Of a stretch of DNA of 64,000 bases, positions 1-64,000 are shown piece after piece. How positions within the stretch are numbered: position 1 is the stretch's first letter; the number at the start of each line of letters is the position of its first letter. The stretch comes from Octopus vulgaris (Eukaryota), in assembly GCA_951406725.2 (NCBI GenBank), contig OX597821.1, positions 45,074,001-45,138,000 of the forward strand, written 5' to 3'. Under the pieces are notes generated by a model that ran no database searches, had not been told where the DNA came from, and worked only from the letters and a program-made list of their open reading frames with translations. The position numbers were made by a program, and so were the translations under genes.

Positions 1-200
1 CAGCAGCTCATTTATCACTGGCTTCTATATTGCCCTCCAGATAAAGGTGCGGGGGACCCTGTCAATGGCTTTGTCTGCATTCTCATGTTTTTTTGAAATG
101 TTTTATGCTAATATGTCTGAATTTTGTTTGACAAAACTAACATTGTCTTTAATAATGGAATGATTTATTTACATGTTAAATTTGGCTGATTATTTTTGCT

Positions 201-1612
201 TTAACCCTTTCGTTACTATATTTCTGACCAAAATACACCCCTCATGAGTTTCAATTAAATTCTAAAATAATCATGAATTTAGGCTTGTTTCATTAAATAA
301 CTGTAACTTTTTTACTTATCAACATATTAATGTAATATTTGGAACATAATTAAAGAAAGGGTTCTTAATCAATTCTATTGCATAACTTTTGCCTCAAAGT
401 GACTTTAATTACAGGTAAATTCAGGTAAATTGAGCAAAAGGTAAAAATATTAAAATTTTGTTTAAACATCATCATAGAAAATGAATCATCAGCTAATATT
501 CAAATGGGTATGCAACAAAATTTTGATAAAGAAGAATTGTGCACATCACTAGATCATCAGTTGAATTTAATGCACAACAGGTGTACCATAAAGGTGGAAT
601 AAAGTGAAATACTGGAATCCACTGCAAGTTTGACCGAACTAAAGAAATCGGTCAAAAAATAATATATGGCCCTGGTTATGGTATGGGAAGTGATAAATTC
701 CAGACCACATCGTTCCCTAGGCCGTGCTGACTAACATTTATTTTCCCTGTATAAAAACTAAATCCACGCAGTACCCAGTATTTACTTCACAAATTTTCCG
801 AAATTCGATCCCCCATTTTGTGTTTGTTTACAATCTGCGTAAATTTGTTTCCGCATTGATCGCTTCAAACAATAACTTCCAAACCACATTGTACCCTAAG
901 CCATGCTGACTAACATTAGTTTCCCTGTATAAAAACTAAATCCACAACAGTACCCAGTATTTGCTTCACAAATTTTCCGAACTTTGATCCCTCATTTTGT
1001 GTTTGTTTACATTCTGCGAAACAGTTTGCTTCCACAGTGATCGCTCCAAACAAGCATACTGAAAAACATAAAGTTTAATGGTTTCGCTTCCTAAGAAAGA
1101 ATATAGATAAACTATCTCCTCAGAAAAATTGCTAATAAAAACATTTTAAAAGTTTTTTACTTCATTCCGATGTAAAATCGTCTTTGCTGTCACCATCGCC
1201 GATTTGTTTCTTCGGAATTGCTGCTTTCGGTTTCGGATAAAAAAAATATCCTATTCATTATTTTGTACACCACGTGCTTTCTGTTGAAAAAGCTTTAAAT
1301 TCGGAATCAATGCTTGATAACATGAAACTCCTATCCATTTTCAAAGTTGAAGAAAAATCGATGCCGAAAAAATGTGGAAAAAAATCTCCCAAAATTCAGG
1401 GAATTAAAATTACACGTCGATCGTTGTACAAAACTGTAGATGAACTGTTTACGAAGTATAATCACGTGTTTTCACGAATGTACTAACGAGATTTGCTCTG
1501 ATATTCTCATTTAAATATGAATAGGTAATTACGGGTGGTTTTGGGTGGCTTGGTCACATGAACCAAAACTTTTTTTGGGTGGCTTTGGGCAGTTTGGTAA
1601 CGAAAGGGTTAA
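201..1612. mobile_element. Non-autonomous piggyBac-type DNA transposon (intronic)
   Basis: TTAA at 201-204 and 1609-1612 flank 12-bp TIRs CCCTTTCGTTAC (205-216) / GTAACGAAAGGG (1597-1608). No transposase ORF. Confidence 0.85.
698..1052 (+). repeat. Internal tandem duplication (~179-bp unit x2) within the piggyBac-type element
   Basis: TTCCA(G/A)ACCACAT...GCTGACTAACATT...TTTGTGTTTGTTTACA...CAAACAA at ~698-872 and ~877-1052. Confidence 0.9.
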
Positions 1613-1685
1613 AAATAGCAACTAAAAACTCATCTCATTTGAATTTCTTTTTTTATTTTATTTTTGTAATTGTTACATTTTAAAG

Positions 1686-1703
1686 AAATCAGAAGAATTA
1701 AAG
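1686..1703 (+). CDS. Candidate 18-nt micro-exon of the host gene (KSEELK in phase 0)
   Basis: T-rich tract ending TTTTAAAG, then AAATCAGAAGAATTAAAG, then donor GTATGT. Length is divisible by 3. Confidence 0.4.
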
Positions 1704-3996
1704 GTATGTAATTATTTTGAGGACAAATTAATCCCTATATTATCTAATTAGTTACCTATTTTCCTTCTATAATTGGTAGTCAATAGTCCTTTTCTTTATT
1801 AGTGTATTTGTATATATATAATTGTATTATTGCTGCTACATTCACTTTCGCTTAAAGCTTTTTAAAAAAAAAATAATTATTCATTGTATTAGTGCTAATT
1901 TGGTATGGTTTCATACAATCATAGTTTGTTACAAATGTTTCTTGTGCTTTTAACACTTGAGCAATTTTAGATATCTTGTCTTCACAAAAATTTGTATTAA
2001 ATGGTTTATAGGAAGTAGTTAGATTAATCTGGATACATATTAATATTTCTGGTAAATTTGGAAAATAATTAACACAAGTCTTAATTGGTACATGAGATAC
2101 AACTGGCTGACTTTTAGAGTATAGTCACCAACATTGGTCATAGTACTTTTATTAACTAGTACTTATTTTATAAATAGCAAAGTGGTCAGGATAGAATAAG
2201 CTCAGAATGTGAAGGATTGTAAATCAACTACCATAAAGTAGTTTGTACCACATCCTACCTATTCTGTCATCCCTCTGTTACTAGATAAGTACTGAAAATA
2301 GTAAAAACAGCTAGTGTTCTGCTAATTAATATTAAATTTTCTGAACTAGGTGGAACCTTCCATTTAATTTTAAAGCAAATTTTTGAATTTAGTTAACATG
2401 GTTGTTGTTTCAATCAAATTACTTTGCTTAGTGTGTGATACAGTTATTACAAACTTTCGATTCTGGGCTGAGTTGTTGATTATTGATTGCAGAACAATTT
2501 GGATATTCTTTGAACTTGTGTGAAATCTACATAAAAATTAACTTGAAAGCTTATTAAGGCAAGAATTTAGTATAGCATTGTTAGTTATCCACCTAGTTAT
2601 CTCCCTGTTCTGTTTCTAAACATGCAACCCCAGAAAGTTATGTGAATTTACTATTATCAAATTTATAAGAAGGCTGCTTTTCAAATGATTCTTTCACTGA
2701 GTCATTAATTAACATTTTCTTGATATAAAATAAACTGGACCCCTCTTTTGAAAAAAAAAAACAAAAAAAAAAACAAGAAACATTTGTAACTAAACAAAAT
2801 TAGGTGCCAACTATTTTTTTATCTTTCTCTAGTTACCCTTTTTAGTCTTTATTTTTCATATATAAACGAGTTTTAGTTTTTGAAATTTTGAAATATCAGT
2901 GTTAAAGAAAAATGAATTTGATACAAAAGTTGCTTTAATATTTCTTAAAATAAAATGTTTTAAAAACCAGTTCTACTCTTTTTTATAAGCAAAGTCAAAA
3001 TGCGATATAGTTTGGTTTACCATTTACAAATAAAAAAAAAATTGTTTAATTGTATTTTTGTAACTTTTATTTTACCACAAATTCAGTGTAAAATTATCAT
3101 TTTGGAATTTATAAACTAAAATTCAATCTATTTCCATAAATTTCATTTTGCATTTTATTCAATTTTTTTTCTTCTTTGCTAAGATTTTATTTCTCAATTG
3201 TTTATTTGAATGTTTCCGCTTTTTTGATCACTTGAAGAATATGATGATACTGTAAAATTAAACTCTAATCCTGTAACTATATATATAGATGATGAAAAGT
3301 CAAATTTGATCTTTGATAAGTGAGCTCTCCCTTCAGTTATGTAGTATGGGCAATCATTTAATCAACTATTACACTTTTCCTTATGAACATTCTATCTAAA
3401 TTCTGTTTTCATTGATTAAAAGGAATGCTAAGTTTTAATAATTCACAACTTTTATTGTAGTTTTAAAATATAGTGGAATGTTATTAAATATATTTAGGCT
3501 CAATGAAGTCTTTTGTTTACTAAAAAAAAAAAAAAGAAATCAATGCTGTAATTGATATAAGCTACATAAATCTGTACCTCCTTAAGTGAACCTGTTTTAT
3601 GGGTTTAAATACATTGCAAATACTAACATGAAAAAGGTGGAATTTAGTGATATTAGAGAATTAATGAAATGGTTTTTGATTATTTTCTATATATATATAT
3701 ATATGATTTGTAACATATTAATATATTTTCTGTATTTCATTGGATATACCGAATCATTAATCGTTTCTTGTTTCACTAATCTGCACTAGTTAACTGAGTG
3801 TTCAATATAATCAAAGTGAATAATTTGTATGAAATAAAGTTGTGAATTGTTGTGAATATCTTTACATTTTGTTATAGTTTTATACCTTTCTGTATACTTC
3901 AATGCATTGATTACTCTGGGGCAGGATTCTCTTATGCACAAGTTCTATTCTTTTAATTTACATTTGCATTTTTTCCTTTTTTGAAATGCTTTCAAG

Positions 3997-4065
3997 GAGT
4001 TTAATTTGTCAACTGCCTCTCCCTCTTTTCTTCCTACTTCTCCTTCTCCTCCCCCACTTTCTAGG
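3997..4065 (+). CDS. Candidate 69-nt cassette exon (EFNLSTASPSFLPTSPSPPPLSR in phase 0)
   Basis: Pyrimidine tract and TTTCAAG acceptor, consensus donor AGG|GTAAGT at 4066. Frame-preserving and open in the frame of the terminal exon. Confidence 0.5.
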
Positions 4066-4379
4066 GTAAGTTTCAATGTTGGATTTTTGTTTAGTAATAT
4101 TAGAATCCTTAAATATTTGACATACTATATAAATTTAATTTAATAGAACATGTTAATTTGAAATTATTCATATATTGAAGTTTGGTTTTACTATTCAAAG
4201 ATAATTGTAGAAAAAAAAAAAAATTTTGCTTGTAGAATATAATTCAAATTCTAAAGAGTTTTCTGTTTTTGTTTTTCTATTTTTCTCTGTAAAGCTTACT
4301 TTTCATAAATTTTTCTATATGCTTACATTATTGTTTAATATTTTCTTTTGTTAATTTGAATAAATTTTTCCATTTGCAG

Positions 4380-4568
4380 ATTGCTCTTACTGGTCCAATC
4401 ATTGGTGGAGATTTAAGCGGTCACGGACAGAGAGCAGTAATGGATGAATTTGAAAAACGTATGGCATGGGAGCATGGTGAGATTGACTATATGGGGCAAG
4501 ATAGCTTTGATAACATCCAACGGAAACTTGATTTGAATTTAAATCAAAATCAGTCGGGCAGCATGTGA
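4380..4568 (+). CDS. Terminal coding exon of an unidentified host gene (IALTGPIIGG...MDEFEKRMAWEHGEIDYMGQDSFDNIQRKLD...SGSM*)
   Basis: Long polypyrimidine tract and TTTGCAG acceptor ending at 4379. Complex, protein-like open frame ending TGA at 4566-4568, followed by repeat-poor AT-rich sequence. Confidence 0.75.
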   Translation: MALTGPIIGGDLSGHGQRAVMDEFEKRMAWEHGEIDYMGQDSFDNIQRKLDLNLNQNQSGSM

Positions 4569-6404
4569 ATGATTTATACTCAAGTCAAGTGAGAAAAAAA
4601 AAAGAAAAAGAAAAAAAACGTTCAAAACTTGTTTTGAATAAGCTACATATATTGAAACTGCTCCAAAGCTATTAAATCAACTAACAAACTACTTGAACTG
4701 CTATGCACTTCATTACATATTTTTTTCTTACTTCTATGTAATGACCCAATCTATTAATTTGACTGCTCCATATTGTGACTGACACAATTTTACTTTGGCT
4801 TTTACATTATTTCCTTAAAAATTTTGAGCAATTTCCCTGCTTTGTCATAAGATATATTTAAAAAGTTTGTTATTAAATCACTTTGTAAGTATCCTAGACT
4901 TGAGATATTAGTTTCTAAACTTTTACATTATTTTCCTTCTGGTTCTAAAGTCTTTTATCTTTAAGTGATATAGATTAATTTTCAAGAATCTGTTATTAGA
5001 ATAGCGTTCTCTGTCCCCTTAGGTGCCTAATTTTTTTGCAAGATTTTAGTGCATCATACACATTATTCATCAATTGAGTTCTGTACTTTTTACTCTGCCA
5101 TCTGATGAAAATTATTTGCTAATTTATCTAAAGTTGCTTTCCATTTTTGAAGAGAACAATAGAATTCTTTCCTCTTATTGGCTGTCTCTTGGTGCTGATC
5201 ATTAAGAACAATAATTCTGTATAATACAGCCACTTCACTATATAGGTTGCATTAAATATATTAAACTCCAGTTTTATCATAAATGGTAGTTTATAAATTT
5301 AAGTGTTCAACTCAATAGTCTGGTTGTATCTAACTTCAAGCAGTTTCATAGTACCTCAGAGGTTGGCAGTATTTTTTCTCCTTTAGAAAATCATTAACTT
5401 AGAAAAATTGTTTTTGTTTGTGACTTTTGCATTTGAGTTTTAACTCCTTATTTTTAATAAGGAAGATCAGACATTGATAATTTTGACAATTTCTTGTTCT
5501 GTCATAAAATCTGTACAATATTCTGTGCTTCTGAATTCCACTTAGAAGCTGGGGATTAGTTTAGAGAATTGGTATAAGCTTTGTTGGTAAATTGCTCGGT
5601 CTTGCCATGTTCTGCTGTCAGTAACTGCAGCTCATTAGCTGAGATAATAATCATGGCAATTTCATTGCTGTTTCATCAAGAAATGACAATGTAACTGATG
5701 GGAAGTGGCTGTCACAATTATTAGTGTCTCTCCAATTATGATATCCTGGATAAAATGGAATGTGTCTGTAATTTCATTTGCAGTCCACGGTTGAGGTTAT
5801 AAGAAGCCAAATTATTTATTGCATGCTGTCGATTGTAATGACAAGATTGATACTACAATACTGTAAAGATTTTAAGAAATAAAATCTATAACTGTTTTCT
5901 CTTCTTGACATCTGTACCAAAATGGGTAATTTTCAAGATTGTGCTGAATTCATGGTATGATCACCTGAACAAAGCATTAAAAGTTTGATGTTTGAATTAG
6001 CATTTTAAGTGATATATGTATATAATATGACTCTTTGATAATTTTGTGATTGAAATAGTCTTAATTAAATAAAATATATTTGGCAGCAGTTTGTTTTAGC
6101 TTTTTTTAAAAATTTTTTTTTTTTTTTTACCCAAGATAGCGTAGGCTTAACTTGATATTTTCGTTTTCCTATTGAATTTGAATTCAGCCATCAATTTACT
6201 AGATGCTGGTTTCTATTTGTGGATCTTGAACACAACCAAACACTTAATAGACTGTTTTAAACAAATTTAGGTAATTGTTGAAGGAAGTTATCTCTTACAG
6301 TGTCTCCACGTGGATTAAAGGTTTGTTTATTGAAATATCTGAAATATTTATGGTATATAAGAAAATCTAAATTCTAGTGAATATATGTGCCTTGTGTGTG
6401 TGTA

Positions 6405-6448
<44 letters not shown>

Positions 6449-6780
6449 TATGCATATATATAGATTCACACACAGACAATTATACAGTACCTTAATTTCA
6501 CACAATGCCAGTAATGTATACACATACATATATCTATGTGTACATATTACCGGTGTTGTGTGAAATGAAGGTATTGTATACCTTTTTGAGGTTTTCTTGA
6601 GAATATTTAGCATTTAAAATTTTTCTTTATTTTTTCCATGATAATATAGGTTGGACACTTTATTAAATGAAATGAAATCTCTGAAAGCTAATCATGTATA
6701 ATAATAGCTAATACAATCGACAAGAAATGAGAAAATTTTACAAGTAAACTGATATACAGAAATGTAAAGTAAATAAAAAT
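4569..6780 (+). other. Probable 3' UTR with alternative AATAAA signals (~5878, ~6068, ~6772)
   Basis: Largely transposon-free AT-rich stretch after the stop codon, with several AATAAA hexamers. True end unknown. Confidence 0.45.
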
Positions 6781-7799
6781 ATTCAGAATGAATACTGCTT
6801 CATTTTAGTCTTCTATTTATTGCAGAAATTTTAATTTTAATGATGCCTCCAAATTGTACAGTACATTTTTGTTAATATAGAAATATTTCCTAGTTTGATA
6901 CTTTGTCACATACATGTGCGTAATGAATTCATATCCAATTTGCAGAGACTGTTGTGTTGCAACTGTCTCGAAGGAAATTTATTTATCCAGTATAATGTCT
7001 TCCAATGCCAATAAAGGCTTCTGAAATATGCAATACCGTTTTAAGACTCCCTTCAGTTGTACCTAACCAACAGAAATTTTCCAGATATTCATGGTGACAG
7101 CCAAATTATTGTCTGATATCTTTCGTCACTTTCAAGAAGAGAAACCAAAAGTGTAGCACCATACTTAACTAGCAGAAACATTTCTGATATTTTCATTCTT
7201 TCTCGCTTGTTGTTTAGTCTCTTGCTGCTTAGAACATTTTGGTCATTTCACACTTTACCTGTACACAAGACCTATGAAACATCTGCACATAACATTTTAT
7301 ACTTTGCCTTGAAGTTTATGGTATTCTACTTAAGTACTCTACACAGAGCTTTATTTACATACAATGCTGGCAATATCATTGTCAGTGGCATCATTATCAT
7401 CATTTTGTTTGCTTTTTTTGCTGACATAATGGGATGTGTTGCTACTGCCCAAGTATTCAGTTACTCCCCTCCTATATGGGTCAGAGGACCACATCTCATA
7501 TATTCAAGTTTTGGTTCAGTTTCTATTCCTGGATACCCTTTCCTTTCCTCACCTCTATGTTGTACTGGGTGTATTTTGTGGTGCTAACACTAGTTACATA
7601 AACTCTGTAGAGTTTCTAATAATTCAAGGCAATGAGTAGAAGAGTGAGGACAGTGGGGCCTGGGTAGGAAGATGAAAAAGTTAGTGCTGGGGGAAGTAAT
7701 GAAAAGGAGACAGTAATATCAGCTTTGTTGCAGGTGTGAGAGAGAGAGAATGGGAACAGAGATGGGTGATGGTGGGAGAGAGTAATGGATGTCAATAGA

Positions 7800-9060
7800 A
7801 AGAGAGGAAATGATGGCTGACATTACACAAAATGGTGATAACATCAAACAGGTCTAATGTTGCCCCTCTTTATATGTCTTGAGAGTGAATAAGATTGTGG
7901 TAGAATAGGCACAGGTTTAGTAGAATCTCTTGCTACATAGGCAACATGGTTCCATGAGTAGGAGTTAGTGGGATAAGTGTGAGTGAAATGAGAAAATTTG
8001 TAGCAACAGAGCAGCAGAATCCAATGAATAAGATAGAACATGTAAAAGGGAGAAGAATGCTTGAAATAGTTTGATGCCTTCTTCTCAATGTCATTCACTT
8101 GTCACTCAGAGGTAGTGAAGCTGGGTAGCAGATGCAGGCTTAAGGTTATATTAAGAAACCCACCTAGAGGATTATATACATCATCATTATTTAGTGCTTT
8201 CCTGCGTCAGATAAAATTTTATAAGGCAGATTTTACATGGACAGATGTTCTTCCTTTTGTTAACCTTCATCTGTTTCCAAGTAAGTTGATATTTGTCCAG
8301 AAATGTATTCACAGAAGACTGCAAATGAATGTATCACTTGCATGATGTTAATGCAAGAAGACATTATGTCATTATCAACATCAATAAATGTTTATCTTTT
8401 ATATTGGCATGGCTTGAATGTTTTGACAGTATTCAGCGTCTCAGGTAGGTCATACTCCAATGTCTGCTTTTGACATGGTTTTTATGGATGGATGCCCTCT
8501 CTAATGTCAATCACTTTACAGCGTGCAGGGTACTTTTCTGTGGTACCAACACTAGTGAGGTTGCCAAGTACCTCACATGACAGAAAAAGGCCTCCTCAAC
8601 TGAGTGGGTGAGGGTGTAGTAGAGGGAGGTGGCTTTATGCCAAATGTTTGCTGTAGATGTGATACATGGCTACCTTGGATTAATAAAATGTTTTGTTGGA
8701 GTAACTGGAAAGCAGATAAAGATGCTGGTGGCAATGTGTCAAAGTCCAAGTAGGTGAGTATAAGGGAGATAGAGGCAGAAGATTGGGAAGTGAGAGTGGA
8801 TAGGTTCATAAGAGAGTACAAGGTAAGTGACAGATGGGTGAATGTAGTGAGTGGTAAATTAAATGTAGTCCAAGATATAGCTGTTGGGTATGGTGAGATG
8901 AAAGAAATAATAATGGCTCAGGAAGGAGGTGTTAGTACAGGAAGGGTGGAGGGTAGCAGTATAACCTGTACATAGATTAGAAAATATTTTTCCAGCCTTC
9001 ACACATCATCTGCTTTCAGTGTCTGTTTTATTGCCATGCAATATCACAGTACATAAGCAT
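7800..9060 (-). pseudogene. Decayed Penelope-like element ORF remnants (RT-endonuclease linker, possible GIY-YIG), interrupted by a SINE
   Basis: Minus-strand ISLILTYLDFDTLPPASLSAFQLLQQ resembles the PLE linker IPLVLTYHP...F..LQ. Confidence 0.4.
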
Positions 9061-10656
9061 CATAGTTTTTTCTATATTCATTGAAAATACTTAGTTAGCA
9101 GCAGAGCTAATAGATCCCTGAACTTCTCCACATTGTCACTAAGGTTCTTATATTCTTGGAACATCTAATTCTATTGCTGATTAAGTCAGTTTGCAAACAA
9201 AAGCTGACAACTAATTCTTGGAGTCTATATTCTATATTTGTATAGGTTTTACTTAAAAACCAATCTTATGTGATGTGTGCTTTAGTATTATTTGTTTTGC
9301 TCAGTCATATGGTGTCATCTTATATACTCTGTCCTTTAAAGTAGTAGGATCTCATTTGAGGAAGATTTGGCTGTTCATTCTAACTGGTTGAATGACTATG
9401 TAAACTGTTCTGTCGTTGGTTTGATATTTTAGATGTTATTTTCCCTGGTTATGTAAAATCTATGGGACAAGAAGTAAGCTGTTGGTTACTTGAAACTAAT
9501 GTTCTACTGACAGTGTATTTCAATTTATGAGACATGAGTATCATAACTCACTTTTACCCATCAGAACCTATTCTAAGATATAAGGTTGCTGTGCTTTGTC
9601 AGAAACACAATAATATAGTTTTAGCAAAATGTAAATGAAATATCTCTTGAGGTGCAGTGAGTGTTGAAAGCTGCTGATTGATTTGGGTTTCATATTGATA
9701 AAACACTTTTCTTCTTACAGGTGATATTGCTAGATATGGTAGCTATTGTTGACAGCTAGGATTACTGTGCTAATAGAGAGTACAATGATAGGAAAATACC
9801 CAGGGACACTTGCTATATGTAAAGTTGGCTGTAATGTGTAATGAGGTAGGAATTTCACTAGTTCTCTTAATAACTAACTATATGGAATATGCTGTTCTGT
9901 TCCTTATACGAAGAAAGGGTGAAAGTTAAATATAGAAGCTAGTCTATCTTAGATAACAGTCCCAGATATTCTTTGGGTCGGGCTTCTTTGGATTTAATAA
10001 CTTGGTCCCACAATCCATAGTGATCCCTCATGGGAGTCTGAAGCAATTACTGTATGAATGTTGACCAGTTAAATTTAGCCTAGATTTTCTATTTACCAGA
10101 ATATATTAAAAGCAAAATTGTTTATTTACTGCTGTGTATGCGATCAAATCAATCCTCATTGCTGTAGCAAATTGGTTATAAAATTAATAGCAGGAAGATA
10201 AATTCACTGATGTACTGAAAAAGAACAAAAGCTGTAAGGCAGGCGGCTTTTGATAAGATACTACTCGTGTGGAAGAAGAGGCATTCAATGTCATCCTTCA
10301 ATTTTGTAATGCAATATGTGGACTGAGGATAATTATGGTGTGGCTGTTACGAAGGGCATCCAGCTGTAGAAACCAGGCCAAAGCTGACATTGGGGCCTAA
10401 TGCAGCTCTGCAGCTTGTTGGGCCCTGTCAAATCATCTGACCCATTCCAGCATAGAAAACGTGTTAAATGATGACTAACCAATTACAACAATAACACAAA
10501 TTATGCTGATATTACTTTCTTTACAAATACTAGTTTGTATCCTTAACATGACTTTGAAAAAGCAGAAGATATTCATCATGATGTCAATATCTCAATCAGA
10601 AGGGATCAATAAACACAATGAAACAAAACCATGTAAAATCCATCAACTCCTTGGCA

Positions 10657-10881
10657 TATGAGGGGATGCTGAAAAGTTCCTGGCTTTAAGGGTATCACGA
10701 AAAGCCTGATTGGAGGCCCAACCTTCCGAGTTCTTTTACAGGGTTTAGAAAAACTGAAGGACCTCTGCAATAAGTGTGTGAATCTGAGAGAGGGGGGATA
10801 TATTGAATAAAACCGTAATTAACTGATCCTCCTGTGTTTTCTTTTCCCTCAAAGCTAAGACCTTTTCAGTACCCACTCATA
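10657..10881. mobile_element. Mariner-type MITE
   Basis: TA|TGAGGGGATGCTGAAAAGTTCCTGGCTTT ... AAAGCTAAGACCTTTTCAGTACCCACTCA|TA: imperfect TIRs with TA target duplication. Confidence 0.75.
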
Positions 10882-11279
10882 TATGTAGAAAGTAAATCAC
10901 ATATAGAAAACAGATGTAGAAATTCATATGATAGCCTCAGTATCTTCTGGAAAGTCATTGCTACATCATCATAATCTTTTTGCATCTACTTGCCTTGCTG
11001 TCAAGGGTTGGACAGCTTGCCATATTCAAAGCCAGCTTATGGTCAAAGGATCACGTGTATTGCTTGTGTATTTCAATTTTGGTATGATGTCTACACAGCT
11101 GGATGCCCTTCTAGCATGAACCACTTTACAGACTACAGCATGTTATTATTTTTGTGGCACCAGCATGACAGAGGCAGCTATATTTTCAGTAAGGCTAAAA
11201 AAGTACTCTCACCTTACATTCTGTTGAGAGTACTGGGTACATTTATAGAGATCAGTACATTGGCTCATATACTCTTTAT

Positions 11280-11905
11280 TTGGGTGTGTCGTATGAAGTT
11301 TGTTTCCTAACCACTTAGTTCTATGTTCAGTTCCACTGTATGGCACCTTGGGCAGGTGTCATCTACTGTAGCCTTAGGCCTGCCAAAACCTTGTGGGTTG
11401 ATGGAAACTGAAAGAAGCACTGAGAGAACCTGAAATAAGGCGGCGAGCTGGCAGAAACGTTAGCACGCCAGGCGAAATGTTTAGCGGTATTTCGTTTGCC
11501 ATTATCTTCTGAGTTCAAATTCTGCCGAGGTCGACTTTGCTTTCATCCTTTCGGGGTCGATAAATTAAGTACCAGTTACGCACTGGGGTCGATGTAATCG
11601 ACTTAATCCCTTTGTCTGTCCTTGTTTGTCCCCTCTATTTTTAGCCCCTTGTGAGCAATAAAGAAATAGGAAACTGAAAGAAGCATGTCGTATATGTGTG
11701 TGTACGTGTGCGTGCGCGCGCATCTTTCTGTCTGCTGTGTTTGTCCCCCATCACTGTTTGATAAACCAATGTTTGTGTTTTTACGTCCCCGTAACTTAGC
11801 GATTCGGCAAAATACGACCGATAGATTAAGTAACAGGATAGATAAAGTACTAAAATTTCTCATGCTGGTATCCCAGCATGGCCGCAATCTTATGACTGAA
11901 GAATA
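11280..11905 (+). mobile_element. tRNA-derived SINE (family B) split by a nested SINE
   Basis: GTTCAGTTCCACTGTATGGCACCTTGGGCAGGTGTC...GGAAACTGAAAGAAGC. Related copy at 32250-32408 (-). The 3' part resembles ~45300-45520. Confidence 0.7.
11437..11670 (+). mobile_element. tRNA-derived SINE (family A, AAGGCGGCGAGCTGGCAGAA...)
   Basis: Pol III B-box-like GAGTTCAAATTC and conserved TTTCATCCTTTCGGGGTCGATAAATTAAGTACC. Multiple copies in the window. Confidence 0.85.
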
Positions 11906-12261
11906 ATAACTGTGTGTGTGTGTGACAGGAATGTTTAAAAAATCCCGATAGATCAGCAAAAAAAAAATTCAAAATGAACTCAAAAAAACCTACAAGTTTG
12001 GCCTTTAGGCCTATCAGAGTTATGTCCCTTAGATTGATAGTTTTTTTTTTTTTTTTTCAGTGTTTTAGTCCTTATACTATGTGCCAATTCCGAGAGGTAA
12101 TTTGGAAGATGAGAGTGAGAGAAGTTGGAGAGGAACTCTTAAAACTTGCTTTGTGTGTGTGTGTGTTCACGTGCGCATACTGGGTGTGGAGGAAATTTTG
12201 TTCTAGAAATAATTATTTTTAAAAGCCATTTGGTAATCCATACTGGCTATTCTGTGTGTGA

Positions 12262-12362
12262 CTTCTCTCTCAGTCCCTTCCTCTCTCTCAGTCCCTTCCT
12301 CTCTCTCAGTCCCTTCCTCTCTCTCAGTCCCTTCCTCTCTCTCAGTCCCTTCCTTTCTCTCT
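12262..12362 (+). repeat. 18-bp minisatellite (CTCTCTCTCAGTCCCTTC) x~5
   Basis: Directly visible. Confidence 0.9.
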
Positions 12363-12949
12363 CCATCCATCCATCCATCCATTATTAATTAACCAAACTC
12401 AAAATACTTATCTTTTACTCAAGGGAAATAACTCTTGCTTTTTTGATAGTTATGTCCCGTTGATAATTAACTCTAACGTTAGTCATTGCCTATAATGTCA
12501 ACTTCAGAAAGTTCGTATAAAAGGGGTTTTATACAAACCCAAGAATGATATTTGATTTCTTCTCTGCAGTGCCTTTGTGTGTATGGCAGTTGAAATAGTT
12601 AACAATGATCCCGTCAAAATATTTCTTTCTTCAATTTGAAGAATGTAATTTTTCATTTTACGAGAAGAAAATTCGGTGCTACTTTAGCGTGGTGCGGTCT
12701 TTCGCAATCGTTACTAGTGAGCTTTCCCAGTCACACCTTAATCAATTTTGCTGGAACGTTTTGAGAAAAGATGCTGCAGATTTGTTTGTGGTAATGATGT
12801 ACGAAGTGTGAATCGTTAATTAAGATTTAAGTGTAAGTTATTAATAAATCATTATTCAACATTAATCAATTTGTTTTTATCATCCTGTAGTATAAAGTTC
12901 TTATAGTGGAGGTAGATCGCAAGCTAAAGTTGAATTGTTGTCCTGAGAG

Positions 12950-14040
12950 GGTTTTAGATATATTTCAGTCGTGAAAATGAACGCTCAGCTGAACAATTTG
13001 TGATCATTAGTGTTAGAAATATACGAAAGGCGATATCTACTACATTTGGAAAGGCACACTCAATATTGTCTTCTAATATAATTTTATAAAGTTCAACACG
13101 ACTGAATCTAGTTTTTCTATTTTCTCTTACCCTGAAATTATGGCGCACAAATGAACGAAACAGCTCAAGCTCAGCTGAGAAATTACTATTGAAGTCCTCG
13201 GGGTAAGTATCAATCGGGTTTTGACAATATTAAGAATAGTTCTCAGCGTTAGTAGATGTTGAAGAGGCATTACGTGGTACACCACATAGAAAAGAAAAAC
13301 TTTTCTGCCCTTTTTTTTGGATATGTCCCCTCTTTTCATCTCAGTTGCAAGTTTGTCAACAAATTCTGGGAAAGGTGGTAACACGAAAATTATCTCTAGC
13401 ATTTAGATATACTCCTGGTGCAACTCCATCATGGGGTAGCTTCTTTCTAATACGTTTACGAGTTGCAGTTGCCTTGTAATCAACATCTGGTTACATTTTC
13501 TTGGCATCTTTTTCATATTTTTCAAATTCATCTCGTGAGGTGCACGTTTGCTCTGCTAATGATACATACAGATCTGCATATATTTTAAAGTTCACATCCT
13601 CATTTTGTAGACCTTTATTTACTCTGTAAAATTTCTGCAAAATCTCTTTCCAAAAATTCAACATGATAACGAATTCTAGCTCTTGCATCTTGTCTGCAGT
13701 ATTATTTGCCTCTCTCCTAGCATCTCCCTTTTGTGACTGATCTTCAGCTATATATTCTAAAGTATCCAAAATCTCAAGGAAAGATTTCAAAATCGCTTCT
13801 GTGGCCATAGCATGTGCGTCCCATCTTGTATCGGAGAGGGATTTTTAGACACTTTCATTATTAATACGATCTGTAAGAATTTTCCACCAGTCGGCTGAAA
13901 ACAAAAATGTAGAGTAACTGTACTGTAGTGAAGTCAACAGCACTTTGGCCAACCAGATTTAATGGATGAGCTGCACAGGGAACATTTATAGCAAACTTGT
14001 TTGTTTCTAAATTTTTGCTGCATCCATTTATAACATTCAA
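12950..14040 (-). pseudogene. hAT-superfamily transposase pseudogene
   Basis: Minus-strand fragments CAAHPLNLVG, LKSLSDTRW.AH and the dimerisation domain AFPNV.DIAFRIFLTLMITNCSAERSFSRLKYI. Frameshifted. Confidence 0.85.
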
Positions 14041-14407
14041 ACAGGTTAGTAGACCACAACCCTGGATCTTCTGCCAAATTGCGATTTTCTTCATGTTTTA
14101 CAGAATTAATTAATTCATTTGCAGTAGAGGTATCAGTATCATGAGAATTTACGGGCAAAATGAGATCACTCAGATTAGTTATGAGACTTGTGCTAGATGA
14201 ACGTGCTTGTGATATCTCGGTGATTCGAATGTCTTCATAATTTGATTCTGGAGTGATCAAAGAGGTATTTGCCATATTTGTGTTGATTTCTGAAGATGGA
14301 AATTGACTTTGACCCAAAATCTGTGCTTCATCATGTTGATGTTGTGGATCTTTTGTGAATCCGTTTCATCTTAGTTCTTGGGTGTCATATCATAGCTCAA
14401 GCTTGCT

Positions 14408-15220
14408 GTGGACAAATGTACCACCATGCATTTTGGGAGGAAAAACCCAGCGCCTACCTACACTAATCTCAAAAAGTCTTCTTGTGAACGTGACCTGGGC
14501 ATTATTGTCGACAGCGATTTGCATTGGACAAAACACATTGCTAAAATTGCCAAGAAGGCTGAGGGTGTCTTGGCATCACTTACCAAGTCCTTTGTGAGCT
14601 GCTCTCTGGCTATCTATCTGAGGCTTTATATAGCTATGGTGCGGCCTCATCTGGAATTTGCACCACCGGTCTGGAACCCCTATCTTGTCCAGGGTATTAA
14701 TCGTCTGGAAACCGTTCAGCGATGTGCAACCAAAAGAATACCCTCCATCAAGTATTTGCCATATTCTGAACGTCTTACTTCCCTGGGCATGGATACATTG
14801 AAACTCCGACGTCTGGCAGCTGACTTGGCAGACACCCATGAAATTATTAACCATCTTACTAATAATAACACTTAGCACCTTTTCAAACTCCACCTGTCTA
14901 ACACCCGTGAACATGTTTACAAAGTCAGAAAACAGCACAGCTCCCATGACTTTCGGAAACATTTTTTCACGCTAAGAGTTGCTGAAGTATGGAATAAACT
15001 GCCGGCATCAGTTGTCAGTTGTCGGAGCTCTGCATCCTTCAAAACGTCCATGCTTCCTGAGATTCGCCAACACTACACTTGATTTTCTTCCCTCCATACA
15101 CCCGCAAGCATGTATCTGACTCATACACTGTTCACTTTCAAGACATTTGTATATTACTGCATATGCCTTATACGCACTTTTGACAAGATGTGGTGCACCT
15201 GAGCACTGTATACAATAATT

Positions 15221-15277
<57 letters not shown>
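14408..15277 (+). mobile_element. CR1-type LINE, 5'-truncated 3' fragment with (ATT)n tail
   Basis: MHFGRKNP...ERDLGIIVDSDL.W..HI...VRPHLEFA..VWNPYL...LETVQR.ATKRIP...YSERL...RRLAADL, then 3' UTR and (ATT)n. Confidence 0.9.
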
Positions 15278-15282
<5 letters not shown>

Positions 15283-15947
15283 CATAATACTGAAAAAATA
15301 TTTTTAGAACGTCATACGAAGGTAAAAAAAAACATAGTTTTTTTTTTTTTTTCCAAAGTTTACTTTTTTCTACATACAAAAATTGATGTATCTATGTGAA
15401 ACGCTGGTCATATGTAAGGTACAAAAAAGCAAAATTTTATTTGACAATACGGAACAAAACCAAATAAATGAAATCAAAGCAATAAACAATCGAAACAGTA
15501 AAACTAAGACTGCATAACATATCTTTGTTTATGTGAGTTTAGTTTTATATTGTATGGAAATCAGTTAAACATTTAACATGGACACCGTCTTTACATTTAG
15601 TACAACTCGTGGGAGTCATGTTGTGGCAGTGACGATATCTCAGTATTTTTTTTTATCTGGTATGAATGCAGCAATTTTTATCTTGTAATTTTCATCACAA
15701 ATCATAACAAATAATTGTTTCCTTATATATATATATATATATATAAGAGACACCCATTTATGTATTCAATATATTTATACTATATATATATATATATATA
15801 TATAGTAGTAACAGAAAAGAAGAATTTCGATTATCCCCACGTGGTGAGTTGTAATCTATATAAGAAATTAAAAAAGGAAAATACGCACACTTACATGGTT
15901 TTAATATATATATATATATATCAAAATAAGCAACAAGAATGACTCCG

Positions 15948-16042
15948 GTAATTTGGTACGATCGTTTCGTACTACATCATTTTATTAAATGTTGTAAGTA
16001 TTACAACAGATTTAAGATGCTGAGTACTCATCAGCCAATTAT
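15948..16042 (-). ncRNA. Type I hammerhead ribozyme (mirror copy of 16394-16488)
   Basis: Reverse complement of the right-arm ribozyme. TCATCAG at 16028-16034. Confidence 0.85.
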
Positions 16043-16393
16043 AGAGGTTTTCCATTAATACAAAAATTTTCAAATCAAGTGGCAACATTATAGAGAAGGT
16101 AGATATATAGACCGTAGTGGTAAGTAATCCATCTAATCTTTCGGATAAATTCATTGGTTCTGTGGATCAACAGCCATATGTATTCGTCCTTACTGTATAA
16201 GGGGATATCCTTTGGGGAAAACTCTATATTTACCTTTTTCATCCTTAAGGACGAATACATATGGCTGTTGATCCACAGAACCAATGAATTTATCCGAAGG
16301 ATTATGGATTACTTACCACTACGGTCTATATGTCTACCTTCTCTATAATGTTGTCACTTGATTTGAAAATTTTTGTATTAATGGAAAACCTCT

Positions 16394-16488
16394 ATAATTG
16401 GCTGATGAGTACTCAGCATCTTAAATCTGTTGTAATACTTACAACATTTAATAAAATGATGTAGTACGAAACGATCGTACCAAATTAC
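16394..16488 (+). ncRNA. Type I hammerhead ribozyme, canonical core
   Basis: Stem I UAAUUGG/CCAAAUUA. CUGAUGA 16402-16408. Stem II GUACU/AGUAC capped by a long hairpin. GAAA 16468-16471, palindromic CGAUCG, GUA triplet (cut after 16479). Confidence 0.85.
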
Positions 16489-16619
16489 CGGAGTCATTCT
16501 TGTTGCTTATTTTGATTATAATCACCCTACGGATTTTTATGGATAACACCATACAGAATTCTGGTGCGTCTAAATTAAGTACCATATTTATTTGAATCTA
16601 AATATTTGCTGAGCTTATT

Positions 16620-16820
16620 ATCATCATCATCATCATCATCGTTTAGCGTCCGCTTTCCATGCTGGCATGGGTTGGACGTTGCAACTGGGGTCTGGGAAGC
16701 CAGAAGGCTGCACCAGGCCCAGTCTGATCTGGCAATGTTTCTACGGCTGGATGCCCTTCCTAACGCCAACCACTCCATGAGTGTAGTGGGTGCCTTTTAC
16801 GTGCCACCTGCACAGGTGAT
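16620..16820 (-). mobile_element. SINE (family D) with (GAT)n tail
   Basis: (CAT)n-CGTTTAGCGTCCGCTTTCCATGCTGGCATGGGTTGGACG...GGCTGGATGCCCTTCCTAACGCCAACC. Related copies at ~8370-8600, 10330-10475 and 63150-63345. Confidence 0.75.
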
Positions 16821-16939
16821 ATATATATATATATATATATATAGTAGTAACAGAAAAGAAGAATTTCGATTATCCCCACGTGGTGAGTTGTAATGTATAT
16901 GAGAAATTAAAAAAGGAAAATACGCACACTTACAAAGTT

Positions 16940-16985
<46 letters not shown>

Positions 16986-17469
16986 ACCTAAAGGGAACAA
17001 GAGATACCCGTTTATATATATAATATATGTAATATATATGTAACGTATATTATGAGCAAAGAAAATGGTAAAAAAACAAAATTAGTATGACAAGTAGCGA
17101 AATTAGTTTGCTACTGACAAATTTAATAAAGAAATAATTGGAAATTTTTAAGGGTCATTAAAGGTTCAACCCAGCAGAAAAAAAAAAGTGGAAAACATCA
17201 ATTTTTTAATTTAGCATGTAATTTTTTAATATTTTGTATAGCGATACATTTAAATATACAAAATGAAAATTTTTGAATAAAAAACTTACCGTATTTTTAA
17301 AAAGTGTAAAAAATTCAAATATAATGATAAAAAAGCGAAGTGAAGAAGATAAATTGTAAACTCAATGAAGAAGGTGAAGTAAACAAGTATGAAATTATTA
17401 TGTGACTGAGGAATTTTTGTTTAGTATTCACTAATGACCAACGCATCAATCATCATATTTGATACATTG

Positions 17470-17731
17470 TTTTGTTCCTTCTCGAGCCATGCCTGGCTCA
17501 TAAGGGCCGGTTTCCCGGTTTCCTTGGCGGTCCGTCGCAGGTGAGCTGCAAGATGCAGGAGGAAAGAGTGAGAGAAAGTTGTGGCGAAAGAGTCAGCAGA
17601 AGTTCGCGATTACCTTCTGCGGGAGCCGCGTGGGGCTTAGGTGTTTCGCTCATAAACACACACATCGCCCGCTCTGAGATTCGAACCCGCGATGCGTCGA
17701 CCGCGAGTTCGCTGCTCTAAACACTAGGCCA
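17470..17731 (-). mobile_element. tRNA-derived SINE (family C)
   Basis: Minus-strand TGGCCTAGTGTTTAGAGCAGCG (A box) ... GGTTCGAATCTC (B box). Homologous to 27120-27455 and 32450-32745. Confidence 0.75.
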
Positions 17732-18489
17732 ATATTTGATACGTTGACAAAAATGATATATTTATACACATGTGAAATGATTTTATTAGATTACAAGTTT
17801 AAAATCATAAATTACAATATATATGAAGAATGTTAGAGAGAAAAATTTTGGTATAGTTTTGGAAAATCAACAAGTTTCGCAAAATGAAAATCTCTACTAA
17901 AAAAATGGTTTTTTCGTTTACAAAAATAAAATTTTTATGTGAAATAAGATTAATATTTTTACCAAAACCATAATTTAAATTTATTATAGGTTTTTTCAAG
18001 CACTTATGTTGTTTCATATTTATTTTTATACATTTTATGTCTCAAATCAGAGATAAATTGATTGATAATGATTCTTATATGAATTGGTGGCATAAATGAT
18101 ATATGAAGCAAACGATTCATTATAATTTCAATAGACGAAACACTAAATATAATGGACAAACAAAGCTGAGTGTGCTATATATTGACATGCGTGACGCGTC
18201 ATGAAATGAAGATCATCCTGAACCAGCAACAGTTTTCAACTAATCTAAGAACTTACAAGCTACCTGACACTTGCACTGATTCGAACGCATACTATACGTG
18301 TTCAAAACTTGTATAACTTCCAGCCTGTTGCACAGCGTATTTCATTTATTTATAAACAGAAATTTTTGCATTAAAATTTGAAGATGGCTATAAATTCATT
18401 TCTTCATTTCAGTAGTAAAACCAGCTATGCGGCAACCCCGCATCCATAGAAGAGGGTGAAGAGATGGCGCTCCTCTTTCCTTGATGCCT

Positions 18490-18530
18490 TAAGCACGTGC
18501 TTATTTTGCTTATAGGTTAATCCAGCACTG
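18490..18530. mobile_element. hAT-like terminal inverted repeat (right end)
   Basis: ...GCTTATAGGTTAATCCAGCACTG (reverse complement CAGTGCTGGATTAACC). Matching left TIR not found. Confidence 0.4.
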
Positions 18531-18622
18531 GGTGTCCTTCAGCAAGTCCCTTTACGTGATGTTGCTCCAATCAACTTAGCTGAAGGTAAATAGCACTAGA
18601 AGTAGCTGCAGTTAATCTTCCG

Positions 18623-18813
18623 ATGTATGTATGTATGTATGTATGTATGTATGTATGTATGTATGTATGTATGTATGTATGTATGTATGTATGTATGTAT
18701 GTATGTATGTATGTATGTATGTATGTATGTATGTATGTATGTATGTATGTATGTATGTATGTATGTATGTATGTATGTATGTATGTATGTATGTATGTAT
18801 GTATGTATGTATG
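18623..18813 (+). repeat. (ATGT)n microsatellite
   Basis: Perfect tetranucleotide array. Confidence 0.98.
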
Positions 18814-19260
18814 TACAGGGGTTGGCCAAAATAATGGAAACACCTAGCATCACAGCATCAATTTTGAAATATCTGTAAAACCGCCTAAAGCTTGTTTATT
18901 TTTATGTTTTTTGATTTTTATGTTTTTTGCATAATGTGTTTTGCTAAAATTGCTGTTTCTCTTCAGATATCATCAGAAAAAGGTAATTAAAATTCATTAA
19001 AATGACAGATCGGACTTTCAAAGAGGTCAAATTGTTGGTCCTCGTATGGCAGGCGCCAACGTAACGAAAATAGCCGAAATGTTTGGTGTATCAAGAAGTA
19101 CTGTCTCGAAAGTAATGACAGCCTTTGAGAAAGAGGGAAACATCTCCTCATCGAAACAAAACTCCGGAAAAAACCCCAAAACTTTCAGATAGGGATCACA
19201 AAAGTACCGGTCCCAAAATTATTGCAGAGCTTAATGACCACCTCTTTGATAGGAAAATTT
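18814..19260 (+). mobile_element. Tc1-like transposon left end and transposase N-terminal remnant
   Basis: TA|CAGGGGTTGGCCAAAATAATGGAAACACC terminus. Frameshifted DFQRGQIVG.RMAGANVTKIAEMFGVSRSTVSKVMTAFEKEG...PKLSDRD. Confidence 0.85.
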
Positions 19261-21581
19261 CTGTCAGTACCATCATTGCATGTGCAGACAAGGGCCTCTC
19301 TGAACCTCACTTCACCAGCTCTGCTGTGGCCCGAGACTCGCTTATTTATCCCACACTCTTCTACCTGTAAATTAACGAACTTATTACAGTTACCTTCAAC
19401 AAAACTCATTCCTCTCAACCGTAATCTTCCTCAAATATATGTAACATAGACATCTCATATTAAACATACACCATCAACAGAGACTTAGAAGGCACTCCAT
19501 AATGGGAACTCGAAAATTTTGTTTCATTCATCAATACAACGATACAGTATTTGTGCATATATTTGAAAACCTGTGATTAAAATTATATCCCACATCCCTC
19601 TCTCTTGTCTTGGACAACATGTAATTAACACTCATCAAAGTCCAGCCTTTGACCTTATCTTGGTGGGAAGGTTAAACGAGTGAGTGTCAGAACTATGCAG
19701 TTAGAGACTTCGAGTCCCTGGTAGGACCACCCAAAGCGGACAGGTCTGACGCCGGCAGTGCTAGGGCCGCAACCCGGCTAACTGGATCGCGTCTGCAGGC
19801 ATCCTGCAGCAATAAGGCGTAACACGAGGACGAACTGCTACCGATCGTGTACGGTGGCTTACGAATACAGATGGGAACAGTTTTCGCGAACTTTGATAAT
19901 CTTTTGAAACTCCTATGAACTCAAAAAGAGCTGCTTTAACCCCTGCCGGGTGAATACCTTTACAAGACTTGATGAGTTACAAGACTCATCAAGACTTAAT
20001 ATTTCTTACTTGTCCTACACCACATAACACAACAAAATTTCATCCCCAGAGATTAAGTTTCCTCTTCAGGACCATGAGATACTTCAGCTCGCATTAGCTC
20101 CTGACTCTTCAAATCTCAAGCATTAGCCATAATGGAATATTTCTTCCGTATCTAAGACGGTGCCACTGCTGATGCTGCTATACATACAAATCTTTTAGAT
20201 TACACCCAAAAGATGTAATAAGTTGGCAACGATGATCTCTATTCTTCATATTACTTCCAGTCAAACTCACCCGTCATATTTATTGCTTCTCATCCTGTTT
20301 CTCCCCTTTTAAACCCGGCACTAATTTCCATACCCAGTCCTTTCTTCGGAGGATGTCAACTTCCTACAAGTTTCTTGCTACCACTTTTTTTTTTTACTAC
20401 AGACCTCGATTTGCAAGTGTTAAAACTGAACATCAACCACGTCTATCTATAGTTTGGGAGTGAGACTTGCCAAATACAGGACACAAAATTCTTTCTTCCT
20501 CAACGAAACGTTTGTCATTAGCAGATGTTAGAACAGGTAGAGTGCCTAAACAACTATCTCCAATTCGAATCTGGCGGGATCGACTTTGATTTCAATATCT
20601 GGAGCCAATAAAATAAATACCGGTAATATTTTGGCGTTTGTTTGCCTCAGCTATGCCTCCACCAGCCTCTATAAATCGGTAAATTGTATATCCCGAGAGA
20701 TCCTTTATTTCCAAACAGGTGAACAGTTATATTAAGAATAAAACAATGCACATCAAAGTACACATACTTTCAAGTCATTTGCCGCAAAATTGGCACCTAA
20801 GCACCAAAGCTAGACACATCACTTACTGTGAAGGATGATTGACAAATCTGAATAAAACATCTGCTTTTATTCTGGTTTGATTAACTTCCTCACCACCTCA
20901 AGACAGTAGAATCTATTTCTGTTTACAATAACATAATTTAAAAATTTTAAAATAAATGTGAACTGGTGAAATATGTAAAGAACGGATGAAAGAGAATGAA
21001 TTTAATTCAAATATTGACTAGTATGGCATGTATTTGGATAATTAAAATATGATGAAGCAGTTTTTTTTTCTTTATTATAAATATGCTTGAGTTACAACAA
21101 AGTTAAATTTAGACACAAAATTTTCTTCTAATGAAAGGAAAGCTAAGATAAAAACCAATAAAATAAACAAAAACAAAATCTCCCCCAATTCCGTCTCTAC
21201 AAAACAAATAAAAGCAATATTTTAGTATCTGAATAGAACTATTGAACACGATAACCTAATTTCCAGGGAAATTTCTTGAGAAATTAAATTTAAATTTAAT
21301 TCCTCTTCCATCATATCTTTAAAGCGAAAGCTGCTGACTCTCGCTAAAAGATAAACCAAATTACAGAGGGATTATAATTTTTTTTGCTGCCAATCTATCA
21401 AATAGGATTTCGATTATCACATAAAATTTCAAACACTCATTAATCAATCACCTTTTAATATCATTATTGTTATTATTATTGTTGTTGTTATTACTATTGC
21501 TGTTGCTTTTGATGTTGTATTTATTGTTGTTGCTGTTATTATTATTATTATTATTATTATTATCATTATTATTATTATTAG

Positions 21582-21790
21582 CAAGGTGGTGAACTAGCGG
21601 AATATTTAACATGTTGGGAAAATGCTAAGCGGCATTTCTTCCGGCTTTGTGTTCAGAGTTCAAATTTCGCTGAGATCGACTTTGCCTTTGAGCACTGGGG
21701 TTGAGTACCAGTTGAGCACTGGGGTTGTTGTAATCGACTAGCCTCTCTTCCCAAATCTCAGGCCTTTGTGCCTATGATAGAATGGTTTAT
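21582..21790 (+). mobile_element. tRNA-derived SINE (family A, diverged)
   Basis: AAGGTGGTGAACTAGCGGAAT...GAGTTCAAATTTCGCTGAGATCGACTTTGCC. Confidence 0.75.
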
Positions 21791-22535
21791 TATTATTATT
21801 GAAGACGTCACAGTATCAAATATCGTGATGTGAATTGAAGCTATTGTGTTTACCGGGGATTTGTACAGTCTGTCAAGTCACAAGGACTTCAGACAGACAG
21901 TACTTTACGCAGTATGCGTGCAGTTCCAAGTAATGCCGATTTTTGCAATACACCTAAATTGTAGGGTATTTCTAAAGTTTCCAGAAGTTTATTGCGGTTG
22001 CATGGTATTGAACCCAATACTCCGATGACTACAGGGAAGCATTTATGCTTGATTCTCGAAGCTGCCATATCTTGGCGATCTCAATTCTTAGGTCTCCATA
22101 TTTATCCATCTTTTATCTTTCTTTCATGATGATATATTGATCTCCTGGCCACGTCGGTTGTTAGGCACACTTGTTTATCCCTCCTAAAGGTTACTATATT
22201 CGGCCGTCGATGCTCTAACACCTTGTCTGTTTAGAAGTCAAAATCCCAGAGGATCATTGCCTACCTCTTTTCGTCCATTACCTTTTCCGGTGTTGGTACC
22301 AAGCACCCTTTACCTCGTATCCATGCTTACGGCATTGTAGCCAGTGAAGGTTTTGGGCTACTTTGTTGTGTCTGCGCTTGTACTCTTTCTGCGCAAGAAT
22401 TTCGTAAGCACAAATAATGTGAGTCACGCTTTCGACCCTCTTCCCACACATTCTGCAGAGGTCCGTGGTACTTGTGTGGTATATATTATTTTTCGCTGAG
22501 TTGGTATTCAATGCCTGGTTCTGTGCTATTATTAT
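21790..22535 (-). mobile_element. R4/Dong-like non-LTR retrotransposon, 3' fragment (copy A)
   Basis: IIAQNQALNTNS...DLCRMCG...HIICAYEILAQKEYKRRHNKVA..LHW (CCHC knuckle and RH motif ahead of a restriction-like endonuclease). Ends in (TAA)n. Confidence 0.8.
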
Positions 22536-22561
22536 CCTCCTCCTCCTCCTCCTCCTCCTCC

Positions 22562-24905
<2,344 letters not shown>

Positions 24906-25257
24906 TGTTTAGTACAATATGACACAACTACTACGATTTATTTTATTGACTTCGGATGAATAAAATGCAGATTCGACCTTGTGTTAATTTAAATACTGAA
25001 CCATTAAAATAAAGTTTTATAATTTGTAACATTCAGCTTGTTATGGCATGTATCCGTGTGTATTACGCTGTAAATAACCTTGGATCTTAACTATGGAACT
25101 AAAATGATGACATAACGGACATTTTTTGATATAACGAAAGAATGTTATTGAAGATCTACAAATTTATTTATCGATACACAAACGAGATTTCATAAAACCT
25201 GTAATTTTACACATCCCCCACTAATGTTAGACTGATTTATAGAGAGACGTGTGTGTG

Positions 25258-25770
25258 TGTAATTCAGGATGAGTGTTGGCTTCATCACTTTGAGCCAGAA
25301 ACAAAGAGACAATCCATGCAGTGGAAACATTTCCTCCTCACTTGCACTAAAGAAGGCTATGGTCGTTTCATCTGCTGGTTAGGTGATGGCCTCAACATTT
25401 TGGGATGCAGAAGGCATTGTGCTATTTACTATTTTCAAAAGGGTACACCATCAATGGCGAGAATTATGCCAAATTGCTGAGGCAGTTACGAAAGGTTATC
25501 AAAGCCAAACGCCCAGGAAAACTGACGAATGAAGTCTTGTTTTATGAGGACAATGCTCCAGCACACAAGTCTTTAGTTTCAATGGTTACTGTGGTGCGTG
25601 ACGTTGACTTTGGGCTGGTTGATCAGTCACCTTATTCTCCTTATTTGGCCTCACCTGACTCTCATCTGTTTCCCAACCTGAAAAAAGTCTTGGCTAAGAA
25701 CCAGTATCGCAGCGGCGATGATGTCATATCTGCTGTTACTAGCAGCAGTTACTTTTGAAGTCTTCTTTGA
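25258..25770 (+). pseudogene. Mariner transposase fragment
   Basis: DECWLHHFEPETKRQSMQWKH, KGYTINGENYAKLL, EDNAPAHKS, PYSPYLASPDSHLFPNLKK. Confidence 0.9.
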
Positions 25771-27119
25771 ACAGTCCGATGTCAGTTTACCTGGAAAGAA
25801 ACAATGCAATTACAACTAAGGAGATTTAAAATTAATGCATGCTAGATTTCACAGCTCTAGCATCACTCTTTCATAGTCAACCTATGAGTTTTTGTAGCCC
25901 ACCCTCGGATGTACGCAGTGTATGCAGCAAGAATATTTGTGTAGTGTGTGTATGTGTGTGTGTGTGTGCCTACGTGTGTGTGTATTGTATGTACGTAGCA
26001 TGTATATATGTGTGTGTGTATGGACTTATGTATGGTGTGTTTGAAGGAGTGTATGGTGCATTTGAAGGGATGTGTATGTGTGTGTAACTTATGTAGCGCG
26101 TGTGTGTATAGTGTATTGTGTATGGTGCATGTATGTAGTATGCGTGTGTGTATGTGTGTTAGTATAGACTTATGTGTGGTATGTTAGAAGGAATGCATGT
26201 GTGTGTAATGTAAATGGGTAGTGTATGTGTGTAGTGTGTGTATCTATGTATGCATGTGTGTATCTATATGTGTGTTTGTATGGACGTAGTGTATTTGAAG
26301 GAATGCACGTATGGCATGTTTAGAGGGTCGTCTGTGTGTGTGTGTGTGCGTGTGTGTGTGTGTGCGTGTGTGTGTGTGCGTGTGTGTGTGTGTGCGTGTG
26401 TGTGGTATGCGTATTGATATGGTCACGTGTGTGGTGCCTTGGGAGTATCCGAGGTGTGTGAAATGAAGCGCTAAATATAACACAGTGTCTGGGTTGGTCT
26501 TTCTGATTTTATTTGAAAACTGTTTACGATATTATTGTAATGACGGAGTTTTATTTAGATATTCTCCAATAGAATGTTCTGTCAAATTAAATCAACCAAA
26601 TGAATAAGTACATAAAAGTAAGTGAAATCCAATTTAATGAAACAGTAAAACGTGTTGAAATGGAATAAATTGCTGATAAAATTGGTCTCAGCATAAAAAA
26701 AAAAAAAAAAAAAAAAGGAGGGAAAATCAATCACTCGAGAAAAAGGAGGGAAAATTAGAAAAATAAGCGAAATAGAATCTGAATATAACTTTAACAAAAT
26801 CATTGATAAACTATTCCCCTACACCATCATTAACATCTTAATCCTCAATAACCCCTTGATCATCATTGAAACAGCAGAGGCAGCAGCAGTAGCAGCAACG
26901 ACGTCGAGATCAAAGGAACTATAGAATTACTCGCAGCAACAACAACAGCACAACAAGAACAAGAAGAAGAACAACAAAATCATCAGCTGTTGCAGTAGTG
27001 ACAAGAACAACAGCTGTAACAACAATTAGAGCAGCTAAAACACTGCAGCCAATCACCACTACCACCACCAACTACACTAAAAGCATTAACAACAACAGCC
27101 ACAACAGCAACAGCAAGTG

Positions 27120-27455
27120 GAGGTGCAATGGCCCAATGGTTAGGGCAGCGGACTCGCGGTTTCGATTCCCAGACCGGGCGTTGTGTGTGTTTATTGATCG
27201 AAAACACCTAAAAGCTCCACGAGGCTCGGACAGGGGGTGGTGGTGACCCCTGTTGTATTCTTTCGCCCCAACTTTCTCTCACTCTTTCTTCCTGTTTCTT
27301 GTCCCCGACTTCCTACGCAACCGCTGAGCCTGGATGCTCACTCATCCATCCGTCGACGCTCTCGGTGTCGGGGGTTGACCTGCTTTCTCTTCTGCGGGTC
27401 TTACGAATAGCAAAGGACCACGTTTCGGACTTCTCCCACGAAGACCGCTTCGCTC
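27120..27455 (+). mobile_element. tRNA-derived SINE (family C)
   Basis: TGGCCCAATGGTTAGGGCAGCGGACTC...TTCGATTCCCAGACCGGGCGTTGTGTGTGTTTATTGA. Confidence 0.8.
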
Positions 27456-28464
27456 AACAAACAAACAAACAAACAGAAGCTTCAACATAAGCTCACAACT
27501 AGTAACAGTTGTGCAACCCTCACCTTCACCCCCACCCCACCCCACTACCACAATCATCACCCTATCACCACCACGTTCACCACTATGACGACAACGACGA
27601 CGACGACCACCACCACCACCAACAACAACAGCCGTTCAAGAATTTGGATCTGGAGATCTCCATTTCCAGCGACTTCGAGGGCCACCTCGCAGGGGTGTCG
27701 GGTGTCAACGAAGAGTCCTCGACTACAACAAGACGACCAAAGTTTTTTTTATTTTTTTCCCAAGGTCTGGAGTCTCCCGCTCCTAAGCCCTAGACCATCA
27801 CCTAATCACCCTTACCCGTCTTGTTGCTTAACAACAACAACAACAACAACAACAACAATAACAACAACAACAACAACCACCACCACCAACAACAACACAG
27901 CAACAGCAGCAACATCTACGACAGTAACAACAAAAACAATAGCAGAAACAGCGTCATCAACAGCGACGAGAACAACAACAACAACAGCAGCAACAACGTC
28001 TTGCACAAATATCATCATTAAAAATGTCTTTCCCTACACTGAAACCGCGTCAACAATTGGAAGGTCTAAATACCTAGGAAAGGCATACATCAAACAGATT
28101 TTTATAAGGAACCGTAAAACTCCAGTTTCTGAGTCGACCAGACGACAATGGTCAACATTGACAATGGCAACGTTAATTTCTAGAACTGTAAATTTGACCA
28201 AAATAAATTGTGTGATGGCAAACAGAATGGCTTTATTTACATTCCTTACTGATTGATAAACCAGGGTAGCTTTGGCAAGCTATATCTAAAACAATATAAA
28301 CTGCACGTATGATATCAGGCTTCACTGGCGACATCAAAACGTAGCCTGCTTACGCACACACACGTGCATATACATATACATGAAATGAATAAGCATGTAT
28401 GTATGTATGTATGTATGTATGTATGTATGTATGTATGTATGTGCGTATATATATATATATATAT

Positions 28465-28747
28465 CGAACACACATACACAAGGTGTGTGTTGATAGTTCG
28501 TGGATCGGCTGCGTTTTTAGGCGTAAGAGAATATACAAACACCTGAAAGTATCTCATAGGCAAGCGAGACAACTCACATCAGGTCATATAGTTATAGTTG
28601 GCGATATAGCTTGCAGCAGGCGTTTTTTGCTACGTGGCATTGATAAGTTACAACAACGACGAAACATCGATGTCTGTCGCTCCGAAAGGACTTGGTATGA
28701 ATTGTATCGCTTACCTATGAATTATTTTCAGGTGTTTTTAACACCAG

Positions 28748-28750
<3 letters not shown>
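28465..28750. mobile_element. Small fold-back hammerhead element between (TA)n tracts (arms ~28537-28585 / 28689-28737)
   Basis: AAACACCTGAAAGTATCTCATAGGCAAGCGAGACAACTCACATCAGGTC is an imperfect inverted copy of 28689-28737. Hammerhead lies between the arms. Confidence 0.7.
28634..28680 (+). ncRNA. Type I hammerhead ribozyme, U3-A8 core variant
   Basis: Stem I GUGGCA/UGUCGC (2 G.U pairs). UUGAUAA 28640-28646. Stem II GUU/GAC. GAAA 28661-28664, palindromic CAUCGAUG, GUC triplet (cut after 28674). Confidence 0.7.
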
Positions 28751-28803
<53 letters not shown>

Positions 28804-29209
28804 GTTTGACAACTCAGCACTGTCCATTTCTCAAAACAACTTGTCCGACCGTCCCATAGGCCTCCCCTTTGAGAAACACTGGTTTAACCTAAATTTGAGA
28901 CACCAGCAAAAGAAGAAATAACGATAGACTTTTTTCTATTCCAAAGAAAAACGATTTTATTCACACAAATATGCAACCGAAGAGTTTAAAGTACCAGAAA
29001 TTGATCGCATTCTCACCTGGAATCGATTTTTGTAATTTTTTCAAGACTTATACACGTCGTGATACCTTCGGTATCCGCATATCAAATTTGAGCGCAATTG
29101 GATGGAGGATGCCCGAGATCCTCGAAGACACACAGACAGATTTTATAATATATATTATATAATATATTTTATATAACGGTTTTATATATATTATATATAT
29201 ATATACATA

Positions 29210-30234
29210 TCAAAATAAGCAACAATAATATCTTCGGTAATTTGGTGCGATCGTTTCAGGCTACATCATTTTATTAAACATTGTAATATTACAACAGTTT
29301 TAAAATGTTGAGCAATCATCAGCCATTTATAGAGGTTTTCCATTAATACATATTTTCATATTAATTGATAACATTATAAAGAAGGTAGATATATAGACAG
29401 AGATGTCGATTTGAATTTTAAGAACATCAAGGTAATAGAATTTATCTTCTGACTGAAGAATATTCTTTTAGTTATTTTGAACTGCTAGAAGGTGGGGAAG
29501 TATATTCAGTTGAATGGAGACAAAAGAGGTTTTCTATTTATAGAAGTAAGGGTGAAATAAATGTCAGAAGTTATTTCTAAAGAAATTAAAGTAGAAATGG
29601 GAATATTATGCATTAGATGTTGTTTATTGCTATTTGGCAAACAGATTTTGTATCAAGAAAACTAGGTCAATGCTAGATGGTCACAATGACCATCTATATA
29701 CCAAAAAGTTATAGAGAATACAGAGATTCCTTTACACTTATATACATCAGCTTTATACTTAGCTAGTAGGTGTTGATTATTCTGATACGTTGGATTAAAG
29801 GAGAAATTATAAATCTAATATTTAATTTTGGAGAAAAATCTATCATTTATTATGAGTAGGCATAATACTCAATAACTGTGGACAAAAGTCTTATTAATAA
29901 AATGATTATATATATTAGAAAAATGGAAGAGGAGTAATCAAGATGAGTAATTTTCTTAGGTTTAGTAGAAGGTGATTCATTTTTAGGAAGAGAAGTAATA
30001 AAGAAGAGTAAATGGCTGATGATTGCTCAACATTTTAAAACTGTTGTAATACTTACAATGTTTAATAAAATGATGTAGCGTGAAACGATCGTACCAAATT
30101 ACCGAAGATATTCTTGTTGCTTATTTTAATTATAATCACCCCCATGGATTTATAAGGATAACACCATACAAAATTCTGGTGCATCTAACTTAAGTACCAT
30201 ATTCATTTGAATCTAAATTTTGCTGAACTTATAA

Positions 30235-30238
<4 letters not shown>
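29210..30238. mobile_element. Fold-back Penelope-like element, family 1 (arms 29210-29329 / 30009-30128)
   Basis: Homologous to 15921-16615 including the tail. (TA)n on both sides. The ~680-bp spacer has weak, decayed GIY-YIG-like words on the minus strand. Confidence 0.8.
30009..30101 (+). ncRNA. Type I hammerhead ribozyme (U.U at 10.1/11.1)
   Basis: CUGAUGA 30016-30022, UUGCU...AGCGU, GAAA 30082-30085, CGAUCG, GUA. The mirror copy at ~29238-29329 has GCA at the triplet. Confidence 0.7.
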
Positions 30239-30282
<44 letters not shown>

Positions 30283-30287
<5 letters not shown>

Positions 30288-30880
30288 GGGGCGTCAATTC
30301 TGGAGGTCATTTGTATAAATTTTGAAAAAGGCACATAGCTCGTCAAAGAAAAGCTATATTTGAAAACAAATGGCTGCAAATAATCTTGAGAATCCTTTAA
30401 CGTATCTATTCAATGAATTCCTAGTTAGTATTAATGACTGCTTCAAAATGGGCCGGAAGCGTTGACAAGCCCAAATCAGACGATGTTTAGCAACTTGGGA
30501 CATAATGCTGATTATGAGGGGTCTGAGAAATTGTATGTTGTTATGGTTGTGTTGATTGACCTCTGTCTTGGCTATACCCCATATATAATAGACCAGTGGA
30601 TTGGGGTCTGGTGAGTTAGGAGGCCATGTGTCTGGGAGAACATGATCAGGGAGACTAGCATACATCCACGCTTGGGTTGTCCTAGCGTTATGAGATGACG
30701 CAGAGTCATGTTGGAACATGTACGATTTTACGTCGCAAATTCTGTTTATTCAGGCTTTCACAACTTACCCCCATACTCAACAACGCTTGCTGCAAGCTAT
30801 CTCGCCGACTATGACTATATGCTAAATGGTTTGAAAACTATCTGCTGGCATGTCCCAATGTCTCATGCGTCGGAAAAACT
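30283..30880 (-). mobile_element. Tc1/mariner transposase 3' remnant with terminal TIR
   Basis: FQHDSASSHNARTTQAW...WPPNSPDPNPLVYYIWG...ACQRFRP. TA|CAGGGGGCGTCAATT terminus. Confidence 0.85.
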
Positions 30881-31025
30881 TCAAATATGAATTAGAAGAA
30901 GCTCGAAGTATATAAACAAAATTGAACACACGTACACAAACACGACTCTCTTGTCACATTCGACATTAACTGATCCATTAACTGTGTGTGTGTGTGTGTG
31001 TAGTTTTGAAACAGTCGCATAAACA

Positions 31026-31117
<92 letters not shown>

Positions 31118-31156
31118 GAAAGAAGGTTTGAAAATGCAATTGTAAAAGATGTTTAT

Positions 31157-31202
31157 TTACTTTACCGGTTTCACATGTTTAGAAAAAGATTGTCAAAAGT
31201 AA
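31157..31202 (-). ncRNA. Hammerhead ribozyme, U3-A8 core variant (left arm)
   Basis: Minus strand UUACUU-UUGACAA-...-GAAA-CCGG-UA-AAGUAA. Perfect stem I, weak stem II. Confidence 0.55.
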
Positions 31203-32072
31203 CATGTAGAAGTTTGGTTGTGTTAGGTACTGGTTGTCACAAAATATTACAATATATATATACATTCTTTGATACACCTACACACACATAATATCCCCAC
31301 CAACACAAAATACACAAGAATACACACGCACCCATAGATGCCCACATACACACATACAGACACTAGCGCACACACAACACACTAACAAACATTAACCACA
31401 CACATACACACACACAAACGGGCACACATATACACACACCATCCTACCAAATTTTAAAAACACACACAGACACATCTATTTACACCACAATAAACTCTGG
31501 GACCAATCAAAAACGACCCACACACACAAACACAAACACATGTATATATATATACACACATACAAAGACATACCCACTCACACCATTCTGACCTCTAAAA
31601 CCAATCCCCCAAATCATCGATACTTGAAAGAGAAACAAAAAACTTCTTTTCAATTCCACATTACTCTTCCTTCCCCCCACCCAAACACACCTACACTGTC
31701 CCTTGAAATAAAAAAATAGTCTTTTACGATAACATGGTGAATCAGGTCAGTTAAAACTACCCTACTACTAAAATGTAAACTTTTTTGAACTTATAATATT
31801 CTGTGTATATATATATACAGATACAATGCCAATATTCCACTGAACTTTTTGATTATTCTTTCTGGAAATGTCTTTAACATTTTCTTAAAAATGTATATAT
31901 ATATTGTAATCTTTTGTGCCCAATATTTTAATGAACTTGTTAAACTTTTTTATATTTTCCCAAGATTTTCCCTTGTAAACTGTTCTTAACATGTTCTTAT
32001 TATCAAATAATATATATATATTTTATAATATTTTGTGACAACCAGTAACTAACACAACCAAGCTTTTACATG

Positions 32073-32118
32073 TTACCTTTGACAATCTTTTTCTAAAAAA
32101 GGGAAACCGGTAAAGTAA
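32073..32118 (+). ncRNA. Hammerhead ribozyme, U3-A8 core variant (right arm)
   Basis: UUACCU, UUGACAA (32079-32085), stem II UCUUUUU/AAAAAGG, GAAA (32103-32106), CCGG, UA, AAGUAA. Confidence 0.6.
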
Positions 32119-32199
32119 ATAAACATCTTTTAAAATTGCATTTTCAAACCTTCTTTCATATATAATTCCACTCGTGCGGTACCTTACAACTCCACTTTG

Positions 32200-32249
<50 letters not shown>

Positions 32250-32405
32250 ACGACGAGCTTCTTTCAGCTTCTGTCTACCAAATCCACTCACAAGGCTTTG
32301 GTCGGCCCGTGACTATAGCAGAAGACACTTGCCTAAGGTGTCATGCAGTAAGACTGAATCCGGAACCATGTGGTTGGGAAGCAACCTTCTTACTACACAC
32401 CTACG

Positions 32406-32408
<3 letters not shown>
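32250..32408 (-). mobile_element. tRNA-derived SINE (family B)
   Basis: Minus-strand GGCGTAGGTGTGTAGTAAGAAGGTTGCTTCCCAACCACATGGTTCCGGATTCAGTC. Confidence 0.8.
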
Positions 32409-32449
<41 letters not shown>

Positions 32450-32455
<6 letters not shown>

Positions 32456-32745
32456 CGTGATCACCGTGACCGATCAGGCTATCAGATGTTGCTACACATC
32501 GCTGGTCACAATGCACTTCACATTGTTTTAGCCTTCAAATGACGCCACCCCGCTGGCTAAGCGAGCAGGCCAACAGAAGAAAGAGTGGGAGAAAGTTGCG
32601 GCGAAAGAATACAGCAGGGATCGCCCCCCCCCCTGCCGGAGCATCGTGGAGCTTTAGGTGTTTTCGCTCAATAAACACTCACAACGCCCGGTCTGGAAAT
32701 CGAAACCGCGATCCTACAACCACGAGTCCGCTGCCCTAACCACTG
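32450..32745 (-). mobile_element. tRNA-derived SINE (family C)
   Basis: Reverse complement homologous to 27120-27300. Confidence 0.75.
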
Positions 32746-33537
32746 GTTAATAAATTACAGCAGTCAATTTACCGGTTAGAGAACATTTTTTTATTATAAT
32801 ATTATTTAAAATTGAATAAGGGTAGAAATTGATATTAATCAATTAAAACCAGTGGCCTAGCATATTAGAAAAATCCGAAGATTAAAATATTTTTTACATA
32901 CAAAATTTAAAGGACTGACCACTAAAAGTGGACAGTCAATATGTTAGATATAGACGTCAAAATCGCTATTAGCATAGTGATCAGTCCTTTAAATTTTGTA
33001 TGTAGAAAATATTTTAATCTTCGGATTTTTTTAATATGCTAGGCCACTGGTTTTAATTGATTAATATCAATTTCTACCCTTATTTAATTTTAAATAATAA
33101 TAAAAAAATGTTCTCTAACCGGTAAATTGACTGCTGTAATTTATTAACTGCAGAGTAGATTTCCGATCTCAGCGCGCCAAAGTGAAGGCATTTGAATGAT
33201 ACACATAAATATAATTTGTTGAACTATATGCGTGCGGGATTTCGGTCAAGCATTCTATATCTAGTTCTGGAAATTGTATTTGTAAACGACAGACTATGCT
33301 GATGATCTTGCAGATGCTCGCGTATACATATACGTGAATATTAACAAGTGAAACTAATTAGTACATAGGTAATCGTTTTTTGTTTCGTATATTTTCATTT
33401 GTCTTGCTTATTTTTTACACTTTGGTTTTTTGCTGAGTTTTTTCTTGAGAACACATTCTTCGTGGAAAATAACGATTTTGACGTCTATATCTAGCATATT
33501 GACTGTTCACTTTTAGTGGTCAGTCCTTTAAATTTTG

Positions 33538-33540
<3 letters not shown>
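32746..33540. mobile_element. Retrozyme-like element, family 3: inverted arm 32746-32965 plus a slightly over-unit-length ~539-nt monomer 32975-33540
   Basis: TAGTG(A/G)TCAGTCCTTTAAATTTTGTAT at 32975 and 33514. The inverted arm reads across that junction. One hammerhead, no ORF, ends in (TA)n. Confidence 0.8.
33294..33368 (+). ncRNA. Type I hammerhead ribozyme, canonical core
   Basis: Stem I CUAUG/CAUAG. CUGAUGA 33299-33305. Stem II (U)CUUG/CAAG(U). GAAA 33350-33353, palindromic CUAAUUAG, GUA (cut after 33363). Confidence 0.85.
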
Positions 33541-33610
<70 letters not shown>

Positions 33611-33616
33611 GCGCGT

Positions 33617-33900
33617 GTGTACTGTCACACCATCTGGTGGCATTACAAGACACTAAACGGGCATGACTTCAAAGAAACCTACACACAACGTTTGCACTCC
33701 TTCAGGTGCAGGAAAAGGGAAAACTTCACATCTCTGTTCCGTTTTCTCGAAAGGCTTCGTGACCATCGGAACGATTTCCCTAGCATCGAATGGAGTATCA
33801 TTGACAGGGCTACTCCTTATTCGCTTGGAATCGCAATTGTCAACTCTACCTCCTCGAATAACTACACATACTCTACCAACCTTACTATTTCCACTTGAGG
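33617..33900 (+). pseudogene. Penelope-like GIY-YIG endonuclease C-terminal remnant
   Basis: FKETYTQRLHSFR...TSLFRFLERLRD...SIEWSIIDRATPYS resembles the PLE pattern FK.RY..H..SFR...T.LS...LK....I.WSI...A.PY. Confidence 0.7.
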
Positions 33901-34079
33901 TACACCCTGTTAATGAACTTCAAGCCACAGGCAGCCGACAGTCCAGATATACCACCATAGGCCTGGTTTCTCCATACACAAGGGGATGGTACTTAACACC
34001 TGCCTATTTTATAGACTATGTCTACATCCATGCTGACCCATCAGCCTTATTTTTTAACTTAGTAGGTGAAATCTGAACC

Positions 34080-34320
34080 ATAGATTTAAATGTTGCCACC
34101 ACCTATTAAATATACTTAAATATGACTACCACCTGTTAGATTTAAATGCAGCTACTACCAATTAAGTCTGCCTTCTGTTAGAATTCTATGGCTGCCTTCT
34201 ATTAGAATTAAATGTGGATACACATTATTAAATGAATTTAAATGTGGCTACCACCTATTAAAGATATCTGACTGTGACCACCACCGGTTAGACTGATTTA
34301 AATGCGGCAACCACTAATTA
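34080..34320 (+). repeat. Degenerate minisatellite (ATTTAAATGTGGCTACCACCTATTA-like units)
   Basis: About 7-8 diverged copies, by eye. Confidence 0.75.
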
Positions 34321-35785
34321 CGACTTTAACAATTATTTGGATTGTCTGCATTTGCCTATGTTCCCGCCCATCTCACATTCGACGGTGGCAAATCTAACCC
34401 TCTCTAATGTTTAGATAAAAGAGCCATTCTAGGAATATCTCCGAAAGTATTTCCCGATGTGTAGAAGTGTTCCGTCCTATCGAGATATCGACATAAAAAA
34501 AAAGAAAAAAATGTCTGTCACAGATGAAAGAAGCAAGAGGAAAATAAAAGAAAGATTAAATGGGAGGGAGGAGGTAGTGTGAGGAATAGGGGGAAGAATT
34601 AAAAAAATGAAAAAAAGTTTATTGATGCTAGAGGGTGAGGAAATTCCAAGAATAATGATGAATCGTCCTAATATCTGCGGCTGTGATCTGTTTGTGTAAA
34701 ATGTGACGTACGACATACAGGGATGTGGTGTGTGGAGTGGTGTAGTGAAGTGTCATGTCACCGATGGGGAGGGTGCTAACAGAAATATTAGGGTAGGGAC
34801 AACATGAAAGGATGGTATGGAGATATATTGAAAGATGAAAGATGACGGAGAGACACAGACCTCACTACGTTGCCCATAAAACTATTTAAATCAGCATCAT
34901 CGTCGTCGTCGTCGTCAGCAGCAGCAGCAACAGCAGCAGCAGTAGCAGCAGCAGCAGCATTATCGGTAACAAGAGCGATAGCAGTTTTGCTGTATTTCTA
35001 TCCATAAATAGTAAATATTTAGTTGGAAAGAAAGCTCAGTCGCATTTCAAGAGGGGAAGGAAACAAATCGCTACAGACATGTGTTCTCTTATCTTAATTC
35101 TCAGACTGAATCAGCGTGAAGCAATGTGTGATAAAGACCGTGCTTTTCAATTACGGGTACAATCCATTCGACGAGCAACCCTAGTTTCCGTCTACTCGAC
35201 GTCACCCACAAGATACAAATCGATCCGAAGAATTGGTTAAAGACATTTGCCCAAGATGCCACGCAGTGGAATCAAACTGAGGATCTTGAGCTACTTATCA
35301 ACTAAATTTACTGGAGAGAAAGACAGTTATCAGACAATTATCAACACTGTCATTAGTTATGTTGCCTTAGTATATGGTGTGAATAACCGTCTTATTAGCA
35401 TATGTCAATAAGTACCGTATTAACATATATCAATAAGTACATTATTAACAGATTCCGTTCTTTTTATTAGCAACAGTCTAATTTATATCTTTAGCAGTAA
35501 TTGAAACCTGTCCCTTGACACGTCAAAATTTTAGGGAGCCTCAATGCTCCCCATATGGCAATGTGAGCAGGGGGTTGAATTACCTCACACTAAGGTACTT
35601 GAAGGTGAAAGAATCACAGCATTAGAGGGAGAACTGAAGACAAATTATCCAGAAATCCACGTTAGGTGCCACAAAAGACGTGAAGTTGTATAGAAGCAAT
35701 TTAATTCCATCAGATGAAAACAGTTCCTCGTCTATTCTGTTGATGAGGCATCTGGGTTGAAAATAACTTCATCTTTTCCTCTCGC

Positions 35786-36253
35786 GAGTGACGGTAGCGC
35801 TGAAAAGTTGTTACGAGTGCTGCCTTTTCTCCTCTTACTAAATGATAAAACAGACACACACACACACATCAAAAAAATCTAAAATTAGCAGTATATAATT
35901 TGGGGGAGGGGGATAGTCGATTACATCGACCCTAGTGTTTCACTGGTATATAATTTATCGATCCTGAAAGACAAAGTCGACATCGGCGGAATTTGAACTC
36001 AGACGAAATACTGTTAGCATTTCGCCCGGCGTGCTAACGATTCTGCCGGCTCGCCGCCTTAATTAGGCTATATATAATGCCTAGATAAAATACATATTGC
36101 GTATATAAGTGTTTAGATGAAAAAATTTATACATCGATTTATGACGTGGACCATACAAACTATTTCATATACAAACTACAGAATTTTGGTGAGGAGTGAC
36201 GGTAGCGCTGAAAAGTTGTTACGAGTGCTGCCTTTTCTCCTCTTACTAAATGA
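35786..36253 (+). repeat. Perfect 60-bp direct repeat (35786-35845 and 36194-36253) bracketing a SINE-containing segment
   Basis: GAGTGACGGTAGCGCTGAAAAGTTGTTACGAGTGCTGCCTTTTCTCCTCTTACTAAATGA occurs twice. Confidence 0.9.
35900..36061 (-). mobile_element. tRNA-derived SINE (family A)
   Basis: Reverse complement of AAGGCGGCGAGCCGGCAGAATCGTTAGCACGCCGGGCGAAATGC. Confidence 0.85.
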
Positions 36254-36309
36254 CTTGTAGGCATAAATATATACACCAACAAAACTGAGAAAATTGAAAC
36301 ACACACACA

Positions 36310-36650
<341 letters not shown>

Positions 36651-37299
36651 CCTGTCTATCTCTCTGCATTAGACTATCATATCTAAGAAAGACTAGTAAT
36701 AAAACACCATCGCTTTGTCTTCTGCTTAGATTTCTAAGAATGTTATATGATTCTATTTTGTACGTTTGAAAGGACTGATCCATTATGCATCAACTTTTGT
36801 GAAGACATTTCATGAATTTTTTTCGCTTTTCAAATTTATCGTCAATGGACTATTTTTATAATAGCATCTTTTTGATATTCTGAATAGAAAAATATAGAAT
36901 TATCAGATAGAATATCGAACAGTACCCCCCCGCCCCAACTCAACTACACACATACATACATGTAACTAAGCAACACACATACGCAGATTATGGTAGAGCA
37001 TAAACAGTAAATAAGTAATAAAACTAATTGGAGTGTGCAGACAGATAATAGTTGCTCTAGTTATAATAAACGATTGTGATGTTAATGTATAGAGATAAAC
37101 ATTCACTGGTTTATAGATGTGATGCTGTCGCAGGACAGTTACAGCCAACAATGGACTGTATTAAACGTTATCAACTCTTCAACTGGTTATAAATACAACA
37201 CTGCTTTTGGAAGAATGACAGAGAACAATGCACTGTTAAACATAACAATACCATCAGCACTTTGTAATCACTAATGGATCTTTGACTTTGGTGAAACAG

Positions 37300-37495
37300 C
37301 GTTATTGTTGTTGTTGTTGTTGTTATCTGCTGCCAAACTTGATCTATGGCGTACAGTGAGTCATCTGACCGATGAGGGGCAGCCCACAGATACATCTTTC
37401 CAGTTGAACAGTGTCTAATTTTATTGAAGACCCTACTGCACATTCCGACATGTGGTGATGAAATCGTATGATGTGGCAGTGTGGACATATTGCTC
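37300..37495 (-). mobile_element. LINE 3' end (Cys/His knuckle and (AAC)n tail)
   Basis: Minus-strand AICPHCH...HH.SEC, then (AAC)n. Similar ends at ~46520-46720 and ~58555-58760. Confidence 0.5.
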
Positions 37496-37672
37496 TCCCT
37501 CTCCCTTTCTCTCTGTCTTCCTCTCTCTCTCTGTCTCCCCTCTTTATCTGTCTCCCCCTTTCTCTTTCTCTACCCTTGTAGATTCTGGTGGCGGTTTCAA
37601 TAAAAGCGGGTAGGACGGAGCGCGACTGTTGCAATTCCTTAGTGCCTATTATTCGTGGATAGTGAGGATGCA

Positions 37673-38110
37673 TAAGGCGGCGAGCTGGTAGAAACGTTAG
37701 CACGCCGGGCGAAATGCTTAGCGATATTTCGTCTGATTTTATGTTCTGAGTTCAAATTCCGCCGAGGTCGACTTTGTCTTTCATCCTTTCGGGGTCGATT
37801 GGCCCCCTACCCCAAAATTTCGGGCCTTCTGCTTAGAGTAGAAAAGAATAGTGAGGGCACATGGCCTAGTGGTTAGGGTGTTGCACACATGATTGTGAGA
37901 TCGTGGTTTCAATTCCGGGACCGGGTGATGCGTTGTGTTCTTGAGCAAAACACTTCATCTCACGTTGCTCTACGATCACTTCAACACCTGAAGTGTGGTA
38001 CACCGTGTACCTGTTTAGGCGACGTGGGTTTGATAGAGAGAGAGAGAGAGAGAGTGAGCTATGTACTGTAAACAAATCATTTGTGTGGGTTGTTCAGCAA
38101 GAAATTGCAG
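37673..38110 (+). mobile_element. Two adjacent SINEs (family A 37673-37850; family C-like head 37852-38110)
   Basis: AAGGCGGCGAGCTGGTAGAAACG..., then ATGGCCTAGTGGTTAGGGTGTTGCAC...GTTTCAATTCC. Confidence 0.8.
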
Positions 38111-38252
38111 AAACGCCTTTCTCGGACTGCGAGAGACTACCATTATTATTCGTGGAGTGAATGCTAGGACAGTGTTTTGGGTTGCTGAAGCTCTTGATGT
38201 TACAACTATTTCTGCGAGGATAGGTTGTTTTTATACTTATGTGAGTTGAAAG

Positions 38253-38291
<39 letters not shown>

Positions 38292-38299
38292 ACAGAGAG

Positions 38300-39818
38300 T
38301 CTTGTGGTTTTTAGACGTTGTTATTGAAGTCTTTTGGTGTGTTTTATGCATGTATTCTGAAGGTAGCTTTTCACGCAGTAAGCATCAGGCCCCAGGCACT
38401 GGGACTTGATGTTTACTGCGGCTGCTAAATGTGATCTTCGCTTTTCCAAGTTTTTTTTCATTTTATCGAACAATTGCTTTTGTTGTGTAGATTGTCTGCA
38501 CATGAAGTCTACGTACAAATTGTTATGATGTATATTGTTTTGTATGCAAATTATGATATATAGTGGTGTGTGCACAAGTTGTTATGATATATAGTGCGTT
38601 ATTTTGTCTTCTTAGTAATTTATTATAGTTTGTTGTGAAGAGGTTAAAGACCAAGACAAAACTGGTTTTTTTTTGTTATTGAAGCCACCATGTATTTTCT
38701 GTTAGGTCCGTGAGTAGTGTAGTCGTTGAGTGTAATTGTTTAAATCTTGTGATTTAAACAGAAGAATGTGTAACGATTGAATATAATTGGTAAGAAGTTT
38801 GATGAAGGGAAATAAATTAACGCAAGATTTTATCCAACCGTTACGAAATCTTTAACAACTTCGATTAGTTGGGAGTAAATACAAATGTAAATCAGTTTTG
38901 ACAGAGTATCTCTAATCATGGAGTTTGTAGTAGTCAGTTATTTTCTACTGTGAGGCAAGGAAGGTACTGATGCAAAGAAAACTGTCAGTGTGTGTGTGAA
39001 AAATCTCGGCGAAGGTGCTGAAAAGTGACGGGAGTAGACTGTCTAAAACTAAAGAAGGGAATGGCGTTTTTTAACAAGCAGCTCAAATTTAGAGCTGTTC
39101 TAGACTTGGACTATGTAACGTACAATGAAATTGGATGAACCATCTAAAATGACCACTGTCTCACGCAGGATATGAACGGAATTGACAGGTGATACAAATA
39201 AATTCTGAGACTAGATTACGAGAACAGTGGACAGAAGTATGCTTAAGAAGTCAGTGCTTACTTGCTACAAATGTGTGTGGATTAGTGATGTAAAGGACGA
39301 ACCTTCCTAGAATTTCTGAGAGTGTATATAGGGAAGATAATGGTCTGTACGATATAACTTCATTAGGGGTTTGTTGAATTTCAAATTTGTTATAATAGTG
39401 ACCTTTCTGGAAATTTTGCAATATTGGTCGGAAAAGTGGTAAATGCTTGTGAGTGCAGTAATTCCTTCTGGCCCTTAACTATTTTAGGTGTATGTTTAGG
39501 ATTTTGTCTGGACCTAAGGATTTTGAGTTTTTACGTTTCCTATTGTCTTTTAGGTTTGCAGACAGAATTAAAATCATAATCTTGAGAAAAGATGCCCAGT
39601 TTTAGTTTTACGTTCCTGACTTCTGTTTTTGAAATTTGGCGGTTGATTTTCGAGAAACCTGTTCTATTGTGCTTTGCGTAAGTTTGGGACTGCTTTTGCC
39701 TTCTTCGTGAATGCGAGGAAAGTTCAAGGATTATCATGTCAGCTAGGTGTAGAAGATAATGCTTTGGGAATGTTGTTCTAGTTGGCTTGGTGGGCTTTGT
39801 GTGTGTGTGTATGTAATT

Positions 39819-39849
<31 letters not shown>

Positions 39850-40720
39850 ATTGCGTGTATGTGTGATTGCGTGTGTGTGATAGTGTGTGATTGTGTGTGA
39901 TTGAGTGTGCACGAGTACGTGTGTTTGTCTATGTGTTTTGGTGTGGATTGTTCAGGATGACAGAAGCTTAGTTTTGACGTTATTGATTTATATTATCCAT
40001 GTAGCTAGTTTTTATTTCGAAAGCCTTTAATTACTTGTGATTTCCCATTAATTTACGAATGTCATTTACTATATCTATAGACTGAATGCACGTTTTTGCA
40101 CAAGCAATCAAACTGAATATAATTTGGAATGCTGGGAGGTGTATCGTTAAGTAGTGAGAATGTTTTCTGTGTTGTTACGACAATGCCTTGTGTGATTATA
40201 AAGACTTTTACTTTTATAAATGTGTTTTTTATGCCGTTATTGTAGAATTAAAATTTTTTTTTGTGATATATTTAGAAAGATATTTTTATGTGAAGCGTTT
40301 ATTTTTAAATGAATTCTTTTCCAAAGGGACCTGTGTCGTTACGAAGAGAGGAAACGGTAATTTCTGTTTGTATTGATGCCGTTCTAACTGTTGATATCAT
40401 TGTTATTTTTCATGTTAAATCGTATATTTTCCAGAGTATATGTAAATTTGTTAGAGTTTGTATGAATATTTTCAGAACTCTCAGTGTCAATTTAGAATCC
40501 GCTTCCTACAGATTCGTAGTCCTTGGTGACGTTCGCGCGGATGACATTAGCGAAGTGTATGCATCGGGGCGCCGTTAGATGACGATAATAATTTTAATAA
40601 TTCATTGGTAAAAGCCTGGTCCGACTACATGCAATAAAACAAACTCTACGCTAAAAGCGCCAGTGGATCTGGAGATGGCGATAAACATGGCGCTTGGCCC
40701 GCCAAAGGCACCTGAACTCT
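38300..40720 (-). pseudogene. Highly decayed retroelement block: PLE-like GIY-YIG/RT remnants interrupted by an APE-LINE fragment (~39010-40200)
   Basis: Minus-strand KNSKSLGPDKILNIHLK and SYRPLSSL are LINE pre-RT motifs. The flanks show only weak PLE-like words. Confidence 0.45.
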
Positions 40721-41319
40721 ATTGAATTAAGCAGCACAAGACACGTGTAAATGTTAATAGTGCCAAATGCAACGGAAAGTGAAACTAGGAGAGAGATAGA
40801 AAGAGAGAGTGAAGGGAGAGAGAGGAAGAAGTAGAGTGGAAGAGAAGAGAGAGGAAGGGGAGGGAGTGGAATGGAGAGAGAGATCATTACCAACAGCTGT
40901 ATCAAATGAACAGAAAGAAAACAGCGAAAGAAAGAGAGAGAAAGAGAGAGAGAGGGAAAGGGAGAGAGAGAGAGAGATGGGGAAATAATTACTTTTTCCA
41001 TATCAACAGTTAGTAACTGAGAAATAGTTGAAGCAATCTATAAATAAAATCAGTAGTTACCACTTGACAAATGCTTAGCTTTGTGACTAAACAAAAGAAA
41101 TTAAATTTTGTAATTTGCAATTACAAAATATAAAGTCCATGATTGAGGTTTCAGTTCCTAGTTGAAGCAAATCTAACCTCAAGGTCTGCTCGACCAGGGT
41201 TGCCTTGGTGCTGAGTAACAATAACAAGCAGTAATACTTTCGGGAAAACATGCACAATGCAATATTTTGTCTTATTTTCCGGCCACAATTTCTTATTCCA
41301 ACATTATTTCAGTCAAGAT

Positions 41320-41730
41320 AAGGCGGCGAGCTGGCAGGAACGTTAGCATGCCGGGCGAAATGCTTAGCGGTATTTCGTCTGCCGTTACGTTCTGAGTTCA
41401 AATTCCGCCGAGGTCGACTTTGCCTTTCATCCTTTCGGGGTCGATAAATTAAGTACCAGTTACGCACTGGGGTCGATATAATCGACTTAATCTGTTTGTC
41501 TGTCCTTGTTTGTCTCATCTGTGTTTAGCGTCTTGTGGGTAGTAAAGAAATAGGTATTTCGTCTGTCTTTACGGTCTGAGTTTAAATTCCACCGAGGTCG
41601 ACTTTGCCTTTCATCCTTTCGGGGTCGATAAATTAAGTACCAGTTGCGTACTGGGGTCGATCTAATCGATTGGCTCCCCACCCCTCCCCCAAAATTTCGG
41701 GCCTTGTGCCTAGAATAGAAAAGATTATTT
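41320..41730 (+). mobile_element. tRNA-derived SINE (family A) with internal partial duplication
   Basis: The block GGTATTTCGTCTG...GGGGTCGATAAATTAAGTACCAGTT occurs twice. Confidence 0.9.
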
Positions 41731-42611
41731 CAGTCAAAATAGTCAGATGTAGCCGGTAGAAATAAACGAAACACTTAACATATGTGTGGTTGGTGAAAAT
41801 ACACTAAATTTGTAATCACATTGAAAAACGTTGCACTGAGGATCAAAGAGAGAATATTTCTTTAGAAGACGAATTTATAATTTGTTCTCTTGAGAATTGT
41901 GTAGTTATTGTTGTTGATATTAGTGACTGAGTTGACAGAGCTTCTGTTGTTGTTCCTGTTATTGAGTTTTCTTTTGAGGTGGGAGTCAAGAAATATTCTA
42001 ATTTTGTGCTGGAGGTTTGTAAAGCCGATGAAGATTGAACAGGTACAGAATAGGAACATCATTAAAGTTTATTAAAGAGTGAAAAGTAGATTTTTTTCTT
42101 ATTTGTTTCAGTCATTTGGCTGCGGCCATGATGGGGCACCGCCTTGAAGGGTTTTAGTCGAACAAATCGACATAGCGTCAGCAGTACCGTTGTGTAGTAG
42201 TAAATTGCCGGCTGCTGGTTCGATTTCTCACTGGAAAAGCTTCATTTATGTCACTGAGACATTCAGAAAAGTAGAGATGGTCATTTGACCACCACGTCTA
42301 AATAGTAATATACTCCCAACCCGTAAGAAACTAATTACTGTTAAACAGGAATTGTTGCTATTGTCGTTGCTGTTGTTGTTGTTGTTGCAAGATCAGCCAA
42401 GATTTATGATCAAAGATATCAGGCTGTAAGCACCTATCTTAATCTATTATTCATAAGTGTACTTGGGACTATATTATCAGATGCGTTCGTCCTTGTGTTT
42501 AGAATAATAGGGTGTAATTTGAGGGTGATTTAGCTGTTATTTCTTGCAGGTCAGACTATCATGTTGTTGGATCTACTGGAATAAATTCCTGTAAAATAAT
42601 ATCACGTTTTC

Positions 42612-42660
<49 letters not shown>

Positions 42661-42779
42661 ATATATGTATTTCTTCTGTTTGTAATTATTCAAATTCTTC
42701 CTCCGAGGAAGGATCTAGTTTCTAACAAAGATACAAAGATCCATCGTTGAAATGTAGATAATAAAAATAATATCACATT

Positions 42780-43690
42780 TTAAATTTTAGGACAGTTTTG
42801 CATAATTTTACTGTTCCACTTACAGATTGCATTTGTAATGTGCGAGTTAGTTGGTTGGATTCTTTTTCTGAAAACCCCCAACTTATCCAGGTTGTCACTT
42901 GGGCATTTACTCACAAAACTAATGCACCAGTTATCGTTGGTATAAATATGGATTTGTAATCTGGATATAGAAACTGGAGGTTCCTAAGCAGTTGTTCATA
43001 GTTATCCTCTTTCTCTTTGATTTTTAAAGAGATACTCACATCAGCAGGATTGCTGACCTCTACGACGGTACGTAATCTTTCTGGTCTATCCCAAACAATA
43101 CCCGGCCTGTTACGTTTGTACTTGACAAATGTTTTGATGGAAATGTTCCACCAATATTACCTGTGTTGTGTTTGTGTACGTATTCAAAATAAAAGGTGAA
43201 TTCTCTATATTTATTCGAGAGCAGATTTTTTTTCCGAATTGCATTGTATATTGCATTTGCGGCAACATCGTGCCACAAGGGGAGGTAGTACTTTGATTAC
43301 ATTTTTGGGCAGCTACTAATCACATTTGTGATGTCTTCCACAGAAACTACATTTACGGTTGCATCTTGGAGCTCCAAGGGCCTCACTGTCTCTTTTGTTT
43401 ATTAGGTATTTTGTAGAAATCTCCTGTTTTCGGATTGCAAATGCATAGCCTTCAAAATGTGATGCGATGTAGCGGTCAGGAGCCCAAATGAGACAGCATT
43501 TCATGTCGATATTACTGTCATCTTCAAGTATTCGGGAAACATACCCATGCTCACTTATTCGGTATGCTGGGCGTTTCACATCCAACTTTAAGGTATATTA
43601 GTCCAGCAGTTAGTTTTGCGGTTGTATGGAAGGTCATCAGGTAGAGAGTGCTTCTTGGGGAGCTCGCTGCTGACACGTCGGATATTGAAA
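42780..43690 (-). mobile_element. REL-endonuclease non-LTR retrotransposon 3' remnant (second R4-like family)
   Basis: HGYVSRILE...SHFEGYAFAIRKQEISTKYLINKR...KCSFC, HDVAANAIY, and downstream PD..E.S motifs. Confidence 0.75.
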
Positions 43691-43998
43691 CGTCTGTCTG
43701 TTTGTCTGTGTGTGTGTATTTTTGTATGTGTATGTGTATATATAGTAATTTACAAAACCGGAATTTTATTCAGGAAATAATGTTCATGGTGATACAAGTG
43801 AAATGCTTGGTGACATGAAAGGAAGAGCAAGGCTGTGTAATGTGGCGGTACTGGATGAAAGATTTGTGTTTCAGTGGGAGCAGGCTAAGGGTACAAGCTG
43901 TCCGTAGTGAAAGAGGAATGAACTAAGGCTAAGAATGTTGCGCATTTATTGTCGCATCTGAAGGAAGATAGATAAATAGATAGTTATATATATATATG

Positions 43999-44400
43999 AA
44001 ATCAAAATAATCAACAAGGATATCCAGAGGTAATGCAGTACGATCGTTTCATGCGACTCCATTTAATTGAACAATGCAATCATTTCATTACATCAATTTA
44101 AAATGTAGAGCAATCTTCTGTTGCACAAAGACATAGAATTTAATTAAATTAGGACACAGTATAAATTTACCTAAAATCTCCAAGAGGATGCAACTGAAGT
44201 TTGCTCTACATTTTAAATTGATGTAATGAAATGATTGCATTGTTCAATTAAATGGAGTCGCATGAAACGATCGTACTGCATTACCTCTGGATATTCTTGT
44301 TGCTTATTTTGATTTTAATCACCTAATTTTGAAATAGTATGGATAATACCGTACTAAATTCTGGTGCCTCAACTTAAGTACCATATTCATCTGAATTTAT
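43999..44400. mobile_element. Fold-back Penelope-like element, diverged family 1 (arms 43999-44125 / 44189-44315)
   Basis: Inverted arms with a ~63-bp spacer. Shares TCTTGTTGCTTATTTTGATT and the AATTCTGGTGC...TAAGTACCATATT tail with the 16 kb and 30 kb copies. (TA)n flanks. Confidence 0.85.
44188..44281 (+). ncRNA. Hammerhead ribozyme, one core substitution per arm (consensus CUGAAGA)
   Basis: AUGCAA, CUGAAGU (44194-44200), UUGC...GCAU, GAAA (44264-44267), CGAUCG, UA, CUGCAU. The left arm reads CAGAAGA. Confidence 0.65.
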
Positions 44401-44407
44401 ATATATA

Positions 44408-44803
44408 CTAGCAGTATCGCCCGGCGTTGCTCGGGTTTGTAAGGGAAATAATTATATAAGCATTTTTAGAGATGTAAAGTATAATAGCCATCTCAATATG
44501 GCTAACCACAAAGGGGGAGGGGTGTTACTGTAGCTTTTTACGTTCTGAGATTTAATAATAAATTTTAGAGAGTTACTTCCCTTATATATGTCAAAAATGG
44601 ATTAAAAATGGGAAAAATTGATGGTAAATTTTTTTTTAAATCGTAGACTCATCGTAGACGCGCGCTAATACCCAGACGGTCTCGATATGAATCACGACTA
44701 TAAGATACCCGGTTTTGGTTAAACTGCACCGCAAAATGTGGGAGTAGTTAGGAATGTAAATCGTAGGAGACAGACACACAACCTCACTTTTATATATAAA
44801 GAT
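44408..44803 (+). mobile_element. Helentron-associated (HINE/DINE-like) non-autonomous element
   Basis: CTAGCAGTATCGCCCGGCGTTGCTCGGG 5' palindrome and ...CAGACACACA...TTTTATATATAAAGAT end. Second copy at 54381-54881. Confidence 0.65.
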
Positions 44804-44903
44804 TTCCTCTATTTACATAATATTGAGGTCTCTTTCTTTCTTTTGTTATCTTACTGTTTTTACCAATATACATATATATATATATATATATAAATATATA
44901 TAT

Positions 44904-45227
44904 AGTTACAGAGATGTACTTGCATAGCAAGTGACTTGATCTGAGATCGTGTGCTGGAACGAAAACAGTTGCAGCGTTGAAGGTGTTTATAAGCCATTTA
45001 AGAAACACACAAAAACCGTTAGATTCACTTCAACATTTAAATTTAATTTGTCAAAATATTTTCGTCGCTTTGAGACTGCGACCTGTTAGCACAATATTTT
45101 TGTCAGTGAACAGGTCGCGGTCTCAAAGCGACGAAAATATTTTGGCAAATTAAATTTAAATGTTGAAGTGAATGTAACGGTTTTTGTGTGTTTCTTAAAT
45201 GGCTTACAAACACCTTCCACGCTGCAA
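44904..45227. mobile_element. Fold-back hammerhead element, family 4 (arms 44969-45087 / 45109-45227)
   Basis: 119-bp inverted arms, 21-bp spacer, (TA)n on both sides. Confidence 0.85.
45099..45149 (+). ncRNA. Type I hammerhead ribozyme, G3-C8 core variant
   Basis: Stem I UUUGUCA/UGGCAAA (UGACAAA in the other arm). GUGAACA 45106-45112 plus one extra G. Stem II GUCGC/GCGAC. GAAA 45133-45136 within palindrome AAAAUAUUUU. UUU triplet. Confidence 0.65.
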
Positions 45228-45245
45228 TATATATATACACACATA

Positions 45246-45276
<31 letters not shown>

Positions 45277-45565
45277 GTGTATATGTGTATGCATGTATGT
45301 GTGTGTGTGTGCGTGTCTGTGCTTGTGATTGTCCTCCACCACTGCTTGACAACGAATGTTGGTTTGTTTACACCCCTGTCACCTAGTGGTTTGACAAAGG
45401 AAACAGATAGAATAAGTACAATGCTTACAAAAATAAAACTGGAGTTGATTCATTAAACTACAATTCTTCAAGGCATTACCCCAGCATGGCCACAGACCAA
45501 TGGCTGGAAAAAGCAGAAGAATAAAAGAATACATTCTCTGCTTTGGTCTTATGTTCACCCTCACA

Positions 45566-45604
<39 letters not shown>

Positions 45605-45702
45605 TCACACACACGCACGTTAGCTTACAATTTTATTTATATATTTGCGTGTGTATGTGTGGAAAGAGGAAGTGGGAGGCAGAGTGAAAGAATCACTCAC
45701 TA

Positions 45703-45895
45703 CAGTAAGAAAAGCATTTGACACACACACCAGAATGTGAGTTTTCTGTAAATTTTGCTTAATTGAGAATTACTTTCGTTTTATTCGTTGCCCACTGTGT
45801 GTGTGCGTTTGCGTGTGGTGTAAACCAGACTAAGAAAAGCATTTGACACACACACCAGAATGTGAGTTTTCTGTAATGTGTATTTTGCTTAATTG
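45703..45895 (+). repeat. Local ~60-bp duplication (TAAGAAAAGCATTTGACACACACACCAGAATGTGAGTTTTCTGTAA)
   Basis: Copies at ~45706 and ~45831. Confidence 0.85.
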
Positions 45896-46040
45896 GAGTT
45901 TAAATTTTAAAAACTGGACCTGGCATGACGCGATGCATTGTACTCTTAAAACTGCTAGGTAAATTGTAATTGAAGAAATCCTATATTGTAGATTTGTATA
46001 ACTCCCAAAGGGAGGCAGATAAAATCTGCCTTTTATAATA

Positions 46041-46099
<59 letters not shown>

Positions 46100-46143
46100 T
46101 AGAAAGTTATATATATATATATATATATAGATAGATAGAAAGT

Positions 46144-46183
<40 letters not shown>

Positions 46184-47019
46184 ATGAGCTTAGTGGAAAT
46201 GTAGAAAGTAGCGGGATCAGATATAAGGACGGCATGTTGGATAGATAAGATAGTAGGATGGAAGATAAACGAAAAGGAATATCAATTAAGTATAGGGTGG
46301 ATAGAAGACACGAGGATGAAGATGCATTCGACAATGTAAGAGAAAAGGAAGGCAATATAACCAGGTTGTGTGACGTGGCAGACATTTTGGATCCAACCGG
46401 GCATCTAAGTCGGAATCATGTCTATAAAGGTAAGGCAGGGAAGGAATTGCGAAAGCGGATAATCTAACAGATTTCGTGTAAATGAAGAGAGACGAAGTTA
46501 GAAGTAGAAATCAGGGTTTGTTGTTGCTGTTGTTGTAAAGCTTCAGATCAGTCCTAGCACACAAGTAGCCGGAAGAATGAGGAGGTGCAATCCATAGGCC
46601 CATCATCCGTCTTGGCAGTTCAGCCATGTCTTCGTCTAACCTAGGGGTCTACTGCACATAGCGATATTAAGCGATGAATCATATAGGGTGTAGTGTGGTA
46701 GTTTGGACATAGTTTGCACTCGTTCCACTTTCCCTTCTGTTCCGATGGAAGTCAGAGCATGATAGTTGCTGCTCCTCTGCATTTATTGGTTGTGGTGAGC
46801 AGCTCAAGTCATTGTGTTCTTTCTGTTTGTCCAATTTGTATGGAAGGGATAGTGTTTCTAGCATGTTGTTACAATAGTTCTGCGGATGCTGCATATATAT
46901 CTGCGAGTTTGGGAGTGACTTTTTACGTTGTGACAGGGACTGTGGGAGTTAAAACCAACAGCAGAAACGCTGGCCAGCTGATCTTTCAATTTTAGCATTT
47001 TTGTTTCGCTGTGCATGTA

Positions 47020-47700
47020 GACTATATTGAATTATTTTGTGTTCTTTGTAGTTTAAAATGGAGAGAATGAATGCCCAGGCTGGACTATTATTATCTGTAA
47101 TTAATCTGGGTTTGTAAAAGAACGAAGGAAAGAAGTTGGTATGGTCAGTATAGACGATGTGCAGAGAAATAACAAAATGGTAGATCTGAAGTTTAGGGCA
47201 GGATGAAAGAGGTCGACAAAAGGAATAAAGTCGTTGAACAGTTTGCAGGTAAGGGGTGGCACCGACATTGTCGTTAATGTAACAACCGTATCGCCCTTTG
47301 GAAAGTTCGGTGAATTAAGGTTCAAGCCTTAAGATATCCAACAAAGAAGTTGTTGTAGTTGAAGCACATTCTAGTTCTCATGAATAAATCAATAACCTGT
47401 TGGTAGAAGCCCAAGGATAAAGAAAAAAACGGTAAGGAGGAGTTCAATTAGAACAGCAGATAATTTTGGTAACTAAATGTAGGGATTCCAGCATTTTTTA
47501 GTAAAGAATGGAAACGAACCAGTCTGTATTCAGCCATAATATCACAAAGTTTCGGCAGTGTTTTCTTACTTTAGACAATACAGTTTCGTTGAACGTTATT
47601 CAGCACAACCTTCAAATTCTTTCCATTTGCCTGGACTCGCAATAGTCTTAGAAGTACTAGTCGAGACAACATGTGTAAAGCTTATTCATAATGTTTAAAG
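47020..47700 (-). pseudogene. Penelope-like reverse transcriptase remnant
   Basis: Minus-strand ELLLT...FYQQV....MRTRM...Y...FVGYL and FIPFVDLFHPALNF are PLE RT-like motifs. Confidence 0.65.
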
Positions 47701-49030
47701 ACTTATAATTTAGAGTGTGTTTTCATTCTAAGCTATTAAGTTGACTTCTAAAATTCATGTTTTTTGTGGAACGTTAACATTTTGTACCAGTGTCCTACAG
47801 ATATGTGCGTGGCAAGTAAATTCCAACTACTTGAAAGACTCAGTGAAAGAACAGAAATACAGATCATAAAGAGAAAAAATAAGAAAGTGACATTAATACA
47901 GGTCAAACAGAAATCAGCATATAGAAACAATAGAATTTGGAATTGTTTAAATTCTTATGCACAAATGAAATTATTTATAACCTCGTAAATAATGAAGAGT
48001 AATTTCAATGTAAAATTAACAGTGATAGTTAATAAGGAGTCGAAGAAACTTCAGCCAAAGATAATAAGAAACTCTACAAAGTTTCTCCTTCTTGAAAAAT
48101 CTGAGATTTGAAACCAAATTAATGATGCAACAGAAGGATTAATACTGGAGTTTAATATAATTGAAAAGGTTCATTGAATATCGACTTATTGATTTCTTAT
48201 GTCCAATCACACGAATAATTGTTACAAAGAAAAGATTAATAATTGATCTGCAGAGGGATTGATTCCTCTAAATATAATCAATAGATTATATTATATGTAG
48301 ATTAGTGAAGACAGCTGACCTATATGTCGGTGACCGATGAGCTGACCTCAAGTAAAAACAAATCAAATCTGGACTAGGAAATGTAATTTTATTTTTTGTG
48401 ACTGAGACTGTAGTGGAAGAACAGTACATATGACCTTTAGTAGTGCATCATCCAGGGCTTGTGGGAAGGAGAGAGGAAGTTATACTTGAAACAATGAGGA
48501 CTCGGTTAACGACACCTAGGGGTCAGGTGGTGTTGTTGTTAAATATAGCAAGAGATTAAGTGTATCCCCTGAGGACAGAAGCGATCCCTACATACAGAAT
48601 TTTTTGGGTGACTTTCAGTGATTTCAGGGAAATATCCTTGTTTTTTTTTTCTAGTAGATTGAATGATACTACGTAAGGGCCCTTTCATTGTTTTGTCAAA
48701 TGACACAAAGGAATTGTTCACAAAACAGAGTTAGAGATGATCAGTGTATATAAAAATAGAAGGAACGTAGTAACGCTGATTAATGAATATCGATAATATG
48801 GCTGAACCCAAATAATTCAGAGGAACGTTTCGCATGCTAAATATACATACAATAAAATATGACAAGAGTGAGGTGAAGAACTTATATTAAATGAAATTAT
48901 TCTTGAAATTAGAAGACAAAAACAACAAATAGCAGCATCAGTAGTTTCTCTCAATTTTTAAATAAAATAATCTCTTAACAGTTGTAACTTACTTTCCCAA
49001 CTGTCGAAGCATAGCTATAATATATATATG

Positions 49031-49188
<158 letters not shown>

Positions 49189-49199
49189 ATGTGTGTATA

Positions 49200-50100
49200 T
49201 GTTATTTAGAGATAGTAGTCCCCACCATCACACCATATAAAAGAATTTTGATTTAATACTTACTACTCATTTCTCTGCTACACGTGTTTCTTGAGGTTCT
49301 TTTACGGTTCCTTAATCACGCAGTGTTTTACAGGAACCTTTCTTAAAATGTAACCCCAATCATCAGGCCTCTAAATAACTTTATCATAGTTCGATACCAA
49401 ATATTATATTTTAATTTTAACAGATAAGTATGTGTAAATAGGTTACGTTACTCTTAAGTTATTAAGCTCTAATTTTTACTTTGTAAATTTTTAAATTTTA
49501 TCATTTGTAAATTTTCTTTCTGCATTTTGTCATTCGTACTTTTGTATGTCCACTTAGTTTTTTATTCGAATATATTTATTTGTCATTGCTTTCATTATTA
49601 TATCATCACAAGTATATATTTTATTTTTATTTTTACCCCTACATATTATTAATTTTATATGAATGTTTACAGACATAGGTTACGTGAGAATTTAGTTTTT
49701 GTAAATTTCTTATTTTCTATTTTTTATTTTTATTAACATAATTTGAATTAAATTATGGCTTGCACAGTAAGGTCCGGCGAACCTATTTACGCATACGCAT
49801 ACTTATCTATTAAAATTAAAATATAGTATTTGGTATCGAACTATGATAAAGTTATTTAGAGACCTGATGTTTGGGGTTACATTTTAAGAAAGGTTCCTGT
49901 AAAACACTGCATGCTTAAGGAACTGTAATAGAACCCCAAGAAACACGTGTAGCAGAGAAATGAGTTGTAAGTATTAAATTAAAATTCTTTTATATGGTGT
50001 GATGATGGAGACTACTATCTCTAAAAAACATATATATTTCCTCATGGAGAATAATTTGAACCCCTGTGATACCGGAATTTTTATTCCCTAATAAATAAAA
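49200..50100. mobile_element. Fold-back hammerhead element, family 5 (arms ~49200-49444 / 49780-50030)
   Basis: ~245-bp inverted arms, ~335-bp spacer, tail, long (TA)n on both sides. Confidence 0.85.
49267..49378 (-). ncRNA. Type I hammerhead ribozyme with long stem II
   Basis: Minus strand GC, CUGAUGA (49366-49360), UUGGGGUU...AACCUCAA, GAAA, CACGUG, UA, GC. Stem I is interrupted by an internal loop. The right-arm copy (~49852-49962) has CUGAUGU. Confidence 0.7.
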
Positions 50101-50125
50101 TAAAATATATATATATATATAATAT

Positions 50126-50208
<83 letters not shown>

Positions 50209-50346
50209 TATATTAACATACATATATATATATCTATATCTATATATATAAATATATGTTCCTCTGAAGTATTTGCTTTCAACCATATTATCGATATTCA
50301 TTAATCAGCGTTTTGTCATTTGACAAAATAATGAAGGAGCCTTTAC

Positions 50347-50422
<76 letters not shown>

Positions 50423-50645
50423 TAAAATCTAATACAAGGAAAAGCAGTTTCCTTTATAGGGATGGGAAAACATCCAATTTTCCACTGGTTTTTCAGTAAA
50501 CACTTAATATGGCAAAGGAAACCTTTCACAACTCAAAAGGGTATATATTCAATATACAAAAATTAATTTTGTTTTACTTTTTGCATTTATATACAGCACA
50601 GCCACAGCTTCAGAGCTGAAACGTATAAAGAATAAAAGAATAAAA

Positions 50646-50701
<56 letters not shown>

Positions 50702-50706
50702 ATACA

Positions 50707-50792
<86 letters not shown>

Positions 50793-50875
50793 TATATATA
50801 TACACACAAATACATATATATATAATATAATATAATATAATATAATATAATATAATATAATATAATAATAATAAT

Positions 50876-50941
<66 letters not shown>

Positions 50942-51352
50942 GTGTGTGCGTGAAATGTAAAAATAGAATGGACTGCCGATAGCTATATATTTCTTCGAAC
51001 TCTCTGATTATTCTCTTCTTTCTATCTGGAAGAGGAATTTTCTCTCTGACACGGTTTTGTTTTCATTTAAATAGGTCACCTTACTTATTTGGCTTAACTC
51101 TTCACCTACATTGCTCAAAGGTTTTCGTAAATATTTACCTCATTTATAGATTTATTCAGTACAACGAAGAAATTTAATTTCCAGGCTTGTTTGACATTTG
51201 TACTCTTTTTATGAAATGCCAGAATCGTACTTGAAAAAGGAGCATAGAATAATAAGGCATTTACTCCACGTTAAATACATGGAGTTCTAAACGTTGCTTA
51301 TGTTATGATCAACAAGCCACACCTCGCAAATATATGTATGTGTGTGTATCTC

Positions 51353-51406
<54 letters not shown>

Positions 51407-51580
51407 TCTCTCTTTACGCTTTTACTTGTTTCAGTAAACATTACAGCCAACGATTCTAGTCAACGCACAAGACAGCCATTATGTTTCCACACACAAAACA
51501 CCACCACGTGGACTCTGTTGAGACAAGTAAGAAATAATTATGAACTTTTCTTTTATTATACTTAACTTTTAAAAATATAT

Positions 51581-51628
51581 ATTTTTGATAAGGTTCGTTT
51601 TTTCAAGAAGAACCGAAACATGTAAAAT
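51581..51628 (+). ncRNA. Type I hammerhead ribozyme, U3-A8 core variant
   Basis: Stem I AUUU/AAAU. UUGAUAA 51585-51591. Stem II GGUUC/GAACC. GAAA 51615-51618, palindromic CAUG, GUA (cut after 51624). Downstream ATTTTCAAAC(C)TTCTTT is shared with the 32.1 kb element. Confidence 0.7.
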
Positions 51629-51676
51629 CTCTCAGAAAATTAAAATATAATGACATTTTCAAACTTCTTTTTAATA

Positions 51677-51714
<38 letters not shown>

Positions 51715-51740
51715 AGTATGCACATAAATGTATTCATATA

Positions 51741-51780
<40 letters not shown>

Positions 51781-51806
51781 AGTATGCACATAAATGTATT
51801 CATATA

Positions 51807-51860
<54 letters not shown>

Positions 51861-52269
51861 TATATGGGTACAAGGCGTCACAAAACGTAAACAATATGAA
51901 TTACGAAATACGTAGGCAAACTTGGGTATGCGATCATCGACAGGAACAAATGGAAAACAAGACAAGTGACATAAAGAACGACCCTTCATAAGTTGTCGGC
52001 TGTTCCTCTACTCCACATTTCGAGCAATTAACGACAAAATGAGGCTTCGAAAAACAGTTGCTCCCGCGAACCAAAATGAAATTTGGGATTTGCGGCGGAC
52101 TGTCGTTAATTGCTCGAAATGTGGAGTAGATGAACAACCGACAACTGATGAAAGGTCGTTCTTTATGTTTCTTGTCTTGTTTTCCATGTGTTTCTGTCGT
52201 TGTTCGCATACCCAAGTTTTCCTTCGTATTTCATGTAGTTTACGTTTTGTGACGTCATGTACCCATATA
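51861..52269. mobile_element. Fold-back element, family 6 (arms 51861-52036 / 52101-52269), hammerhead only partial
   Basis: ~170-bp inverted arms, 64-bp spacer. On the minus strand a GAGCAA/UUGCUC stem precedes GAAA, but there is no intact 5' core. Confidence 0.75.
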
Positions 52270-53289
52270 TACTTTCCAAGTATATTTATCTATCTATATA
52301 TACGTATGTGTGTGAATTTAGTTTTGCAAAAAGAAGAAAAAAAAGAAAGAAAATTCAATGCATTATATTTTTTTCAATAAATTTGAATCTGGATATACCA
52401 TTGAAGTTACTCATGGACCTAGAATTTCGTGTGGAAACACTTTAGAAACTGCGGGTTGAAAAGTATTTCGACGCGGAATTGTATGCCAATGGGTAACTCC
52501 TGATTATTAGCAGTTCCAAAATAATGCATACACAGACTCACACATGCATACAAATATACATAAATTAAACATAAATTAAATTGCTTAGTCATAAACTGCT
52601 GTATATTTCAGTCTCATAATATTTTCAAATAATGCAAAATTAAGGGTTTAGTTGTTAAAAAATAAAGGAATGGATTTTTTTTAGTTTTCGTTTCGGAATG
52701 AAGTTTTTAACGACAAGATCCGAATTTCAAGATATTACAATTAGAAATATGAGAAGAGAATTAGTAGGTTCCTTATAGGGTGTTTCAAATTCCAGCGGCT
52801 TTTTGAGAGGAATGAAGGTGATGGTAGAAAGAAGCCAAATGCTGGAGACACACAACATAAAGATGCAGTAGATGGCGGGGACTTCGAAAAGAAGAAAGCA
52901 ATAAATGCATGTAATGTGTTTAGGTCAAATCTAACTAAAACATTAGTAAATTGGAAAAAAAATTGAATATATTTTATGTACATATATGCATATATATGTG
53001 TGTGCATGTGTATTATTTTAGAGCTGCAAATTCGCAGGGTTTCTCATAGACATACGGTTTCATGTCGGAATACGTTTCAAAGCGTTAAAAGGTAATTTCA
53101 TTGTTTTGGCAGGTTTGTAGAATTTTAAAATTAAAATTAGAATAAAGATTATGAGTTTCGGTTTTTGAAAATTGATTTGTTTTATGTGTATTGTGTGTGA
53201 CATGTGGCGTGATGTTGTTTGCAGCATTGTGTTGTGTTGTGTGTTGCAGTGTTGCACAAAACACCACAACACCACACAACGCAACACAA

Positions 53290-54230
53290 AAAATTCACTA
53301 AACGCCAGAACGTAAGCGAGCAAGACAAACGGAAAGATACAAAATAAAATGATTAATCACAAACCCGGTTTCATTGTTACCACTTACGTAATGCTTATGT
53401 AAATGTCCGCAATTCATCAGTGTGATCGTCATTGCAAAATATAAATTGAAGAACTATACACGAGACGTCCGCATGAGATTGAACATGCATATAGTTCTAC
53501 CAATTACATTTGGGATTTATTTCAAAAATCTTCGTTTTGGCGCGCCAAAATGTGGGAAAAGATTCTGCAGAAAATAATTCTCTGCGGAGAATTTTGCCGG
53601 TTTGAGAACATGGTTATTTAAATTTAAATAATAAGGGTGAGAAATTGAATATTAATTTGATTAATATCAATTTAAAGCCAGTGACCTAGCAGACTGAAAA
53701 ATCTGAAGATTCAGAAAAATTATATTACATACATATAAGGGGGATGACCACAAAGTGGACGTCCATTATACTAGAGTTAGACCCCATATGGTCTGACCAC
53801 TAAGAAAAGATTGTTCTCAAGAATATTCAGCAAACGCCAGAACGTAAGCGAGCAAGGCAAATGAATATAAAGATTAATCACAAACCCGGTTTCATTGTTA
53901 CTACTTACGTAAATGTCCGCAATTAATCTTTAATTAATCTTTATATTTTGTATCTTTATATGTTTTATCTTTATATTCATTTGTCTTGTTCGCTTACGTT
54001 CTGGTGTTTGCTGAATTTTCTTGAGAACAATCTTTGGTGTTCTGGTGTTCTTGAGAACAATCTTTTCTTAATGGTCAGACCATATTGGGTCTACTTCTAG
54101 CATAATGGATGTCTACTTAGTGGTCATCCCTCTTATATGTATGTAATATAATTTTTCTAAATCTTCAGATTTTTCAATATGCTAGGCCACTGGTTTTAAA
54201 TTGATATTAAATTAATATTCAATTTTTCAC

Positions 54231-54235
<5 letters not shown>
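53290..54235. mobile_element. Retrozyme-like element, family 3: ~1.2 tandem monomers (period 532) on the minus strand plus an inverted arm ~53926-54235
   Basis: AAACGCCAGAACGTAAGCGAGCAAG at 53300 and 53832. Shares ATATGCTAGGCCACTGGTTTTAA, GCGCGCCAAA and TTTCTTGAGAACA with 32746-33540. Ends in (TA)n. Confidence 0.85.
53356..53426 (-). ncRNA. Type I hammerhead ribozyme, canonical core
   Basis: Minus strand AUCACA, CUGAUGA (53420-53414), AUUG...CAAU, GAAA, CCGG, GUU, UGUGAU. Perfect 6-bp stem I. The second tandem copy (~53877-53924) is truncated at the core. Confidence 0.85.
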
Positions 54236-54322
<87 letters not shown>

Positions 54323-54380
54323 GCGTGTGTGTGTGTGTGAGTGTGTGCGTCCGTGTATGTGTCTGAATTTATATATATGA

Positions 54381-54881
54381 CTAGCAGTATCGCCCGGCGT
54401 TGCTCGGGTTTGTAAGGGAAATAACTATATAAGCATTTTTAGAGAGTTACTTCCCTTATAGATGCCAATTCGGGCTTTCTTAGCCATTTCTGTTTTGGTG
54501 TCTTCAAGCCATGAAGTCGTTGTTCTAAAAGAACGCTGGTCTCCTCGACAACGCATTACGACGTTGATTTCTTTACACTCCCTTCCCCACAGCTTCACGA
54601 GGGAGGGAAGGGGGAGAAGCAAACAGGTGCAGCTGTGAGCGTGGACGCCAACGTCGACACACGAAAAATTATGCATTAAAATGGAATAAAAAATGATGTT
54701 AAATTATTTTTAAAATCGTAGACTCATCGTAGACGCGCGCTAATACTCAGATGGGCTCGATATGAATCACGACTATAAGATACCCGAATTTGGTTAAACT
54801 GCACCGCAAAATGTGGGAGTAGTTAGGAATCTAAATCGAAGGGGACAGACACTCACACAACTACAGTTTTATATATATGAT
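54381..54881 (+). mobile_element. Helentron-associated (HINE/DINE-like) non-autonomous element
   Basis: Same 5' and 3' blocks as 44408-44803 with a different central insert. Confidence 0.65.
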
Positions 54882-54889
54882 ATCATTCC

Positions 54890-55520
54890 AGCATGGGTTT
54901 TCTTTCCCCTAAAACCATAACAGATTACCACAATGTATCTACTTTAATTAATATAGGTTACCCACAGATCACATCCTTTGAACATCTACATTGTGAAACT
55001 AGAACACTTGTATTGAAAGAACCTCTGAATTAGTTTGTTGGCAAAACAAGCTACTACCCACGATTCCCAACCACTACACGCATCATCATCCATCAAATAC
55101 CTAGTGATATCTACAATACCGTAATACCTGACTATAATATCTGCCTAAGTATGTTATCCCTTCCACTCAGGCCAGATAAATATACACCAAATAACCGCAG
55201 ATTCAATAACCAATAACCAATTCTCAGTAACATACTTCATCTGAGGTAATTATAGCTGAAACCCCGACCAGGTCTAGTTTGATTGTCTCTGATCTGACCA
55301 TCACGTTATAATTATATTCATTCAAGAATACTGGATGAGTGCAGTGCATAGGCTGGTACACGGCATCGATCTATATAAACCACTGCATGTTAGGATGTGT
55401 AAGCCAAGGTAGTTTTGGATATCTGGATCTGTCGATCGGATCAAGATGTCTTATCGATATCTTATCGATTATTTGTTCCAGATCTGTTTGATCAGAGATG
55501 ATTTGGGACTACACAACAAC
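54890..55520 (+). mobile_element. Decayed LINE 3' fragment
   Basis: ITSFEHLHCETRTLVLKEPL resembles a post-RT LINE region. Ends ACAACAAC. Confidence 0.45.
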
Positions 55521-55829
55521 TTCTCTTTACCTCCCGGTAGTCTCTTGATTTTTAAAAGTCTGAAACTTTTTGTTTCATATATTTTTTAATGACAAACTCT
55601 ATTTGATATCAATGACGACCCCTCCACTACCAGTAACAATCGACAACAACAATAAGAACAACATAAACTTAAGTGATATCACGTTTACAAAAAACATGGA
55701 AAAAATGTTTGTTCAAGAGGTTTTATTTGAGAGAATAAAATATCTTTCGGCAAAACACGTGGTTTTCTTTGATGTTTATTTCAGTTCGGTTCCTTTTTTT
55801 CTGACTCAGTCTGTGCTACATATTTTATC

Positions 55830-55877
55830 AACATACATACATACATGCATACATACATACGTACATACATGCATGCT

Positions 55878-55953
<76 letters not shown>

Positions 55954-56074
55954 CATGTATGCATACATAATGCATGGATACATACATGCATACATACATA
56001 TATACATGCATGTATACATACATATAGATATATGCGTGCATACATATGTATATGTCTACAAATATACATACGTG

Positions 56075-56131
<57 letters not shown>

Positions 56132-56219
56132 GTTCGCGCACACACATGCACATACACACACTTCCCCACACCCACACGTACATACATACACACTCATACA
56201 CATACACACACACACACAC

Positions 56220-56251
<32 letters not shown>

Positions 56252-56400
56252 GGACATACATCTATGCACACACATATATACACACATACTCACATACATT
56301 CATCGGACACACTGCCACCCAGACATACACACAGACACACTCACACATCCACACACACACATACGTACGCGCACACTCGCAGGCGCGCGCACACACGCGC
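55830..56400 (+). repeat. Compound (ATAC)n/(CTAT)n/(CA)n microsatellite block
   Basis: Directly visible. Explains the 402-aa ORF. Confidence 0.95.
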
Positions 56401-57054
56401 TTGCGCCGGTTCGCGCACGCATGCGCGCCGCATGCACCTCGCCCTTGGACCCGACGAGACCTCCCGCCCGTTCCTGGGATGTCGCTTGTCGTTGGGTTTT
56501 CCCACGCCCGTCTCCGCGGGACCACTCTTCCATCTTCCCCTCCGCTGGAGTCCTTTTCCTTAACCCCCCTTTTTTTCGTTACACACACGCGCACACATAC
56601 ACACACATTGCTTAAACATATACATTACTCTTACACACATTCAATCTACTCGCCATTAATACTACCACGACACTGGACACACACACACACTACTACTCAA
56701 CACACGCTGGCACGCTACATACGCCCCCACCCCTTCCCCATCCCTCCCTTCCTCCTTCCTCCCTTTTCTTACTACTGACCTTTGTCTGCTATGCTGCTGC
56801 TATGCTGACCACCGTCTCGCCCTACCTCACACGCCTACACACAGACGCACACACTAACACATACATATATTTTTTGTTTTTTTATCTCGCCTCACACACA
56901 CACATACACACACGCACACGCACACACTCACACATACACACACATCTGTTGCGTTACCAACCTTGTCTCCACTCTTTTGCCTTTAAAAACCCACTTTGCT
57001 CTTGTTATCGTAAACATCCGCCTTTCACCATGTGTAACTCCTAACACCAGTCGT

Positions 57055-57241
57055 TTTTTTCTCTATCTCCGTTGCCCGCTCCGGGATCTTTCTTTCCTCT
57101 CTCTTCCTTCTTTATGTTTCCGACGAAGAGCTCCGCTCGAAACGTCATACCTCCCTGCTTCCATTTCCTGAGCGCCTATTAATAATAATACTGTAATTGT
57201 TCCATTGTTGTTGTTTTTTTGTTTCCCGTTTGGATTAAAAC
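57055..57241 (+). mobile_element. Penelope-like pLTR 3' end, family 7, abutting (TA)n
   Basis: Homologous copy in opposite orientation at ~60172-60345. Contains a minimal hammerhead. Confidence 0.75.
57116..57150 (+). ncRNA. Minimal hammerhead ribozyme, CCGACGA (U4C) core with an extra A
   Basis: GUUU, CCGACGA, A, GAGC-UCC-GCUC, GAAA (57139-57142), CG, UC, AUAC. Confidence 0.65.
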
Positions 57242-57790
57242 TATATATATATATATATATATACATACATACATACATGCCTGCATACATGTACCAGGTA
57301 TGCATGTATCATTCATATACCAAACATGAGTGCATATATACATACGTGCATGCAAATATGTCTGTGTGTGTAGATCTATCGTAGATCTGTTAGCATCATT
57401 TGTGATATCTATGAGATACGGAGATATGTTGTTAGACAGGATTGCATTTGAGACAGTTGGAAAATAATGAGGGAAAGTGAGAGACGAGTGGAGAGAGAGA
57501 GAGAGAGGAAGAAAGAGAGGGAGAGAAAGAGAGTGGGAGAATATAAGAAAGAGCGTGGAGAAGCAGAGAAGAGATAAAGAAGGGAATAACGATGAAGCTG
57601 ATGTGGAGAAAATGCGAAGAAATAAGAAAAAGAGAGCGAAAGGACGAAACAAAAGAAAATAATGAATAAATGATAGATTGATTGATAGATAAATAGATAG
57701 ATAGATGGATAGATAGGTAGCTAGCTAGATAGATATGTAGATAGAAAGATGGATGGATAGAGAGATGAATAGACAGATAAATAGACAATG

Positions 57791-57889
<99 letters not shown>

Positions 57890-57937
57890 CATATATATAT
57901 GTACACATACACACACTCATACACACACACACACACA

Positions 57938-57988
<51 letters not shown>

Positions 57989-58554
57989 TCGGAGACACAA
58001 CAACTGAGTATAATTGAAAGAACTAGATGAAGTGAATGAAAGTGGGGAAGTGAAGTACCTGTGAAACTAAAGAAAAACTATGAGATAAAGAGAGAAAGAG
58101 ATAGACAGAGAGCGAGATAGATAGATATTTCCAGAGAGAGAGAGAGAGAGAGAGAGAAGCAGGGAGAGAGAGACGGAGAGAGAGATACGGAGACAGAGAG
58201 AAAGAGAGAAGACAAATAAAAAGAATCTTCTCTTTCTATCTATCGTCCTTCTTAATATTATCTTTATGTTGTCGACATTCTGCTAAAAATAGATTTCTAC
58301 TTGACTCGATAGAAATCAATTTTAGTTGTCTCATCTTGCCGCTCGTCTGTCTTGAAACTAGCTTTAAACAGTTTTTTGATTTGCTTATTTGCCAGTCTCT
58401 CAAACACAGGAACAATCTAAAGTTTCTCTAGAAAACAATGCAAGTCCATTAGCTTTTGTTTCTAAGTCGTTCCATTAGTCACAGCGAGTTAAACATTTAA
58501 CAGTTCTTTTCAATATTAATTCTTTTCCTTTTCTATTTCCATTGGCCATCTTTA

Positions 58555-59750
58555 TTGCTGTTGTTGTTGTTGTTGTTAGGTACTTTGAGGTCAGTCCTGA
58601 CTGAGTATTCATATAGCACAATGCACTACACACACCAACCCATCTTTCTATATATATATCGAGTCTTTGTTTAGTTGATAACCATACTGTATATTTCGAT
58701 ATACAGTAATGAACTATATGGGATGCAGTGTGACAGTCTGGACATCATGCTTTCTATGTATTGTACAGCATGTCCCTTAATGTCCACAGTAGGTGTGGCT
58801 TATGCGGCCCTAACAAGAGTATGATTGATACTGTTCCTTTATACTTAAAGTCAGTGATGTACATCCCAGCACAGTGTTTGGGACCAAGGAAGCTATTTCT
58901 CCGTGGGTGTGCGTATCTGGTCCTTATTCCTGTCCAGGTTTAATAACAGATAGTATTTTTAGGATGTTGTTGGGGGTATTGCAAGTGCTTAATATCTAAT
59001 GGTGATATATTATGTAATGAAAGAGACTGCATAGCCTAAAGCTTGCTGTGACAACAAACTGTACTCGTCTCTTGTGCAGTTTCATATTTTGGTTTCGCTC
59101 TGGTCAATAGTTGCGGTCCATATACAAACTGGTATGATGCTGCCATTGTTCACGAGGGTTCTAATGTAGTAGTTATACAACATTGCTGTTGTTTCTTTGT
59201 GCATAGCTTTTCTCTCTTTACTATACCTTCTATGTGTGTTGTGAATGTTGTGGAATAGCTGTATGTTAGTCCTACATCGTCTTTTCACTCTTCCCACGCT
59301 CTCTGAGATCTGTCTATGTTTTTGCATTATAAAGTTAGTTGTATTGATGTTCTCCAGTATTTCTGGTAAGAAGAAAGTCAGAAGATTTGGTTGGCGTTAA
59401 TTTAAGCCTTATTTTGTAACCAATATTTTTTCGTGAGTAAAAAGGAGTAAAAGGACAGATCCCTGTGGCACTCCATTTGGGAAGTGTTCTTGTACATACC
59501 GTAAGCGGCCTGACATATTGTTTCCAAGCCCAAATTTTGTGTTGTATCTTATGGTGGTTTGGAGCATTTTATGCATGAGAGGATAGCAAGAATGGGACGG
59601 GAAACTTTGTCGATACCGAAGCAAACATCACCACTGAGTACTTCTTTGTTATTAGCCTTCATCAGCTGATATATAAACTTCGCTAATGCTTGCTGGTATG
59701 ACGATACTATATGGAAATTTTTTATAAAATATATGGAACAGAACAACAGA
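58555..59750 (-). mobile_element. Decayed APE-type LINE (RT remnant to 3' end with (AAC)n tail)
   Basis: Minus-strand SGRLRYVQEHFPNGVPQGSVL, CPDCH knuckle and (AAC)n tail. Confidence 0.65.
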
Positions 59751-60171
59751 AGAGAAGCAGACTAGACTTATTTTGATAAAATACAGCGGGTGAATTACAA
59801 CATTAGCTGTTGTGATATTGATTCTATTGCAATGCTGAATTTTCTTTTAATTAGATACAATGGGGTGGGTGATGAATAAATATATGATTGGTATTTATTT
59901 TGTCGACTCTAAAGAGTAGGATGGCAAAGACGTTAACATTTGAATTCAGAAAGCAGTATACAGACTTCGCAGACCGTTACTCAGAGTTCTAATAATGCTC
60001 GAAATACTCAAAGCTGTTTTGCAAAGTCTTTTCTGCTTCAATAAAATATTATTTTACTCTGTCTTTGGCATTCGAGCAGTATTTTCTCCACTTTGTTTGT
60101 TTTGCATCTCGTATGTGGTCATATGTTGTGTGTGTATGTGAATGTGTATGTGAATGTATATATATGTATAA

Positions 60172-60345
60172 GGTTAATCCAAACGGGAAAACAGAAAAAA
60201 CAACAACACGTGAAACAATTACAGTATTAATATTATTAGGCGCTCAGGAAAATGGAAGAAGGAGAGTATGACGTTTCGAGCGGAGCTCTTCGTCGGAAAC
60301 ATAGGAGAAAGAAAGATCCCGAGACGGGAGGACAGAGGAAAAAAA
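60172..60345 (-). mobile_element. Penelope-like pLTR 3' end, family 7
   Basis: Reverse complement homologous to 57055-57241. Confidence 0.75.
60266..60300 (-). ncRNA. Minimal hammerhead ribozyme identical to 57116-57150
   Basis: Reverse complement GTTTCCGACGAAGAGCTCCGCTCGAAACGTCATAC. Confidence 0.65.
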
Positions 60346-60573
60346 ATTGCAGGTAGTCTTCACGAGGTCACATACTGAAAAGACGGAAGTTGTAAAAAAG
60401 GAGGAAAATGTTTTTTAAAAACAGGAGAGCTGAATCAAAGAGGGAATGGTAAAAAAGGTGTGCGAGAAAACGAGGGTGTGTGTATGTGTGTGTGCGTGTG
60501 TGTGTATGTGTGTGTATGGTGGACAGTGGCTAGTAGCAGGCAGTAGTAGAGTTAAAGGAGTGTGTGGGGGTAC

Positions 60574-60621
<48 letters not shown>

Positions 60622-61537
60622 ACGTATGTGTACGTATGTATGCGTGTCTGTCAGTGTGTGTATGTACACACACGCACACATACATGCATACATACACTAT
60701 TAGAACTAAAGGCTCACACGCACACACTCAAGCAGTGTGTGTATCTTTGTGCCTATTTATGTGAATATGTATGTGCGTTAGAGAGCAAAAGAAAGATAGA
60801 ACGGAAATGTGTGTTTATATATTTTACAAAAATAAAACTAATTTTTTCCTTACGAAAGTACTAACACTCCACTAAATCATCCCTGTTCTTTTTATATTCA
60901 AGAAAATATGTCATTCTGTGATAGAAGACAGTGTAGAAGACAGAGGCGGAGTAAAGCTCCACAATAACGTTTACACATACATACATACATACATACATAC
61001 ATACATACATACATACATACTTACATAATACATACATATATACATACATGCATGCACATATATTGATAAATATACACAGACATATACAAATACATTATCA
61101 TAACCGAAAAAATAAACATTATAAAAAGGACACTTTGCGGCAATGAATATTGATTTCTGTGGAGGTGGTAATCAATGTAGAATACTCTGTGACACAGTTT
61201 GTATTCCCAAATGTTATCATTTATTTACGATACCGATGTCTATGAGAATGGCATCGATGCCATTTTGTGCTATTGTGTTTCTGTAATAAATATTTATTTA
61301 TAACTTTGGTACAAGGTCAAACACTTTGCAAGAAAGATGTAGTCAATTAAATCGACCCCTATCCTGAATTGGTATGTTCTTTTATTGAGACACCTGAAGT
61401 ATGAAAGGTAACATCGACAGCAGAGAGATTTGACCTCATTTATTGGATCGCAATTAAATATATTTTTTTCAAGTACTCAACCGATTCGGCCAATCTGCTT
61501 AGAGATTTGTATGCTTTACAAAATTTTGGGCTTCATT

Positions 61538-61622
61538 CAAGGGCCCGGGAACAGGGGGTGCAGCGGGTGCACCTGCACCCCTTGGAATTTTCAGGTGGTG
61601 CAAGATCAAAATTTGCACCCCT
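61538..61622. mobile_element. hAT-like element terminus with GGTGCA/TGCACC subterminal repeats
   Basis: CAAGGGCCCGGGAACAGGGGGTGCAGCGGGTGCACCTGCACCCC...GGTGCA...TGCACCCC. Confidence 0.5.
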
Positions 61623-62712
61623 ACATAACTTTACCAGTTTCAGAAAATAGTGTCTAAAAAATTATCTGTATAAGATGCTTGAAGCTAGATTTCGTTTTAA
61701 AGAAACAAAGAACAAAATAAATAAATAAAAGTGATGAAGCTGGGCTTAAAATTCCCAAGGAAATTTATGACTAACCAACTTCTGAAGCAAAGTAGCGTCA
61801 AAATAAAAAAGTATGTGACATCAACAACAGTAGCAGAAAACAACAAGAACTACAATATGACCAGCATCTACGGCTACTCTTCAATACATAGCATTACTTG
61901 GATTCTTGAAGACAGTTCTATTCTGACAAAAATAACTCCAAAATCTTGCAATGCTGAAAATGTGTGAAGGTTCTTGTCCTCTCTCAGTCTGTCACCTCTC
62001 TCAAGTTCTTTGAAGTTGATGTTGCTAAAGACTGACGACATGGTTGAATAGATTCTACTGTTTGACCTCAGCCTAAAAATAAAAGCCCTCTAAAAATTCT
62101 TTCAGTCATATCGGTTTTCTCATTAAGGTTGTTAGGTCTAAAGTTTGACAAAGGAACAAAATGATTTATTTTTATCTTTGATATTTAATGTTCATTGTTA
62201 AATGCTTTGATACTTATTGCTCATTCGAAATACTAGTCCAATTAAAAAAAAAAAAGATTTTGAAAGGAAACATTTAACTATAAATGATTGCAGACCAACC
62301 CCGAAATGACCTAATTTGCAATTTCAGACTAATTAAATAAAAAAGAAATGATATTAAAAGCATTACCTACCGTCATCCTGACACGGTTAACCACGAAGAT
62401 CACTTCAGAGGTGCTTTTTTTTACTCACAAGTCTAACCCTAGCTGAGGCCAGCACACAGGCTAACATGCTTTTAACAGGGGTCTTTAATTTTACTAATCT
62501 TAGCTGGTCCGAGGATTATATCCAGTCTGGAACCAAGCAACTGATGTGGAGGGATATGAACCCTTTCCTCGATACAACAAAAGACTTTCCCATACAACAA
62601 ATTATTACCTGTCCAATTAGGGGAAAATAGCATACTTGACTTTGTTTTTATTCACAATGTTCATGTCATTCCCACAGCTATTTCCAACCAAAGCATTTTT
62701 TCTTTTTAGTTG

Positions 62713-62755
62713 TAGTGCACCTGAGCACTGTATACAACAATTTCCTTCATCATTA
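62713..62755 (+). mobile_element. Extreme 3' tip of the CR1-type LINE
   Basis: GTGCACCTGAGCACTGTATACAA matches 15194-15214. Confidence 0.7.
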
Positions 62756-63149
62756 TATATGTGTGTTTGTTGACTTTCTGTGCAGTATTTTAGGTCTGTT
62801 AGTCAATGTAATGTCACACACTCACTTCTGTTCCCACTCAGTGGTACCCTACGCAGTGTTCAATATTTGGTGCAAGACTGTCTCTCTTTTCTATCTATTT
62901 CTCTATCCTTCTCCTCTCCCCTCTATCTACCTCTCTACCTATCTGCTGCTTTTCTCTCTTTACTACCTTCCATCTCTTCCTCTGTCCATCTCTGTCAACT
63001 ACTTACTGTCTATCTTTATTCCCTTATTTCTCCACACTCTCTCTTTCTTCCTACTTGCTCTTCCCTACTCTCTTTCTTCACTTTTTTGGTACCAAAAGAC
63101 AATCCAATTTTTTGTCACTCATCGTTTTTCTACTTGACCAGTGCATAGG

Positions 63150-63345
63150 TAAGACATCAGCGTTTAATGTCCATTTCCATGCTAGAATAGGTTGAATGGT
63201 TCGACTGGGGCCTGGGAAGCCAGGAGGCTGCACCAGGCTCCAGTCTAATCTGGCAGTGTTTCTACAGCTGGATGCCTTTCTTAACGCCAACCACTCTGAT
63301 ATTGTAGTGGGTGCTGTTTTTACGTGCCACTGGCACAGGGGCCAA
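63150..63345 (-). mobile_element. SINE (family D)
   Basis: Homologous to 16620-16820. Confidence 0.8.
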
Positions 63346-63654
63346 TTTCCTGCTTAGTACTCATTTCAGACCCCCAATTTATCTTTTAACTTTTCATTCT
63401 TTTCTTTCCTTCTAACTTCCTTCCCTCTACCCCATCTCTCTATCCTTCTCCTGAGCCTCCTCATTGTACCTTTGGAACACAAGCACCACTATTTTCTTCC
63501 CTTTTTTGTTAGTTTTTGTCCCACATTTTGAAATACTTGCAATTTGTATTTTTACTGCTTATTTTAGCTCTGCTTGATACATTTCCAAAATTAAACATTT
63601 TAATATGCAAAATATACTTCACATTATTATATATACTATGCATTAATGCAAAAA

Positions 63655-64000
63655 ATATTGTGTTTATTGGCTATCTTCAAAATGATCACACCATCAATGG
63701 GAAATTTCAATACCAACTTCCGAAGGCAGTTATGAAAGGCTATCAAGACCAAACACCCAGAAAAACTGATAAATGGGGTCTTGTTTCATTAGGACAATGC
63801 TTCAGCACATAAGTCCTTGGTTTCAATGGCTGCTGTATGTGACTGGCTTTGAAATGGTTGATCATGCTCCCTATGTTAGTGATTTGGTTCCTTCTGGTTA
63901 TCATCTGTTTCCCAACATAGAAAAACACTCAGCTGAGCACCAATTTCACTATGATGAGAACATCTTATCTGTTGTTGATGACTATTTTGATCAACAGAAA
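63655..64000 (+). pseudogene. Mariner transposase fragment
   Basis: FIGYLQNDHTING, DNASAHKSLVSMAAV, DLVPSGYHLFPN. Homologous to 25400-25740. Confidence 0.8.

Follow-up and report, generated by a model that had tools for sequence, protein, structure and literature searches.

A type I hammerhead with a U3-A8 core in an abundant repeat family: a likely truncated, inverted retrozyme-type insertion in Octopus vulgaris

The window analysed here (64,000 nucleotides of Octopus vulgaris DNA, contig OX597821.1, positions 45,074,001 to 45,138,000) carries a type I hammerhead ribozyme motif with a U3-A8 pair in its core, which belongs to an abundant repeat family. Around it, a retrozyme-type repeat with an estimated monomer of about 350 nt has likely left an old insertion, which is both truncated and inverted and was probably copied in by a Penelope-like reverse transcriptase-endonuclease. 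We assign this reading a probability of roughly 70%.

The hammerhead motif and its repeat family

The stems, the UUGAUAA core, the GAAA, the palindrome and the GUC described in the first-pass annotation are all present in the sequence, both by direct reading and by script (Table 1). The motif has the strand order of type I hammerheads (Rfam clan CL00010) and three helices, with G10.1-C11.1, a Watson-Crick 3-8 pair, G12 A13 A14, A15.1-U16.1 and an NUH triplet. Alignment with the Rfam model Hammerhead_HH9 also shows the contact motifs of loop 1 and loop 2. The position of the GUC predicts a 5'-OH product starting at 28675. In its full canonical form the ribozyme also includes an outer helix I, which is broken in this copy.

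Table 1. Features of the hammerhead locus and of a second fragment of the repeat (window coordinates)
Feature	Position	Strand	Remark
Left (TA)n tract, preceded by (ATGT)n	28446..28464		likely insertion target
Inverted 3' extension ('tail') of the repeat, at the left end only	28465..28535	-	high-copy in 4/4 runs
Left arm, inverted repeat of ribozyme-downstream sequence	28534..28585	-	81% to right arm
5'-truncated start of forward copy, ribozyme-upstream	28585..28630	+	88% over 43 nt to 30821-30779
Full canonical type I hammerhead	28621..28689	+	outer helix I and UAC internal loop 28631-28633; from HH9 alignment and majority-letter fold
Hammerhead ribozyme motif	28634..28680	+	helix I, core, helix II, GAAA, palindromic helix III, GUC; direct reading and script
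Helix I	28634-28639 / 28675-28680	+	6 bp, two pairs being G.U
Core UUGAUAA	28640..28646	+	U3 = 28640, A8 = 28645; position 7 = 28644, variable in relatives
Helix II	28647-28649 / 28658-28660	+	3 bp, with G10.1-C11.1
GAAA	28661-28664	+	direct reading
Perfect 10-nt palindrome	28664..28673	+	predicted to be helix III, shared by both ribozymes of a double hammerhead; -12.9 kcal/mol as a duplex
GUC	28672-28674	+	direct reading
Predicted cleavage site	28674..28675	+	3' of C17; sequence and established hammerhead numbering
Right arm and right end of forward copy	28689..28750	+	arm 28689-28740; more diverged from relatives than the left arm
Right (TA)25 tract	28751..28800		direct reading
Second fragment of the repeat, no hammerhead	30779..30939	-	tail-end match 30939-30924, 101-nt linker, 28585-type segment

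A motif descriptor that permits any Watson-Crick 3-8 pair found 28634-28680 as its sole site within the window; the canonical-core hammerhead pattern had no match in the window, and descriptor searches of it detected no second hammerhead of the same repeat family. Under loose settings the descriptor matched 0.025 times per window over 200 dinucleotide shuffles. A short pattern combining U3-A8 with the palindrome gave no match in metagenome contigs and none in viral contigs. Rfam returned nothing at gathering level across the window. A search confined to 28590-28720 gave a single match, Hammerhead_HH9, at 21.7 bits against a gathering cut-off of 52 (E 0.0017), and its alignment takes in the core together with two loop motifs, UAC in the internal loop of helix I and CAA-AA in loop II. 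Since this score is under the cut-off, the motif is not filed under RF02275. MicroRNA matches in the Rfam search were rejected as microsatellite artefacts. A score so far under the cut-off, and the fact that the hammerhead is not the lowest-energy fold, would suit a merely accidental resemblance to a hammerhead; however, the descriptor set to the helix lengths of this motif matched none of the 200 dinucleotide shuffles, and the variation among relatives avoids the core and preserves the helices, which makes the chance of such an accident negligible.

The family was surveyed by aligning contigs of four public sequencing runs to the unit with a likeness cut-off of 80%; the runs stem from at most three samples and two studies, and the best of them may be the source sample of the window. 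The 286-bp unit attracted 274, 268, 268 and 340 contigs in the four runs, and the 59-nt ribozyme alone 93, 101, 106 and 132. The repeat is plainly abundant, contig counts not being copy numbers. Among the 40 variants listed of 100, none lies at 28640 (U3) or 28645 (A8). Every listed variant reaches at least 18% of depth in some run (27 computed, 13 higher ones judged by eye), and if variants are ranked by share, as appears to be the case, C3 and G8 should each lie below about 18%. The only core position varying among the listed variants is position 7, with 10%–25% of depth. Position 7 of the hammerhead is free. The changes 28649 T>C (81%–84% of depth) and 28657 C>T (76%–84%) produce a helix II of 4 bp with a 6-nt loop in most relatives; the 3-bp stem II reported at first is therefore correct for this copy but not for the family, in which 4 bp are typical and 3 bp represent a worn form.

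At helix positions, 11 of 11 listed variants pair in the standard way with the partner letter, although those of the outer helix are partly circular because that helix was read from majority letters, and the variant table is per column, so that no double-sided compensatory change is visible in it. Four distinct 5' strands of helix I occur among the contig groups, all of them aligning from or through U3 (with loose ends). The lack of a listed variant at U3 or A8, while position 7 and helix letters vary, indicates a trait of the family rather than decay. The data thus support a U3-A8 pair carried family-wide, and the proposal that the 3-8 pair is compensated rather than a decayed core stands. 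The contrary case, canonical relatives around an isolated double transition, was looked for among the same 40 of 100 variants and was not seen. Two independent transitions in one copy of a canonical C3-G8 family would be in keeping with the nature of the changes, transitions making up 7 of the 10 differences between the two arms and thus their most frequent class, and with the fact that the variants listed are 40 of 100. Against this, letters private to the present copy (e.g., at 28625, 28630, 28649 and 28657) are contradicted at 76%–97% of depth and none of them is at 28640 or 28645, so we consider this explanation hardly credible. With 40 of 100 variants listed and a cut-off of 80% that favours look-alikes, canonical-core subfamilies may exist.

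A separate observation concerns the 33-nt 3' half of the ribozyme (28653-28685), which is tandemly repeated in one contig per run in all four runs.

Layout of the insertion and size of the monomer

The inverted arms, first described as about 50 bp, measure 52 nt, and the unit of about 285 bp between (TA)n tracts corresponds to 28465-28750, with (TA)n at both ends. What did not survive was the description of this unit as a tiny fold-back element. The arms do not lie at the termini of the unit, the left one starting 69 nt from the border. Relatives diverge from the locus before 28585 in 15–19 contigs per run, before 28537 in 33–40 and behind 28535 in 15–25, in each case with loose ends, and the sequence that they carry upstream of 28585 is also found in the window at 30850-30822 on the minus strand. 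Joints connect 28465-28490 to the left arm in several contigs, and approximately 21–22 nt present in other copies are absent here at 28535-28537. No listed contig in any of the four runs spans the whole 286-bp unit, which we did not count as evidence. As relatives continue differently at 28535, 28537 and 28585, the 286-bp unit is not common to the family. A MITE or fold-back DNA transposon, mobile as a unit of 286 bp and with a captured hammerhead inside, would accommodate the 52-nt inverted arms, the strong fold of the unit (z -5.3) and the TA-rich flanks, but it is largely refuted by the divergence of other copies at these three positions; the internal position of the arms, and the finding that the arm is ordinary ribozyme-downstream sequence in relatives, also make it very improbable.

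Followed on the minus strand from 28585 to 28465, the left part of the locus is ribozyme-downstream sequence, comprising the arm, a shortened stretch and then a 71-nt extension, at the end of which an AC-rich hairpin may form (28467-28491, -7.6 kcal/mol). The locus reads as a forward (28585-28750) and an inverted (28585-28465) 5'-truncated copy placed head to head, i.e., an inverted 5'-truncated insertion. Both 3' ends of these copies abut (TA)n, one of them being about 80 nt longer. Compared with the family majority, 2 of 121 positions are different in the inverted half, against 12 of 166 in the forward half (p 0.048 among the listed variants, contigs fitting both arms having been placed on the better arm); this gap is a weak hint that the halves may have had different templates.

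Insertions of Penelope-like elements are reported to consist of an inverted 5'-truncated copy with a tail of 30–40 bp at one end and to target microsatellites (Craig et al. 2021, PMC8557442). The locus displays the same footprint of head-to-head truncated copies, one-end extension and (TA)n target, differing in a tail that is longer than published (about 80 nt versus 30–40 nt). A Penelope-like protein has been described to cut and extend both strands of AT-rich DNA, with reverse transcription starting at two internal sites in an AC-rich stem-loop and with no need for hammerhead cleavage when insertion takes place in vitro (Frangieh et al. 2024, PMC11167929). The AC-rich hairpin at the tail end of our locus is similar to this stem-loop and, if the analogy can be transferred, the use of two start sites would explain the one-sided tail.

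The second fragment of the repeat, at 30779-30939, stops just short of the ribozyme. It contains, in the correct orientation, a match to the tail end (30924-30939) that precedes the 28585-type segment by 101 nt; the match is 16 nt long, is the sole other site within one mismatch in the window and has a BLAST E value of 0.62. From this single 16-nt match a monomer of about 347 nt can be estimated, by adding up parts of two worn copies and a gap of 11 nt. Additionally, a tandem-type joint leading from the tail end at 28465 into another hammerhead at 28631 occurs in one contig per run in all four runs; no full monomer or tandem array is present in the window or in the listed contigs. The pieced monomer, itself a chimera of worn copies, has no advantage in folding over shuffled sequence (z -0.17, with 41 of 100 shuffles doing as well). 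The frames over both fragments are microsatellite-spanning or short, the full element lying beyond the fragments of the window. A DDE-type transposase remnant (30357-30749, weak Pfam DDE_3 match) adjoins the 30779-30939 fragment.

Relation to retrozymes and Penelope-like elements

Canonical type I hammerheads have been described in metazoan non-LTR retrozymes of 170–400 nt, with repeats of 350–390 bp in mussel and 330/350 bp in axolotl and with highly self-paired RNAs (Cervera and de la Peña 2020, PMC7229834). The present family has a canonical type I hammerhead in a high-copy repeat, which is one mark of a retrozyme, and it resembles these retrozymes in the loop 1/loop 2 motifs, in a weak palindromic helix III, in its abundance and dispersal without a visible coding frame and in an estimated size of about 350 nt. 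It differs in several respects. Retrozymes form tandem arrays with linear and circular RNA, whereas the locus is an inverted truncated insertion and the contigs surveyed come from runs not recorded as RNA. The pieced monomer, unlike retrozyme RNAs, shows no strong self-pairing. A U3-A8 core is not mentioned for retrozymes in the accessible text of PMC7229834 or of a recent preprint (Li et al., bioRxiv 10.64898/2026.07.22.740005). The latter derives retrozyme repeats from the ends of Penelope-like elements on phylogenetic arguments and reports cleavage in one of nine genomic dimers tested.

The first-pass annotation implied that the U3-A8 core is new, which is unsupported because natural cases have already been published. 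According to the available text of PMC3088659 (Perreault et al. 2011), several natural hammerheads carry U3-A8 as a covariation of C3-G8, and swaps of this kind had earlier been shown to be active in vitro; this text does not tie its U3-A8 hammerheads to the present repeat or host. In Schistosoma mansoni, about 1300 U3-A8 copies are tied to the Penelope-like elements Cercyon, and hammerhead motifs are reported 100–700 bp apart on opposite strands (Cervera and de la Peña 2014, PMC4209133). The present family is similar to the minimal hammerheads of Cercyon in its family-wide U3-A8 pair, its palindromic 15.2-16.2 and its mostly single, dispersed motifs. However, Cercyon hammerheads have a helix II of 7–8 bp, a helix I of 4–5 bp and a bulge before helix II, while in the present family helix II has 4 bp, helix I has 6 bp plus an extension and there is no bulge, which sets it apart from the Cercyon type. 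In a search mainly of open-access texts, no paper came up that describes this family or a retrozyme hammerhead of canonical type with U3-A8, although supplements may list it.

The repeat could alternatively be the pLTR of an autonomous Penelope-like element, the locus then being the severely 5'-truncated inverted end of that element, inserted by the same mechanism. Penelope-like elements normally leave debris of this kind, inverted and truncated, lying in (TA)n and with a tail on one side (PMC8557442), U3-A8 was first tied to Penelope-like elements (PMC4209133) and relatives carry several different ribozyme-upstream sequences, all of which would agree with such an origin. We nevertheless regard it as rather unlikely: the ribozyme is canonical, with a 6-bp helix I and its extension, a helix II of 4 bp and no bulge following A9, and differs in this from the minimal Penelope hammerheads; the tail end rejoins the upstream segment within 101 nt in the 30779-30939 fragment; and no coding frame of at least 45 aa, as judged by eye, adjoins either fragment. 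Autonomous Penelope-like elements encode a reverse transcriptase with a GIY-YIG endonuclease, and no such frame adjoins either fragment within the window. Pfam and Atlas searches confirmed no Penelope-like protein in the window.

The preferred reading, a retrozyme-type insertion, suggests the following course of events. It starts from a family in which U3 and A8 are kept while position 7 and helix letters vary, and in which most relatives have the canonical animal type I architecture. By comparison with known families, tandem family copies would be transcribed; the helix III of a monomer being too weak, two ribozymes would pair via the 10-nt palindrome and cut after the GUC, releasing a unit-length RNA that may circularise. 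A Penelope-like enzyme would then nick both strands of a (TA)n tract and prime cDNA at either end, the two start points being separated by about 80 nt of the RNA. The two cDNAs would end early and be joined head to head at 28585. Two-ended priming, an early stop and this junction would together yield the inverted arms and the one-sided tail. The resulting copy at 28634-28680 is predicted to be inactive or weak.

This prediction draws on several lines. In most relatives helix II has 4 bp and helix I is longer, and the 28634-28680 copy has lost pairs in both; the assumption that this copy is intact was thus not borne out. ViennaRNA prefers pairing between its core and the palindrome (pair probability 0.98) and places this fold 8.3 kcal/mol below the hammerhead; the gap is 7.0 kcal/mol with the commonest family letters and 4.7 with a canonical core. 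Dimer-dependent cleavage is established for hammerheads with a palindromic helix III (PMC4209133, PMC7229834). When two copies are folded together, the canonical-core and position-7 variants have the double hammerhead as their best structure, which the majority version and the 28634-28680 copy do not; the best dimer of the majority version is only 0.1 kcal/mol below the double hammerhead of the position-7 variant, the models ignore tertiary contacts and the majority version may not exist as a haplotype. Because of the lost pairs of helix II and outer helix I, the core-palindrome misfold and the lack of a second family hammerhead in the window, the copy is probably inactive or weak and likely represents worn debris.

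The fold gaps also allow a bolder proposal, which we consider doubtful. U3-A8 might have spread in the family because U3, by pairing with the palindrome, locks the monomer harder than C3-G8 would and so reserves cutting for dimers. A Penelope-type enzyme acting as a dimer at the two sides of a single TA break might, in addition, have copied the two halves of the present insertion from two separate RNAs. The stronger lock with U3 emerges from the fold models as a side effect, on which selection may or may not act.

Genomic surroundings and significance

The window is rich in repeats and microsatellites. A second U3-A8 hammerhead-like motif, unrelated in sequence to the first, is located at 51581-51628 (+) within a stretch of about 275 bp flanked by (TA)n tracts. 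It has a 5-bp Watson-Crick helix II with G10.1-C11.1, GAAA, a 6-nt palindrome and a weak 4-bp A-U helix I, and is closer to the minimal Penelope type. Matches of this kind were absent from 150 order-3 Markov windows (with a post hoc descriptor) and from 100 shuffles; the motif has no Rfam hammerhead match and no further copy within the window. A frame at 33611-33895 (+), right after a (TA)n tract, might resemble the end of a Penelope-type endonuclease; it has no Pfam match, and its Atlas matches are all under 0.9. Two related AT-rich elements with nested inverted repeats, each ending at (TA)n, occupy 32750-33545 and 53290-54240, and descriptor searches found no hammerhead in either. Other remnants of mobile elements include a reverse transcriptase (23797-24624, minus strand; Pfam RVT_1, E 3e-15), adjoined by a direct duplication of about 750 bp (21787-23405), and mariner-type transposases at 25387-25755 (+) and 63646-63942 (Pfam Transposase_1, E 8e-5; 75% alike). 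Another fold-back arrangement in TA microsatellites is the inverted repeat at 49011-50243, which consists largely of (TA)n tracts and has arms of about 450 nt (86%) separated by about 350 nt.

The U3-A8 core itself is known and the locus is mostly ordinary. What it adds is a high-copy family with U3-A8 in a canonical, rather than minimal, animal type I hammerhead. Descriptors that require CUGANGA miss such families, as do the Rfam cut-offs, so that ribozyme repeats in animals are undercounted. The layout of the insertion is a further indication that Penelope-like enzymes move retrozyme-type repeats. If the lock proposed above were true, it would provide a selective reason for a core covariation hitherto treated as neutral.

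Follow-up and report, generated by a model that had tools for sequence, protein, structure and literature searches.

A family of 539-nt hammerhead repeats in the octopus genome with the insertion anatomy of Penelope-like elements

Introduction

A stretch of 64,000 nt from the genome of Octopus vulgaris (GenBank assembly GCA_951406725.2, contig OX597821.1, positions 45,074,001 to 45,138,000; here called the window) contains a non-coding unit with a hammerhead motif, a short repeat at its two ends and an inverted copy of part of the unit on its left side. The locus raises the question of how such a unit was copied into the genome and from what kind of template. An earlier note on the window had read it as a retrozyme-like circular RNA of ∼540 nt, reverse-transcribed slightly more than once around, with a partial tandem of the pLTR of a Penelope-like element (PLE) as the alternative.

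A case has been made for regarding animal retrozymes as non-autonomous PLEs (Li, Clavereau and Pollet 2026, bioRxiv 10.64898/2026.07.22.740005), and the reverse transcription of retrozyme circles by PLE enzymes is a published hypothesis, stated without demonstration in the accessible parts of that preprint and of PMC7229834. PLEs are known to carry a one-sided tail of 30-40 bp (PMC8557442, PMC3846280), which in a lizard PLE in vitro lies between two internal start sites of reverse transcription (Frangieh et al. 2024, PMC11167929); the enzyme is predicted to be dimeric (PMC11167929). The formation of the tandem and inverted ends of PLEs is called open in PMC8557442 and PMC11167929, as far as their accessible text goes.

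Results

The copy in the window

The unit of the window (Table 1) is 539 nt long, and its longest ATG-led frames, with the unit read as a circle, comprise 24 aa on the plus strand and 29 aa on the minus strand, in agreement with the ∼539-nt non-coding monomer described in the earlier note. Its folding is strong, with a z of -7.0 and 0 of 100 shuffles equally stable. In an alignment-derived structure, 24 of 31 variable pairs still pair and 7 are broken, the structure being fitted to the same alignment. The 27-mers starting at 32975 and 33514 had been taken as the same; the repeat is present, with 26 of 27 positions identical (blastn self-match of 30 nt, 93%, E 1e-8). The reverse complement of 32746-32970 forms an unbroken alignment to the unit, with ∼95% identity and one 5-nt indel, which bears out the continuity of the left arm over the unit junction. 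The outer end of this arm, at unit position 174, adjoins a SINE-like repeat whose last ∼17 nt are absent; the usual continuation of that repeat is visible as loose ends in sequencing-run contigs. Contigs of four runs, three presumed to be of RNA and one of unspecified type, cover most of the unit, contigs being blind to ends, strand and circles.

Elsewhere in the window, a 276-aa open frame resembles a fragment of a non-LTR reverse transcriptase (23794-24624, minus strand), and degenerate ∼30-nt tandem repeats lie at 34084-34325.

Table 1. Features of the window copy and of related families (window positions unless a contig is given)
Feature	Position	Strand	Remarks
539-nt unit	32975-33513	+	30.6% GC, non-coding, strongly structured
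Inverted 5' arm	32746-32970	-	unit positions 494 to 539/1 to 174
Tail, internal in the window copy	33002-33096	+	from site A (unit ∼27-30) to site B (unit ∼114-122)
Type I hammerhead motif	33294-33368	+	motif scan and covariation
Stem I of the hammerhead	33294-98/33364-68	+	
Core CUGAUGA	33299-305	+	followed by a long stem II
GAAA	33350-53	+	
Palindromic stem III	33353-62	+	
Terminal redundancy ending at site A	33514-33540	+	blastn self-match, sequence comparison
(TA)n target microsatellite	33541-33609	no strand	sequence
Sister family 2 copy	53300-54236	-	own hammerhead at 53420; inverted arm ends at site B
Family 4 examples	contig C1:33099436-33105572 (L349), C1:71597367-71603405		from loci L349-L388

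The hammerhead motif

The single hammerhead that had been noted is recovered as a type I motif with a predicted cut at 33363/33364. Rfam gives zero matches on the window at the gathering score, and relaxing the threshold to E≤10 brings up no hammerhead family either, so that the assignment rests on our own motif scan and on covariation. Six sub-threshold Rfam matches near the element, none of them a hammerhead, were put down to chance. Core positions are conserved at 92-99% in a sample of the family partly selected for an intact core. At pair 345/362 of stem II, 104 instances have TA and 44 have CG, and at pair 381/386 of stem III, 111 have TA and 17 have CG; these counts ignore phylogenetic kinship and come from related copies rather than independent events. 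The variants of stem III remain self-complementary, with a pairing probability of 0.003 within one molecule and -8 to -13 kcal/mol for the self-duplex. These properties fit the dimeric hammerheads of amphibian retrozymes as described in the accessible part of PMC7229834.

With one hammerhead, the window copy cannot release a unit-length monomer or circle and would therefore be offspring, not source. The earlier note had proposed to look for religation junctions at the cut; since the genomic DNA is contiguous there, such a search does not discriminate.

Copies and ends in the genome

The unit belongs to a dispersed 539-nt repeat, here called family 1, in a microsatellite-rich genome of 2.8 Gb. 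A search with the unit gives 3257 first-look candidates, 40 of which were scored and show 88-93% identity. Two exact-pattern searches give 112 and 254 matches with 0 in controls, the 112 being those of the exact hammerhead pattern. Pooling of the best-hit and pattern searches leads to 238 loci, corresponding to 198 distinct insertions.

The outward-facing 3' ends (n=272) fall on two fixed sites ∼92 nt apart in 237 cases. Site A (unit 17-49, mode 30) accounts for 123 of them and site B (unit 104-135, mode 122) for 114, while the other 35 ends are located elsewhere. Repeats of the TA type abut 218 of the 237 ends at A or B, compared to 11 of the 35 other ends. The 5' ends are scattered round the whole unit without a wall, at ∼0.6% stop per base. 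The random permutation points considered in the earlier note thus hold for the 5' ends and not for the 3' ends, which are fixed. Because the length of the redundancy is set by the scattered 5' end relative to the fixed 3' end, it has no meaning by itself; the 27-nt redundancy was accordingly rejected as a fixed hallmark. A unit boundary at site B, hinted at by indels there, was also rejected, there being no excess of 5' ends in that bin (1 of 27 at risk). The window copy is an ordinary inactive member of family 1.

Arms align well past the cut site in 75 of 81 cases. A pile-up of 5' ends at the cut, nominally 6 of 81 within 3 nt (p 0.02), was rejected: two of these extend upstream as a stem III variant, two are ambiguous, and the two exact ones left are not significant. 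This count bears on a template in the form of a linear monomer cut by the hammerhead, with stem I keeping its two ends in contact and the enzyme jumping the nick repeatedly and precisely. Such a template would leave arms stopping at the cut, as 2 of 81 do exactly and 2 more within 4 nt, besides L186, L009 and the second arm of L273 outside the set; it also agrees with the long-range helices that close the unit around the hammerhead in the alignment-derived structure. Against it, 1-2 such arms are expected anyway, and the excess is not significant.

Arms longer than 545 nt number 51 of 287, the longest measuring 994 nt, and two full units occur in none of the 287. Two hammerhead positions are spanned by 4 of these arms, with both cores intact in 1 of the 4. 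The absence of multimers may be due to lower processivity or to later collapse.

Head-to-head insertions, with an inverted 5' copy, make up 75 of the 198. One end lies at neither site in 25 of the 75, the window copy included. In the remaining 50, each end lies at one of the two sites: 48 combine A with B, 2 show A twice and 0 show B twice (p 1e-12 versus random pairing); merging L220, L256 and L270, which have common flanks and represent one triplicated locus, leaves 46 of 48 as A+B.

Relationship to Penelope-like elements

The earlier note had named usual attachment of the copies to an RT/GIY-YIG ORF as speaking against its reading. No family 1 copy stands as a pLTR behind an ORF at any of 191 loci (flanks of 0.5-1.5 kb). 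Fragments of PLEs are hit in the flanks of 11 of the 191, and all 11 map as separate or nested elements, none of them after the end of an ORF; L204 abuts the middle of a PLE ORF1.

Intact PLEs are present in the genome, with a 781-aa RT and GIY-YIG ORF; they terminate in (TA)n, their two ends lying 38 nt from each other, and have minimal palindromic hammerheads. A minimal hammerhead with the core UUGAUAA is carried by this 781-aa family and by a related end within the window (window position 51585; L092, L095, L098 and L108). This core is a U3/A8 swap of the usual C3/G8 pair. In L091-L094 and L109, the elements are intact and near-identical and carry an extra ORF upstream of the 781-aa ORF, as well as a CxxxxCxxC linker, which we take to be typical of the Neptune clade. 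Another PLE-type end lies close to the window copy, with inverted arms at 31111-31274 and 32001-32164, a ∼37-nt tail on one side and a variant hammerhead core, UUGACAA, at 32079.

An autonomous PLE with the sequence of the unit is absent among the 50 GIY-YIG loci that were read, 150 of 6136 candidates having been scored. No pLTR homology to the unit is found in L061-L110, where short hits are nested copies. These results bear on the reading of the copies as 5'-truncated solo pLTRs of an ordinary autonomous PLE, a reading already largely refuted and regarded as very improbable. The PLE anatomy, the active PLEs of the genome, the position of L204 and the scored share of the GIY-YIG candidates leave it some room. 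On the other side, long arms run into another unit and never into an ORF, none of the 191 loci is contiguous with an ORF end, and families 1 and 2 (see below) both keep a ∼540-nt unit at 74% identity.

Family 1 shows scattered 5' truncation, partial tandems, an inverted head-to-head copy, a one-sided tail and a (TA)n target. This is the full insertion anatomy of PLEs, with no copy at the 191 loci serving as the pLTR of an RT gene, and family 1 is therefore very probably a non-autonomous PLE, a monomer derivative of the retrozyme type. It is filed as a non-autonomous PLE because the tests for two hammerheads (active retrozyme) and for an ORF (autonomous PLE) both turned out negative. In its workings, family 1 resembles a non-LTR retrozyme, and in its construction a PLE insertion. 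The interpretation in the earlier note is thus partly supported, its two readings not being alternatives.

Sister families

Family 2, recognised from its copy in the window (Table 1), has a unit of ∼535-541 nt with 74% identity to family 1 over 512 aligned positions. Among pairs classable by eye in 30 of its loci, 8 are A+B and 2 A+A.

Family 4, reached via the neighbour of one family 2 locus, is young and has units of 544-565 nt. Its hammerhead pattern is matched exactly 1753 times, and its arrays, in which consecutive units each have a complete hammerhead, extend to as many as 12 units. A direct neighbour one unit away is seen by eye in 44 of the first 100 listed matches, compared to 1 of 100 for family 1. 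Only its tail motif is shared with family 1, at 74% over 54 nt with E 0.014, and the whole-unit score is no better than the best of 100 shuffles. The 40 loci sampled belong to the highest-scoring and thus longest matches; 2 duplicates among them were left out of the divergence figures. All 27 head-to-head insertions combine A with B. Sequences diverge by 0.22% inside one arm, by 0.33% from arm to arm and by 2.3% from one insertion to another. Where an allele is private to one insertion, in the sense of private within this sample, every unit that covers the site carries it at 26 of 29 sites, and both arms have it at 12 of 13; the 37 internally uniform arrays show 30 haplotypes. All 180 junctions read have the same length without an indel, and each has A or U immediately ahead of the cut. 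The nicked linear monomer discussed above predicts the same repeated alleles, whereas the uniform, indel-free junctions argue against it, and it is considered improbable.

Mosaic sites number 15 in the arrays of family 4. Repeats with a period of 2, 3 or 4 units are observed in L353, L355, L356, L357, L359, L364 and L350, as alleles and in L364 also as a deletion. By eye, the phase of the mosaic alleles between the arms fails in L350 and L384, which indicates that exchange after insertion is real; the periodic mosaics were for this reason not accepted as proof of multimeric circles. They reflect either multimeric circles or block duplication after insertion. Another reading holds that redundancy and arrays arose altogether at the DNA level once the element had inserted, through gene conversion and duplication in place. 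The mosaics, partly out of phase between arms, and the near-identical arms of L240 and L287 in family 1, which look converted, are in line with it. Such an origin leaves unexplained both the A+B pairing and the seamless unit junctions in hundreds of independent insertions, and fixed private sites outnumber intermediate ones; as a full explanation it is highly unlikely.

Family 3 is represented by a head-to-head element at window 15921-16618 with a hammerhead on each arm (16034, minus strand; 16402, plus strand) and a ∼100-nt one-sided tail. Its hammerhead is the same as in L098. A stretch of ∼115 nt lies on both sides of the element (15795-15910 and 16835-16950), and an older copy is located near 30010-30230. 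In L139:1432-1836 (oriented), family 3 sequence passes without a gap into an arm of family 1 shortly ahead of the hammerhead, possibly by a template switch between the two families.

Discussion

The template of family 1 and its relatives

The near-strict A+B pairing, the arrays of family 4 and the recurrence of private alleles in all units and on both arms together support priming of both target strands on a unit-length, probably circular, RNA. Taken as a whole chain, the model that a unit-length RNA, probably a circle, is the template and that the family would be copied in trans by a Penelope-type RT/endonuclease is judged to have somewhat better than even prospects. In family 1, where a stretch occurs twice in an arm, its two instances have rare alleles in common at 26 of 331 sites (7.9%), compared to 1.4% between copies of the same subfamily. 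Opposite arms have them in common at 59 of 426 sites, or 36 of 402 without L240 and L287. Homogenisation after insertion accounts for part of the overall pattern.

The main rival to a circular template is uncleaved linear RNA. The element would be the same non-autonomous PLE, copied from read-through transcripts of tandem loci with intermolecular template switches, while the hammerhead acts elsewhere and no circle is formed. In the work on the lizard PLE, as far as PMC11167929 is accessible, uncleaved RNA is the dominant substrate in vitro, the start site shows no difference from strand to strand, hammerhead mutants are without effect on in vitro insertion and no in vivo reads end at the cut, all of which weighs against the circular model. 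So does family 1 itself, none of whose 287 arms attains two full units, as do the 25 of 75 head-to-head insertions with one end at neither site, the out-of-phase mosaics of L350 and L384 and the lack of a matching autonomous PLE among the 50 GIY-YIG loci. The cleanest evidence for circles, moreover, comes from family 4, whose likeness to family 1 is limited to the tail motif. A homogeneous parent array outside the sample could moreover hand 'private' alleles to all units. Linear read-through is harder to reconcile with the lack of a fixed 5' boundary and with the rare alleles, which are found in the two redundant instances together ∼6 times as often as in pairs of relatives. The 30 distinct haplotypes of the uniform family 4 arrays and the excess of fixed private sites (26) over mosaic shared sites (15) likewise count against it, and both indicate frequent passage through a single unit. 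The linear template is therefore rated as unlikely, though less so than the nicked monomer.

Proposed mechanism

For the unit-length, probably circular template, the following sequence of steps is proposed. A rare source locus with two hammerheads would be transcribed, and the two ribozymes would pair via their palindromic stems III and excise a single unit, which a host ligase may close into a circle. The enzyme would then nick both strands of a (TA)n target, priming one of them at site A within the unit and its counterpart at site B. Each cDNA would run backwards round the template to a random stop, redundancy arising where it passes one round. Finally, the two cDNA ends would be joined head to head, or a single arm would be linked to flanking DNA. 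On this scheme, the copy in the window would be dead offspring. The most specific form of the model, in which ribozyme-made RNA circles of ∼540 nt serve a dimeric Penelope enzyme that primes both (TA)n-cut strands at two fixed sites of one circle and rolls round it, at times on dimer-to-tetramer circles, is tentative and falls a little short of an even chance.

In L1 twin priming, both target strands prime on the RNA, which gives rise to an inverted 5' arm. Unlike in that process, the primers of family 1 stand at fixed sites and the arms overlap in the template, so that strand displacement or two templates are needed.

Comparison with known elements

Family 1 has several features in common with the non-LTR retrozymes of animals (PMC7229834; bioRxiv 10.64898/2026.07.22.740005): it is non-coding, low in GC and equipped with a type I hammerhead, its units are arranged head to tail, its RNA is predicted to be strongly self-paired, it co-occurs with PLEs, and its short stem III is expected to need dimers. 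Its coding capacity and GC content lie within the retrozyme definition (no coding capacity, GC <45%). Two or more successive units that each carry an entire hammerhead, the mark of an active retrozyme, are found in family 4, whereas the window copy has one hammerhead and family 1 yields 0 full dimers in the sample. The 539-nt unit is larger than the 170-400 nt of demonstrated retrozyme circles and within the range of 51-972 bp given by Li et al. The fixed 3' sites, the inverted arms and the (TA)n targeting of family 1 are without counterpart in the accessible parts of these two retrozyme accounts.

With the endonuclease-bearing PLEs (Craig et al. 2021, PMC8557442; PMC3846280; PMC11167929), family 1 shares 5' truncation, partial tandems, the inverted 5' copy, the tail at one end, the hammerhead upstream of two internal start sites and AT-rich or (TA)n targets. 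In contrast to them, it has no ORF, its tail measures ∼92-98 nt instead of 30-40, the whole unit rather than a pLTR is repeated, and it shows no match to the pLTRs of the sampled PLE families. The non-autonomous Chlamys elements, for example MRC1 (PMC8557442), are likewise non-autonomous PLEs with multicopy head-to-tail insertions, but, unlike family 1, resemble the 3' ends of their partners. PLEs with an N-terminal endonuclease are described as being without canonical hammerheads in the accessible text of PMC8557442, and the term 'ribozyme' is absent from that of PMC13282606. No description of these families or count of tail pairing was found in the literature; supplements, Repbase, Dfam and subscription papers could hold some.

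Significance

Family 1 is a known kind of element, useful for testing mechanism. The new part is that head-to-head insertions use one site per side in a near-strict manner (46 of 48 in family 1 and 27 of 27 in family 4), with old and very young families of one genome obeying the same rule. If copied by a Penelope-type enzyme, as is likely, the copies would be a genomic record of how such enzymes prime. For the in vitro PLE assay, this predicts one product per site per event, and products of more than one unit on circular RNA. Family 4, being young and high in copy number, is the best target for the detection of circular RNA. If the model is true, the one-sided tail, the partial tandem and the inversion of PLEs would be explained as one event, and these insertions would be the first case in which a genome preserves the rolling-circle retrotransposition of a circular RNA from an animal.

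Follow-up and report, generated by a model that had tools for sequence, protein, structure and literature searches.

The element at 53290..54236 of the window (the whole 64,000-nt stretch of Octopus vulgaris DNA analysed here, contig OX597821.1, positions 45,074,001 to 45,138,000) is probably a decayed insertion of a high-copy, protein-less, non-autonomous Penelope-like element (PLE) of 520-540 nt, that is, a non-LTR retrozyme copied by borrowed PLE enzymes. A closed colinear ring with no room for a reading frame is present in two copies that are 72-73% identical, this one and a sister at 33 kb. Both window copies consist of a partial tandem with a 5'-truncated, head-to-head inverted copy. Anatomy, homology, hammerhead motif, copy abundance, microsatellite ends and strand-switch joints are direct observations on the DNA. 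The element contains no reverse transcriptase (RT) plus GIY-YIG frame and is not an autonomous PLE; by analogy, an autonomous PLE elsewhere in the genome would be the likely source of the RT and the nuclease. PLEs have been reported in Octopus vulgaris (PMC13282606), and the window itself is AT-rich DNA of animal type, dense in microsatellites, in which there are transposon fragments but no gene frame of any length.

The two elements and their monomer

The sense arm of the 53-kb element (53290..53925, minus strand, 636 nt) corresponds to about 1.2 units of a non-coding monomer of 521-532 nt. It begins within a second hammerhead core, passes two cleavage sites and ends at +72 after the second site crossed; the full monomer, from cleavage site to cleavage site, is found at 53362..53882 (minus strand, 521 nt). 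An inverted 5'-truncated copy (53926..54236, plus strand) is joined to it head-to-head, with the arms meeting at their 5' ends. This inverted arm covers the monomer from about +6 to about +252, counted from the cleavage site, and ends in (TA)n. The right end of the element adjoins a (TA)n and then (TG)n microsatellite (54234..54362), which is its likely target site. On the left it is flanked by a TG/CA-rich, low-complexity foldback (53190..53289) without homology to the monomer; this could be due to stutter synthesis at the start of copying, or could be an old microsatellite. The TGGTGTT motifs of the foldback resemble those in a 30-nt duplication of the inverted arm.

An initial annotation of this DNA had assigned the element a period of 532 (53300 to 53832), and this is the distance between its AAACGCCAGA markers. 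Other landmarks give 521 (cleavage site to cleavage site) and 510 (stem II); two 11-nt indels between the copies account for the differences. The GC content is about 34% in the 1-kb bin of the element. The longest reading frames on the closed rings have 65 codons (53-kb monomer) and 62 codons (33-kb monomer). The anole PLE has a reading frame that starts at the AUG of its hammerhead core; the corresponding frame stays open for some 40-50 codons in the 53-kb copy, is closed in the sister, and was rejected as not conserved.

The two arms are 91% alike (230/252 pairs), and at 12 of the 13 listed positions where the sense arm differs, the inverted arm carries the letter of the family majority in public contigs. 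The 9% difference and the majority letters in the inverted arm thus point to independently decayed family copies, not to a chimeric read.

The sister follows the same plan, with 1.05 instead of 1.2 units. Its sense arm (32975..33543, plus strand, period 539) ends in (TA)n, and its inverted head-to-head arm (32746..32970, minus strand) is 97% identical to the sense arm (214/220 pairs). Copies of a tRNA-type SINE are found in the window at 27120-27296 and 32572-32746. The latter adjoins the outer end of the sister's inverted arm and lacks its first ~13 nt; in consequence, the inserted element may originally have ended elsewhere on this side.

When both monomers are rotated to the cleavage site, they are colinear, with 351 of 479 pairs identical (73.3%) and a score of 298, as against a mean of 35 and a maximum of 51 in 200 dinucleotide shuffles; global alignment gives 360/498 identical pairs. 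This confirms that the two belong to one family of about 535 nt with colinear blocks and hammerheads at the homologous position (53427-53355 on the minus strand, 33292-33370 on the plus strand), as had been proposed. The best conserved part between the two is +200 to +268, with 90-96% at +211 to +270. The 53-kb unit had also been called differently permuted. Its start and end points do differ from those of the sister, but no special cause of permutation is needed: copying of a head-to-tail template that starts at more than one 3' point and is truncated to a varying degree at the 5' end, as PLEs do it, gives such differences.

Hammerhead motifs and their folding

A complete type I hammerhead motif lies at 53355..53427 on the minus strand, with a predicted cut between 53362 and 53361. 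It consists of stem I (GAUCACA/UGUGAUU), the CUGAUGA box, stem II (AUUG/CAAU plus a 7-bp hairpin), GAAA, and a near-palindromic stem III (ACCGGGU) with a central G.G; the triplet is GUU. Local pair probabilities of stems I and II are 0.85-0.95. The sister motif (33292..33370, plus strand, predicted cut after 33363) has stem I CUAUG/CAUAG, stem II CUUG/CAAG with a U.U at its base, the triplet GUA, and ACUAAUUAGU, a perfect palindrome, as stem III. Stem and triplet sequences agree with those written down initially. A second, incomplete hammerhead of the 53-kb element (53876..53925, minus strand) is broken off in its CUGAUGA box and lacks 11 nt of the stem II extension.

The motifs were found with a descriptor that was written with them in mind; it matches four times in the window and once in all of 60 block-shuffled windows. 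No hammerhead family of Rfam reaches its gathering score in the window (0 hits), and none is among the 56 hits at E<=10 in 53200-54300. RNAalifold, run on the two monomers, recovers stems I and II unaided. It also recovers a long hairpin just upstream of the hammerhead (53437..53511, minus strand), predicted in both monomers; this hairpin is unrelated to the ribozyme and is conserved as well. When 4 sequences of the unit's 3' part were folded to a consensus, a single 5-bp helix without covariation resulted.

The hammerhead had been described as fully re-sequenced, which is overstated. From the 53-kb copy to the sister, the stem I pairs change as AU>GC, CG>UA, AU=AU, CG>UA and UA>CG, so that four of five are altered on both sides and still pair. 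Eight of ten stem I bases differ, compared to a background of 27% (binomial 0.0007, a test chosen after seeing the data). MAFFT places stem I out of register, and for this reason pairs were counted by anchoring on the core. In stem II, on the other hand, three of four pairs are unchanged: there is one AU>CG change at its base and an additional U.U in the sister, and both stems are extended by a further hairpin. The invariant core and the first stem III pair are unchanged too. The rest of stem III differs in sequence and length but is self-complementary in both copies, with a helix III palindrome of 7-10 nt. Homodimers of ACCGGGU and ACUAAUUAGU are predicted at -8.1 and -9.0 kcal/mol, and the mixed pair at -0.3 kcal/mol. 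This self-complementarity, which had been overlooked, marks the dimer-type hammerhead known from PLEs.

Public contigs bear on the same motif. The core and stems I and III of the 53-kb copy hold none of the best 40 of 285 variant positions. In 3 contigs of the DNA run X1 a base is missing at 53367, a variant that would turn stem III into a perfect palindrome, and the majority letters at 53393 and 53398 would, by inspection, lengthen the stem II hairpin.

Conserved pairing with changed sequence had been taken as a sign of selection on self-cleavage. The comparison of these two sequences supports selection on the hammerhead fold; that selection acts on cleavage itself is a further step that we infer from them. 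GUU is a weak hammerhead triplet. The G10.1-C11.1 pair is absent from both motifs (A-U in the 53-kb copy, C-G after the U.U in the sister), and the sister alone has an extra base between positions 9 and 10.1. The circular MFE structure, another proposed check, contains the hammerhead in the 33-kb monomer but not in the 53-kb monomer. The missing G10.1-C11.1 pair, the GUU triplet, the lack of an Rfam match and the circular MFE fold without the motif argue against strong activity. In PLE hammerheads the G10.1-C11.1 pair is highly conserved, although both this pair and the extra base are consensus tendencies and not absolute rules (PMC4209133).

Family copies, joints and ends

Parts of the stretch occur in 20 public runs under four organism labels. 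In two public DNA runs, 3,958 and 3,665 contigs match 53285-53930 at 80% likeness. The summed depth in run X1 ranges in the inner bins from ~7,000 to 1,000,000, compared to 30-65 for single long pieces; although depth is not a copy number, this indicates hundreds to many thousands of family copies. Only 1% of the matching DNA contigs continue into unlike sequence. In two further runs, presumed to be RNA, 235 and 31 contigs match, and their profile resembles that of the DNA runs. Exact-pattern scans gave no match in metagenome contigs and none in viral contigs; the single prokaryotic match was discarded as a 21-nt chance match without further similarity.

Depth is maximal at 53637-53680, next to microsatellite-flanked loose ends: at 53615-53630, ends with a (TA)n/(CA)n consensus are carried by 31, 31, 36, 14 and 3 contigs (among the best 24 of 738). 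The position of the depth peak beside these ends argues for a favoured 3' end of the family at +253 to +268, in line with +252, where the inverted arm has its outer end. In X1, depth also falls four- to eightfold across the cut (from ~108,000-123,000 to 14,000-30,000), a fall which could also arise because this region varies between subfamilies. 'Skip' joints were excluded, as diverged hammerheads would mimic them.

In the window, four element ends can be read, at +72, +158, +252 and +313 in the numbering of the 53-kb monomer. Two of the four lie at (TA)n, and no target-site duplication is readable in the microsatellite flanks. This spread over four places counts against the PLE reading, as the anole PLE has two starts that are more firmly fixed.

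The arms of the 53-kb element are joined at ~53925, inside the CUGAUGA box of the second hammerhead, where TTCATC/TTAATC form a 5/6 microhomology. In the sister, the arms meet ~106 and ~151 nt downstream of cleavage. Mapping of breakpoints relative to the ribozyme, which had been recommended, thus places the inversion at the second hammerhead core in the 53-kb copy, as initially claimed, but outside it in the sister. In the public contigs, at least 7 of 54 joints switch strand (7 among the 15 listed), at scattered positions. These strand-switch joints make inverted arms a trait of the family, and their scatter, together with the sister, argues that the breakpoint is not tied to the hammerhead.

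Short slippage duplications had also been noted at the joint, and the duplications are real: ATCTTTA is present four times at 53926-53975 (TRF period 15 at 53937-53977), and 30 nt are duplicated at 54020-54065. The 15-nt unit is nevertheless not specific to the joint; it is also present in the left copy and in the loose-end consensus of 23 contigs, so not all duplications were made at the junction.

It is conceivable, if doubtful, that these elements record in vivo the 5' ends of PLE templates set by hammerhead cleavage, and that subfamilies are kept apart by private stem I/III codes which do not cross-pair. The inverted arm of the 53-kb element stops ~6 nt short of the cut. Of 16 inversion ends, 3 are no more than 6 nt away from it (0.4 expected if uniform) and 6 no more than 25 nt (1.6 expected), a hint that they cluster at the cleavage site. 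The 16 ends are 14 from the seven strand-switch joints (15 of 54 joints being listed) and the two of the 53-kb element; the sister's two ends were left out, and with them the counts are 3/18 and 6/18. This comparison assumes the side of each joint, and truncation is not uniform. The fall in depth across the cut is a further lead. As for the codes, eight of ten stem I bases differ, as described above, and stem III homodimers are predicted at -8 to -10 kcal/mol, compared to -1.4 to +1.0 for mixed pairs. If true, the cleavage footprint and the private codes would answer what PLE hammerheads do. In any case, the thousands of family copies are a ready data set on whether hammerhead cleavage matters in PLE transposition.

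Proposed mechanism, alternatives and known systems

We infer transcription, cleavage, the enzyme and two-ended priming from the DNA, by analogy with PLEs, as follows. Head-to-tail copies would be transcribed into multimeric RNA, in which neighbouring hammerheads would pair via their palindromic stem III and cut slowly. As a result of slow cutting, the RNA pool would hold uncut multimers as well as molecules with the cut site as their 5' end. The borrowed enzyme would then nick a target of AT-rich or microsatellite DNA on both strands and prime one cDNA from each. One cDNA would have extended for 636 nt, passing two sites left uncut before it ended in the second hammerhead; the other would have begun at the start favoured by the family (+252) and run to about +6. 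Joining of both cDNA ends via the 6-nt microhomology would give the head-to-head inverted structure. Alternatively, the inversion may come from snap-back of one cDNA, and the DNA does not separate this from two-ended priming. The 53-kb and 33-kb loci themselves are dead-end products.

Each step has a counterpart in the PLE literature. Insertions as a partial tandem plus an inverted 5'-truncated copy, with a bias for microsatellites, have been described (PMC8557442); head-to-head is the usual orientation, with microhomology junctions and mobilisation in trans via pseudo-LTRs, and inversions are there explained by a self-priming model (PMC3846280). At AT-rich sites, a purified PLE protein cuts the two target strands and extends each of them, with an internal start which, by our own subtraction, lies ~85-92 nt behind the hammerhead cut (PMC11167929). 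Against the proposed mechanism, insertion of this anole PLE in vitro did not need cleavage, and no RNA-seq ends mapped to the cleavage site. Minimal PLE hammerheads are highly variable and of dimer type, with a palindromic helix III, and dual motifs occur 100-700 bp apart on opposite strands (PMC4209133).

A different template, namely a ligated circular monomer RNA copied for more than one round by a borrowed RT, is unlikely. It would fit copies longer than one unit (1.2 and 1.05) with different ends, animal retrozymes are expressed as circles (PMC7229834), and both monomers fold better as circles than their shuffles do (z -3.5 and -4.7, 40 shuffles each). However, antisense strands and linear forms are equally well folded (z -3.6 to -5.6), so that the fold does not favour a circle; a tandem linear RNA yields the same DNA anatomy, and an inverted arm that stops ~6 nt short of the cut is better explained by a linear 5' end.

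Still less probable is that the copies are no independent short element but 5'-truncated pseudo-LTR pieces of an autonomous PLE. Truncated PLEs have been named as the source of most minimal hammerheads in animal genomes (PMC4209133), and the loose ends were judged from the best 24 of 738, which leaves room for a continuation into a coding part; against this, both copies cross the end-to-start junction colinearly, the same sequence returns after 521-539 nt, and few DNA contigs (the 1% above) run on into unlike sequence. A DNA-level foldback, a satellite or Helitron/MITE-type repeat with a relic or chance hammerhead, or an assembly artefact is largely refuted and must be considered very improbable. 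The window does hold other foldbacks without a hammerhead (44969-45227, 49011-50243 and 51831-52302), but the descriptor count in shuffled windows and the compensatory stem I changes speak against such an origin, as does the absence of fixed terminal inverted repeats, with one favoured end and the others scattered (among the ends and joints listed). Moreover, arms that differ by 9% through independent mutations are unlike a chimeric read.

Read as a non-autonomous PLE, the element can be compared with two described groups: (i) non-LTR retrozymes, with which it shares a tandem unit that is AT-rich, codes for no protein and has one type I hammerhead (PMC7229834; bioRxiv 10.64898/2026.07.22.740005), as well as many dispersed copies; and (ii) PLEs with pseudo-LTR hammerheads, with which it shares the partial tandem, 5' truncation and head-to-head inversion (PMC4209133, PMC8557442, PMC3846280, PMC11167929), the AT/microsatellite target, the palindromic helix III, and hammerhead variability within one genome with compensatory changes. 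Its weak palindromic helix III is also shared with salamander satellite 2. The descriptor found the retrozyme-type arrangement of a hammerhead at 53427-53355 and a surviving half one unit on. Nevertheless, two complete hammerheads are expected of retrozymes, whereas each locus carries one. The length lies within the 51-972 bp of Li, Clavereau and Pollet (bioRxiv 10.64898/2026.07.22.740005) but exceeds the 150-450 bp of Cervera and de la Pena 2020 (PMC7229834). Retrozymes have a canonical stem II of 4 bp and a loop, whereas here it is long and extended, with 41-44 nt inside; circles and cleavage are reported for retrozymes, while the element is known here from its DNA. The main text of PMC7229834 does not use the word 'inverted', in contrast to the head-to-head arm seen here.

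Differences from PLEs are the lack of their RT/GIY-YIG frame and of the G10.1-C11.1 pair, the helix III palindrome of 7-10 nt, unlike PLE hammerheads as described in those articles, and several 3' ends over 250 nt instead of two starts separated by 30-40 nt. MRC1 and other non-autonomous Chlamys elements (PMC8557442) are likewise non-coding PLE derivatives with pseudo-LTRs and head-to-tail insertions; they belong to green algae and to the N-terminal-endonuclease clade, mostly lack hammerheads, and are compared here by description only.

PLEs have been named as candidate mobilisers of circular retrozyme RNAs (PMC7229834), and retrozymes have been linked by phylogeny to PLE pseudo-LTRs (bioRxiv 2026.07.22.740005); in the latter work, one of 9 Xenopus retrozyme dimers cleaved in vitro and the other 8 did not, which also counts against the proposed mechanism. 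The 2026 proposal that PLEs move animal retrozymes gains structural support here that does not depend on phylogeny: an ORF-less, retrozyme-type unit carries the complete signature of PLE insertion, with inverted arm, microsatellite target and 5' truncation. The value is modest and the surprise for a specialist small: hammerheads in PLE-type repeats, their within-genome variability and compensatory changes are already published, while the initial annotation named no known class. In giant squid, 235 hammerhead matches have been reported (PMC6962438). Literature searches found no such family described for an octopus-like genome, and the supplementary lists of PMC7229834, PMC4209133 and the bioRxiv article may carry it.

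Other features of the window were recorded. A second, unrelated hammerhead family (15915-16621, 29209-29398, 30009-30235 and 44000-44402) has stem III ACGAUCGU and ~59 nt inside stem II. Its arms are head-to-head and have two recurring ends next to microsatellites, at ~+37 and at +127 to +142 relative to the cut, and in three arms (30 kb and both at 44 kb) the 5' end lies just before the core. A third hammerhead family was rejected as a relative, with no alignment to the 53/33-kb monomers (scores 34-35, shuffle means 34-37). The three foldbacks named above adjoin TA tracts, contain no hammerhead by the descriptors, and are possibly other PLE-type insertions.

Among the 65 of 144 window frames of at least 80 aa that were covered, none has GIY-YIG, so that no autonomous partner was found there, which counts against the main reading. 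A broken reverse transcriptase at 23178-24624 (minus strand; RVT_1 E 3e-15) is LINE-like; its RVT_1 match at 23797-24624, with a weak zf-RVT behind it, was rejected as a partner as it looks LINE-type. The stretches 21787-22526 and 22652-23405 are a direct duplication. Finally, 11926-12219 (plus strand) has a weak 7tm_1 match below the curated cut-off and may be an exon or a fragment of a receptor gene.
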